DNA of 64,000 bases from Centroscyllium fabricii (lineage: Eukaryota): assembly GCA_051313645.2 (NCBI GenBank), contig JBNRSN020000026.1, positions 36,270,001 to 36,334,000 of the forward strand, read 5' to 3'. A program made the translations under genes and the position numbers. Under the pieces are notes generated by a model, which saw only the letters and a program-made list of their open reading frames with translations, was not told the origin of the DNA and did not search any database. Below, in pieces: positions 1 to 64,000 of the stretch (position 1 is the stretch's first letter; each line of letters starts with the position of its first letter).

Positions 1-203
1 GGAACGGCACTCTGCGCATGCGCCGTCGTCTGAAATGGGAGAGACGCTCCCGGGAGGCGGTAGGAGATTATGGGCTCGGGGAGTAATTGTACCCGTGGGT
101 GAGCTGGAAACCCGGTGTAGGCCTCAGGCCCCGATTAAATTTAGGTTTGTGCTCCAAAATGTTTTTCGGTTTTCGGATGTGCGGTTAAGGGATTGAGTAC
201 CTG
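1..203. mobile_element. Right end of a TcMar/Tigger-like non-autonomous DNA element, truncated by the window start
   Basis: Ends ...CGGTTAAGGGATTGAGTACCTG followed by TA (204-205), the CAG...CTG/TA pattern of pogo/Tigger elements; GC-rich interior containing TGCGCATGCGC. Confidence 0.55.
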
Positions 204-260
204 TATCAAAATAAAGACAGAATGTACGACATTAAAATGGGAACTGAATTATGTCAGCAC

Positions 261-417
261 CAATGTTCCCTCTAATTCTTTTTGGACCGCCCTTTAAGGG
301 GCGGTGTGGCCCATTGAAAAATCTGCGCAAGTGCCGTTTTTGCATTTAAAAGCCGGCTCACCGTCTGCGCGGGACCTCTAGAGTGCCACACGGCCACGCA
401 GCTTAAAGGAGACATTG
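261..417. mobile_element. hAT-type MITE
   Basis: TIRs CAATGTTCCCTCTAA...TTAAAGGAGACATTG; 8-bp TSD GTCAGCAC (253-260) / GTTAGCAC (418-425). A related degraded copy lies at ~50312-50453. Confidence 0.75.
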
Positions 418-687
418 GTTAGCACGCCTTGATCCAGTTAGCCCCCAGCTCCTAACTCCGCTTCACCTGAAGCCTACATGTGGACTCCACGCCACAGGAG
501 ACTGACTAGTAAATATAAACGTTCCTTGAATTTGATTACAAATATTCACCATTACACAGCAATACATCCCACTTCACATATCTGGTAACGTTTATATGTA
601 TATCCCTCTGAATTTAACACCGGGCATAGCGTTACCCTCTTTTCCGTACTGCTGTGTACTTTTGCAAATCCCTCTATAGTTTTTCTT

Positions 688-1093
688 CATAGAAAAACAT
701 AGAAGAAAGGAGCAGGAGTAGGCCATTCGGCCCTTCGAGCCTGCTCCGCCATTCAATGAGATCATGGCTGATCATCCAAACCCAGTACTCCGCCCCCGCC
801 CTCTCCCCATATCCCTCAATCCCTATCGAGCCTACACTGACACATATCCCACCCTATCCCCTTAACCCCACATATTCAATCCCCCTAACACTAAGGGTCA
901 ATTTTATCATGGCCAATCAACCTACCCCGCACATCTTTGGACTGTGGGAGGAAACCGGAGCACCCGGAGGAAACCCACGCAGACACGGGGAGAATGTGCA
1001 AACTCCACACAGATAGTACCCGAGGCTGGATTTGAACCCGGGTCTCCAGTGCTGTGAGGCAACAGTGCTAACCACTATGCCACCGTGCCGCCC
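688..1093 (-). mobile_element. HE1-like tRNA-derived V-SINE with long CR1-type tail
   Basis: The minus strand reads tRNA head GGCACGGTGGCATAGTGGTTAGCAC...GGGTTCAAATCC, V-domain TGTGTGGAGTTTGCACATTCTCCCCGTGTCTGCGTGGGTTTCCTCCGG, and a CR1-like 3' end finishing in (TTCTATG)n-like repeats. Confidence 0.85.
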
Positions 1094-1308
1094 AATCTTC
1101 GATCGTCTTCTGAAATATCTATTTTGTTTAAGAGGGGTCAGTGGAATATATTCCTTTGATTTAACATTTCACCAAATTGCATCCATTTAAATAAAATGGC
1201 ACGGTTACTGTCAGTCTTTATTTTACATACACAGAGATGAATCTTTTCGTGGCCTCAGTACTTACTGTAGCATGCAACCAATGCTCGTCTTCTCTTATTT
1301 TCCTGCAG

Positions 1309-4300
1309 GTCATCCTCCACGTTGCTATGACAATAGATTATGGAAAACTTCTAGGTGGAAAAAGATTAATGAAACATTATCAGAAGACGCATAAAGATAT
1401 TCAGTTTAGTTTTGACCAGAAAGCAGAACAATGCACCGTGGGTGGAACATTTTCAGTCATACAGGAACTAAGTGGAGCAATTCATCATTTGCTCAATTTA
1501 AATCCTGACCAAAAAAACAGCGACTGTTACGAAACTGAGCAACACGATGGCTTTCAAAACAGTGCTTCAGATAGTTCAAACAGCATTAGAAAAGTTGCTC
1601 GGATATCAAATGCAGACTTTAATGCCAAGGGGGAAACCAAAACTGGAATGCAAAGTTCTGCACATGGGAGTGTCAGAAGAGACACTGATTTGCAACAAGG
1701 CAGTGAGCGACAGACTGGGAATTTTGAAGATTACACTTTATTGATGGACTCTGATATTTACGTGTATATTCAGAAATTTTATAAAGACAGCTATCAAGAC
1801 ATTTTGCATCAGCACCATGTGGAGGTGTTGGATATTACCAGTGAAGACATCACCACCTTAATTTTGCAAGCGGCTTCTGACTGTTCGGCCAGCGGAGCAT
1901 CACCGCTGCAAGCACATCAAGAACTTTCTAAACTCTACCAGGACTTTGAGGTCAGGCTCCGCAAGGAACAGATCACCAAGAAAGATTTAACTTCTGATGT
2001 CAAACTCCTACAGGGCATCTATGCAAGCCTTCAGGCACAATTCCCCCAAATAAACTTCAATGAAGATGAAAACTATTTTTACCTAATAGGCAGTTCAAAT
2101 GATTGCTCTCTAGCCAAGAAATGGCTGCAGGATTTTAAGGAAGAACTGGAAGCAAGATCACGAAAAGGAAAGCATCCGACTTCAAGCAGACACTCGGAAA
2201 GTCCCCAGGCTAGTACCGGCAGTATACCTCAGTCTATGCAAGAATATGATGGCAACAGTTTGTTTCATCAAGTAGGATTGCCAAAAACAGATGCCAGAAA
2301 AGATCACAAATTGGCTCCAACCTTCATGGGTCTGGGGGAAAATGTCAATACGTTGAAGGCAAGGCACAGACTAGTTGAAGATGATTTGGTTCTGAGACCT
2401 GAGCAAACACATACAGCGGATCAATTGCTGACAGGCCATAGTATCAGGAGTAGTTTACTGATGGATGCCAAGTATCAGTTGAGTTCAGAATTGCAGCAAA
2501 AACCCCGGCTCAGTATTACAGGTAATGAGATGTTTACCTCTGCTGACAAAGCATTAACTAGTGGAACAGGGGAGTTTGTTGTAGCCAACAAAACTGGGGA
2601 AGACACTCCTAAGTACAAAGATTTTTCTGTATTAAGTGGTCAGGCCAAGGAACTCAAGAGTCCTGACAAAACAGGTGAGGACATTCTGTTCAAGGGATAT
2701 GAAGGCTCTTCCATTGTTGGTACAAATAAAGGAGATAAACTTTTCCAACATACCAAAAGTAACAAAGCACATGGTCCTATAAAGCCATACCACTTTGAAA
2801 CGTCAGCGGGTACTCTCTTTCACCAGGGAGAGCTGCTAGGCAACACGCAGACACTCCAGTCTATGACTGCTGCCAAAAGTTCAGAAGGTCAAACATCGAA
2901 ACCATCGCTGAGAAGAACCAACAGTTTTTCCGACTACTTAAGATCAAAACATTCCAGAGACTCTGGCAGCAGTTTGCAAGGAGTACCCACCAAAGTCAGT
3001 CCTGCTGAAAAAGTGCACGTGACTGAAGAACTCCCATTAGATTCAGTTGTGTGGTCTTATCTGAAAGACATCCATGATTCTTTAATCAGCAGCATTACTA
3101 CCAAAAGTGATGTTCTGGTGAATGAACAGATTCAGGGAGATATAACGATCCTAAAATTAACAGCATTGAATAAAGCCAACATCATGGTTGCCAAGCAGGA
3201 CATTTTGTCACTTTACACATCGGTAATGAAGCATTTGACTCAACAGTTTCTTTCATACACAAACCTTGGCATTGAGAACTACACTGAGAAAACGTTGGCG
3301 CAATGGCACAACAGTCTGAAAAATAACTTTCCAGAAGTAAAATTCATCGTAGGTCAGATAGGTTTCCACATTATTGCCACACCTGAACATTGCTTGAACG
3401 TAATAGAAACTTTTAAGCCCAAGTTAAGAGAGACGTTTTTGGAAGGCCGGCCCTTGACAGGAAGTGCGTCCATCTCAGCTTCTAATCAATGCTCATTCAT
3501 CGGCACAGAAAAGTTCAAAGACACGGATGGAGAGGACCTCAGCAGATCTACAGAACATCCTTCATTATTGGGTCAGGTTCCTCATGGCAGGAAGCCAAAT
3601 GGCTTCCATACTCCAGTACACCACATGGATGAAATCAGTCCAAAAAGAACGGCAAAAACAAGAGAAGAGCATCCTTCATTTCAGTCAGATAGCGACCTCA
3701 TTGAAGCTATGGGTCACTTGAGGGTAGATGGAAATTCCAAGAAGAATTGTAATTCTCAGCCAGACGTAGAAGAGGAGTGTCCAAAGAATCAGAAAAGGTA
3801 TTCAAATGAGAGCGATGGCCCTGCATCAAATTCAAGGCAGGAACACAATCCACTTATGGATCAGGGGAAATCACCGAAACCTATTGATGAATACAGTGGT
3901 TCAGAGTTTCTTCAGGATCAGGCTGATTATAAAAGTCAGAAGATGATGAAGCAGATTGGAGATGTAGAGGGATTCAAGGCAAAGAAAGCACTGCCCGATA
4001 AATTTCATTTTACAATCAACAAGCTGGTGAAAGAAAACTATTGGTACGATAAAGAAAGCAGCTTGCATCGCAATAAAGTGGACAGCGGCACACAGTCATT
4101 ACCAGTATTTTCTTACACTAGTACATCAGTGTTGCAACAAAATAGAGAGGGTCCACAGGCCTCCGAGTCAGCTACAAATTCAAGAGACCAAATGCAAGAA
4201 AAATATCTGCAGCAGCAAGATGACAGCGGTGAGACAATGTCGCAAGAAAGGAAGACCTTGAAAAATTCTCAGCAAAATCAACCCAGATGTCCGGCCATAG

Positions 4301-4581
4301 GACTGGACGCACCAGAACTAAACGAATCAACCGTGTCTTGCGATAACTGTAAGAAAATTACGAGGTTATCAGAGATGGGCTGTGGTCACGTTTTGTGTGA
4401 GGAATGTTACACAGTTAATCAGTCATTCTGTCCGGCGTGCTGTCAAATTACTGCCCCAGCGAAAATTGGAAGCCAGCCTCTGGGTATCATGAAGTTCGCA
4501 GTTCTGAACATTGAATTAGCTGGATATCCGAGAGTCTTGACTTTGAAAATAACCTACCACATCCCTGATGGTATCCAGCGG
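1309..4581 (+). CDS. DTX3L-like Deltex E3 ligase, giant internal coding exon (KH-like/low-complexity region, C3HC4 RING, start of DTC domain); upstream exons outside window
   Basis: Acceptor ttattttcctgcag|GTC at 1308/1309 and donor CGG|gtaagt at 4581/4582, both phase 0; open for 1091 codons. RING CDNC-x10-CGH-x2-CEEC-x7-CPAC at 4339-4440, followed by GSQPLGIM...LAGYP...LKITYHIPDGIQ, typical of a Deltex C-terminal domain. Confidence 0.88.
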
Positions 4582-4784
4582 GTAAGTAGTCTGGTTCAGT
4601 TAAGAAGAATTAAATCATTAGTATAATAATGGGCAACTTGTAGGTCTTGTATTGTTTCAGTCAAATTTTGCTTCCAGTTTGTCTTGTGCTGCTGATAGTA
4701 GAAACGACACACTTTTTTGTGGAATGACTATTGATAAATGCCAGTGTAGATATGGTTTGAGAGAGGTTTAGAACTTACAAGATA

Positions 4785-5321
4785 CAGGTTGAGCAGCGTT
4801 AATCCGCCACGGGCGGGACCAGGCCCGTGCCGGGAAATGGAAAAAACCGGGAGAACGAGTTTGGACACTGCGCATGCGCGCCATTCAAAATGGCCGCGCG
4901 CGTGCGCGCAGCATTGCGATTGGCTGGCGCGCGCATGCGCAGATCGGGTACGGGTCCGCATTCGCGTTCCCTCTCCATCGCCTTTCGGGTTGCTGCTGCC
5001 GCCAAGCCGGACTCAGGCTGACAGCTGTTGCCTAGTGACTGTCCGCCTCAGTCACGGGGCTCAGCTGTCGAGAAAATAACCGGCGGCCGTATTGAATTAT
5101 CTGCGCATGCGCTAACCGTCCGGTGACGCATGCGCAGATCATTCAAAACACCCGCAGCTGTTTTGAATGATCTGCGCATGCGCTCGGCGCATGCGCAGAT
5201 CATTCGCTGAAGCCACGATGGGGGCTGCCATTTTGCGCATGCGCAGTGCAGTCGGGGCAATTTGTGCCGGCAGACTGAAGCTGCCGGCTATTAGGGACAC
5301 GGATTAACGGTGCTCAACCTG
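4785..5321. mobile_element. TcMar (pogo/Tigger-like) MITE, family A, rich in GCGCATGCGC
   Basis: 22-bp TIRs CAGGTTGAGCAGCGTTAATCCG / CGGATTAACGGTGCTCAACCTG with TA on both sides. Confidence 0.85.
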
Positions 5322-5617
5322 TAATCATTAAACAGGCATGTGCTGTGGACAGTGTTAATTCTCTGGGGTAAATCTTATGATTCAGCCAAAGCTTATTTCT
5401 AACATTCATAACACACACGGGAGGTAATTTGACTTTGTGCGAGTGTAAAACAAGTGATAGCGAATTGGCAGTCTGTATTCCATCTCTCCCATTTTTTTAA
5501 ATTTCCATTGGCTTCAATCCCATCCCCTGAAATTTAACATTGGTTTTACTTCCCTTGTGTGTGTTTAGAAGGTACACTGTAAAAGGTAGATGCTCCTGTC
5601 GGGCACAGAGCAGAGTT

Positions 5618-6170
5618 TATGGCCGAAAAATTGGTCAGCGCACGGATTGGGGCGCTAACCTCGGCGCAGCGCTAAAATTAGCGCTGGAGCCCCCGATATT
5701 CGCTCTAGTGCCGGCCTTGCAGATTGCAGCACTAAATCAAGCGTTGCACGGGTGCAAACGGCCAATATTCAGGCGCTAAGTGGCGGGCGCGGGTGCAGCG
5801 TTCCATCTGCCACTCCTGGCCTTCCCAGCAACGCCGGCACCAGTCAGCTATTAAAGGGGATGGGGAAATAGTATATGATGTCTCCTCACCTCCCTCTGTA
5901 TCACTACTCACCTCCCTCTGTCTGTCTCCGATCTCCCACATAATGCCCACCGCACGAAAGTGTCTCCCTTTAAAGAACGCCCCAGCGCCCCAACATCACC
6001 TCAGCTACGTTTGTGAAAGCTGGCGCGGGCAGCGCTGGGTGTTAGTTAGGCGGCCGCTCGTCAATTTCGGGTGCAGCCCTGGGGGCGGGCGTTGCACCAG
6101 GATATCAGCAAGGATTCAGGCGCGCCAAGTAGCGCGTGCTAACAGTTAGCACCGGCGCTAATCGCTTGAA
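5618..6170. mobile_element. GC-rich non-autonomous DNA-transposon-like insertion
   Basis: Abrupt GC/CpG-rich block with recurrent AGCGC/GCGCT motifs and loosely inverted ends (CCGAAAAATTGG...CAATTTCGG); TSD not resolved. Confidence 0.4.
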
Positions 6171-6253
6171 AATGCAGTGGTGGAGGACACTGGCTATAAT
6201 CACATGGAATAAAAATCTGCTGCTTTGAATCCTTGTTTTTTTTTTCTTTAAAG

Positions 6254-6465
6254 GAATGTGATCCAAGCCCAGGACAACCATTTGAAGGAGCCAAGTTTAA
6301 TGCCTATTTGCCTGACAATTTTATAGGAAGAAATGTTTTAAAATTGTTAAAGGAAGCCTTTATTAACGGCCTGACCTTCAAAATAGTATCAGCTCCCTTA
6401 GGACGGCACCAGGTAGCATGGAATAATATTCCTCACAAAACAGCTTCAACTGGAGGGAAAACTCA
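6254..6465 (+). CDS. DTX3L-like Deltex E3 ligase, penultimate coding exon (DTC domain)
   Basis: Acceptor ttttctttaaag|GAA and donor CA|gtaagt (phase 2). Encodes ECDPSPGQPFEGAKFNAYLPDNFIGRNVLKLLKEAFINGLTF...WNNIPHKTASTGGKT, matching the Deltex AYLPD/LL..AF...LTF/W..I.HKT motifs. Confidence 0.92.
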
Positions 6466-6714
6466 GTAAGTCTTTTTCCCCTCCACTATTAAACTCTGTA
6501 TGATCGTTCCTTTATTATTTCTACCTTGGCTACAGAAGACTGATCTTTAGCCACTATCAGGTTCAATTTTCTCTCTGCGTTACATTTAGCACACTGGTTA
6601 ATGCATTCACAATTAGTGACTCTTTAAATAGCACAGAGTGGAATTTAAAGAATTTCTTTAGGAAAGAACCTTGGTTAATCGGATGGTCAGAAGAAAAAAA
6701 AAATCAGTGCTAGT

Positions 6715-6939
6715 TGACGTAATAAAGACTTACTACGCTCTTGGTTGGATATAAAGCAAGGCTTTATTCGACTTATAAAACAACATAGAGAGCTAGTTAA
6801 CAGTCACTAGCTTCCTGGTTTCAGATTGTCTCTGTCCAAGGTGGGCCCATGCCCGAGTATTTATACTCCCCAGTCGGCGCCCTCAGCTGGCCGACCAGTA
6901 ACTCTTCCTAAGTTATTTCTGAAGTCGTGTTTTACGACA
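6715..6939 (-). mobile_element. Solo LTR
   Basis: Termini TGACGTAA...TTACGACA; 5-bp flanks CTAGT/CTAGC; minus-strand TATAAA (~6860) and AATAAA (6763-6768) in LTR order. Confidence 0.6.
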
Positions 6940-7397
6940 CTAGCGTTGCAACCCCGTCTGTCAAGCATGGCTCTATGCACAAACAGCTGAATTTTTCAAA
7001 TTATTAAAATGTTTAAATGCAAAAAACATTGACCAGTGTGCTAAAAATATCAGAAGCATTAAACATTTGATTTTGTGTCTACAAGTTGTTATCCAGAAAC
7101 TCTTGTCACCATCCACTGTGACACTGGCTTTTTGACTATGCATCACTGTATACATCGACTTGAAACGTTAACTCTGTTTCTCTCTCCACCGATGCTGCCT
7201 GGCCTGCTGAGTTTCTCCAGCGTTTTCTGTTGTTTTCACTGTATACTATTTTGTCCCCCTTTAATCCTGATCCCTAAACAACTTATCATTTGTTTAGGAA
7301 TAATTGAATTACATGTACATGGAGTGTTAATAGTGGAATTAATGCATGGTCCATCCAATTCCACCATTGCAAGTTCAAGCCCCATTCCGGGACTCAA

Positions 7398-7664
7398 GGC
7401 ACGGTGGCATAGTGGTTAGCACTGTTGCATCACAGCGCTAGGGGCCCGGGTTCAAATCCAGCCTCGGGTGACTTTCTCCCCGTGTCTGCGTGGGTTTCCT
7501 CCGGGTGCCTCCCACAGTCCAAAGATGTGCGGGTTAGGTTGATTGGCCACGATTGACCCTTAGTGTTAGGGGGATTAAATATGTGGGGGGTTACGGGGAT
7601 AGGGTGGGATACGTGTCGGTGCAGGCTCGATGGGCCGAAATGGCCTTTAGGGATTCTATGATTC
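7398..7664 (+). mobile_element. HE1-like V-SINE, internally deleted, short tail
   Basis: tRNA head GGCACGGTGGCATAGTGGTTAGC, partial V-domain, tail GGGCCGAAATGGCC...AGGGATTCTATGATTC. Confidence 0.85.
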
Positions 7665-8420
7665 AAGGCGGACACTGCAGTGCAGTCCAACACCGCCTTC
7701 AGTGTGCCAGTGCAGCCTTCGGTCGCCTGAGAAAAAGAGTGTGTTTGAGGACCAGGACTGGAAACCCGGCACCAAGCTCATGGTCTACAGAGCAGCAGTG
7801 ATACCCGCCCTGCTGTATGCCTCGGAGACATGGACCATGTACAGCAGGCACCTCAAGTCACTGGCGTGGTACCACCAACGCTGCCTCTGCAAGATCCTGT
7901 AAATCCATTGGCAGGATATCCGCACCGTCAGTGTTCTCACTCAGGCCGACATCCCCAGCATTGAAGCTTCGACCACACACGATCAGCTCCGATGGACGGG
8001 TCAGATTGTCCGCATGCCCGATAGAGACTCCCAAAACAAGCGCTCTACTCAGAGCTCTGGCACGGCCCGAGTGCCCCAGGTGGGCAGAGGAAACGCTTCA
8101 AGGACACCCTCAAAGCCTCCTTGAAAAAGTGTAACATCCCCACCGACACCTGGGAATCCATGGCCCAAGACCGCACAAAGTGGAGAAGCATCCGGGAAGG
8201 CGGCGAACAGAGTCTCTTCGCCGGGAGCAAGCGGAAGCCAAGCGCTGGCAGCGCACGTCAACCCAAGCACTCCACCCACCTGTCCCTTCAACCACCGTCT
8301 GCCCCACCTGTGACAGAGACTGTAGATCCCGCACGGGACTCATCAGTCACCTGAAAACTCATTTTTAATGTGGAAGCAAATCATCCCTGGTTCCGAGGGA
8401 CTGCCTAAGACAAAGAAGCA
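7665..8420 (+). mobile_element. RTE/BovB-like LINE 3' fragment (frameshifted RT C-terminus and terminal C2H2 knuckle)
   Basis: Fragments ASAAFGRLRKRV, TKLMVYRAAVIPALLYASETWT...YHQRCLCKIL and CPTCDRDCRSRTGLISHLKTH in shifting frames. Confidence 0.85.
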
Positions 8421-8679
8421 GCAAGCACCAGAGGGGCTATCTTTTGGATGAGATATTAAAGCAAAACACTACCCACTCTGGATGTGAAAGACACAAGAGA
8501 GTATTCCTCCCTCAGTCAACACCATTCAATTAATTTGCTGTTTTCAAATTGACTGCTGTATTCGTCAACAATTCAAAATTGATTCATTGGCTATGAAATG
8601 CTTTGGAAAGTTAAGGGTGCTACTCATAAGATCAAATGGTGGACATACTCATGTTGTCAAGCAGCATTTGTGGAGACGA

Positions 8680-11490
8680 TGATCTTCAGCACTGGAAAAA
8701 GTTAGAGATGTCACTGATTTTAAGCAAGTGCAAGGGCAGGGAAAGGGAGGAAAGAACAAAAAGGAAGGTCTGTGATAGGTGGAAGAAGTGATTAAATGAC
8801 AAAAGGAATAAGAGTAATGGGACAAGAAACAAGGAGTTGTAAATGGCAACAACAGAACCATTACCAGCACCTGCTGTCCAGAAAGTGGTTATGATGTTGA
8901 ACTCATTGTTGCGTCCAAAAAGTTGTAAAGTGCCTAATGGAAAGAGGTGGTGCTGTTCCTAGAGCTTCCTTGGAAGTGTAGGAGGCTAAAGTCAGAGTGG
9001 GGGTGGGACAGAGAATTAAAATGGCAAGCAACCAAAAGCTCAGGGTCACACTTGTCGAGTTAATGGAGGCGAGTTAATGGAGGCGTTCAGCAAAGCAATC
9101 ACCCAAGCTGCATTTGCCCTCCCCAATGTAGAGAAGCAAATACAGTATAGCAAATTGAAGATGTACAAGTAAATTGCTGTTTCACCTGGAAGGAGTGTTC
9201 GGGGACTTAGATGATTGGGAAGGGAGAAGTTGAATGTGCAGGTGTTGCATCTCCTGCCCTTGCAATGGGAAGGTGTTGTGGGAAGGGGAGCGGGTGATTG
9301 AAGAGTGGACCAGGGTTTCGTAGAGGGAACGGCCCTTTTGGAATGCATAAAAAAGGTGAGGGGGTGGTGAGCGGGCGAGCGTTTTCGTTGGAGGTAGGCA
9401 GAGGATGATCGGTTTAATGTGCAGGCTGGTGGGGTGGAAGGCGAGGACAAGAGGAACCCTATTATCGTTCTGCAGAGGGCACAATTGCAGACATGGCTGA
9501 GGGCACCGTCAGCCAAGGTGAAAGGGAATCCTCAGTTAAGAAAAAAAAGACAGTGGAAGCACTGGTATGGAAGGTGGCATCGTCACAACAAATGCAATGG
9601 AGATGGAGAAACTAGAAGATGGAGTCCTTACAGGAAGCGGGGTGGGAAGAAATGTAATCAAGGAGGCTGTGGGAGTCAATGGGCTTCTAGTAAATATTGG
9701 TGGACAGCCTGTTCCCAGAAATAGAGAAGTCGATGAAGGGAAAGAGTCAGATATGGAACATGAAGGCGAGTGAGGGGTGGTAATTGGAAGCAAAGTTGAT
9801 GAAATTTTCCAGTTCGGGGTGAGAATGGGAATTGGCACTAATACACCAGGCATCAATGTACCAGAAAGAGAGATGAGGGAGGGGACCAGTGTAGGACTGG
9901 AACACAAAGAATGTTCCACGTATCCCACAAAAAGCAGGCTTGGCTGGAGAAGTTAAGGTGAACAAGTTCAGCCAGGCGGAGAAGGGTGATGGTGGATCGG
10001 GACTGGTTGGCCACCCTTCAAGGAAGCAGAGGAGGTCCCTCAGGCTATCCTGGAGGGGAGTGGCAGTGAAGAGGGACTGGAGACTGAAAAGGAGATTTAG
10101 GGTCAGGAAACGTAAAACTGTTAAAGTGGTGGATGGCATCTGAAGAGTTGTGGATGTTGGTTGACAGACTTGACAAGGGGAAAAAAGTTGATAGGAAGAA
10201 ACAAGTTCCATAGAAACAAGTTCCATAGAGCAAGAACAGACTGAAATGGGTCTACCAGGGCTGTTCTGTTGTGGATCTTGGGAAGGAAGCAGAAGCAGAC
10301 TGTGCAGGGTTGGGGTTCTGAGGTTTTAGGCCATGGGAAGGAGCGACGGTCTGGGAAATGATGGCTTGATGGTCGGTGTCGTGGTCTGGGTGTTTGAGGT
10401 AGGATGTTCAGCCGCTGCAAGGTAGAGATCTGTTCACCAAACAATAAACCTGCTGACAAGGGTGGTGCTAATGACAATGTCAGGGTTGGATCTGATAGAC
10501 CAGCATGCTAAGCGTTCAGAGGGAGTTAGTTAGTTTAGAGCGAGTGAGGGAAGCAGAGAAATTGAGACGACTGATGTCACACTGGCAGTTCCCAATGAAA
10601 AGATGGAGCGGGCCAGAAGCCAGGAAGGAGGGGTCCAGGTAGAACAATAAATCTGAAGATGGGACAAAGGGTCTGTTGTACCGGGAAGAAAGGGTGACTC
10701 CAGGTCAAAGAAGTGGGCACGAAGGGAAAGGCAACAAAAGAGCAGCTTAGCATCATGTCAGGCTCGAAATTCAGGTGGGGGCATAAGGTGATGAAGTGGA
10801 GGCCTGATCGTTTGGGGTCAAAGAGGATAGTGAAAACACAACAAAAGGACAAGATTGGAAGGCAGGCTGGGATCAGAAGGATCCAGAGAGGCATTGGTAT
10901 CCCAAGAGTTGTTGAAGCTTGCGATTCTGGACACCGGAAAAAGAAAAAAAAAGTGCTGATGAGGTGAAGGATGAAATGGAACGGTGGACAAGGACAACTC
11001 CGGAGTGGAGGTGCTGCTCCTAAAGAGGGAGGTCAAATGTGTGCACAAATATGCGATGCATTGATCTCAGGAAGCGGAGAGCGCGCAGTGGTTCGAGGAA
11101 TGCTGAATATCATGGAGATATCTGTAATCATGGGTGGATCCAAAACATGAAGGGTGGAATTCACGTAGAATAAGTAGGAGCCAGTTGTGGAGGAGAGAGA
11201 TGTGGCTGTGAAAGCGAGTTTTAGTAGATACCTGGGGAGGGGGGGGGCGGAGAACAATGAAGGTGAAGGAAAGAGACAAATGGAAATCCTGTCAGAAGAG
11301 CAGAACTTCAAGGTGGGCATTCCTGAAAGAGAAGCAGCAATAAATTAAGAAGCATAAAATAATGTAGATGCTGGAAATCAGAAATAAAAACAAAAATGCT
11401 GGGGGGGGAAAAACCCATCAGGTCAGGCAGCATCTGTGGCGGGGGTGGGGGAGAAAGTCTGGTTAATGTTTCAGGTCGACAGCCACCTCC
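8680..11490 (-). mobile_element. Decayed Penelope-like retroelement (RT + GIY-YIG remnants) with terminal-repeat remnant at ~11350-11490
   Basis: Minus-strand fragments RVPLVLAFHPTSLHIKPIIL, a CNTC motif, NLLYCIC (upstream of the GIY-YIG core) and FWYIDA (decayed YIDD); many frameshifts. Lies in the last intron of the Deltex-like gene. Confidence 0.75.
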
Positions 11491-11969
11491 AGGACAGCAG
11501 AGGGAAAGAAAAAGGTCTCTGCTATCGTCAAGTCAGTGAAAAAATATACTGCTTGGCTCCTGTAGTTGGCCATTTCAAATGGCAAGCGAACCACTAAAAT
11601 CTAGTTGGTTAGCCAAACCACCTCAATTAGAGTTACCGAATTGTCTTAAGTTTAGAACCCTGGTAACCCAAATTCTCCCCTCCCCCGAGTGCAGCAAGAA
11701 ATTCCTAATAATGTGGCCTTTAAAATGTTTGTTGCTCAGCAGTTTATTGCCTAGAGGGATACATTATTGAATTAATGGCACTATTGAATTGTAGCACTAC
11801 TTCAACATGTTGGTGGGAAGTGTAGAAAGTAATAAAATGGTTGATGTATTGAGGGATCTGCTCTTTAATGCATGGATAAGTTCAGTCACTAAACCCTGCC
11901 TAATGATTAGTTTGTAAAGATTGATTTGGAACAATATTCCTTAAAAACAGCACTCTGGTTTCTTTACAG

Positions 11970-12039
11970 GAATGGTTATCCTGACACAAGCTACTTGAAG
12001 ACTGTTTCGGCTGTTTTGAAGGAATATGGCCTTGAATGA
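11970..12039 (+). CDS. DTX3L-like Deltex E3 ligase, last coding exon (absent from the ORF track)
   Basis: Acceptor ggtttctttacag|G completes the phase-2 codon CA+G, then reads NGYPDTSYLKTVSAVLKEYGLE-TGA, the canonical Deltex GYPD..YL..V...L...G.. terminus. Confidence 0.92.
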
Positions 12040-12340
12040 AGTCAGAAATACCAAAATCAGTGGAAGTAGCCTCATTATTGTACACATTTTTACTACATGT
12101 CTGTTTTCTCTTTTGAAATTCTACATTTTCAGGATAAATGCAAGATGTCAAAGTCAGTCAGTACGCACTTATGCGCAGGAGCAAATTTGGCTTTGTATCA
12201 TGCTTTTGAGATTATTCAGGAATCCCATATGTTGGATTCAAAATGGAGTTTAAACGTCATTCCAAGTAGTTTGTAGATGATTAGACATTCCACAATGACT
12301 AATTCTGTGAATCTTGTAATTAATTTTTTTTTTTTTTTTA

Positions 12341-12346
12341 AATAAA
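12341..12346 (+). terminator. Candidate polyadenylation signal of the Deltex-like gene (second AATAAA at 12419-12424)
   Basis: AATAAA about 300 nt after the stop codon in AT-rich sequence. Confidence 0.5.
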
Positions 12347-12575
12347 TGTCACCTACAAGACATTGTTGCTTGTGAACTAATTATGTAGAAAGGTACAATA
12401 TTTTAACGCTACACTGAGAATAAAAACTTATATTTTCCTTAAATAAGCAGTCACCAGGATTGCCAATGATTGATTGTTTCATACAAAATTTGCTCAGAAT
12501 CATGACTTCAGCAAAATGTGGACAAAGTTCCTTGGAAGAGCTACAGGTTCAGAGATATCCAAATTGGCAGAGGAG

Positions 12576-12800
12576 TCAGACTTGGTTCAGTGGTATAATT
12601 CCTGCCTCGAGTTGGGTGGTCGCAGGTTCAAGATGCATATTAGACTGGTGCACATAATCCAGGCCAACACTACACCGCAGTGCTGAGGGAGTGCTGCACT
12701 GTCCGAGGTGCCATCCGAGATGTTAAACCAAGGCCCCATCTCCCTTTACAATTGGATGTAAAAAGATCCCACGGCACTATTTGAAGACGAGCGGGGGGGG
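12576..12800 (+). mobile_element. DeuSINE (SacSINE1-like) between the two genes' 3' ends
   Basis: tRNA-like head, then the Deu-domain core GCAGTGCTGAGGGAGTGCTGCACTGTCCGAGGTGCC...GATGTTAAACC...GATCCCACGGCACTATTTGAAGA. Confidence 0.65.
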
Positions 12801-13273
12801 ATTGTTACTTCAGGGCATGCAATGCTACAGTCCAAGGCATTTCTCCAAAAGACAAAGTTCACAACCCAAGTGGTCTAAAAGCATGAAAATCTGTGCAGAG
12901 ATGAGGAGATTTGAAAGCAAACTGACCAGAAGGTATTGCCATCAGTTTGGGGTGGAGCTTGAAGCATATTATAGGAACTCAATGTTACGGTGAACTTGCA
13001 GCATTAGCTCAGAAAAGAACAGGTGAAATATATTTTATGTAAAAATTAGCTGCTGAGTAGCCAAGTTACATACCCAAATTTCTAGCTTTAAAAAAAAGGG
13101 TCTGAAAACCAGTGACAAATGCAATTCATGCCTGCAGTTCTTTTATACTCAAAGATCCCAATGTCATCTTCTATCAGAGGGAAATCAAAAGCAAAACACA
13201 GTACCTGTACTGTCAAGAGACTGACACTTCCCACACACTGACCAAAGAGATCACTTGAGGTTTATGTATGCAT

Positions 13274-13279
13274 TTTATT
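13274..13279 (-). terminator. Candidate distal polyadenylation signal of VAT1
   Basis: Minus-strand AATAAA with an upstream TGTA (13321-13324) and a downstream GU-rich tract (13221-13237). Confidence 0.45.
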
Positions 13280-16200
13280 AAACATTTAAGGCATATGGTA
13301 ACACCTGGCATAAACAGCATTACATTTCATTGTAGAATCCATCTAAACAGCAACTGCACAGTTTTAAGTAACTGTCTCACACACACGTACAAAAAGCAGC
13401 TTTCATTACGAGCTTAAAACACGGAATAAACCAAGCGCAGTTAATGTTTGACCTGAAGAACAAAAAAAGATGGTTCTTGCCTTCATGTGAATTTCCAGTT
13501 GCAAGACCCTTGTTTGAGACTAGATGTGCCAAATGCACACAAGCTGCAATTGCACCCGAGCTTGTTTAAAGCAATATTTTGTGTTCCAACATTTGGCATA
13601 AGCTAGTTCCACTGTTCTTCTGGAAGTGCTAGGTTTAATTCTGATCAGTTTAAAAAGAAATCAGTTAGAAAGCTCTTAATATGGACATTCTTTACATTCC
13701 ATTGAGTGTACAGTATACCATATGTTGTTAAGCAATACCATATTTTGTCTTGATTAAACATTCCAGATAGAAGCTACGTCATCCCCACAGAAATGGTTCC
13801 CAATCTTAGAGCAAACCAAATGCCCATCTTCATGTTGTGTTACCAACTAGCCAAGACAAGGAGTGCTGAATTGCAGTTACATCAAGTCATCCTTGGTAAA
13901 ACTGTATAATGAAGCCATCATCAAGAATACAGCCCTACAACGCACCAGCTGAAGCCACAATATCGTTGCTGGATGTCAGATGTACTATTTTAAAAGTGAA
14001 CAGTACAAAACCACATTTTGAATCTATTAGACTTGCTGAAAAACATTGGAGGATCTAGCTTGGGGGGAGGAATGAAGACAACACTGAAAGTACATTAAGG
14101 TTACATGCATAGGTGGCAACTGCAATATTTGGGGACAGAACTGGGTCAGATCCAGCATCATCAGCCAGGTAATGAGTGTTCAATTTTCCTCAACTAAAAA
14201 CGACAAACTGGCATAGATATGCCAACACCATTCCCCGCTGCATTACAGATGTCTCACCTTAAGCAGAAGGCCACAGCTCCACATTGGTTTGGTTTCGCAT
14301 GAAGTCTTTACAGTGAATGAGTTTACTCATGTCCTTTACAGAGGGAACCTTCAGTCCTTACCTGGTCTGACCTATACCACCCGTCCCGTACCATGACTCT
14401 GAACTGACCAGAGTTGCCTCGCAAGCCACTCTGTTGAATCAAAATCAGGGCAAAGGATGGACAAGTGCTCGTCTTGCCAGCCCACAGAGAATTGATTTTT
14501 TTTAAAATCTACTCCGCCAGCCCAAAAATGTAACCCCCATACACATGCACACCGACTCCTACTGCAAGAAGCGCACATTTTCTTTGAACATCAAGAGCAG
14601 ATTCATTTAAGTTCCTTAAGCCCTTACTGCTGCAGGTTACAATTATATTGACACTGCATGGCAGAAGTGGTTTCTAATATACTATGGTAAACCCACAAAA
14701 ACCACATCAATTATTTGATTAGAATTTTAAAATGGGCAAAAGCCTTCCAAGATTTAAACAGCCAACATTTTGTCAATTCTAAAAGTTGGGACTGGGCAGG
14801 TTTTCTAGTGATCCAGACATCTCTCCATACCATTCGTCACCCATGGATGGCCACATGGAGACAGCAGTCCCCTCCCATAACTCTTCCCCACCCACACATC
14901 CTGCTAACAAGTCACAATTGCCACACATCAACCGAACACTCCTTACAGCTCCACCCAGTTGTGAATTAAGCAGAGTCAATCAAGGCCCTCCGGAAATACT
15001 ACACAAAACACCACTATGGAGGAGTGAACCCCAGGGAAGGTGTTGGGTCTGTAGAGCGAGACTGCAGTCTGGGAGAGGGGCTGGCACTGCACGCTCAATT
15101 AACTTTGGCAAAGAATTTGCTCCCTGCCTCCTATTAGCACTGATTTGCATAGTGGTTTTCAGGGTAGGGGTGCATTTACATCAGAGTTTCCGCTTTGTAC
15201 AGACAGTAAAAGTAAACTTTGTGTAAATGCAGATTCATACTCCTTCGGAGCCTCACTTCAGTGTCAGGTTGGGCCACAGCTCCAGATTCAGGCTGCATTC
15301 ACACTACAACTGAGTAGTTTTGCACCAAAGCTACATTTATAACGTAAAAGGTTATCAAATTTCAAATCAAGCTGTTCCAAATCGAGAGTATGGGAAATGT
15401 TATTCCAGACCGTGGGATACCAAGTGCCATATTGGGAACATAAAGTTACAATGTTACCAGTCATCTCAATCTAATTATTCCAATAAAAAAGGGTTTTCAA
15501 TCTGTATCCCAAGTGTGTCTGTGAACAGCACAAGATGGGTGTGCTCTATTGGATCCAGCAAGCGGTTTGGACTTCGGGTTGGTGGTCATAAGTTGAAGGC
15601 CACGATCATGGACAGATATTTGTTCCTCAAATTTTACTTGATCATCCACAAAATAATAAGGATTGGACTAATTAAAGTGGCAGCAGATATTAAGAGCTTT
15701 TGCTGCTGAATGACCTGCTCAAATCTGTTGCCATAGCTACCATACCAGTCTGTATGTTGCAACATATAGCTTGCATAAAGAACTTAAGCACACACACAAA
15801 CGTTAGTTGATGCATTGATATCAAATGCAATGCCCAGCAATATCCTAAATCATTTTATCAAGACAATATGCTTACCTTATGCTTCAATTAGCTTATGGTT
15901 CTCTATTCCAGAATAGACGCGTGCTCGGACACTTCAGATCATTAGCAGACAGCAGCATTACAATTGAATGCTGTTATTTTACAAAGTTGAAGTGCCTTTA
16001 CCGTTGATATTACTGGAATGAATCATCTAAACACCAGAGCAGCCAGAATGTGCATTTGAACACTAATCAAAAAAGGGATTCGCAACTGTAAATCAAAGAT
16101 AGCAGGTTTACATAATAAGCCACATGAAGGCGGACTTGACCCTTTTAAATCCTGACAATGGACAAAGTTTTATTTGGAATATCATACATAATCCCTTCCT

Positions 16201-19200
16201 TTGACATCAAGCTCAACCACAGAGAACTGGATACCTGTTCAATTACATTTTATCCAAACGACACTCAGAAATAAATTGGTCCCCTGGTTTGCTCAAGTCA
16301 TAATTGGCACATTTTTTGTAAGTTAGAAGATAAGACATTGGAGCTGTTGCTCAGGCTCAGTTTTGAATAAGGCAGTGTTGTATGTGAAGTGTCAAACTAC
16401 CTCAGTGGACCGATGAGTGAATGCCAATTTTTCTGCTTTCTCCAATCCTGCCCATAATTCAGGTTAACTTTTTTTGGGGGTGGTGGGGTGGGGAAAAAAA
16501 ATGACCACTATTTGACTGCAGGAGGCATCACTGCCCAATGTTTTACCAGCAGGGGTTGCTGCACTGCGGCAGGAACCTTGGCTGATTAGGCCCGCTAGGC
16601 CCTACGAGTACCAGGAGGCCAATCACCTCCGTGGGCGAGTTAGCCCAGCACAGACCTGGGACTAACTTGGTGCCCTTCTGGCTGTAGGGATCAACTACTC
16701 GCTGGACCCTGAAGGAAGCGATCCAGGCAGAAATTATATCCATTGCAATAGCAGCTACAATCCCTCATTCAACTGGCTCAGTGTAAGGAGATCCAAAAGT
16801 AGGGTGGGTCCCCACCCAGCCTCCTCACAAACCAGTAAATGGGATGGAGGAATTTTCACTGTATTCTTTTACTGACTTCATTCAGATTTTCAATAACCGT
16901 CAGATACCAAACAGTTAGTGAAATAAGCAGTCAGATCACCTGCGAGAGTGCCCAATTGCCTGGTAAAGCCACGAGTGATGTGTTGCTACTAAAATAACCT
17001 ACCTGGGTAGCTCCCAAATTGCCCAGGTAGTCCACAGGGCAACACATTAAGAAAGCAATGCCCCCTCTGGCAAACCACCACATGGGCCAACTCAGACTTG
17101 GTATTTATACACCAGGCAAAATGCTCATCTGTCCACTTGGGTAATATGCAATGATTTCCTCTGATCCAAGTGCTCTTTGGTCCCCAGTTATTTCTGCAAG
17201 GTTGTAGATTTTTTTTTTGGTAAACAAGATAATTCCCCCTTTTACACCACATTTTTAAATAGAAACTTCAGGACATCAGGGATTAAGTTAATTCTACCCC
17301 CCCCCCCCCCACACCCAATTTCCCCAAGAAACAAACTTGTTAAAAACACCTCCTTTCCATTAGCTTAGCACATGAAAGGGGCTAGGATAAGGCCACGTGT
17401 GATAAAGAGTACAGCATTAGAAATTATCCCATCAATGAAGCTTTGCATCCAAAAGGACTTGCCAAATATTAGGGATTGGGCAGTGGACATTTTTGAGGGA
17501 CTCATTTGTTTTGCTGCCACCTCTTGATTCACAAACTAATAATTTCCCTTCTCCCCAACACCAAATAGAAACTAACCTATCCTGCACCAGAGTGTCCACA
17601 GGTCCTTTTACAATTTGGTCCATGGTGCGGCAGGATTAGGACAATTAAAAGATGACATTTATCCAAGGCATTTTTAAAAACAGATGAAAGCCACTCTTTG
17701 AACTGTTGAGCAGGAGCTTGTTTATTACTATGCTGCAGACCACATTGTACAGAAGGTACATCAGGAGGATATGGGGTTCATCCAAGATAGCTCAGACAGA
17801 CCAATCTATTGGGAATTGGGTCAAACAATTCCATGCAGAAAGAGCCTTCTTCCTGTTCCTTAGCACACACTGAAGACCGCTGCAATTTAAGATAATTGTA
17901 AGTGGTTTGGCATTGTAAGGTTCTGATGAGCTCATTAAGATTTTAAACCCAAAAGAAACTCAATATATAAACTACTCATTTTAGAAACGCTCATGTGCGA
18001 ATTGCTCATCCCAATTCTCTAGATTTAGCCACTGAAAATAAACCCATCCAACCACATCGTCTAAACATCCTACAGGCATTAAGCAGGTTGGAGACAAGAA
18101 GTTGGTCCCCAATTGGAGAGCGTCGTGGACCGAGGAAAAGCTACTTTTGGTCTATACATAAAGAGGCAAAACACCAGGAGCAGACCCAAAGCAGTTGGCT
18201 GGAGTCTCAAAGTGGCTCCAAATTACTGAGTTGGGTAGAACTAAACTAAAACTTCATTAGATGGGACATTATTCTGTACAGGGTTCACAGGACAAAGTTT
18301 TAATACTGACTGAAAATGAAATACATTTCACAAGCTATTGAAAAAAAACATTTCATCTTGGAGTCTGGACAACACATTTATCCAGTGTGAGAATGGAATA
18401 AAAACTTGGACTCCTTCACAAGGCACTGGATTTTGTACTCTGGTTTGTCTGGCAATTGAAAGTTTGATAGGTAGAGGTTATTAGTTTATATGGTTACCTC
18501 TGGCATACATGAAACTACTATAAATATGAAACCTTTGCTTAAGAATACTTGGTGCTTTTAGGCACGATAAAATGCCAAATTCAGACTAGGTTTCTAAGTA
18601 AGAGCAGAGTGCATTGTAGTAAACCCTACTGACAGAAATCGGAGGCATATTTAGCCTCCAGCCTCATACGGGAGATGGAGTTTAAAAAGCCCAGATGCGA
18701 TCTAGGCATTAACCCAAAAAGGCAAGGCAAGAATTTGGTTCTAGAGCAGGAACGAATCCTTAGTTTAGAGAATCATTACGTAAGCACACAGGAGGCGATC
18801 GGGCTTGTGCCACTGCTAGATCCACACTGCAGCCATCTACTCTGCCTATTTTTGCACCACAACTATAGGCAGAGTATGCTTTAGCAAGAGGTCCAGCTGC
18901 CAGCCCCGTAGAATCACACTTCAAAGCTCTTTGTAATGTAAACAGAGCAAAAAAGGAGTTTCACGGAGTAACGCGCATTGGTCTTAGTGGCTCAGTAAAA
19001 AAAAAGCACCAATCGCGGTGTCACATTTTATTATGCTTTAAAATGTCAGTCCTGGATGTGTAAAGCACTGACAACACCATCCAGATTTGTATTTAGCTTC
19101 AAGGTTGATTTTTTTTCCCCCCTGTGTAAAAAGCAATGCATATATATGGATTCAGTCGACCATTCCAAGATAGATCCTAAACATCGGAGGCAACAGTCAA

Positions 19201-20332
19201 AGATTTGGTCAGTAGAGTTCACATTCTAAATATGGATCTAGTTTAGTACATTAAGTACGCCCCCACCCCCATTTTCCAGTGCACCTTGTACCCTCACTAA
19301 AGTTAGAGGCGTCTAAAAAAAAACATTAATCCTTTTGAGTTGCTTTAAACAGAGACAAGCCCTGCTGAACAGGAGCAAGGAAACGTGGCAAGTGCAGCAA
19401 TCAGATCTGCATGTACTTGGAGTGCAACTCTGAACACAGCAGCTCCACAGAGCACCACCCATTTGCATCACAGGGACAAAGAAAAACAACGAGGGCAGCA
19501 GTGCACAGGACAAATATCATTTGTACCAATTCCAGGTTAGACCAAACAGCACAGAAATAAATCACCCATCACCTTTGGCAGGGTTGCAGCTAGGAATGTG
19601 CAGCTACTCCAGGAAAATAAATTGGTGCACGAGTTGGTGGCTTTAAGCTCGAGTAGATTGGGACTCATTGGAAGAAGTGGAACATTACTGAGACATAGCA
19701 AAAGGCTCAAACTGCTTCCAATCAGTCACCATCAAACAGGCAGGGTAAAAATCAGACTCTAGGGAAGAAATTACATTTGCGGTTACTGTTTTCCTCTATG
19801 ATGCTTTTAGTACATGAAGAAAACTAATGCCACTTATCTCTTATCTGGGTTTTAAAGCAACGGTTTGCTATTCATTTGTTCCACATCTTGCAGAGCCAAA
19901 TCAACTAGCCTGGATCTGTGCACAGTCCCAGTTACAACCCTGAGAAACAGCTTCATGTGTGATCAATTACAGCCTTGTATTTTCTTTAAGTAAATGGAGT
20001 CCTAAATCCCCCGTGTACAATTAACACCTCCATGGGTTCAAACTGATCAACCATCTCTATTAGCTCTGCACTGTGAATCAGTTAGTACTAACCCTTTAGG
20101 TTTTATACATTGACAGATGGTATCTTCAGGAGCCAGCAGTTTTTTTGGAGAGAGGATGGGGGGGGGGGGGGGGGGGGGGGGGTGTTGGGCAAGGGAATAA
20201 ATGGACAAGAAATAATTGAATCAAATAAAGGCCAAGGAAGAGTGGGAGGGGGACATGCGCTGCACAAATGACACATTCATCAGTTTCTAGAAGTCAGGCA
20301 GCGCCAGTATGGAGCAAGCCCATTGATTAATA

Positions 20333-20850
20333 CAGGAAACACTGATATCCAGCACTGATGGGACCAGCGTGTTGCCAGTTGATCAAGAATTCCAGATAGC
20401 AGAGGGTTATCTACAGAGGCTATTTTTAATGAAATTTTTTTAAATCAAGAAATGTGCAGTATACAGGTACTCACCTACAGAATGTTGTTTTAAGTGGATT
20501 GGGGGGGGGGGGGGGGGAGGAAGATGCTTGATTAAGTACAGTACTGCCAGTTGAGTGTAATGCAATGACTACCAGCAGTGTGGGAGACACAGCACCCCTG
20601 TAAAATGGCAGATCAGAAGAGACTACCGGCAGCGCAGGAGTGTCAGCAAGGTCTTTGACTCCCAACAGCACAAAGAGGCCGATTGTGGCAGTTTGGAAGA
20701 CTATCCCCCACTGATTACTCAGCCACCACAGGAGACGCCGACTCGGACACGGCAACATTGCTGGGTATTGGTGTTGTTTTCGGATGAGAATTTTGCCGGA
20801 TAATAAGAGAATTCCAGATATTTAGGTGTCGGTTAAACAAGAGTTTCCTG
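20333..20850. mobile_element. TcMar/Tigger-like MITE, family B
   Basis: TA|CAGGAAAC...GAGTTTCCTG|TA; shares subterminal GAATTTTGCCGG...TATTTAGGTG with the copies at 56622 and 58472. Confidence 0.7.
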
Positions 20851-21372
20851 TATTGGCTTCAAAGCATTTTATAACTGCCCAACCCCAGCTGGCCACAGCA
20901 AGTGGTCAAACCTGTGCCTCTGGCTGAAGGATGCTATTAGGCAGCATAAATCTGTTCCATCTTGCTGGATCTTTGATCTACATGTAGGGCCAGAAGGACT
21001 ATTCACAGTAGTCGTCTCAAATCATTAGACAAAAAGAGTGCCAAGGCAGAACTACTTCAAGTCAATTTTATGAGATGCTTTTAACAAGGTGTATGATTTT
21101 TTTGGGGGCAGGGGGAAAAAAAAAGGTAAAAAAAAGACAAACTTGTTGCAGGATAGAAGTTGTCTGAAAAGCCCATTTTACCTGTATTAGGATGGTATCT
21201 TGCAAGCAGCAAACCATCTCTAAATACATCTGATTACATGAGTAATCAGTCAGGATTGCTTCCCTGCTTCAAGTTTGTTAGTCATCTGTCCATCTTCAGG
21301 TCATAAAAGGTTAGCACTTTTAGCTAGTTCACAATGTTAATCTCTGCCTTCAATTGGAAACGGTCAAACTCT

Positions 21373-21459
21373 TTAATTTTCAGTCTTCTTTGCTTCAGGG
21401 ACCAGAATGACTTTCCCAATGTTCTTGCGTTCCTGTATTTGCTTAATCGCATCTGCAAT
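21373..21459 (-). CDS. VAT1: VAT1 (synaptic vesicle membrane protein VAT-1, MDR/quinone oxidoreductase family), last coding exon
   Basis: Acceptor tttcctccgccag|ATT; encodes IADAIKQIQERKNIGKVILVPEAKKTEN-TAA; phase 0, compatible with exon 43351-43583. Confidence 0.92.
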   Translation of the reverse strand: MADAIKQIQERKNIGKVILVPEAKKTEN

Positions 21460-22983
21460 CTGGCGGAGGAAAGGAAATTCATACCTTTAAAGAATTGGCA
21501 GCGTCAAACACAAACTGGGAAGACAATGAAAGACCCACTTTGAGATGAACATTCTGTATGGTTTGCTCAATCTTTTACGGGCATTTTAAAGACATTAAAC
21601 CAAACAATTCTTCATTACGGTTAAAAATCCAAACAAAAATCAGTTGAGCAGGCACAGTGTCAATTTAAATATTTAGTAGGAAAGAATCCTCTCCACACAC
21701 GCAGGAACATTTTAAAGCCAAGAAACTAAATCTCATTGAAGTGCTAAAATTTTGGTCCACTAGAAAAGCTGCCAAATGTTTTTTAAAAATTGCTGCATGT
21801 TGCCAAGTGACAATTAGAGTTGATTTGTTGAGCAGATGGTCATGTTGCTTCGCACTTGAATAAAACCCTTCACAGCTGGAGCAATTTTAATCACTGTTGG
21901 TTGGAACACAGGGGGAGGGGGGGAACCAATATAGTCTTGACCACTCCATCCTCCCAGTTCAAGGTAGCTACACAATCGGATCTTTAAAAAAAAATCCTAA
22001 CTTGGGGAAAGGGACAATTTGTTTTTGAAAAGTGCCTGCTGCTGCTCATCAAATCAAAGCCTACAGTTTAATGAAGTAATCAGTGTAGTGATGGCAGTGA
22101 AATACTAGACCGACATTCATCATTCAAATTTTAAAAAAGACACACGCTTAATTAATTGAGGTAAATTTGAGCAAGAATATGGAGCACTTTTTCCTCCCTC
22201 CATTTGCCGAGGTCTGGTGAATTAAAGCAAAACAAAGTTCCCAACATCCCAATGGATTACTTGTGCAATTGCACATCAGCTGCAGTTGTATTACAGCCAG
22301 CGTGAAGCTGGAGCAACACAGGACTACATCCAACCCAAAAGATTACACACAACTCATCAATACAAACTGTATAGTAATCACTCTGGGTATACATAATTTG
22401 GATTGCAAGATCACTAGTTATACTGCAGGCTGTCAATATAAAAATGACATCCAAATATTAACAAAACATAAAGCAGACTGGACCCAACAAGTGCACATTT
22501 CAGTTGCCAATTTGTCCAAAACTCCCCATCTGACAGAAGTCTCCCCCAGCAGATTATGTTTTAACCTGTAGTTGTGGAGTCACCACATGATGGCGCCCCA
22601 TACAAAACCAAATTCTGCAGAAGCCAAGTTCAGCCTTTAGTGACCAAAACCACCGTCCCCAACCACCAAAAAAAGGTGGAATTCAGGAATGGAGTGGTGG
22701 TCTTTGACTTTGTGCTGATTTACAATTGGATTTCAATCAAAACACACCATTTCACCCATTACTGTTAATTCTGTAGGGGTCAAATATTTAATACAGTAGG
22801 AATTTAGGATCTACCAGCCAGAGATGGGTAGCTACAGAATACAGAGGGCAAGACTAAATTTAAGAATAGCTGTCTGAATTCATATACATGGATAGCCAGA
22901 GAAGAATGTGCTTGAGTGCTTCCAAGCACAGACAGCTCCACTCCCTGGCTGCTCAATTTGAAATCTTGGCAGTAGAGGAAAGG

Positions 22984-23245
22984 TGTGGTAACCCTTATAT
23001 GGGTAACCCTTATATGGGTTACCATTGTTGTATACCTGTGTGCAAAGATGCTGCTGGGAGCCAGGTCAGCCACACCCCTGACTCCTCCCCCCAGGTGGGA
23101 GCACTATAAAGGTGTGGTCTGACCCAGCCCCTTTCATTCCTGTATGTGATCTGCCGAGGAGATTAGCTCCATTCTTTATTAATTAAAAGCCTTGTATTAA
23201 CGGTAACTACGAGTCGTCTTTAATTAAGTTAGCGACCACGCTACA
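22984..23245 (+). mobile_element. Solo LTR flanked by a ~90-bp direct duplication
   Basis: Termini TGTGG...CTACA; TATAAA at 23105 and ATTAAA at ~23182; the flanks 22894-22983 and 23247-23332 are near-identical. Confidence 0.7.
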
Positions 23246-23663
23246 AAGCCAGAGAAGAAAGTGCTTGAGTGCTTCCAAGCACAGCTCCACTCCCTGGCTG
23301 CTCAATTTGAAATCTTGGCAGTAGAGGAAAGGATGATTGGCTCCCTCAAAAAGTCCTGTTTCGGTTTACAAAATGCAACAGAATCCTGAAAAACGTAGCT
23401 TTGCACTGACACATGGCATCAAACCCAAGCACCGAGCTGCAAAAGTAAGCCTCAAACAGATTAGGAGGGTATAGTTGTGCTCCATATCCAATACCACCAG
23501 AAGTACAGTACAATGGAATAAACTGGTTCACTCACCATTAAAATGATATAGATAGATAGACAAACTTTAATTAGGGAGGAGGTAAACTAGAATTTAAAAA
23601 TGTCTAAAATTGAGGCGTTTTGACAAGATATAGGGAAGAACTATTTCTACTGGTAAAGGAGTA

Positions 23664-24066
23664 CAGGTTGAGCACCGTTAGTCCGGCAACTTCAATCGTC
23701 CGGCACGAATCCGGTCAACTGGTGCGCGCATGTGCAAAATGGCCGCCATGCGTGGCTGTGCATGCCCGGGCCTCAGACTGCCCTGCGCATGTGCAAAATG
23801 GCCACCATGCATGGCTGTGCATGCCTGGGCCTCCCCCGACTGGTCGGCACATGTGCAATATGGCTGCCGCGCTTGTCTGCGCATGCCTGGGCCTCTCCCG
23901 AACGATTGATGCTTCGGCTAGCGCACGCGCAGACCATTTAAAATTTTGCAGTGGCCATTTTGAATGGTCTGCACATGTGCTAGCCGAAGCATCAATCGTT
24001 CGGATTTTTCAAAAACCCGGCACTGGTCCTGGTCCCAAATGTGCTGGATTAACGGTGTCGGACCTG
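23664..24066. mobile_element. TcMar MITE, family A
   Basis: TA|CAGGTTGAGCACCGTTA...GGATTAACGGTGTCGGACCTG|TA; internal GCGCATG(C/T)GC and AAAATGGCC repeats. Confidence 0.85.
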
Positions 24067-24580
24067 TAAGACCATCACCAAAAAAAAAAGCAGAATATTA
24101 CTTTATTACAATAAGGTTAGGACAAGGAATATACGACAGGTACTAGAAACAGAATCAATAAGAGCTCGGTTTTAAAAAATAAAATGGAAAAAATTTGAGA
24201 AAGTGTTAGGACAGGAAGGGGTATGTGACAGAGACCAAGTGGATAACTTGAAAATACAGCAAATGGTGCATTGAGCCAAATGGCTTCCTCCTTTGTCATC
24301 AAAACTTTATTGCAAGTGTGCATGTGGGTTGTGTTTTTTTCCCCCCCAAAGATGTGGGGGCATAATTTAGTGGCACTATTTATTTTTAGTAGGAGTAGCA
24401 GTGACATTTTAGTAAAGCAGAATTCAGATTTTTAGGCAACGAAATCTCAAATCACCAAACGCCATGATCTTGCCAGGTTAGTCGGAGGTGCAGCACTTCT
24501 CGGCCAGCCCTAAATGAAGCCCTACAAACCAGAACTTAGGAAACCTAGAAAATGAGAAGCAAGCCCAGGTCTGAAGTGAT

Positions 24581-25352
24581 GGGGGAGATTTTTCCGGAAG
24601 GGCGGGAACCTGGCGGGGATTGGTCTGGGTGGCTTCCGGTCCCGCCCGCCCAAACAGCTGGGAAGCCCACGCAATTTTAGTTTAATGAGGTTGTTAAATC
24701 CCCGTCGGCAGGAGCGGGAGGTAATTAGGTCAATCGAGTCGGGCTGCAGCAGAGCTGCGAGGAGTTTGATTTACAGTTCCAGCACTGATTGTTGTCAGTT
24801 CCCATGGCAACACTCCACTGTGACATCAGAGTGGAGTGGAGCCAATGGGAAAGGCCAAGTGCTGGTGACTGACAGGTGGGCGGGCGGGCTCCGAATCCCT
24901 TACAGCTCGCACTGGCTGTGAGGACATGTTCAGAGCGGAGATTGCTCAGTTTCTGCTCACAGCTGATGCTATCTCCTCCAAGGTGCTGGAGGCATGCCAA
25001 GCATTTGGCAGCATGTCTTGCACACCTTGAAGGAGAAAGTAATAAATTCAAGAAGTCACACACCAGGTTATAGTCCAAAAGTAATAACCAGCGCTGTTGG
25101 TTTAAGGTGGCGGGGTTAGGGTGGAAAACACGGCAAAATGGCTGAGGGCCCTTAAAATGGCATAAAGATGGCAATTAAGGGCCCTTAACGAGGTGACGAC
25201 AACCCATCCCTGCCGGCAGGAAGGTTTCGGGACAGGGAATCTGGGTGGGGAAAAATGAGAAAGCGGCGGGGAGGGGCGGGACCTGTCGGTTCTGCTATTT
25301 TGCCGGCCAGGCCGCCCAAAACCCCACTTCACGGGGACATGAAAATCGCCCC
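24581..25352. mobile_element. Non-autonomous DNA element, family C (GGGG.GATTTT...AAAATC.CCCC ends)
   Basis: Short inverted termini; the interior is near-identical to 29519-30333 (inverted), 34373-35142 and the fragment 46726-46900. Confidence 0.8.
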
Positions 25353-25729
25353 GATGTGTGGCTTGAGAGCCCCATGTTGAACAGCTAGACAGCTTGGATT
25401 GTTGTATTATCTCCACTGTCCTTCACTTAACTGTCCTCTTGAGCAATAGGGGTAGCTGAAGCCCACTGCACTGTTCTTAAGCCAACTGGTTACTGAAGAA
25501 ATTGGGGCCATACAGAGTTAGTGGTCCCCATTCCTTTTTTTTGATGCTTTAGTTGAACTTTCATTTGCCTTTTTTTATGGTCAAGAAAAAAAAACCTAAG
25601 TGGCTTCAGCTCCCAAATAGAAAAGATGGGCTTTGAACAGCTCTAGAACTATTGGAACAAATTCACAAACCTGGCAGAGTCCTCCTGCTGAAATGAGGAT
25701 AATACAACAGCAGGAGGACCACCACCAAA

Positions 25730-25965
25730 ATCTTCTGATAAAGGGTCCCAACCCAAAACGTCGACTATTTCTCTCCACCAATGCTGCCTGGCCTGCTGAG
25801 TTTTTCCAGCATTTTCCGTTATACCAAAAAAAGGTAGTTTTGACAAAAGGTCATCGACCTGAAACGTTGACTCTTTCTTCACAGATGATGCCTGACCTGC
25901 TGAGTATCTCCAGCATTTTTTGTTTTTATTTCAGATTTCCAGCATCTGCAGTATTTTCTTTTTGT
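25730..25965 (+). mobile_element. Two tandem Penelope-type terminal-repeat units with degenerate hammerhead motifs
   Basis: Units (C/T)TGA.AA-stem-(G/A)AAACGT...GATGCTGCCTGACCTGCTGAG...CCAGCATTT repeated about 105 bp apart; same family as the units at 7155, 11350 and 35274. Confidence 0.6.
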
Positions 25966-26089
25966 ACCTTATGTAGTGCCCTTAACATGGAAAAGGTCCC
26001 AAGGCACTTCACAGAAATGTAAATCAGACAAAAATTGCCACAAAGCCAAAGGAGGAGAGATTAGACTGAGGTAACAGCTTTGACCCTAA

Positions 26090-26680
26090 TGTAGTCAAGT
26101 GTCACAAGGCTCTTAAATTTTTAAGCGAGAGTCTTAAAGGAGGAGAATGTGATGAAGAGGCATTGAGGTTTTGGGAGGGAAATCCAAAGCTCAGGGCCTA
26201 ACCAGCTGAAGACACAGCCAATGATGGAATGGTGAATGGGGCTGTGCAAGAGGAGCACAAAGTTCGGAGTGTTGTAGGGTTGGAGGAGGAGAGAGAAGAG
26301 AACATGGTGATTTGAACATGTGCAGCTAAGAATTTTAAAGTAGAGCATGGGGGGGGGGGGGGGGGGGGGGGGAGAATCTGGAGTCAATGAAAGGGCAGAA
26401 AGCACATGGGGGAGTGGACTTTGTGGTGCTGGTTAGGGCACAGGTAGCAGAGTTTTGGATGAGCTGATGTTCATGGAGGGAGGAGAATGGGAGGCTGGCC
26501 AGGAGAGCATTGGAATGGGAGCGTCTGGAGGCAGAGGATGGGGTGGAGGTGGGCAATGTTACGGACGTGGAAGTAGGCAGTCTTTTTGAGGGAAGTGATT
26601 AGTTCGGAAGCTCAACTTGGGATGCCGATGTTGTGAACGGTCAACTTCGACCCACACAGTGGCTGGAAAAGGACAACCAG
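26090..26680 (-). mobile_element. L2-like LINE 3' fragment
   Basis: The minus strand reads QLIQNSATCALT... followed by the L2-type tail GGCCCTGAGCTTTGGATTTCCCTCCC...CTCCTTTAAGAC. Confidence 0.55.
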
Positions 26681-29518
26681 AGTCCAGTAAATTCTATGTT
26701 AGCAACACTTTCTTTTAACACACTTGACAAGTAGACACCATTACCTCAACCACTTTTTCCTTAAGCAAATTGAACGGCATAAGTCATCTCATGGGATCAG
26801 GTCATAAAGCTTTTACACATAGTTCGTGGCTCCAAGATATGAAAGCTGAGCTAACCTAGCCACTTTGGAAAGAAGGGTGAAGTGGAAAGCAAGAACAGAA
26901 GGAAGCATGGACCCATGCCTAACCAAACCACCTCTACTATTATTTATAGGATGCTGGACAGCAAATGTCAGTTGGTTTTTCAACCATCATGACATCACTG
27001 AACTGAAGGTGGTGGATGGGCACTGGATTTCATATTTATTATTGTATGTCCTTAACTCATCCAAGTTTGAGGGCCCTTAACCATCAGGATAGGGTTGGAG
27101 AACTGGTGCTTTTTATTTTGTAAAAAGCATAGACCTCAAGGGTATATGACAGGTGTTCAAAATGATGAAGGATTATACACTGTTCAAGTGGATAGCACAG
27201 AGTGTTAGATTTTTATGCCATTAAGCACTTTGGGACCTTTCAAAATCAAAGGCACTATCTAAATGCAGATTGTCGCGGTTGTAGTAAGATTTGTAGGGAG
27301 GACTAGGAGGGATCGGTACAAGTTACAAAAGCAGAGTTCTTTTTGCAGAGAGTCCGTGACCTCTGAATAGGTCGCCAGTACATGCTTCAGTGTGATTTCA
27401 CAGCAAGTCTTCAAAAAGGGGGTTGGTCAAGTTCCATTGCAAATGGAAGACATCAGGAGTTATAGAAGGTAGGTGGTTTCATGGGGACTGGTGATAGTCA
27501 TTATGGTTTCCTGGAGCTTGCTCCATTATCTTTGGAGGTTGGAGAGGAATGTCCCCAAAGTTTGGCCCAAGGTGGGGTTTTAAAAAAAAAAAAAAAAAAA
27601 AAAAAGATTGAGACTATCAGGTGTGGGATCAATGGTGCATGTAGGTCGCACCATGTCGATAGAACCGTGACGGACCAGTCCTTTCCTTAAAATTACATAC
27701 ATTGGGGTGGAGTCAAGGAAAGGAATGGGACTGATTAATAAATTGGCAGAGCAAGATGGCGCCAAACAGCTCCAAACTGCTGTCAATGCTGGTGTTAGTA
27801 GTACTTTAGGGCAAAGTTAAATTTGAAGTGGAAAGAAAAAAACCAGAATTGAATCACATGAAGCAGAGAGAGAAAAGGATTTTGGAAGTCAAATAAAATT
27901 CAAAATGGTTAGAAACAGGCTAGCCAACATCCAAGTCAGGTTAGTGTCAGACTGAAACCCTGCAAACAACTAGATTTTTATGAATTCAGAATTAATCCTC
28001 CCGGAAAAACAAGTTAATGAGAGGAAGGGGCTCTTCACACAGGAAGCTGTAAAGTTCAACTTTGAGTCATCGACACAAGAAACTCACAGCAAGATAGAGG
28101 CTTATGATAATGTGGCTTTATGAACACTCAAAGAATCTCCTATACACACACACACAATGCAAAATAGTGGGACATGCATGTAGAATCTATCCTCAATACC
28201 TTCATTGACAAGTTGGAACAAACACAATTCGGAATTGAGTCAGCCAGCCACCTACTGACTTAAAACCTGAGGTTGCAAAGTGGGAAAAAAAAGGGTCAAT
28301 ACAAGGCACTTTGAGAGAGAGTCCAATGCAACATCCCACACTGAATGTGACTAATCTAATTTAAATTTCGAACGGGCACCTCCCCAACAACTTTCTAAAC
28401 CGTCACAAATGACAAGTTAAACATCCGTTCCATGCAGAAAAAGCAAACCGGTTCTTTGGACAGTGATGCCAAGATGTTAGTGTGTGCAGCTGCTCCCACC
28501 ACCTCAGATACTCGAGGCAACACTGCCACAGCTGCCAACTATTTGCTCTTTATTTAACCTTTAGCACGGTTGGCTTGGCACCCCAGCTCCCAGCTATCAG
28601 CAGAACACCTTCCCATTTGCTTAAAAATCAAATACCACCCCCCCCTCTTCCAAAAACACCGACTGTATATACACTTCACATTCGCATTTGTTCCCCACAT
28701 GCTAGCTTTCCTTCCCACTTTCCAAGGCCACAAACCATATGTGCTAGACAGGGCAGGCACCCACCCCCAGGATACCACCTCCTCAGCCAGTTGCTGAGGC
28801 CCTTTGGAGTGTTCCTTCCTACAGGGAGTCACCCTACCACCACTCAACAGCTCTCTACAATGAAACTGAAAAAATCAAACACAATTTGGGATGGCAAGGC
28901 ACGCAGGAAGGAAAAAAGAAAATTGGGGGTAATTTTAGCAATGGAAATATTGAGATGTAAAATGAGCTTCTGATTTGCTATCTGCGGTTTTACATCAGTC
29001 AAAATTACTCCTTGAATCAGTATTCCTCCACAGTGGCATCACACAGCTCCCCACACCCGTTCTAGTTCCCTGGACCCTCTAGATCAAAATTACATAGGAA
29101 GCTCTGCCACAGAAATAAAAGTAGTCCCAAAATATCACGTATAAATAACGCGGTTACTAAAAAATGAATGAAATCTATATTTCTTCAAATGCTATTTTCT
29201 TCTAACTCACTATGTAACAATTCCTTTTCTAGGAGTGCATTCGGCACCATTTAGAGCAGGATTTGAATCTAAACATGGTCTTCTGCAACCAAGGGTACCA
29301 GGACAGTGACATCTTAACTTGTTGCCAAGCCCTTGAACGCCACCTTATCGAAAGCCTCTAGGGATCTGCACCTATAAAGCGAAGAAATCAGTTCATTGCA
29401 CTTCTTGCCCAAACCGCACCCCCCCCCCACCCCCACCCCCCACCCCACGGGATTTAGAGCAACTCAAAAAAGGAATTCCACTGATGGATACCAGAGCACG
29501 GACACAATGGGGGGGGGG

Positions 29519-30333
29519 GGGGAATTTTCATGTCCCCGTGAGGCGGGGTTTTGGGTGGCCCAGCCGGCAAAATAGCGGAACCGGCAGGTCCCGCCCTCCC
29601 CCGCCGCTTTCTCATTTTTGCCTGCCCAGATTCCCTGCCCCGAAACCTTCCTGCCGCCGACCGGCGGGGATGGGTTGTCACCTCATTAAGGGCCCTTAAT
29701 TGGCATCTTTAATGCCATTTTAAGGGCCCTCAGCCATTTTGCCCTGTTTCCCGCCCTAACCCTGCCACCCTAAACCCCGCTGGGTGAAACCCAGCGGGAG
29801 CACAGCGCTGGTTATTACTGTTGGACTATAACCTGGTGTTGTGGCTTCTTGCATTTATTACTTTCTCCTTCAAGGTGTGAAGGACATGCTGCCAAATGCT
29901 TGGCATGCCTCTAGTACCTTAGAGGAATAAGTAACTCAGTTCTGGCTGCAGCAGCAGCTCGGAGCAGAAACGGAGCAATCTCAGCTCTGAACATGTCCTC
30001 ACAGCCGCTGCGAGCGGTGAGGGATGCTGAGCCCACCCACCCACCTACCTGTCAGTCACCAGCACTTGGCCTTCCCCATTGGCTCCACTCCATGGTGATG
30101 TCACAGTGGAGTGTTTCCATGGGAACTGACAACAACCAGTGCTGGAACTGTCAAACTGCTCGCCGCCCTGCTGCAGCCCGACTCGATTGACCCAATTACC
30201 TCCCGCCGACAGCGATTTAACAACCTAATTAAACTAAAATTGCGTGGCCTTCCCAGCTGTTTGGGCGGGCGGGACCGGAAGCCGCCCAGACCAATCACCA
30301 CCAGGTCCCCGCCCTTCCGGCAAAATCCCCCCC
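29519..30333. mobile_element. Family C element, inverted copy
   Basis: Reverse complement of 24581-25352; the left terminus merges into a G run. Confidence 0.8.
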
Positions 30334-30965
30334 ATGAGTTACTGAAATTCCACCATCCGCTATTGTAGTGGAGGAATCGACTGATTATTTTAAACTGGTC
30401 GACGCCGCCACTAGAATAATGGTGCAGGGAATTTCAGAAGAATTTGTACGCTAGCATCCTGTAACACTGCATTTTCAACTGGTCTCATTCATGTCAAGAT
30501 TATTATTTTTTTTGATTGCATTAAATTGTAGAGCATGACCAGGCTCTCGCAAATGCAGCAAATCAATCGGATTTAAATGGCTAAGTCAAGTCAATGACAG
30601 GCAAGAAGTTTACATATCAAGTTCCTACTATTGAAATAATGTACAGCCCCACAAATATTCTCGCTAAGCAGGCCATTTGTATAATCAGCAACCAGTAAAA
30701 GTTTAAGTATAATCACAGACTGGCGAACAAACCTACAATTTGTATTTTCAGCTGGGTTAACAGAAAGGGCTGTACAATTAACCTGAACACTCTGGATCAC
30801 ATAAAATATATGGCCAGAGTTGCCACTTCTAGCATAAGCTAAAGCAGGCCAGAATCCGGATTCACATGAACAGCAACAGGAGACATGAAGAGCACCTAGC
30901 ACCCACAAAACCCGAGTCACCATCTTTGAGAGGGGAGAAAAAAGAAAGTTTGCTCAATGGTGGAT

Positions 30966-31462
30966 GTGTACAGTATTGGTCTCCTTATTTAAGGAAGGAT
31001 GTAAATGCATTGCTAGCCGTCCAGAGAAGGTTTACTAGACCAATACCTGGAATGGGCAGGTTGTCTAGGCTAGGCTTGTATCCGCTGGAGTGAAGAGTAA
31101 GAGGTGACTTGATCGGAGGGGTCTTGACAGGGTGGATGTGGAGAGGAGGTTTCCTCCTGTGGGAGAATCTAGAACTAGGGGGTCACCGTTTAAAAAAATA
31201 TGGGGTCGCCCATTTAAGACAGATGAGGAGAAATTTCTCAGAGGGTCGTGAGTCTTTGGAACTGTCTTCCTCAGAGCGTGGTGGAAGCAGAGTCTTTGAC
31301 TATTTTTAAGGCAGAGGTAGATCGATTCTGGATAAGGGGGATGAAAGATTATCGGGGGTAGGCGGGAATGTGGAGTAATCAGATCAGCCATGCTCTTATT
31401 GAATAGCAGAGCAGGCTCGAGGGGCCGAGTGGCCTACTCCTGCTTCTAATTCGTTTGTATGA
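30966..31462 (+). mobile_element. CR1 LINE 3' fragment
   Basis: CVQYWSPYLRKDVNALLAVQRRFTRPIPG, then the CR1 3' tail GATCAGCCATG...GAGCAGGCTCGAGGGGCCGAGTGGCCTACTCCTGCT. Confidence 0.85.
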
Positions 31463-32232
31463 ATGAGAGATGAGATGATCAATACCTTTAGACTTGGGCC
31501 CCTAGTTCCAGCAGCAGCAATCTTTGGTTCAAATGGACAACAAGTTAATGTAGAATTCAAACAAACAGGTCTGTCTTTACAAAATTTGAACATGTTACTT
31601 CCTTACATCTTTTTATACTGGCCAGTATCTTATTTCTCCTTAAAATGCTTAGTTGGCCCCAGAAAATAGCATTGTTGCAGTCTGTCTTGACTTTCAGGAT
31701 TTAAGAACAGGTGGCCCATGAAACAGTGCAGTGTTAAATAGAACATGTTATTCCAGGGATTTAATAGGATTCTAAAGTGCCTGACAACTAGATTTAACAT
31801 TCAGCACTGGAGCACAAACCCAGATACCAACTTACATATGGAGACTCGGTCACTATTTGGCATTTTCAATATTGGCAGCTTTACCAACTAGTTCATTATT
31901 GATTAATGACCACGCTCAAAATTTTAGACATTCAAATCTTGAAGCAAGTTTAGCCACAGAAACTTACAGCAGAGTCATTTTGATAATCATGTCGCTGCTA
32001 GAATAATCCAAATCTAAACCCATTGTCCCATAGGCCCTGCACTATGCTCCACTTTAATAGGTTGCCCTAAAGTAGACACTGCCTCAAGTACTGTGTGGTA
32101 AAGCGCGTCACACTCCCAACAAGTACGGGTGAAGAAATTTCACCCAGCCTTCTCAACTCACTTCCGAACTAGAGAGCACAGCCTTTCCCTATTTGCCGTC
32201 AAAACCATGCGACTTATCCTTTTCCCCTATAG

Positions 32233-32566
32233 CAGCGGTCCCCAAACTTTTTGGGACCACGGACCATTTTGAGCTAGACAATTTTTTCACGGACCGGGGG
32301 GGGGGGGGGGGGCGGTGTGCGCTGGCGGAGTTTTTTTCACTGAGCAGGGGGGGGGTGCTGGCGAGGGTTTTGACGGATCTGGGGGGGGGGGGGGGGGGTG
32401 TTTCGCGGACCGGGTGGGGGGGGCTGCGGGCGCCGAACTTTCCTTCTGTGGCTGCGGGCGGAGGGAGCTGGGGTGCGGGCGGCCAACATTCCTTCTGCGG
32501 CCGCGGACCGGTAAAAATGTTCCACGGCCCGATACCGGGCCGCAGACCAGCGGTTGAGGACCCCTG
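32233..32566. mobile_element. hAT-Charlie-like MITE
   Basis: TIRs CAGCGGTCCCCAA...TTGAGGACCCCTG; perfect 8-bp TSD CCCTATAG (32225-32232 and 32567-32574). Confidence 0.9.
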
Positions 32567-33454
32567 CCCTATAGAACTTCTATAAAATCAATTCTTAGCC
32601 TTCTTTCTCCAACACAGTGCCAGTATCTCAAATGTAATATCCATTAGTGTCAGAAGATATTACAACTGCATAAGAGGGCCTTTCTGCCTTAATCATCATT
32701 CACTACTCTGGAAGTCAATTAAAAATTCTACTCAGACAGATGCGGTACTATTTTACCAGTTTCACAGGAAGTTAAAATTCTTCACAATTCTTAGATCACA
32801 GGCTTCTAGAGGTTATGTCCGTAAACCTGCCAAATGAACTGCTGGAGTCCAATTACTCGGTTCTATAATTATGTTGAGAACTGCTTCTTAAAACATTTAA
32901 GACTACTTTAATTTCATATATAAAAGGTCTCCTGCTCTGGCAGGTTTTTGTTAAATATCCCAAGGCGACCCTTTCTACAATACAATATACAAACTCCTGC
33001 AAAAGCCAAGAGAAAGGCCACTACAGCACTTTTCAGCAAAGACCCAATTAGACCATTTCACTGGATTTTGCTCTGAATATAGCTTTTAAATGGTCAGGGT
33101 TGTACGTACTGAACAAGTGCTTTGGTAATCAAATACTGCACAATATGCTCAGGTAGTTTGCTGGTTTGAAATAGGGCTCAAGAATATAGTGAGACACTGA
33201 TGAGTTATGAAGTTATTTGGTGTTTTTGCAAACTGCCAATGTGGAGTGAAATTAAATTTCCTATTGCATCAAATCTGTTATTTTAACAGTGACCAGGTTA
33301 AATGGCCAATAAAGCTCTTTACGATCTGAAGGTCATGAGAGTTCATTAAGTTAATATACACATTAGTTGCTAAGTTAACAAAATCAACACTGGTATTTAA
33401 AAGACTATACAGGGTGGTACAATAGGATTTTAAGTGCTCGGTCAAAGATGTATA

Positions 33455-34051
33455 CAGGTTGTGCACCGTTAATCCGTTACCCGAAAAACCGGCAGCTTCA
33501 GTCTTCCGGCACAGATTTTCCTGACTGCGCATGCGCATGACAGATTTTGCATGCGCAGACAATTCAAAATGGCCACCATCGGGGCTGGGCTTCCCTTTCA
33601 CCCAACAGATACTCACTGGATCCCGGCTTAGTGACCACCCCGATGCCGATGGTGAATCACAGGCCCAGACGCAGGACGCGGTACAGCCAAAACTCGGCAC
33701 CTGGCTCCCCATCGCTGCTGGAGGCTGCTGTGTGCTGACGTCACCGTGTTCTGAAGCTGGCGTGCGGTGGCGTCACGAGAGCAAGGCTTGAGCCACGCAT
33801 TGGGCCTCAGACCCGCTGGAGCCATGCAGCCCACTCCGACCCGCCATGGGCAGCAGAATCGAGTGAGTTCCATCTGACCCTTGGGCCAAAAATCACCTTC
33901 CTGGTACCGGTGGCGCATGCGCAGAGCATGCTTTGTGGCGGCCATTTTGAATGCTCTGCACATGCGCCACCGAAGCTTCAATCATTCGGCGTTTTCACAA
34001 ATTCGGCAGGGTGCTGGTCCCGACCCTGCCGGATTAATGGTGCTCAACCTG
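33455..34051. mobile_element. TcMar MITE, family A, inverted relative to the 4785 copy
   Basis: TA|CAGGTTGTGCACCGTTAATCCG...CGGATTAATGGTGCTCAACCTG|TA. Confidence 0.85.
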
Positions 34052-34372
34052 TAGTATAAAAATAGTGCCGGTCACATGACCCCAGGACATCTTTACAGTC
34101 AATGGAGCACTTTTGAAAGTGTTGCAAATATGGCAGCCAGCTTGTGCACAGCAGTGAGATGAATGACCAGATAATCTGTTTTAGTGATGTTAATTGAGGG
34201 ATAACTCGACCAGGAAGAGAACTCCCTGATCATTTACATCCGCCCGACAGGAAAGATGAAGCTTCTGTTTAACATTACTACAAAAACAAAATGCTGAAAA
34301 TCTGAAATGAACACAGAAAATGCTGGAAATACTCAGGTCAGGTAGCATCTGTGGAAGGAGAAACAGTGTTAT

Positions 34373-35142
34373 GGGGGGGGGGGGGGGGGGGGGGGGGGGA
34401 AGACTTCGCCGGAAGTACGGGAACCTGGCGGGGATTGGTCTGGGCGGCTTCCTGTCCCGCCCACCCAAACACGTGGGAAGCCCACACAATTTTAATTTAA
34501 TGGAGTTGTTAAAATCCACGCCGGCGGCAGGTGGTAATTAACTCAATCGAGTCAGGCTGTAGCGGGGCTGCGAGGAGTTTGATACAGTTCCAGCACTGGT
34601 TGTTGACAGTTCCCATGGAAACACTGACATCACAGTCGAGTGGAACCAATGGGAAAGGTCAAGTGCTGGTAACTGACAGGTGGGCAGGCGGGCTCCGAAT
34701 CCTTGACAGCTCGCACCGGCTGTGAGCAAATGTGCAAAGCTGAGATTTCTCAGTTTTTGCTCACAGCTGGTGCAGCAACCACGGAGTAACTTACTCCTCT
34801 AAGGTGCTGGCGGCATGTCAAGCATTTGGCAGCATGCCCTTCACACCTTGAAGGAGAAAGTAATAACCAGCGCTGTGCTCCTGCTGGGTTTCAGGGTTAG
34901 GGTGGGAAATAGCTCAAAATGGCTGAGGGCCCTTAAAATGGCATTAAATGCCAATTAAGGGCCCTTAACGAGGTGACAACTCATCCCCGCTGGCCGACGG
35001 CGGGAAGGTTTCGGGGGGTGGGGGAAAATGATAAAGCGGTGGGGTTACGGCCGGGGGAGGGGGGGGTCACGACCCATTGTTTGCGCTATTTTGCCGGCCG
35101 AGCCGCCGAAAACCCCGCCTCACAGGGACATGAAATTCCCCC
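34373..35142. mobile_element. Family C element nested in a Penelope terminal-repeat unit
   Basis: Interrupts ...AAACAGTGTTA|ACGTTTCAGGTCGATGACCC; the interior matches 24581-25352. Confidence 0.8.
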
Positions 35143-35695
35143 AACGTTTCAGGTCGATGACCCTTCGCTGCCATTTCTCTTCTAGGAATGCCCACCTTGA
35201 AGAAATTCTGCTCTTAAAAGACGGAATTTGTTGGTCTCTTAAAAAACCCTGTTCCACCTCCAACTTTTTCCCAGTTCTGACGCAAGGTCATCGACCTGAA
35301 ACGTTAACCGTTTCTCACTGCACAGATGCAGCCTGACCTGCTGAGTATTACCAGCATTCTGTTTTCACCTCTATCTTTTCAGCAGAGATGTTAAACATAG
35401 TGTGCATACATATCCAATGCTCAAATCAAAACCTTCTGGTATTGCAATGCAAAAGCTGACACCTGAAGTGATTTTATGTTCCGACTACGTAGCCAGGGAG
35501 ATCGGAAGCTTAAGCTTCCAGTACAAGTGTAGATTCAGCTTTTAAGGTTTACACTAGTAAATGTGCATTTAAACTTAAGGTACACATGCACAGTGCCAGT
35601 AAAGTTCGAGAAATTGGGGCCTTTTTGCCAAGAGCAAAACGAAAAAAAAAGTGGTTTCAAAATTTGAGGTTTCAAGATGAGTAATTTTCTCTATA

Positions 35696-36083
35696 CAGGT
35701 CCGGCACCATTAATCCGGACACCGTTAATCTGGAAACTTCAGTCGTGCGGCACGAATCCGGGCCTCTGCCCGACTGATCTGCGCATGTGCTAGAATAGCC
35801 ACTGCGCATGCCCGGGCCGCTCCCCGACTGGTCTGCGCATGCGCAAAATGGCCACCGTGCTTGGCTGCGCATGCCCGGGCCTCTTTCAGACTCCTATTGA
35901 GTTAGTCTGAATGATTGATGCTTCAGCGGGTGCATGCGCAGACCATTCAAAATGGCCACCGGCATGTGCGGCAGCCATTTTGAATGGTCTGCACATGTGC
36001 TCGCCGAAGCTTCAGTCGTTTGGATTTTTCACCAGTCCGGCACTGGCCTGGTCCCGACTGCCGGATTAACGGTGTCGGACCTG
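35696..36083. mobile_element. TcMar MITE, family A
   Basis: TA|CAGGTCCGGCACCATTAATCCGG...CCGGATTAACGGTGTCGGACCTG|TA. Confidence 0.85.
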
Positions 36084-36626
36084 TAGTTGGTGAATTAGTG
36101 ATGAGGCTATTAAAGAGGGAATATTAAAGACATCTTTCATCAGAGGGTCATGGAATGGTTTACCACAAGCAGCCATTGAGACAGAGACCATCATTTAAAA
36201 AAGAATTGGGATCAATCTAGCTGCATCACTAGATCACAAGCTTGAGCAGTAACCTTGGCTAATTTTAAAGCTTCCTTAGCCCAAGGACACAAAGTCATGC
36301 CCCATAGCAGATGCCAGGTAGAGCAGCAAACAGCACAAACTAGCGATTGAACAGGGTATACTTCGGTGCTGGATGCCTCAAATCATACGGCACATTTAGC
36401 TACCGAGGAACTCCAGAAGTCTGCATTTATAAATCTGCCCTCCAAGACCAAAAGAATTCTCACTTAAAGCCAACATATCTGCTGGCTTTAGTAGTAAAGC
36501 TTCAAAGATTTTATTTCAGGAATTTATAATAAAATGTGGACTTGGTCAACTGCATTTGGGTTCATATTGACCTTTTTACACAAACTGCTGTAATGGAACA
36601 GCAGCTGGATGAGAGTCTTATGGTGC

Positions 36627-39600
36627 TGTGGCGACACGCCCACCAAGACCATCGAATCCGCCTCGGGAGTACTGCGGGGCACGGCCCCGCCCATCGGGTG
36701 ATGTGATGACGTCACCTGGACTTCCGGCGTGGTGACGTCACCAACCGCGGGCCCTTTAAATATGCCCGTTCCAGGTAGCTCACTCTCTTCGCTACCTGGC
36801 CCCTGCAGAGTAAAGCAATAAATGTGTGTTATCCAATCTCTGTCTCCAGCGTGGTTCTTCAGGCCTGCATGCACTACAGTGGTGACCTCGATACTTGGAA
36901 CGACTTCCAAGGGAACATAATGAAGCAGTTGCTGCAGGACTGAGGGCCAAGCTGCCTCAGTACACGCTCAACCAACATGCCATCAGGGAGCCAAACAGCA
37001 CGACCTCAAAGACTGGGCCAGAACTCCGGCCAAATACCAACTCTGCCAGAGTTCTGGGAGCTACGACCAGTGGCCTGGGTCCTCCGCACCGAGAACACCT
37101 ACCGCATCCATGGCGTACAGGGGGACGATCGCTACAACCTGCTCTTCGCGGCCCTATCACAGACCACGGTCGACCGAATGTGGCCAACGATACAGCATGC
37201 ACCAACCACAGGCAGGTACGAATTCCTTAAGGCTGCGCTGCTAAAGAAATTCACCCCCTCCCAGTTTGAGCGCGACTGCCAGCTCATTAACCTCCTCGAA
37301 CTCGGGGACTCAGACCCATCGGACCTCTGGGCCCAAATGGAAGCGCTCAATTGCGACCCAGCCACCATTAAGCGCACCTTGTTCCTCCTCAAACTGCCTC
37401 CCTCCATCAGACCGGCTCTGCCGATCCTCTACCACTACAGTGGAGAGCAACTGGCTGAGGAGGCCGACAAGCTGATGAGGGCCGTGCGCTCCCGGGCCGC
37501 CACTTGTGAGCCCCCTGCCACGGCACCGGAGCACCACCACGCGCACCCCAGGTCCGACCCCAAGTCTGAACCCAGGCCAGCGCGACCCCGCAAAAAGTCA
37601 CGCACAACAGGCCCCGGCTGGTGTTACTACCACACCAGATTTGAAGCTAAAGCGCAGCGCTGCGTCCAGCCCTGCACCTTCAAACCCCAGCCCAGCTCAA
37701 GCCCCACCATGTCCATTGGCCGCTCCGGAGCACTGCTCTTCGTCACGGACAGCGGCTCAGGCCTCCGCTTCCTCTGCGACACAGGCGCGCAGCACAGCAT
37801 CGTGCCAGCCTCCCACGCAGAAGCCAAGCAAGGCACCCAAGGCCCACCACTCGAAGCCGCAAACGGCTCCGAGATAGTTACGTACGGCACCCGCAAGCTC
37901 ACCATCAAGCTAGCAGGCCACACGTACCTGTGGGACTTCATCACAGCCCAAGTAAAACTACCCCTCGGGGCTGATTTTCTCTGCGCCCACGGCCTACGTG
38001 ACCCGGCGCCGCCTGGTCGACATCCACTACATGTCGACCATCCCATGCTCGACAGGGCCGGCACATCAGGCCCACGCAGCGTCCCACTGCCGAGCCCGGA
38101 ACTCAGACACGTACGGCACGCTCCTCGCGGATTTCCCAGCCCTCACCAACCCCACCTTCACAGCCCGCACGGCCAAGCACGGGGTGGAGCATCACATCAC
38201 CACCACAGGCCCTCCAGTCCATGTCCACGCACGCAGGCTGGACCCGGCCAAGCTGGAGATCGCGCGTACCGAGTTCCACATCATGGAACAACTCGGCATA
38301 ATCCGCCGCTCCAGCAGCCCCTGGGCCTCCCCCCTCCACATCGCCCCCAAGCCTGGCGGTGGCTGGCGCCCCTGCGGAGACTACCGCCGCCTCAACAACG
38401 CCACCACCCCAGACAGGTACCCCGTCCCCCACATCCAAGATTTCTCAGCAAGGCTAGCTGGCTGCACGGTCTTTTCAAAGATCGACCTGGTACGGGGCTA
38501 CCACCAGGTACCAGTGCACCCGGCGGACGTCCCCAAGACAGCCGTCATTACCCCTTTTGGCCTTTTCCAGTTTCTCCGAATGCCGTTCGGACTCAAAAAC
38601 GCAGCCCAGGCCTTCCAACGCCTCATGGACTCAGTCCTACGGGACTTGCAGTTCACGTTCGTCTACATGGACGACATCCTCGTGGCCAGCACCTCACCCC
38701 AGGAACACCTCCTCCATCTCAGGACCCTGTTTAAACGCCTGGTCGAACACGGCCTCACATTAAGCCCCTCCAAATGTCGGTTCGGCCTCGAGACAATCGA
38801 CTTCCTAGGCCACCGCATTTCCCAGACCGGGGCCATACCCCTGCCCTCCAAGGTGCAGGCGGTGCAGGAATTCCCCCGCCCGCACTCCATCAAGGGGCTG
38901 CAGGAATTCCTCGGGATGGTTAATTTCTATAACCGCTTCATCCCAGAAGCAGCCGCTCTCATGGCACCCCTCTATCAAGCCACCCGCGGGCAGTCCAACA
39001 AGGCTGTGGTCGAGTGGACGGCCGAAGCCACCACCGCCTTCACCGCAACCAAAACCGCCCTGGCCAACGCCACGCTCCTAGCCCACCCTAGGCCCAACGC
39101 CAGAGTGGCCCTCACCACCGACGCCTCCGACCACGCTGTCGGAGCGGTCTACGAGCAGTGGACAAGCAACTCCGGCCCCCGGAGGTCAAGTACAGCGCCT
39201 TAGATAGGGAGCTACTCGCTCTCTACCTCGCAGTGCGCCACTTCCGCTTCCTCTCAAGAGGGCCGCCACTTTACAGCCTTCGTGGATCACAAGCCACTTG
39301 TGTCTGCAATGGCTAAGATCGCCAAACCCTGGTCGGCCAGGCAGCAGCGACAGCTCGCGGCCGTGTCGGAGTTTACCACCGACATACAACACATCGCCGG
39401 CCGCGACAACGTGGTCGCTGACTGCCTGTCACGTCCCACCATCAACTCCGTACAAACGGCGGTCGACTACGCCAAACTGGCGGCCGACCAACTGACCGAC
39501 CCGGATCTGCTCGACCCAGCTACCAACCTCCCCGGCCTGCACTTGGCCACTGTAGCACACGGGCCCACAGCCACAGCGGTCCGCTGCGACGTCTCCCTCC

Positions 39601-41124
39601 CGCAGCCCAGACCCGTCGTCCCCCACGCATGGAGGAGACATCTTCCAGACCCTTCATGGCCTGTCCCACCCAGGCACCCGCACGTCCACCAAGCTGATTT
39701 CGGCACGTTTCGTCTGGCGCGGCCTGCGCAAGAATGTCCGCGCCTGGACCAACGCCTGCACTGCCTGCCAGCGCGCCAAGGTGCACAAACACATCAAGGC
39801 ACCACTAGAAACTTTCACCATCCCAGCTAGACGCTTCGGCCACATCGACCTGGTCGGACCACTACCGCCATCACGGGGACACACACACGTCATGACAATG
39901 GTCGACCGCAGCACCCGCTGGCCAGAAGCGGTCCCACTCATCGCTACCACCACCGCGGACCTGGCCAGGGCCTTCATCGCCACCTGGGTCGCACGTTTCG
40001 GCATACCCACCGACATCACGTCGGACAGGGGCCCCCAATTCACCTCAACACTATGGGCGACCTCGGGGTAACCCTGCACCGAACCACCGCCTACCACCCA
40101 CAGGCCAACGGCCTCTGCGAACGGTTCCACCGCTCCATCAAAGCTTCCCTGCGGGCCAGTCTCAAGGACGCAACCTGGACCGACCGCCTGCCCTGGGTAA
40201 TGCTCGGCCTGCGCTGAGCGGCCAAGGAAGACCTACACGCCTCAGCGGTGGAACTAGTCTACGGCCAACCCCTAACCGTGCCAGGCGAGTTCCTCGCAGA
40301 ACCCAACGCTCCCTGGTCAGCTGACCGGTGCCTCAAAGAGTTCAACAACCAGGCAGGAGTGTTCAAACCACTACCGGTGGCCCGGCACGGAGAGCCGGCA
40401 GCACGTGTTCCAGACGGCATCAAGAACGCCGAATGTGTTTGTCCGCCACGACGCACATCGAACACCACTACAGCCACCGTACGACGGACCGTACAGAGTG
40501 CGTCGGGCGGGGCCCAAGACATTTGAAATCAAAATGGGCAACAGAACTGAAACGGTCTCCATTGACCGGCTCAAACCGGCACATGTAATGGCGGGTGAGA
40601 CAACAGTCCCCGCGCAGCCACCAAAACGCGGACGCCCTACCGCACCAAAACCCGCCCACACTCCCACGCAGAACAAGGAGCAGCGCACGACACGTGCCGG
40701 CCGCATCATCCGGCCACCGCAACGCCTCGCTTGAGACTCATCTTTTAGTCTCCCTTTTTTAATTTTAACTTTATGCTCCCTTTTTTTATTTTCACTTTAT
40801 TGTCCCTCAGATTCTGGGGGGGGGGGGTGGGGGTGGGGGAGCTGTGTGGCGACACGCCCACCAAGACCATCGAATCCGTCTTGGGAGTACTGCGGGGCAC
40901 GGCCCCGCCCATCGGGTGACGTGATGACGTCGCCGCGACTTCCGGCGTGATGACATCACCGGGACTTCCGGCGTGGTGATGTCACCAACCGCAGGCCCTT
41001 TAAATATGCCCGTTCCAGGTAGCTCGCTCTCTTCGCTACCTGGCCCCTGCAGAGTAAAGCAATAAATGTGTGTTATCCAATCTCACTGTCTCCAGCGTGG
41101 TTCTTCAGGCCTGCATGCACTACA
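36627..41124 (+). mobile_element. Full-length Ty3/Gypsy LTR retrotransposon, CsRn1/Kabuki-type, antisense in the last VAT1 intron
   Basis: LTRs 36627-36878 and 40845-41124 (TG...CA); 4-bp TSD GTGC (36623-36626 and 41125-41128); PBS TGGTGACCTCGA at 36880; G-rich PPT ~40816-40841; domain order PR-RT-RH-IN. Confidence 0.95.
36977..40734 (+). pseudogene. Disrupted gag-pol of the Gypsy element
   Basis: Gag LPEFW and CYYH-x9-C-x3-C (37622-37675); protease FLCDTGA; RT PWASP, CGDYRRLN, YMDD (38664-38675); RNase H TTDASD; integrase HIDLVGP and SDRGPQF; GPY/F LQPPYDGPY. Several frameshifts and an in-frame TGA at ~40215. Confidence 0.92.
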
Positions 41125-41164
41125 GTGCGAACATTTCACATTCTCAAGACCTCCCAAAGTTCTT

Positions 41165-41299
41165 NNNNNNNNNNNNNNNNNNNNNNNNNNNNNNNNNNNN
41201 NNNNNNNNNNNNNNNNNNNNNNNNNNNNNNNNNNNNNNNNNNNNNNNNNNNNNNNNNNNNNNNNNNNNNNNNNNNNNNNNNNNNNNNNNNNNNNNNNNN
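41165..41299. other. Assembly gap (N run)
   Basis: 135 consecutive N. Confidence 1.
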
Positions 41300-42296
41300 A
41301 TATTTTTGATATATAAAACACATATGCTACAAAACAAACACATTTAACTAAAATGCATCAGAGAAAAGGTCAGCGCTGCACTGAGGGCTTCCTTTGTGGC
41401 AATGCTACAAAAATCAGTTAAGATGTAGTTAAGCAGGTTCTAAAGTGAAAATTCACCACATTAGTCAATACTCGGCTTACAAAAGGATGTTGTAAAGAGG
41501 ATGTTGTAAAGAGTTTTTCTAAATACTATTTGCGGTGCAGTGGGGGGGGGGGGGGGGGGACACACTCCAAACAGGGAACTAAAAGCATACAAAGTCTCTG
41601 TCCATCAACCTTCCACTGTTGCCTTTTTCATTCCCTCCAACCCCACACCCCCAACTTTGACCCTGGCTTCAGTTACTCTATTTATTCTTCTCTTTCTCCA
41701 CCCCCAAGGTATTCTCTTCAAGACAGTGACTCATGCTTTGGGTATAGTTCCTTAGCCACTGGCAAGTCTACATTAAAACAGTGACTATTCAGAAAAGTAC
41801 TAATTGGCTGTAAAGCACTTTGTATACCATCTTTCATAACCACAGGATGTTCCAATGTGCAGAAGAGATTTACTAAAATGATACGAGGGTCGAGGGACCT
41901 CAAGTTATGTGGAGAGTCTGGAGAAACTTAGAGCAGAGGTGGTCAAGAAGATTGGATAGGTGTTCAAAAATCATGAAGGAAAATCATGAAGGGTTTTGAC
42001 AAGAGTAAATAAAGAGAAATTATTTCCAATGGTAGCAAGGTCAGTAATCATTTTATTTTTTATATATATATCTATCTGGAATGCGCTGCCTGAAAGGGTG
42101 GCAGAGGCAGATTAAAGAGTAACTTCAAAAGGGGAATTGGATAAATACTAGATAGCTTTTATTTGAAAAAAAATAAAAAATTATGGGTAAGAGCAGAGGA
42201 AAGACTATTTGAATAGGTCTACCAAAGAAATACCAAATAGGCACAAGGGACAGATTGGTCTGGTCTCCTTCAATGCTGTATCATTTTATGATTCCA

Positions 42297-42750
42297 GGGG
42301 AGGCGGTGGCATAGTGGTTATGTCACTGGACTAGCAAGAGGCTCAGTCAAATGCTCTGAGGATATGTGTTCAAATCCCACCACGGCAGCTGGTGGAATTT
42401 AAATTCAGTTCAATTTAATTCTGGAATTAAATGTTAGTCTTAGTAATGGCAACCATGATACCATTGTCGATTGTTGCAAAAACCCATCTGGTTCACTAAT
42501 GTCCTTTAGGGAAGGAAATCTGCCATCCTTACCTGGTCTGGCCTACATGTGACTCCAGACCCACAGCAATGTGGTTGACTCTTAATGCCCTCTGAAATGG
42601 CCTAGCAAGCCACTCAGTTGTAAACAACCACTACGAAAAACAATAAGACTGCTGCGGTTCAAGCAGGCAGCTCACCATCTTCAAGGCAATTAGAGATGGG
42701 CACTAAAATGCAGACCTAGCCAGTGATGCCCACATCCAATCAACGAATAA
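42297..42750 (+). mobile_element. tRNA-headed SINE (second family) with LINE-derived tail
   Basis: A-box-like GGTGGCATAGTGGT and B-box-like GTTCAAATCC; body GGTTCACTAATGTCCTTTAGGGAAGGAAATCTGCC, with degraded relatives near 14340 and 51000. Confidence 0.7.
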
Positions 42751-43350
42751 TTTTTTTAATTTTTTTTTTTTTTTTTTTTTTTAATGCAAGCTTACTCCAG
42801 TGGCCATTCTTCATTTGTAAAACTGGGATAGTTTTGGCAGGCTATTTAAACTATGGGCAATACAGCCAAGCCCAATCCAAGCTCGTCACTGGACAGTACT
42901 CAAGTGGAAACATTGGCTTGCTTTTCTCTTCTAGCTTGGGGACACCAAAGCCATTTGCAATACTCGGTCACTGCCCCAGCCGAGATCAGCACAGCACAGG
43001 TATCTTGATCACAAGTGCAAACAGGTTTATTTTACAGAGGGGGCTGCTGAATGAGGATGGGAAGCAAAAAAAGAAAAAAGGCTTGGGTCGGACTAAAGTG
43101 CAGATATACTTCTCGGGATGATGCGGTGGTCAAATAGTCTTGCCAGCACTCACTGCCAAGGTTCGCACATAAATAACAGGCACTTGGGGAAAACATTGGA
43201 ACAGAATCCCAGCATGAAGAAACAAAAATAAAAAGGAAGCTGGTGGATGTCAATTATTTACAAACTGGTAACAGTGGAGATTTGGATCGACCATTATATA
43301 TTACCACCGCGAAGGCAAATCAGGCCAAGTTTGTTAATGAAATTGCTTAC

Positions 43351-43583
43351 CTGGTCAAATGACCACACAGAGTCCACTCTAGGTTTGATTTTCCCTTCCT
43401 TGTACAGAGAAAGCAGCTGGTCGATAACATCTGCAACCTGGTCAACCTCAAGGATGCCCAAATGATAGCCACACACAGCTTTGCTGGAGTTCACCAGCTG
43501 TTGGCTACTAATACTGAACTTATTCCACCAGAGCTTTGCAACGGTTAATGGGCTGTGTTTCTGGCCAGTCATATTTGCGGCAC
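43351..43583 (-). CDS. VAT1: VAT1 coding exon (penultimate)
   Basis: ttttcag|GT...CAG|gtaagc; encodes GAANMTGQKHSPLTVAKLWWNKFS...KAVCGYHLG...GKIKPRVDSVWSFDQ. Confidence 0.93.
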
Positions 43584-44819
43584 CTGAAAAACACATCAAT
43601 TCCAAAGCAATTATAACAGAAATAAACTGGAAAAAAAAGGGAATGTGCATTATACAGGAGACACGCAACAGATAGCCCTCAAAGCCAATTATGCTTGAAA
43701 AGACACTTCTGCTTGAACAGTTAGTCATTGTGAATCTTTAAATGCTTCCCATGTCGAGCAAAATCCAAACCAGAGCAGCACAACATCCCATCTGAAGGAT
43801 GGATTGACCAGGTCGTGCCATTTCAGTCATACCCCTCTGCCAGCTATATCTATAGTATGTACACATTACACATGGCAAACACTAGAAACTCCCTTAAGAG
43901 TTTTGTAAACATTTGATGTTCATTCTAAGCCACTCTACATAACCGCTCAGCCTGCAATGTAGCAGCCTTTGTCTTCTTGCTACAAGAATTAGTGTTCTGG
44001 CACGTGGGACAAGCCAGAGACTTTGCTCTACTCCTCCGCCATGCCATTCCCCTCATTTATAAGCAAAGAACAAATGCTGCTCTTTACAAGACTAGATTCA
44101 TTTGCTAGTAATTGTACTCAAAATATCCACTGCATTCCCATTAAAGTGCCAGGGCTGCAAGGTCAATTTGACAACTCAAGAGAATAAACATCGAACTCAT
44201 GTGCGTCGTTGAGCGTCATAGCGACGAAGAGTGTAGAAGCCGGTCAGAGTTGCTAATCACGTGAACATTTTGCAATGTTGATTGGATGGAACACCCCCCC
44301 TCCCCCCTCACTGGTCTGGCTAAACTTCATTGCCCCACATTCATCCAAATGGTTTGTTTCACCAAGTCTGCTTAGCAGTGGGGGAAAAAAAAAAAACCAC
44401 ACCACACAAATGAACAAAATTTTCACCCGCAGAAGACAGACAAAAAAAAGTGCCAGTATACACAGGGGCAGAAAGAGAGAGAAGGGGGTAGGTAACAAAC
44501 ATCAGTGCCGGCATTAACTGGTCGGGGCAAGGGGGCGGAATTAGTGCCTCCATATTAGAGACAACCATAAAACAATTTCAGAAGTGCCAATACATAGCCA
44601 TAATACCTACAATTTCTCTACGTAATGAAGGAAAAGATTTTTTGCCTCAATCTTCTGCTATACAAGTTATGGAATGTTGGGTTTAGGTTTCTGCCTGATT
44701 TAATTATATCAAGCCTGTGCCCCACTAACTATACATCATAGGCCCATATTCAGGCTACTTGAGAGTTTACAGTTGCCATTTATGTAACCATTTTTAAGTT
44801 CAGAGACGATTCATTTGGT

Positions 44820-45268
44820 TAACTCCAGAGAAAAAGGGGGTTGACTTATGAGGAAAGGTTGAGCCTATACTCATTGGAATTTAGAAGAATGAGAGGTGAT
44901 CTTATCAAAACATAAGATACGGAGGGGGCTCGACAGGGTCGATGCAGAGAGGATGTTTTCCCCTAGTGGGGAAATCTAGAACATGGGGGCACAGTTTTAG
45001 AATAAAGGGTCGCCCTTTTAGAACAGACATGAGGAGGAATTTCTTGAGGGTAGTAAATCTATGGAATTCTCTGCTCCAGCTGTGGAGGCTGGATCATTAA
45101 ATACATTTAAGGTGGAGAGAGACAGAATTTTGCAAGATAAGGGAGTGAAGAATTATGGGGAGCGGGCGGGGAAGTGGCTTTGAGCCCAAGATCAGCCATG
45201 ATCTTATTAAATGGCGGAGCAGGCTCAAGGGACCAAGTGGCCTATTCCTGCACCTAATTGTTATGTTC
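44820..45268 (+). mobile_element. CR1 LINE 3' fragment
   Basis: TTATGAGGAAAGGTTGAG...TTTAGAAGAATGAGAGGTGATCT (FRRMRGDL) followed by a CR1 tail. Confidence 0.8.
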
Positions 45269-45757
45269 AAAGCCTCTGAAATGGGATTGCCAAGTTTGGG
45301 GTATTTTTCCTCATGTGGGATCATGCTAGCCAAGAACTGGGATGAAACCGGTCCAAATCACTCATGCAGAATCTACAAGGTGAAGAGACCCTCAGTTCAG
45401 CAGTCAGGTACAAATTAAAGAGAGCCTTGAAGCAAAGGGTTAAAAAGTGCTTAGCCAGTACGCCTCCAGTGCCCCCACCCTCCCTTCCACCCCCACCCTC
45501 CCTTCCCAACAGAATACATTTAACAGCAGGCAAGTGTATCTGAACACTTGAACACAGCTCAACACAAGCTTTCCATTGACTTAAAATGACTCACTACATA
45601 CTTTATAAATTGCTTTTAAGACATCCAGCATATAATGGCTCCCTGGTTTCCAAATAGTCAATTGTTTTTGACAGATGCATATAATATTTTATTCAGTACA
45701 AATTGCCTACTCTCAAATGAACAGTTCCAGGGATATCATGAATTAACCACAAGGTTC

Positions 45758-46725
45758 ATAAGAACATAATAGGAGCAGGCCAATCGGCCCCTCGAGCCTG
45801 CTCCGCCATTCAATAAGATCACGGCTGATCTGATCCCAACCTCAAATCTACTTTCACTCTCCATCACGCCCAAACCCATGTGATCTCCCAGAAGAGGTGA
45901 AAAAACCTGATTAAAAAAAAAGTTGCCAATTTGGGAGGAAAAAAATCTGGGAAATTCCTCAGACCCTAGGCGATCGAAACTCGTCCAGGAGATCACGCTG
46001 GCTCCGAATTTCCTGCAGAACCTACCTTCTCTAAGACGTGAGCAGGCCACACGGCACACAGGCCCACTCAGCCACCCACAGGAACATTGCCGATCTGAAC
46101 CTAGACTCACGTCCACTTACCTGCCGGTTCACTAACACCTAATTTCCTTTACTTCTAGGAAACAGTCTAGCTTAGTTTTAAATGTATTCAATGTTGTAGC
46201 TTCCACAGCTCTCTGGGGCAGCAAATACCACAGACCTACCACCCTCTGAGTGAAGACGTTTCTCGTCATCAGTTTTGAAAGGGCAGCCCCTAATTTTAAG
46301 ATTATGCCCCCCTAGTTTTAGTTTCACCCACCATTGGGAACATCCTCACCACATCCACCCAATCAAGCCCCTTCACAATCTTGTATGTTTCAATAAGATC
46401 GCCTCTCATTCTTCTGAACTCCAATGAGTAGAGGCCAAATCTACTCAACCTCTCCTCACCGAGTGAACCTTCTTTGTACTGCCTCGCGAGCAAGTATGTC
46501 TTTTCTTAAATATGGAAACCAGAACTGTATGCAGTATTACAGGTGTGGTCTCACCAATACCCTGTCAACTGCAGCAAGACCTCCCTGTTTTTATGCTCCA
46601 TCCCCTTAGCAATAAAAGCTAACATTCCATTGGCCTCCCTGATCACCTACATACCTCCAGTTTCCTGCACCAGGACCCCCAGATCTCTTTGTACTGAAGT
46701 ACTTTCCAGTTTCTTTCCATTAGAT
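45758..46725 (-). mobile_element. CR1 LINE 3' fragments (composite tails)
   Basis: Minus-strand ERLSRFGLYSLEFRRMRGDLIETYKIVKGLD; a CR1 tail at 45758-45850 is joined to a second 3'UTR type. A similar minus-strand fragment lies at ~49559-50060. Confidence 0.75.
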
Positions 46726-49700
46726 AATAACTCAATTGAGTTGGGCTGCATCGGGGCTGCGAGCAGCTTGATTGACAGTTCCAGCACTGGTTGACCACCG
46801 GTCCCATGGAAACACTCCACTGTGACATCACAGTGGAGTGGAACCAATGGGAACGCTCAAGTGCTGGTGACTGACGGGCGGGCGGGCTCCGAATTCTTGA
46901 CCGCTTACCTACCAATTAAGGAGGCTGCAAGTGTGCAACATGAATTCAAAGAATATTGGATTCCTATGACCATACAACTTGTACCGCAAGTACTATATTG
47001 CTTAGGCTTCAAGAGTTAATATACAGTAAAGAATATGCTGGAGACAGGGGCCAAGAATGGAACCAGTGAAAGCAAGTCACATTCCAATCTAACTTTGGAT
47101 GTGAAACAGATGTCCGGTGTCAAGCCACAAAGAGGGGAACAAAATACACTAACTGATCCAGGAAATAAAATGTTATGTATTGGTTGTACGCAGCAAAAGT
47201 AAATTTTGTAAGTTCGAAAACCAGGGGACAGAATAATGACTGGGCAGAAGGAAATGGACTCAAGTCGGATTTACTGCTGATAGTGAATTGAAAGCCTCAT
47301 TAATCTCAAATTAATACTTTCACATCAGAGAAGTAAATAATTTTTTTTTTTTTTTTTTTTTTTTTTTTCAAATCACGTTTATTCTTGTTGACATTTATAT
47401 TTTAGACATCACAGCACCTTCAAAACTAGACGGACTAGCCCAAAACTGGGCAGGTGACAACACTAGCCTCTCAAAGCGGATACATCACAAACATACGACA
47501 AAAATGCATGGTTAAAGTAACCTCCCCCTTAGGGAGCGGTTTACATTTTAATCTAGGCAAGCTACCAAAAACCAGCTCCACTGTACAAGAAACATCTCGG
47601 GTCACATACAACTGTTTAATGAACATTTCCTGGCTTTATTTCAATATTTGTTTTGGAGCTATTGCATTTTTATCCTTGCACTGAACGAAACGAAGTGAAC
47701 ACTAGCTTGCCTACAAAGCCCCCCCTCCAAATGATTTATACTTTTGGAAGCTACACCATTGCAAAGCCAGGTACAAATACAGGCTGCAGGCTTCCACTCC
47801 CCTGTACACATTTTTCCTGTTGCTTTTCACAATGTACAACACACCATTCCTGCTCCTTCCCCTCCCATATAAATGTTGGATCACACAGCAACAAAGGCAT
47901 CCTGTACATGGAACCGAGGGGGGAAAAAGAAAGTCTCCAGAGGGAGCCATGGAGGAGGAGGTTTAGCAAATTTCCAGAGAAAACAATATTGTCGTCATGA
48001 GTAATTAGGCTTGCCCTCACCATATTGACTGGCCCTCACCATATTGACTACCATCATTAAACAAATGCTAAGAATCACCATGTTTTTCCACTAGCCACTG
48101 TAGTGGCATTATAAAATCATTTAATAAATGCATATTGGCAGCTTTTTTAATTACCCGATCAAAAATAAAAACCTGTCCACCAGACCCAAGCCAAACTGAT
48201 CAACTGGTCATTTATACAAATGTTTGTGGGATCTTGCTCTGCACAACCTGACTAATGTTTGGCTACAACAGTGCCTGCCCTTCAAAATAAAATAACACAG
48301 TATGTGAAGCATTTGCTAAAAAAAAGTGGTGGAAAGGCACGACACCAAGTGCAAACTATTTCCGTCAGGCATTCATTGACCAACCATCATGCACCATAGA
48401 GTTCATTACTGCCAAGCATTCTGGGGGATGCTACTTAGTCTATGCCTGCATTAGTAAATGCTGCCCAGAACATCTCTGCTAAAGGTAATTCAGTAAAGCT
48501 CAAGTCACTAGAATATACAAGCACAGATTTTCTGATAAATGTAGAAAAGGGGGAAATAAAATGGGGTTGAGCTACCAAATTGCACAAACACCTGCAGCAG
48601 AGGGCTGGCCTAGCCCAATTTTCCCCAATGGGAACCCACCCTCTTGTTTGAATAGGCTACAGGTACAGTTAGAGCTTAAACCTGCAGCACACTTGGCTGG
48701 GGACAGGAAATTTTGGTGAAGGCGACGCACTTGAAAAGGGCTGCCGCTAGTCATAAAAGGGGAAGTTGTGGTGGGGATAGAATGCAACTGATCAATGGGG
48801 GACAGCAAAGACACTTGAGCGACACTACTCCCAGCCACGTTGGAGGCTCTGCTGCAGGAAGTGCACTAAAAAAGGAATGGATGCTTTAGTAGAGGTACTC
48901 CAGTAAGAGTACAGGTGCTAGCTACGTTTACAGAAGCTCCCTAGCTGCAAAATAAGGATGAATTATGTTGGCATCAGGGAAGAGTAAATATGTTCACATT
49001 TGACATTTCTTCTGGGACCCATCGAGCATATTTCCAAGTACGTAGGGATTGCGGCCAGAAATGCTGGTTCAGGGGTCATGACAGGTGCAGACAGAGCCCC
49101 TCAGGTGTTGTTCCCCCCCACTCCCAGGTGAGGAGAGAGAAAGGGAACAGACCCGCCGGGAATGGCAGGCACAAACCTGCATCCCATCAAGCTATGCCAC
49201 AGGGTACCATTCCCAAAAGTCTCACTTTTTACAATTCATTTAAAATAAAATAGCATGCACCAAACAGGTTTAAAATGGGCAATAGCCAAACAATACAGAC
49301 TAGGATCAACCCCTAGTCACTACTGAACAGGTGGACATTCAGCCAGAATGCTACAGTCGACCCAATCACCCCTAGATTATGGAAAGAGGGAGCCTCCAAT
49401 GTTCCCACTTCAGTTATTGACAAATGACCCTATTGGAATTGCACACATGGCAAATGCAGGCATGCACAGGATTGGATTTGGCCACGACTTCAGCCAGCCT
49501 GAAAATGGCAATTTGAGTAAATACCAAAGGGTGCCCCTAGACGCCCACTAGCAAAAAACAGAATAGGAGTTGGAGTCGGCCATTTGGCCTTCAAGCCTGC
49601 ACCACCATTCAACAAGGTCATGACTGATCTTCTACCTCAACTCTACCTCCCTGCATTATCCCCATATCCCTTAATTTCCAAAAAATTATCAACCTCTGTC

Positions 49701-51273
49701 TTGAATATAATCAATGACTGAGCCTCCACAGCCCTCTGGGGTAGAGAATCCCAAAGATTTACCACCCTCTGAAGAAATTTCTCTCTTCTCTGTCCTAAAT
49801 GGCCGAACCCTTATTCGGAGACTCAGTTCTAGATTTCTCAGCATTAAAACCATCAAACCCCTTAAGAATTTTGTGTTTCAATTAAATCACCTCTCATTCT
49901 TCCAATATAGGCCTAGTCTATTCAATCTCTCCTCATAGGGTACTCCCCCTCATCCTAGGAACCAGTCTCTCAAATCTTCACTGCACTCCCTCCAAGGCAA
50001 GTAGGTCTTTCCTTCAGTAAGGAGACCAGAACTGTACACAGTAGTCCAGGTGTGGCCTCACTTTCAGAAGGAGGTGGGTGGGAAATTGATGGGAGTCAAC
50101 TGGTTAGAAAATGAACAGCCATCAGCAAAGGAAAATCTCACACGAGTGCATCGTACAGACCAATTGAAAACCAAATCCCCCTCACCAGAGGATCAACAAA
50201 TGAAAGTGAACTTTTGCATGTAACTCATTAGTCAGTCTTGGACTACTTTCTGTACAAGATTTCTAAGTTTATGCTTTTGATATGCAGGGGAAACTTTAGC
50301 CCACTCATCAGCAATGTTCCCTCCAATTTTCTTTTGGGCTCGTGACCTTTAAACTTCTGCGCACGTACGGTTTTTCCCCATTGAGAAATCAGCAAACAGC
50401 CTGCACAAGAGTTTAAGACAGCTATGTGGCCACACAGCTGAACGGCCACACTGGTTTTACACCCTATCTGATTTTAGTCTCCATTGAAATGGAGAGCAAT
50501 ATTGGGAAGGGTGTATAAACCGACCTTCCACTCAAGCCAGTGGGGTTTCTCACCTGGGAAGTTAGATTAAAATTACCCCCAAAGAATCTACAGCCAGTTT
50601 AAACTGGAGCAAAATTAGTCAACAGTTTACAGTTTCTAGGTTAGTTTATGTAGTCACTGCCATTAGCCCAAGCTGAAGGTGAGGGGTCATTGAGAGTCTC
50701 TTCACTTCCACTTAAATTTTATGTCTTTCCTTCTAAACTCTAGGACTGTTGCTGGGGAAGAGGTGGGGAAGAGGTTTAAAGCTCAAACAGCACATCTATT
50801 AGTATAGGCACGATTTGTGCTGTAAATAATTAAAGGCTGCTTCAAAGTGGTGACGTTTTTAGGAAATCCTGCCCCTACCATGCAAAAGGCAAGTTCCTGT
50901 AGCCATGTGCTTAAACAAACAGGAACATTGCTGTGAATTCAGTGAAGAAAGCAATAAATCTGGCAAAGTGACCACAAAAGATAATGAATAGTCATTAAAA
51001 CCCCCAACTGGTTCAGGAACGGGAATCTGCCATCCCTACTCAGTCTGACCTACACATGCTCTTAAAATGCTTAGAGCAGAGAGGCTGGCAATAAAACAAA
51101 TTTAAAAAAAAAATTCACCTCTACCAAGCAGATCACCATCACACACTTTCTGTATTTGGACATCCATCATCATTCATGGTCACTGGGTCAAAATTCTTTA
51201 ATTCCCTATCTAACACTATTGCCACCACAAGGGATGCAGTGGTTTTAGGAAGACTGCAGCCACAAGGGATGCG

Positions 51274-51658
51274 CACAGAAACAAAGATAGGAGCAGGAGT
51301 CGGCCACTCGGCCCTTCGAGCCTGCTCCGCCATTCAATGAGATCATGGCTGATCATCCAAACCCAGCACCCCCCTCCTACCCTCTCCCGACACCCCCCAA
51401 CTCGAAGAACGATCACATACCCCACCCTATCCCCGTAACCCCACATATTTAATATCCCTAACACTAAGGGTCAATTTATCATGGCCAATCAACCTAACCT
51501 GCACATCTTTGGACTGTGGGAGGAAACCGGAGCACCCGGAGGAAACCCACGCAGACACGGGGAGAATGTGCAAACGCCACACAGATAGTCACCAGAGGCT
51601 GGATTTGAACCCGGGTCTCCAGTGCTGTAAGGCAACAGTGCTAACCACTGTGCCGCCC
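51274..51658 (-). mobile_element. HE1-like V-SINE with long CR1-type tail
   Basis: Same head, V-domain and tail as 688-1093. Confidence 0.85.
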
Positions 51659-51869
51659 GATGCAGTGGTTTAAGTATAAAATCACCACCTTATGGGCAAT
51701 GAGGATAGGCAATAAATTTAGAGTTGCCAGAATAATTTAAAAAGGAAAAGCAGCATGTAGCGCAATATCAAACAAACATTCAGAAAGCACATTTACAACA
51801 TTGCTACACAGACGAGTGTAATTCCTCCAATTCAGTATTCTAGTGGTTGACTAGAGTAATATTATTTAC

Positions 51870-51959
51870 CATAAAGTATGATTTTTCCCATTGGTTTGAG
51901 CAAATTAAAGCCTTTATTCGTGTCACCTCCTCCCAGAGGATCCAGAACGATGTTAACAC
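51870..51959 (-). CDS. VAT1: VAT1 coding exon (90 nt; absent from the ORF track)
   Basis: ttttttag|GT...TAT G|gtaaat; encodes GVNIVLDPLGGGDTNKGFNLLKPMGKIILYG; phase 1/1. Confidence 0.93.
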
Positions 51960-52419
51960 CTAAAAAAAGTTGGGTGTTGTGAGGGGGGGGGGGAAAAAAA
52001 AAAAAAGAAAGAGAAAGTGAAAACAAGTCCAACACAGTAAAGTTTTAGTAGTTAAACCATGGTAATTAGTTCCACTACAGCAATTGATAAAACATTGAGC
52101 CACAATTTAATTAACTAAGCAAATAAAATCAATGGATTGATGCAAGCTAATATTTTAATAAAGGAAACATGGAAAAGATCAGTAATGAATCCAAAATTTT
52201 TATTTCAGATGCTACGGGATGCCAAGTTAATCACATCCCGGCAAGACTTATCGATATTATTCTGTCCAGTACAGTACTTAATTTAAACAGGCCTTCTGGT
52301 GGTGAAGATGCCCAGGTACACTGTTAAGACATGAAGCACAGGATGCCTAAACATGTCAGTCAACTTTAATTACTACTTCCAGCCAACTAATTTCATTTCT
52401 CCTCTTTCCACGCCATTAC

Positions 52420-52590
52420 CATTGGGGGAGATCTTTCGAACTTCTTCAACATAGTCCAAGGTGGAGTAGTCAATTGGATGAGTCACACCATGTTCTTTGA
52501 GGGTGTCATGTTTAGATGCCAAAGCAGTGCCAAAGATGGTCACATCTTTAACTATCTTACACAGTTGGGTTGCAGCAGTCCCCACACCAC
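52420..52590 (-). CDS. VAT1: VAT1 coding exon (171 nt; nucleotide-binding AAGGVG region)
   Basis: gttgcag|GT...AAT G|gtaatg; encodes GGVGTAATQLCKIVKDVTIFGTALASKHDTLKEHGVTHPIDYSTLDYVEEVRKISPNG. Confidence 0.94.
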
Positions 52591-54082
52591 CTGCAACAGG
52601 CAACACAAGAAAATCCATCAGTAGCTACCAAACTTTTCAGTGGACTTAAATGGCGAATATAGGCACAGTTATGAAGACTGGATTAAGACCGCCATTTTGT
52701 ACAAAAGCCCTCAAGGGATCCTAGAAAGGAAACAATCACATGCCACCCCACACCAAGAATTTGAGTTCCAAATCTTTTTTCTGCAGAACAGTAATCGCAT
52801 CATTAGCTCTTGGACAGCTAACATTACAACAAAATGAAGTCAAACAAGGTTACAATGGAGTTCAAAGGCACGATGCTTCAAGTAGTCATTCCTTACAATT
52901 CTAATTCAACTTTCTGCCACACTGCATCTTTCTAGTTTGGCTGTGCCAATTCATAGAATATATCCGGAGAATAAAATCACAACAGTTCCAATAATAACAG
53001 TAGTTTACAGAGTTGTAGTATTAGTAGGCAGAAGGGAATTTTTGGAAAGGCATTGGGACATTCTTTGCTTCCTCAGTGATGGGGGAAGTAGAGTGTGAGA
53101 TGGGGGAAAAGACAAACAAGCACCATTTCTTCTGTAAATTTAAGACAGGTTGTTCAGCATTGCACGGTTTGGCTGATCATTTGAAACTGACAAAATACCT
53201 TTTGTAAAGGGCGCCATTGGAATCAGTGAGGTTATTCGGAATCAGTGAGGTTATTCAAGAGTAGAATCAAAACTGAAGCCAGAATCTTGGCCAAGTACAA
53301 GCCTGCTTTTAATTAGAGTTTTAAGCAATTCCCTAACCAAGCGGTTGGTCAACCTGCTCACAGGCCTCTGGAGAAATAGCACTTCGGAGACTGGTAGGAC
53401 ATCAACGCTTTTGTTTGTAAAAAGGGCACCAACCATTCATTTCCCCCCTTGTTCGCTAAAAGGGCAACAACCAACCATTCATTCCCCGCCCCCCTACCGA
53501 GTTTGTAGAAAGCATAGACCCAGAGGCTCTGAACCATTACACTGAGGCTGGAACCAGATGGGATTAGATTTTAAATGAAGAGTTTAGTGAGCAGGACATT
53601 AACAAAACCTTGACTAAATTTAGTTCAACCAAAAAGAGTGCAAGTCTAGTTTGGATTTTACTGGCCAAATTAAGTGATTTCACCCAGGTCCAATAAATGA
53701 TTATTAGTTAAGCGAAGTGGCTGAGATTAAAGTTAATGATGGTGAAGAAAAGGTGGCGAGTTGGGAGAGGACAGGGCTTGATCAGCACTAAACAAATATC
53801 AAAAATTTCAAAAACTTGCACTTGCAAATTAAGTTGGTTTTGATAAATTAGCCCAGATGTTTTGCTGCAAATGGGAGGCACAAACACAAAGACTGCCTTT
53901 TGATACTGAAATTGCAATGATATGTTGGGCAGTTAAATGTTATTGGTAATTTCCGCCACATTCCAATTGAATAAAGTGGATATAATTTGCGTCGAGGTTT
54001 AACTGACAGTTCTGGTCAAGTTGCAGAGTGGAACCACTGGGGTCATATTCAACATAGACTGGAGCTACTTTAATGGGAACCA

Positions 54083-54117
<35 letters not shown>

Positions 54118-55023
54118 CCACACTGTCACACACACACCACAAAGACAGAACATTCCTACATTACGACAGCACCACAAAAAATACACTTCATGGCAATAAA
54201 GCACTTTGGGATGTCGAGGTTGTGAAAGGCGCTATATAAATGCAAGTCCTTTTCCTATTGTAACGCATCAAAGATATATACACCATCGCTATCACTTGGT
54301 TACGTGGAGGAAGTGACGGAGTTCTTCTCTTCTAAACGCCCCCTCCCACCCAATAAGTTTTGCCAAGCATTTGCCCACCCCCCCCCCCCCACCCCATGAA
54401 GTTCCTGCGCCTCTAATCCTGGAAAACACCATGGCCTTGAACTCCTTGTGGAACAGCCATTTGTTCAGGAAAGACTTTATGGTCTTTTTCCTTAATGGCA
54501 TCCACCCAAGAATTTGTTTAAAATCTAACTCCAACATACATACCACAATCCATTACAACAAATGTCACCAACCTTCTACTAAAAATTAACATTCATCAAA
54601 TCAGTCCTCAAGGACATTAATTTCTAGTTTTGATCTTAAGTTGCCCATACACAAACCGCTATTTAAATTAAAGCAACAAAAAAAAAACCACTACGTAATT
54701 CCCACCCCACTCTCAGCTTAATGGTGTATTATTTCCAAGAACAGGTCAATGGTCATTTTCACTCAGATGTGATAAACAATTGGGATTTCGGGCTGGAATA
54801 GCATTAGTCCCGGTGTCGCCTGATTGTTGGTTTTATTAAAGAGGTCACCATCCTGTTGGAAGCAGCAACGTGCATCAATTAGGTCACAATTTCCATGCAA
54901 AATCAGTCATTTATAAACTGTTTCTTTGCCTTCCACCATGAAGCTTTTCACCCAGCTCTACCTTTTCAGTTCCCTCTTCCCTTAAATGCAGCAATTCCAA
55001 GGGAAACAGTGGACAGACTCGTA

Positions 55024-55272
55024 CAGATCAGACACCATTAATCGGGCACCGGCAGGACCAGCCTGGTCCCGGACTAGTGAGAAATCCGAACGATTGAAGC
55101 TTCGGCGAGCGCATGCGCAGACCATTCAAAATGGCCAGCACGCATGCCGGCAGCCATTTCGAATAGTCTGCACATGCACTCGAAGCATCAATCGCTCGGG
55201 GAGCGGCTCGGGGAGCGGCCCAGGCATGCGCAGCGGCCATTTTGCACATGTGCAGACCAGTCGGCCGGATTT
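55024..55272. mobile_element. Truncated TcMar MITE, family A
   Basis: TA|CAGATCAGACACCATTAATC terminus; the interior is the reverse complement of 35696-36083; the second TIR is missing. Confidence 0.7.
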
Positions 55273-56315
55273 GTTCGTCACACACACAGTTCCTCTCCCT
55301 GTTCTGGGGAGACAGGGCCATTTATAGGGCCCTCACCTTATTGCTACCTGGTAGATGTCAGCCAGACAGTGGGTCAAAATAAAAAGTGAATGTACAAGAA
55401 CATTTATGGCTAAAACACAGGTTAATGTTTTAGCTATACCCCCCAATAGGGGAGGAATCCATTCTCCAGCCCCAATTTTCTTTTCACTGGATGACTGTAC
55501 CCACTTACTTCCAACCCACATTTTGGAACCAATTCTCAGTTTCTGTCTTTCAAGAGAGATTTATTAGGAGCAAACCTATACTCTATATAGCTTGTTTCAT
55601 TGTCCCATTCCACTTACTTAATGAAAAGATTACATTGCTCTTCCCACATCACTAGCCAGGGTCTCAAATGCCCAGATTTTAAATTGCTCCACCATTGGCA
55701 ACTATGCCTTCAGCTGCCTAGGCCAAGCTCTGGAATGCCCTCCCTAAACATCTGCATTTTTACCTCTTTCCCCTCCCCCCCCCCCCCCCCCCCCACCCTT
55801 CACCTCCTTAAAACCTACCTGTGATCACGCTCCTGTCCTTGTATCCCTTAGGTGACTCAAATTTTGTTTTGATAACGCTGCTGTGAAGCACCTTGGGACG
55901 CTTTACTATGTTAAAGGCACTATAGGAATGCAAGTTGTTGTTGTAGGCAGACACCAATGTAGTACTGAGGGAGTGCTGCATTGTCAGAGGCGCCATAAAA
56001 GACAGAGTCTCCATCTACCTGCTCTGGTAGATGTAAAAGATCACCACTATTTGAAGTGCGGGGAACATTTCCTGTTCTTGGCACCTGTCCCTCAACTAAC
56101 ACCATTCTTCACCGTGCAATAGCTTGGAGGTTTTGTTATGTTCAATTATGAAATCTCACTCCTTGGGTCACTGGTGCAGAACATTATTTACACCAAGGAA
56201 TTTGGTTAGAAATTGTAGGTTACAAATGTGTTTGAAGATGCAAAGCAAATATCCTACTGTATACACAAAACTCTAACCATGGAGAAACATTAGACAGTCA
56301 GACAAGAGCTCTTAC

Positions 56316-56523
56316 CAGCTGCCATATGGATGAGAATACTCTGACTGGGACGCAGATTTGCAAAGTCGTAGATCATCATATATGCAGTAACATAATTGAC
56401 AGGGATAGCAGCTGCCTCTTCAAAACTCATCCCATCAGGCATCAGGAAGGTACGATTGACTGGAATTACAACCAGCTCTGACCACATTCCTCCCTTGTTC
56501 ATCAGAATTACCTTGTCACCAAC
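56316..56523 (-). CDS. VAT1: VAT1 coding exon (208 nt; most 5' exon inside the window)
   Basis: tctcttcag|GTT...GCT G|gtaag; encodes VGDKVILMNKGGMWSELVVIPVNRTFLMPDGMSFEEAAAIPVNYVTAYMMIYDFANLRPSQSILIHMAAG. No N-terminal exon found in 56524-64000. Confidence 0.94.
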
Positions 56524-56621
56524 CTGAAGAGAAACACAGTTAGTCAGGGATAGACTTGTGCAAACAGCCGATAGCTTAAAGTTAAAGCACAGCATTGCAT
56601 TCTTTTGAAGAAGCCAAAGTT

Positions 56622-56860
56622 CAGGAAACTTTTTTTATCCGGCACCGACAGGACCGGCGTGGTGCCGGTTGATCAAAAAGTCCGGATTACAGAGAGGTCT
56701 GCTTAACAAGGTACGAGAGCCCCGTACACAGCCACAGATGCAGGAACCCCGGTTACACGGCTACTAAGACTATAGTAAAACTAACCTGAATGTATTCCTG
56801 AATTTTGCCGGTTAAGAGAGATTTCCGAATATTTAGGTGCCAGTTAAAAAAAGTTTCCTG
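56622..56860. mobile_element. TcMar MITE, family B
   Basis: CAGGAAACTTTTTTTATCCGGCACC...GGTGCCAGTTAAAAAAAGTTTCCTG|TA. Confidence 0.75.
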
Positions 56861-57292
56861 TATATAGAGCCTGTTCATTTCTGAACCCAGATGTTCGATT
56901 ACTACCTACAACTCACTATAACCCTGCCAGCAATTATACTTATTTTATGTTGACTCAATTAGACAGTTATTTGATCATTTTCATCTACGCAATTAGAAAG
57001 TTTGAGTGCGCCATCATTCGCCAGATATTTAAACTTCAAAAGCATCTTAAAGACACAATAAAAGGTGTGCCCTTTGCAACTGGAGCTGAAAATTCAGGCA
57101 ATCTGTACACTTCCTTCAACAAGCATTAAAAACTTGGATTTCAGGGTCCATTTCAAATCTCAGGGGTCCATTTCAAATCTCTCCGGGATTGCCTTAAAAA
57201 AAGACAGGCTAAGCTAATTGCTAAACATTACAACTGCGCTCCAGAGCTCTGATTACCAGTGACCAATGTCACAGATCAGCTACAAATGACAC

Positions 57293-57876
57293 GGCACGGT
57301 GGCATAGTGGTTAGCACTGTTGCCGCACAGCGCTAGAGACCCAGGCTCAAATCCGGCCTCGGGTACTATCTGTGTGGAGTTTGCACATTCTCCCCGTGTC
57401 TGCGTGGGTTTCCTCCGGGTGCTCCGGTTTCCTCCCACAGTCCAAAGATGTGCAGGTTAGGTTGATTGGCCATGATAAATTAACCCTTAGTATTAGGGGG
57501 ATTAAATATGTGGGGGTTACGGGGATAGGGTGGGATATGTGTCGGTGCAGGCTCGATAGGCCGAAGTGGCCTCTATCTGCACTGTAGGGATTCTATGACA
57601 CATTCTCCCCGTGTGTTTCCTCCCACAGTCCAAAGATGTGCAGGTTAGGTTGATTGGCCATGATAAATTGGCCAATTGACCCTTAGTGTTCGGGGGATTG
57701 AATATATGGGGTTACGGGGATAGGGTGGGATATGTGTCGGTGCAGGCTCGATAGGGATGGAGGGATATGGGGACAAGGTGCTGGGTTTGGTTGATCAGCC
57801 ATGATCTCATTGAATGGCGGGGCAGGCTCAAAGGGCTGAATGGCCTAGTCCTGCTCCTATCTTCTATGTTTCTATG
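57293..57876 (+). mobile_element. HE1-like V-SINE plus tandem 5'-truncated second unit with a different tail
   Basis: The full SINE 57293-57597 ends TCTGCACTGTAGGGATTCTATG. The second unit 57598-57876 restarts inside the V-domain and ends with the long CR1-type tail. Confidence 0.85.
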
Positions 57877-58471
57877 ACACTAGTGATAAGGGAAGCAGTT
57901 AAGTGAAAGGGAAAGGGGAGAAATTTCCGAGGCTACTTCTGCATGGTCTTAAAGCACAAGATGTGGCAACAAGGAACACAATGCCAGTACTACACGGTTC
58001 ACCCATTATACTTTCTAGGAGCTTGCAGCATTTCAAACATTTTCCTTTAAATGTTTTGTCACAACTTATGCACGACAGAGAAAGTACATAGTGATCTGTG
58101 ACAGAACAGCAGCACCTATCCTCCAGTCCCTGTGGTGCCCCACCCGGTCGCAGAAGGGGTCAAGTGTACCAGTCGACACCGCGTGCTCCTTCCCCAGGGC
58201 CACCCGGACGCAGATAAGGCCACGGAAGAGCAGCAGGCAGCCAGTGACTGCCTCCAAGGGGCCATCTTCAACCAGACATGGGAGACAATAATGAGGTTTA
58301 TAACTTTAATTTTAAAAAAAACTTTGAAAAGGGAAGAGTTAAGCGGTTTTAGTTGCATTGGGGACATGGTCAGCCATGGCTCAGTGGGTAGCACTCACCG
58401 GAGAAGGTTGTGGGATCAAGTCCCACTCACGATTGGAGCACAAAAATCTAGGCTGACACTCCAGTGCAGTA

Positions 58472-58787
58472 CAGGGAACTCTTATCCGGCATAGACAGGA
58501 CTGACGTGTTGCTGGTTTATCAAAAAGTCCAGATTACAGAGAGGTATAGTAAAAGGCACGAGAGCCCCGTACACAACAAATCCAGGCGTCCCTGTAGGTG
58601 GAGGAACCCCGGCCGCAAGATCAGGTGTCCCGGTTGCTTAGCAACAGGTGCAGCAACCCCGGTTTCATGGCCACAGATCTGGGAATGGCCACTAATATGA
58701 AGTAAAACTATGTGAACCTACTCCTGAATTTTGCCAGTTAACAGAGATCGCCAGTTATTTAGGTGCTGGTAAAGTGAGAGTTTCCTG
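58472..58787. mobile_element. TcMar MITE, family B, inserted into a DeuSINE (~58370-58830)
   Basis: TA TSD; removing the MITE restores CCAGTGCAGTACTGAGGGAGTGCTGCA of the Deu domain. Confidence 0.8.
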
Positions 58788-59071
58788 TACTGAGGGAGTG
58801 CTGCAGTCTTTCAGAGGAGATGTTAATCCCAGGCAACCCAGTCAGTGTCTCCTTATAGATTTAAAGAAAAGGAAACACCTATCCTGGGTGGCCAGATATC
58901 TTTTTAGCTTTGAAAGATGATCCAAGCCATGTTCCACTCAGTGTTCTATTGGGGCTTCACTGGATTGCTATAGATGCAGATAAAGCACCAGGGATCATGA
59001 ACATCTGACAGGATCAAATCCTACCCAATGGAAGAAATCAATAGCATTAGTATATAGAGAAATATGCTATA

Positions 59072-59218
59072 CAGGTTGAGCACCGGTAATCCGGCACCCT
59101 TGGGACCAGGCTGGTGCTGGACCACTGAAAATTCCAAACCAGCGAAGGTTCAGGGGAGCGCACGTGTAGAACACTCCCGGGAGGGAGCCCGGGGAATAGA
59201 ACACTTGCAAGCCTTAAA

Positions 59219-59259
<41 letters not shown>

Positions 59260-59394
59260 AACGGCCGACACCTTCGGCACTCACTCACCCTTCGCAGGAA
59301 ACAGTGGCGCCACTGAAAGACCGCCGGTTTCGATTCGTGCCAGACCACTGAAGGTGCCGGACCATCAGATGCCGGATTACCGGCGCTCAACCTG
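59072..59394. mobile_element. TcMar MITE with family-A-like TIRs but a different interior
   Basis: TA|CAGGTTGAGCACCGGTAATCCGGCA...TGCCGGATTACCGGCGCTCAACCTG|TA. Confidence 0.85.
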
Positions 59395-59841
59395 TACTGG
59401 TAGCCCTGATTATACAGCTACAACATGCTGACGGACCAATAGTCTGTAGCATAGTGTGATAAGATGTAGTCAGTCATTCACATGATTCCCTCCACGTGGC
59501 TAGTGGCTAATCTCAGACAAGACTATAGAAGGATGTGAGAAAGTTAACCCCACTTAGCTCAGCATTAGCTCCCCCACCCCCCAAATAGCAAATTCATCCA
59601 CAATTCAGAGTATCCTGAAGCAGTTAAGTGCATTACTGCAAAAGGAAAGAGACTTTTTCTTCCCCCCCCCCCCACCTCCCCTCCCCCAAGATGATGATAG
59701 ATGTTTAGTGATGCCGACACTATACCACTTTAGTTTGTAGAGATTTCTTCCAAACCTAAAAAGAACCAACATCTGTTCACAGCAACAAGTTTGCAATAAC
59801 GAACTGGCTCACTTGGGCAGATATCCTTTGTAAAATAAGGG

Positions 59842-60092
59842 TGTGATGAACCTTGGTGTGGTTCACACTGTACGGTTATTGTATATAGTTTTATTTAATG
59901 TGTTTGTTATATATCTGTACCTTTCTGTAAGGACCTGTACCGGCTGACCCCACCTCTGGGTACTAGTATAAAGGAGAATGCTCCGCCCACTTATCTCATT
60001 CCGGGCAGGCTCATCGGGGACACGGTTCAGGTCCTTGTGAATAAAAGCCACTTATTTAAGAACTCGCTGCTGTCTTGATTTGAGGCATCTCA
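59842..60092 (+). mobile_element. Solo LTR
   Basis: Termini TGTGATG...CATCTCA; 5-bp TSD AAGGG (59837-59841 and 60093-60097); internal TATAAA (~59967) then AATAAA (~60040). Confidence 0.8.
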
Positions 60093-60862
60093 AAGGGAAA
60101 CTCATTTTTGCAAAGAGGGTGAAAAAAACATTTTAAACTTAAGATCAATTATATTTTACACAACTCCTAGTCTCATCTCCCTGCTCGGGTCATTATTGAC
60201 TACTTAAGATGCAGATTCTGCGATACAATCTATTTTAACAAGCAATTTCTCTTAATTAAGCACTGCTGAATCCAAACAATGAATTGTATGGATTACAGAA
60301 CCTAGCAGAGTTTTCAGTATGTTAATTTTTACACGCTCAAGTCAAGAAAGCTCTTTTAAGAAAGTTAGCTAGTGTCTCACATCTCAAAAAAAGGTTGAAA
60401 TATCTTCGTTCAGCACAGGAATCTTTTTTAAATCTGTCCTACAGGTTTCCTTCAGGATTTAAAAAATCATATATGCCCATTTTGTTTTCTTCAGGCCCTT
60501 TTAATTGCTCAGCAATGGCCAAGCAATTTTGTTGAACCTTTCTGCTGCCTTTGTCCCATGCATGGTGAACAAAACTGCACAGGATTCCACATTTGCTTTC
60601 ACCAAGACATCAGCCTCACTGCATTAGGCCACTGAATCCTCTACCGTCACCTCATCTTGCTCAATACATTCCTGGCATTTTGCAATCATACAAAAACCTC
60701 CCAGTTTTACCAATAACCGTCTCATTGATAGTAAAATACAAATACCACATCTTTTCTGCTTCCATTGCTCTGCCAACCCATTTATTACTGTCATCTTCAG
60801 AAGCAAATCATTTAAATACTTCACTATACCAAAACTCAACTGGCCTCATTTCAGTCTTAAGA

Positions 60863-61250
60863 GAAACATAGAAGATAGGAGCAGGAGTCGGCCATTCTGC
60901 CCTTCGAGCCTGTTCCACCATTCAATGCGATCATGGCTGATCATCCAAACCCAGTACCCTATCCCTGCCTTGTCCCCACATCCCTCGATCCCCATCAAGC
61001 CTGCACTGACACATATCCCACCCTATCCCCGTAACCCCACATATTCAATCCCCCTAACACTAAGGGTCAATTTATCATGGCCAATCAACCTAACCCGCAC
61101 ATCTTTGGACCGTGGGAGGAAACCGGAGCACCTGGAGGAAACCCACACGGGGAGAATGTGCAAACTCCAGAGTTAGTACCCGAGGCTGGATTTGAACCCG
61201 GGTCTCGAGCTGTGAAGCAACAGTGCTAACCACTATGCCACCGTGCCACC
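60863..61250 (-). mobile_element. HE1-like V-SINE with long CR1-type tail
   Basis: Same structure as 688-1093. Confidence 0.85.
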
Positions 61251-62480
61251 CTCTTGCATCCATGTGCTCTGTTGAAATCGGTTAGGAAATTTGCCCAAGT
61301 TTTCCTTTTTGTTCATGAAAATGGATTTGATCTCACTTATATCTTTAATTCTTTCTCCTTCCCCAATATGAATTTCACCCCCCCCCCACCCCCCCCCAAT
61401 TACTAGTGGTGTACTTTAAATTCCTGTACCTGTATCAGCATTAGGTGTCCATATAAATTTTCCACTTCAGATGATACACACATGTCTTAGTACACACAAT
61501 TGGTCTGCAGTGCATTGGTCTGCACAGTGCATTTCAAGAAGAATAGAAATATAAAAAATATATAATATTTTGCCTATCACAGGTAATTGCATGTGTGGAG
61601 TAGGGGCAGGGCAGATCGGGGTCATATTATGCAGAAGTTGCACCATGGCAGTGCAGGCTTGATGGACCAGATAGTCCTTCCCTGTCTTTCATTTTGGCAT
61701 GTTTGTACACACTTTCAATTGTGCGCACTTTCAATTAATTGCTCAATATGTAGAAATCCAGTTTTCTATAAAACTATTATTTTTCCTGCAGCAAGTAGCT
61801 CCCTTAAGGGTCCCACTATGATCAATATGAACCCTCCTCCTTGAGCTAAAGTTGGATTCCATGAACTCTAATCTTGCTCACATGCAGATAAAACAATGGG
61901 CGTTGAATGGAGACGGTAGCTCCCCTCATTGCCGTCCCCATGGCTAATTACCCCTAGAGGAGCTCAGCCATATAAAACATTGTGTGCCAAGTGACCTCAG
62001 TCTAAGCAGCAATACAGATATTACAATTGGTCTCGTGTCCCTGGGTTATTGAAGGGAAGGAGGGGGGGGGGGAGAAAGAAACTTCAGCCAGGTGACTGCT
62101 TCCAATGACTTCTGCTTTAAGCATAGGTGTATGGACAACAGGCAAGAAAATGACTGGCCTCCGCCAATTATCCTCTCCCAGTTGAATTGCCTGCCAACAG
62201 TGGTTTGTAAACTTCAGCTCATCTAGAACTCTGTTGCCCATATTCCATCCCACACAAGTCTCACTCATCAATCAGTCCTGTCTATGCTGACCTCCAATTC
62301 CAATCCTTCATAGCCTTGCCATCTCCTCTTGTCTCGTCCTACAACCCCACCCCTAGAACTCGCCATTCCTCAAACCCTGTCATCTTATGCATTTCTCCCC
62401 CACCCACCCTTTGTGGCCCTGCTGTCAGCAGTTAGCCCTCGTGCTCTGGAATTCCTTTCCCAAGCCCTCTGCCACCCTAA

Positions 62481-62625
62481 TGTGGAGGTGCCGGTGTTGG
62501 ACTGGGGTGGACAAATGCAAGAAGTCACACAACACCAGATTATAGTCCAACGGTTTTATTTTAAATCACAAGCTTTCGGAGCTTCTGCCCCTTCGTCAGG
62601 TGAAAGAGAGTCTGACTTAAAGAAC
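62481..62625 (-). mobile_element. 145-bp Penelope-type terminal-repeat unit with a 10-bp TSD, inserted in an L2-like tail
   Basis: Flanked by GCCACCCTAA at 62471-62480 and 62626-62635. Confidence 0.75.
62566..62603 (-). ncRNA. Candidate minimal type I hammerhead ribozyme
   Basis: Minus strand: UCAC-CUGACGA-A-GGGGC-AGAA-GCUCC-GAAA-GC-UU-GUGA. Stem I UCAC/GUGA, CUGANGA and GAAA cores, 5-bp stem II, palindromic AAGCUU in place of stem III. Confidence 0.65.
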
Positions 62626-62719
62626 GCCACCCTAACCTCCTTTAAAGAGCCATCTTAAAACCTGCCTGTTTGACCAAGCTTTTGGTCACCCATCTAAATA
62701 TCACCTTCAATTCAATTTT

Positions 62720-62920
62720 TCAAATCAATTCTATGGTCATTGCAGTGTACTAGTATAATACAACAAAACGTAGACTCGCCGCTCCCGAGAGTAGTGCAAA
62801 TAAGTTACATGGATTGCATACAATAAAGTACATTTCAGGTGTGCAGATAATGGAATTTTTTGTTAAGAGTTTAGGAGACCGACAGCCCTGGGGAAGAAGG
62901 TGTTCTTGAATCGGTTCATT
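62720..62920 (-). mobile_element. Rex1/Babar-like LINE extreme 3' fragment
   Basis: Minus-strand NRFKNTFFPRAVGLLNS-stop resembles the Rex1/Babar RT C-terminus. Confidence 0.5.
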
Positions 62921-64000
62921 GGTTCAGTACCCATTTTTGTCTGATCATATCTCTGAAGCACCTTGGGATATTTTACCACATTAAAAAAAGGCACTATATA
63001 AAATGAAAAATTGTTGCTGGCCACCTTGCATGAATAAAGTCCGCTGAATGGTACCCAATACCCATGGAAACATACTCCAGGAAGATGCCAGCACATTCCA
63101 AAAATGAGCCAAATGAAATTACCCAGAGGAAAAAAAAAATTGGGTGACTGAATTGCACAACATACTTAATTATTGCGACTCTTGTAACAAAGAATGGGAA
63201 GTGCTAAATGTCTGCAATCAACTGCACTGCTGCAGGGAGTGCCCAGGGAGCAGCCTAGAGAGACTTGGCACCTCCCACTGCAGGGAACAGAGAGAGAAAA
63301 ACAACTGACCAACAGTTCATCCCCAGTCACACCTGCAGGTCTTCTACCAGCCAACTAAAGGCTGCATTAACTGGAAGACAAAGCAGGTGACTTGCCCCAA
63401 CCACAGGTGTGAAATGTGTAGGAAAAAAAAGGGCAAAATTAAACTTAAAAATATTCAGTTAATAGTATGGCAACAGGAAAAAAAATCATTTAGACAAATA
63501 AAGGGAAGTAATAAAAAAAACCCTGAACAAAGCAATCGCCAATTATTTAGAAATAATAAAATCAAGAGGCCAATATACTGGGGGAGGGGGTGTACAGAGC
63601 CAGGAGAACAGGTCCTTCCCATTTCTATTCAACAGAAGGGAAATGATGGGAGTGGCATCATTTCTAAACCCATTGAAGACATATGGTGCTCCATTTTCTT
63701 TTAAGAAAAAGATACTACCAGGATAGGCATTGGAATATTTGAAGTTTAAAATGATAGGAGGAGGAGAATGGAGAGACGCTTCTGCAGGTCTGAATAGCGT
63801 TTGCAGCCAACGAGAAACCGCTGACATTATTTCTTAATTACACGCCCCTCCTTGTAGTAGATTTAGAACAATTCTGACTGGAACATCTATAACGGGGGGA
63901 AATGCTTCCGCAGTATTTTGCTATTGTAACGGGAGTGTTTCGCCTGCTTTCTCCCCAATTTTGAAGAAGAAAACCACAATTTGGGATTGCAAACCAGGCA

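Follow-up and report, generated by a model that had tools for sequence, protein, structure and literature searches.

A Deltex-family gene found from chimaeras to birds has lost its ADP-ribose-ubiquitylating residues and probably encodes an interferon-induced scaffold or decoy

The Centroscyllium fabricii gene described here, the 3′ part of which lies within a 64,000-nucleotide stretch of DNA (the window), is the ortholog of zebrafish si:busm1-163l24.3, a Deltex-family gene that occurs in vertebrates ranging from chimaeras to birds and is without the residues responsible for ADP-ribose ubiquitylation. The product probably acts as a scaffold or decoy, induced by interferon and devoid of enzymatic activity, and not as a ubiquitin ligase. 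The original prediction of a maintained Deltex subfamily is supported, with the ADP-ribose-ubiquitylating His and Glu gone in essentially all orthologs, and its suggested identity with the zebrafish gene is supported by ortholog names. The family is, however, broader than the fish family first envisaged, its carriers being sharks, bony fish, amphibians, reptiles (turtles, crocodilians and lizards) and birds. Among the matches listed no mammalian ortholog was found, and mammals have probably lost the gene.

The gene starts about 11 kb to the left of the window and consists of five coding exons with an open frame encoding 1277 amino acids (Table 1). The spliced reading and the five replaced codons were as first described. 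Both introns interrupting the DTC domain have GT-AG borders (4582-6253, phase 0; 6466-11969, phase 2), in line with the intact splice sites first described. The 4581/6254 junction is spliced in transcript-like contigs from three of the four runs examined, all from relatives and only presumably RNA, the contig of the fourth, genomic run continuing into the intron; the 6465/11970 junction is based on splice signals and full-length orthologs. The open 1277-codon frame and the spliced contigs in relatives rule out a pseudogene. A transcript end near 12410 seems plausible, as it fits a relative's contig reaching 438 bases beyond exon 4.

Table 1. Features of the C. fabricii si:busm1-163l24.3 ortholog and its neighbour, in window positions unless stated otherwise
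Feature	Position	Strand	Remark
Coding exons 1-2, RRM/NID-like domain	G000:C778:36259000-36259174 + 36268061-36268164		outside the window
Coding exon 3 (1091 codons), encoding KH-like domains, disordered linkers, RING and the initial third of DTC	1309..4581	+	covered by relatives' transcript-like contigs
First KH-like domain, likely KH_I_RBM43 (PF26774) match	1309..1524	+	orthologs' precomputed Pfam; boundaries approximate
KH-like pair 1	1714..2136	+	Pfam KH_DTX3L, E 1.3e-11
KH-like pair 2	3010..3432	+	Pfam, two KH_DTX3L stretches; family-profile boundaries, approximate
Degenerate C3HC4 RING, eight ligands, shortened central helix	4339..4440	+	
Asn at E2-binding Ile position of RING	4345-4347	+	
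DTC domain, first part	4483..4581	+	Pfam DTC
Coding exon 4, DTC core	6254..6465	+	Pfam DTC, E 1.4e-15; splice junction in 3 runs
Asp at HPxPG His position	6260-6262	+	
Phe at DTX2 Arg535 (diphosphate-binding) position	6296..6298	+	148/148 family rows
Phosphate-binding loop (DTX2 Ser567/Ser568), shortened by two residues, T-x-G-x-S motif absent	6380..6412	+	
Trp at DTX2 Trp578, sole pocket contact retained	6419..6421	+	148/148 family rows, but also the filter for intact rows
Pro in place of catalytic His (DTX2 H582 / DTX3L H707)	6431..6433	+	
Coding exon 5 including stop	11970..12039	+	
Asn at H594/Y719 site	11971-11973	+	Asn in 132/148 family rows
Val at E608/E733 site	12013-12015	+	Glu in 1/148 family rows
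Two AATAAA signals	12341..12424	+	
Tail-to-tail neighbour, presumably VAT1-like (sequence features and synteny); first exon immediately beyond the right edge of the window	21372..64000	-	Pfam ADH_zinc_N_2 only, E 0.002

In Deltex proteins, His582 and Glu608 (DTX2 numbering) are described as catalytic and strictly conserved (PMC7615817), Arg535 and other pocket residues of DTX2 as contacting ADP-ribose (PMC7442474), and in DTX3L H707A is reported to abolish and E733A to impair Ub-DNA formation (PMC11460948). The proposed equivalence of the replaced sites with DTX3L H707/Y719/E733, corresponding to DTX2 H582/H594/E608, holds (alignment; PMC11460948). Across 148 family rows, chosen by KH score and not by the columns in question, the His site is occupied by Pro (141), Ser (3), Leu (3) or Ile (1) and never by His; Glu is missing in 147, position 594 is Asn in 132 and His in 2, and the Arg of the RxAYLP motif is Phe in all 148. 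A comparison set of 63 other long DTC proteins shows Arg in 60, His in 54 and Glu in 54. These family-wide counts exclude substitutions that are private to the shark or neutral. The His-to-Asp change in the HPxPG motif is present in the shark but not family-wide (Asp 106, His 38, n=148), and the alignment with DTX3L, initially described as gap-free, contains two one-residue gaps, both in the phosphate-binding loop.

The orthologs form a single DTC clade (support 99/97, computed without the trait columns) that does not group with DTX3L orthologs. A mis-annotated DTX3L is ruled out, the canonical C. fabricii DTX3L being located on contig C711. Two candidate relatives were rejected: the tunicate Styela His-to-Pro protein, considered as a pro-ortholog, retains Arg as well as a good RING, and falls outside the clade, and the Phe of P0149, considered as a sister, is an alignment artefact. 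His-to-Pro replacement has arisen independently in other DTCs outside the family, and may be an easy route to loss of function rather than a new design.

Despite the family-wide replacement of His582, Glu608, Arg535, the aromatic residue at 594 and the phosphate loop, the core that defines the fold of the C-terminal DTC is retained. Full-length orthologs match Pfam DTC at 1e-26 to 1e-35, and an ortholog model resembles 3PG6 (Z 18.4) and the DTX2-ADP-ribose structure (Z 17.7, rmsd 2.4), the latter a comparison of folds. Together with the retained Trp578 and the conserved basic residues of the GGK..N loop (Lys in 85% of the family), this similarity could suggest continued binding or ubiquitylation of a nucleotide-like ligand by the DTC through other residues. 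Such an activity is very improbable: five of the six known contact and catalytic sites are changed, Trp alone remaining of the pocket formed by Arg535, the Ser567/568 loop, Trp578 and the aromatic residue or His at 594. Moreover, the only conserved His is a neighbour common to all Deltex DTCs, and no family-specific conserved His or Glu able to substitute was found.

Over deep time the DTC is the best-conserved region, with 46-52% identity between shark and bony vertebrates compared with 3-26% for the linkers, and 42 of its columns are at least 90% conserved across the family. These values leave next to no probability that the RING-DTC survives as a functionless leftover in what is otherwise an RBM43-like RNA-binding gene, although RBM43-like paralogs do without it, some bird isoforms have alternative final exons (12 of 140 rows, dropped), and pN/pS is ~0.7 in a sample from N-terminal exon 3 (24 non-synonymous and 9 synonymous codon differences over 34 listed places), the ortholog data otherwise being protein sequences. 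At short range this ratio and the DTC comparisons indicate modest constraint. Among 13 chondrichthyans, 34 of 126 DTC columns are invariant and 44 show at least four states, and the DTC is less identical than the disordered linker in 8 of 11 shark/ray pairs, which are not independent. An invariant core amid such fast change, and the cluster of rapidly evolving codons reported in the DTX3L RING-DTC (10.64898/2026.04.23.720386), would suit a dead DTX3L look-alike serving chiefly as bait for pathogen proteins that target the RING-DTC surface of DTX3L. This role is quite unlikely, given that relaxed constraint would look alike and that the DTC equals or exceeds the linker in conservation in 16 bony-vertebrate pairs, likewise not independent.

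The RING was originally described as intact. The shark domain does have all eight zinc ligands, but it carries Asn at the E2-binding Ile, has a shortened helix and scores under every Pfam RING cut-off; none of eight family proteins passes the cut-off, which a DTX3L control does. Eight ligands are kept in 35 of the 148 rows, and in 4 of these the E2 site is I/V/L; the majority of rows lack the E2-binding Ile. The full ligand set persists in many amphibians, turtles, the coelacanth and most chondrichthyans, C. fabricii among them. Myliobatoid rays, lizards, hyloid frogs, crocodilians and many birds have a RING that has collapsed or lost ligands, but their DTC persists. RING identity between C. 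fabricii and Chiloscyllium is 38%, against 89% for DTX3L in the same species pair, and across pairs it is 14-38% against 58-89%. In DTX1 the E2-binding residue is Ile413, and the RING-DTC linker is reported to be strictly conserved in length (PMC7500938); the span from the last RING Cys to the DTC varies from 8 to 14 residues in 30 family rows, compared with 13 in two DTX3L rows.

The protein-E3 activity expected of an intact RING is thus put in doubt by RING decay in several lineages and the missing Ile. Some RINGs function without the canonical Ile, and with eight ligands in several lineages lysine E3 activity could persist, perhaps in some lineages only. An active E3, with an E2 brought in by the RING and a new protein substrate held by the remodelled DTC, would also be in keeping with a modelled RING-like fold (best Z 6.4; block pLDDT 74-85) and with the lysine discharge retained by DTX1 pocket mutants (PMC7500938), but is on balance unlikely. 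A search for an intact single-exon E2 as a modelling partner of the RING found none. The preferred reading of a non-catalytic protein recalls BARD1-type RING partners, which bind zinc without an E2-binding Ile; in many si:busm1-163l24.3 lineages, by contrast, the zinc ligands themselves are lost.

The RBM43-type N terminus, the IFI35/NMI paralogon and the induction of the bird ortholog by infection were absent from the original prediction. The RBM43-like gene comes closest to the N-terminal RRM-KH half and is also the best match of KH-like pair 1 within the C. fabricii genome, and most orthologs combine an RRM/NID-like domain with KH_I_RBM43 (PF26774). A KH tree unites the two groups (SH-aLRT 94; long branches). 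They share a three-exon layout and a place between an NMI/IFI35-type gene and an RND gene, in mirrored order: IFI35-like/si:busm1-163l24.3/VAT1/RND on C778 and NMI-like/RBM43-like/RND on C1377. We take these loci to be IFI35, NMI, VAT1, RND2 and RND3 from motifs and human synteny; the RND exons, missed by a Ras-family scan, were located by other searches of the loci. Unlike si:busm1-163l24.3, the RBM43-like gene ends within exon 3, without the second KH pair, RING and DTC. The related N-terminal half and the mirrored gene order make si:busm1-163l24.3 a likely RBM43 ohnolog that has kept a dead RING-DTC. Literature naming RBM43 with DTX3L, or RBM43 with NMI and IFI35, consisted of expression studies, as judged by title.

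The resemblance to DTX3L (BBAP) extends to the order of domains (RRM, KH-like repeats, C3HC4 RING, DTC) and to the position and phase of both DTC introns, which differ from the DTX1/2/4 types. The si:busm1-163l24.3 protein differs from DTX3L in its pocket and RING and its long disordered inserts (1277 versus about 740 residues), and its gene is located beside IFI35/VAT1. DTX3L itself binds PARP9 by way of its KH-like domains and forms oligomers through D2. DTX1, DTX2 and DTX4 share the RING-DTC fold (6Y3J, 6Y5P), but si:busm1-163l24.3 has no WWE domains.

In ducks under H5N1 the ortholog LOC101790937, entered separately from IFI35, is up 4-25-fold in nine sheets (logFC 2.05-4.63), in six of which DTX3L is also up (PMC10011077 Supplementary File 5); these data come from infected birds rather than interferon treatment, and IFI35 read-through may add to them. 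Mouse Rbm43 is reported to be interferon-induced (10.1101/2023.01.06.522985). In the shark, a candidate strict ISRE lies 7.9 kb before the ATG (distance to the start codon), one of two strict matches in 530 kb scanned, the second being in the DTX3L locus. Loss of the ADP-ribose-ubiquitin residues and influenza induction of the duck copy together make it likely that the protein takes part in the interferon response without enzymatic activity, as a partner or decoy.

A possible history would start from a DTX3L-like ancestor (RRM-KH-RING-DTC) adjoining an NMI/IFI35 ancestor, both doubled by the genome duplications early in vertebrate history. One duplicate would have been cut after the first KH pair to give RBM43, which occurs in mammals; the other would have kept the disarmed RING-DTC as si:busm1-163l24.3. 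Interferon may induce the latter along with IFI35 and DTX3L. Its RRM/KH half would bind either RNA or, within the DTX3L/PARP9/PARP14 system, partners of KH type, and the remodelled DTC, with its invariant Phe, Trp, Pro and GGK..NGYPD, would offer a surface for a protein or nucleic acid that is left unmodified. A Deltex evolution survey counts five paralogs (10.64898/2026.04.23.720386). Tentatively, si:busm1-163l24.3 might be a sixth, confined to non-mammalian jawed vertebrates: a full-length RBM43 ohnolog and dedicated interferon-induced pseudo-ligase whose RRM/KH half would bring it into DTX3L/PARP9/PARP14 or IFI35/NMI assemblies and whose repurposed DTC pocket would tune ADP-ribose ubiquitylation or decoy pathogen antagonists. 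Human RBM43 would then be what survives, in truncated form, of this DTX3L-like lineage.

A naturally dead Deltex paralog that has been maintained for some 450 million years suggests that the DTC has a role other than catalysis, and it could serve directly as a separation-of-function control in studies of ADP-ribose and nucleic-acid ubiquitylation. It also connects RBM43, a regulator that is induced by interferon and has little structural context, with the lineage of DTX3L. Literature searches found nothing on busm1-163l24.3, on a Deltex/DTX3L paralog tied to IFI35 or to mammalian loss, on chicken IFI35 with RING/Deltex, or on a DELTEX DTC pseudoenzyme. The chicken protein was once annotated as an IFI35 isoform, and some avian 'IFI35' expression values may therefore include si:busm1-163l24.3.

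The spliced sequence, whose introns are GT-AG, stays open in a single frame and carries the three codon replacements of the original prediction and its two extra changes. Exon 4 matches Pfam DTC as well as the human DTX3L, DTX2 and DTX1 chains. Contigs of three of four runs from related organisms, guessed to be RNA, show splicing at the first DTC junction. The gene has two further coding exons to the left of the window, and the protein is 1277 residues long (RRM/NID-like, KH-like, KH pair, disordered, KH pair, disordered, RING, DTC). Positions follow our own, self-consistent count along the aligned DTX2 chain, in which Trp578 and His582 are the W and first H of WxxIHHK, Arg535 precedes YLP and Ser567/568 lie within a loop; DTX3L H707/Y719/E733 are equivalent to DTX2 H582/H594/E608 (PMC11460948). 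The alignment, originally described as gap-free, contains two one-residue gaps in the Ser567/568 loop.

Loss of the residues for ADP-ribose ubiquitylation is family-wide rather than private to C. fabricii. Among 148 family rows (162 proteins picked by KH-profile score, minus 14 with cut or alternative C-termini; the rows, among them isoforms and many birds, hold 144 different DTC strings), the Arg535 position is Phe in all, the His582 position is Pro in 141, Ser in 3, Leu in 3 and Ile in 1, position 594 is Asn in 132 and His in 2, and Glu608 is kept once. In 63 other long DTC proteins, a comparison set that includes three family fragments, Arg535 is found in 60, His582 in 54 and Glu608 in 54. 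The T-x-G-x-S loop is absent from the family, and the only conserved His is the neighbouring one common to all Deltex DTCs. Trp578 is the sole survivor among the DTX2-ADP-ribose contacts listed in PMC7442474 and the catalytic pair His582/Glu608 (PMC7615817). As judged at the sequence level, the family has lost the known Deltex chemistry. Pro at the His582 site is weakly constrained, yet His never returns; the non-Pro rows are P0060, P0061, P0064, P0081, P0019, P0030 and P0071, with Ser or Ile in salamanders and Leu in two caecilians and one pigeon. An AlphaFold model of the sawshark RING-DTC (pLDDT 87) matches the DTX3L DTC with Z 18.4 and DTX2-ADP-ribose with Z 17.7, which indicates, at the level of fold rather than side chains, that the DTC fold is retained.

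Among the matches listed, the His-to-Pro change also has independent occurrences outside the family, in one tunicate protein and in proteins with tandem DTCs. Most of the tandem proteins lack the Glu, and they appear to be an independent pseudo-DTC radiation. These (P0147, P0152 and similar, one from the diatom Cylindrotheca) often pair a His-bearing with a Pro-bearing DTC. The tunicate protein (P0197, Styela clava) has an RRM, a good RING and three DTC-like domains, the last with the His-to-Pro change.

The RING was first taken to be intact. None of eight family proteins passes any Pfam RING cut-off, which DTX3L does, and the C. fabricii RING has eight ligands with Asn at the position of DTX1 Ile413, an E2 contact (PMC7500938). 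All eight ligands are kept in 35 of 148 rows, a count that depends on alignment for teleosts, and 4 of these 35 have I/V/L at the E2 site. In matched species pairs, RING identity to Chiloscyllium is 38% for the family versus 89% for DTX3L, and to Prinia 14% versus 58%; the corresponding DTC values are 62% versus 80% and 48% versus 62%. The RING-DTC span is 8 to 14 residues across the family. The catalytic unit therefore looks disarmed in both halves, the RING seemingly through decay and the DTC through fixed replacement. The protein belongs with the Deltex proteins in descent and fold, but lacks their catalytic residues.

Several family proteins carry the name si:busm1-163l24.3, as originally suggested, and the maintained subfamily proposed then is recovered as one ancient clade (support 99/97; 55 rows subsampled from 210, 116 columns, diagnostic columns removed). 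One homolog search (439 candidates) returned 27 family proteins in 29, the others being bird DTX3L. A wider search (8000 scored) gave 139, of which the 120 listed come, a few without a species name apart, from sharks, coelacanth, teleosts, caecilians, salamanders, frogs, turtles, crocodilians, tuatara, lizards and birds, none being mammal-named. A representative search (best 150 of 3347; 20 of the 150 looked up) added chimaera, paddlefish and Xenopus, and each of its 40 family rows had a fish, amphibian or sauropsid member as its nearest. On these protein searches, mammals have therefore likely lost the gene. Our literature search found no paper describing the family; the accessible main text of a Deltex evolution preprint (10.64898/2026.04.23.720386) mentions neither RBM43 nor IFI35. 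The chicken ortholog (P0066, XP_024999787.1) once bore the label 'interferon-induced 35 kDa protein isoform X1' and afterwards LOC121106446, and PMC10011077 maps duck and turkey LOC genes to chicken 'IFI35'.

The C. fabricii genome holds at least five DTC loci (DTX3L, three of DTX1/2/4 type and the subject gene), with no separate DTX3 locus among the matches listed. The two DTC introns of the subject gene share position and phase with DTX3L but not with the three DTX1/2/4-type loci. The N-terminal half is RBM43-like: the start of exon 3 has its best non-self genomic match in a gene on contig C1377 that has the same exon layout, ends after the KH pair and lies nearest to RBM43 Atlas clusters (0.89, a lead). 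Pfam KH_I_RBM43 is present in most family members; the family profiles score the C1377 gene at 65 bits (KH pair) and 53 (RRM), versus 16-21 and 5-12 bits for DTX3L, and a KH tree unites it with the family (SH-aLRT 94, long branches). Gene orders around the two loci mirror each other, all relative strands being equal (table); the shark names IFI35, NMI, VAT1, RND2 and RND3, and the human order, are our assumption. The subject gene is most simply read as an ohnolog of RBM43; possibly an RBM43-like gene was instead fused later to a DTX3L-type tail. Two more RBM43-type genes, on C1155, gave no match to DTC, and si:dkey-154b15.1 may be one of them (an Atlas lead).

Positions of the mirrored loci, further RBM43-type genes and repeats
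Feature	Location	Position	Remark
NID exons	C778	36.17 and 36.21 Mb	
Subject gene	C778		follows NID exons
VAT1-like gene	C778		follows subject gene
RND-type GTPase	C778	36.43-36.53 Mb	
NID exons	C1377	39.34-39.35 Mb	
RBM43-like gene	C1377	39.40 Mb	
Closest RND paralog	C1377	40.78 Mb	
RBM43-type gene	G000:C1155	236773086-236778683	subject-gene exon layout (RRM exons); KH exon located
RBM43-type gene	G000:C1155	201464954-201467744	subject-gene exon layout (RRM exons)
MITE-like element	window, intron 3	4783-5323	24-base terminal inverted repeats, internal palindromic repeats
Gypsy-like gag-pol element	window, VAT1 intron	about 36900-40750	frameshifted
N stretch	window	41165-41299	near gypsy-like element

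A bird ortholog is induced on infection: among the rows listed in Supplementary File 5 of PMC10011077, the duck family member LOC101790937, separate there from duck IFI35, is raised in nine sheets for H5N1, covering brain, lung and ileum, with logFC from 2.05 to 4.63, DTX3L in six of these nine, and VAT1 in two turkey sheets only. A strict ISRE lies 7.9 kb upstream of the subject-gene ATG, a distance from the ATG rather than a mapped start site (chance mean 0.03; at least one in 6 of 200 shuffles); the only other one in the 530 kb of loci examined is in the DTX3L locus. The zebrafish ISG tables of 10.1101/693333 may include the family gene. KH-like domains mediate DTX3L binding to itself, PARP9 and PARP14 (PMC11080071, PMC10955461). 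The family protein would be an interferon-induced pseudo-ligase working via RRM/KH contacts, its DTC surface perhaps repurposed.

Short-range constraint is weak, with pN/pS about 0.7 (34 listed differences, first 313 codons of exon 3). DTC identity falls below linker identity in 8 of 11 shark/ray pairs and not in 16 bony-vertebrate pairs, a pattern that fits relaxed or diversifying selection indistinguishably. Over deep time, the DTC is the best-conserved region of the protein.
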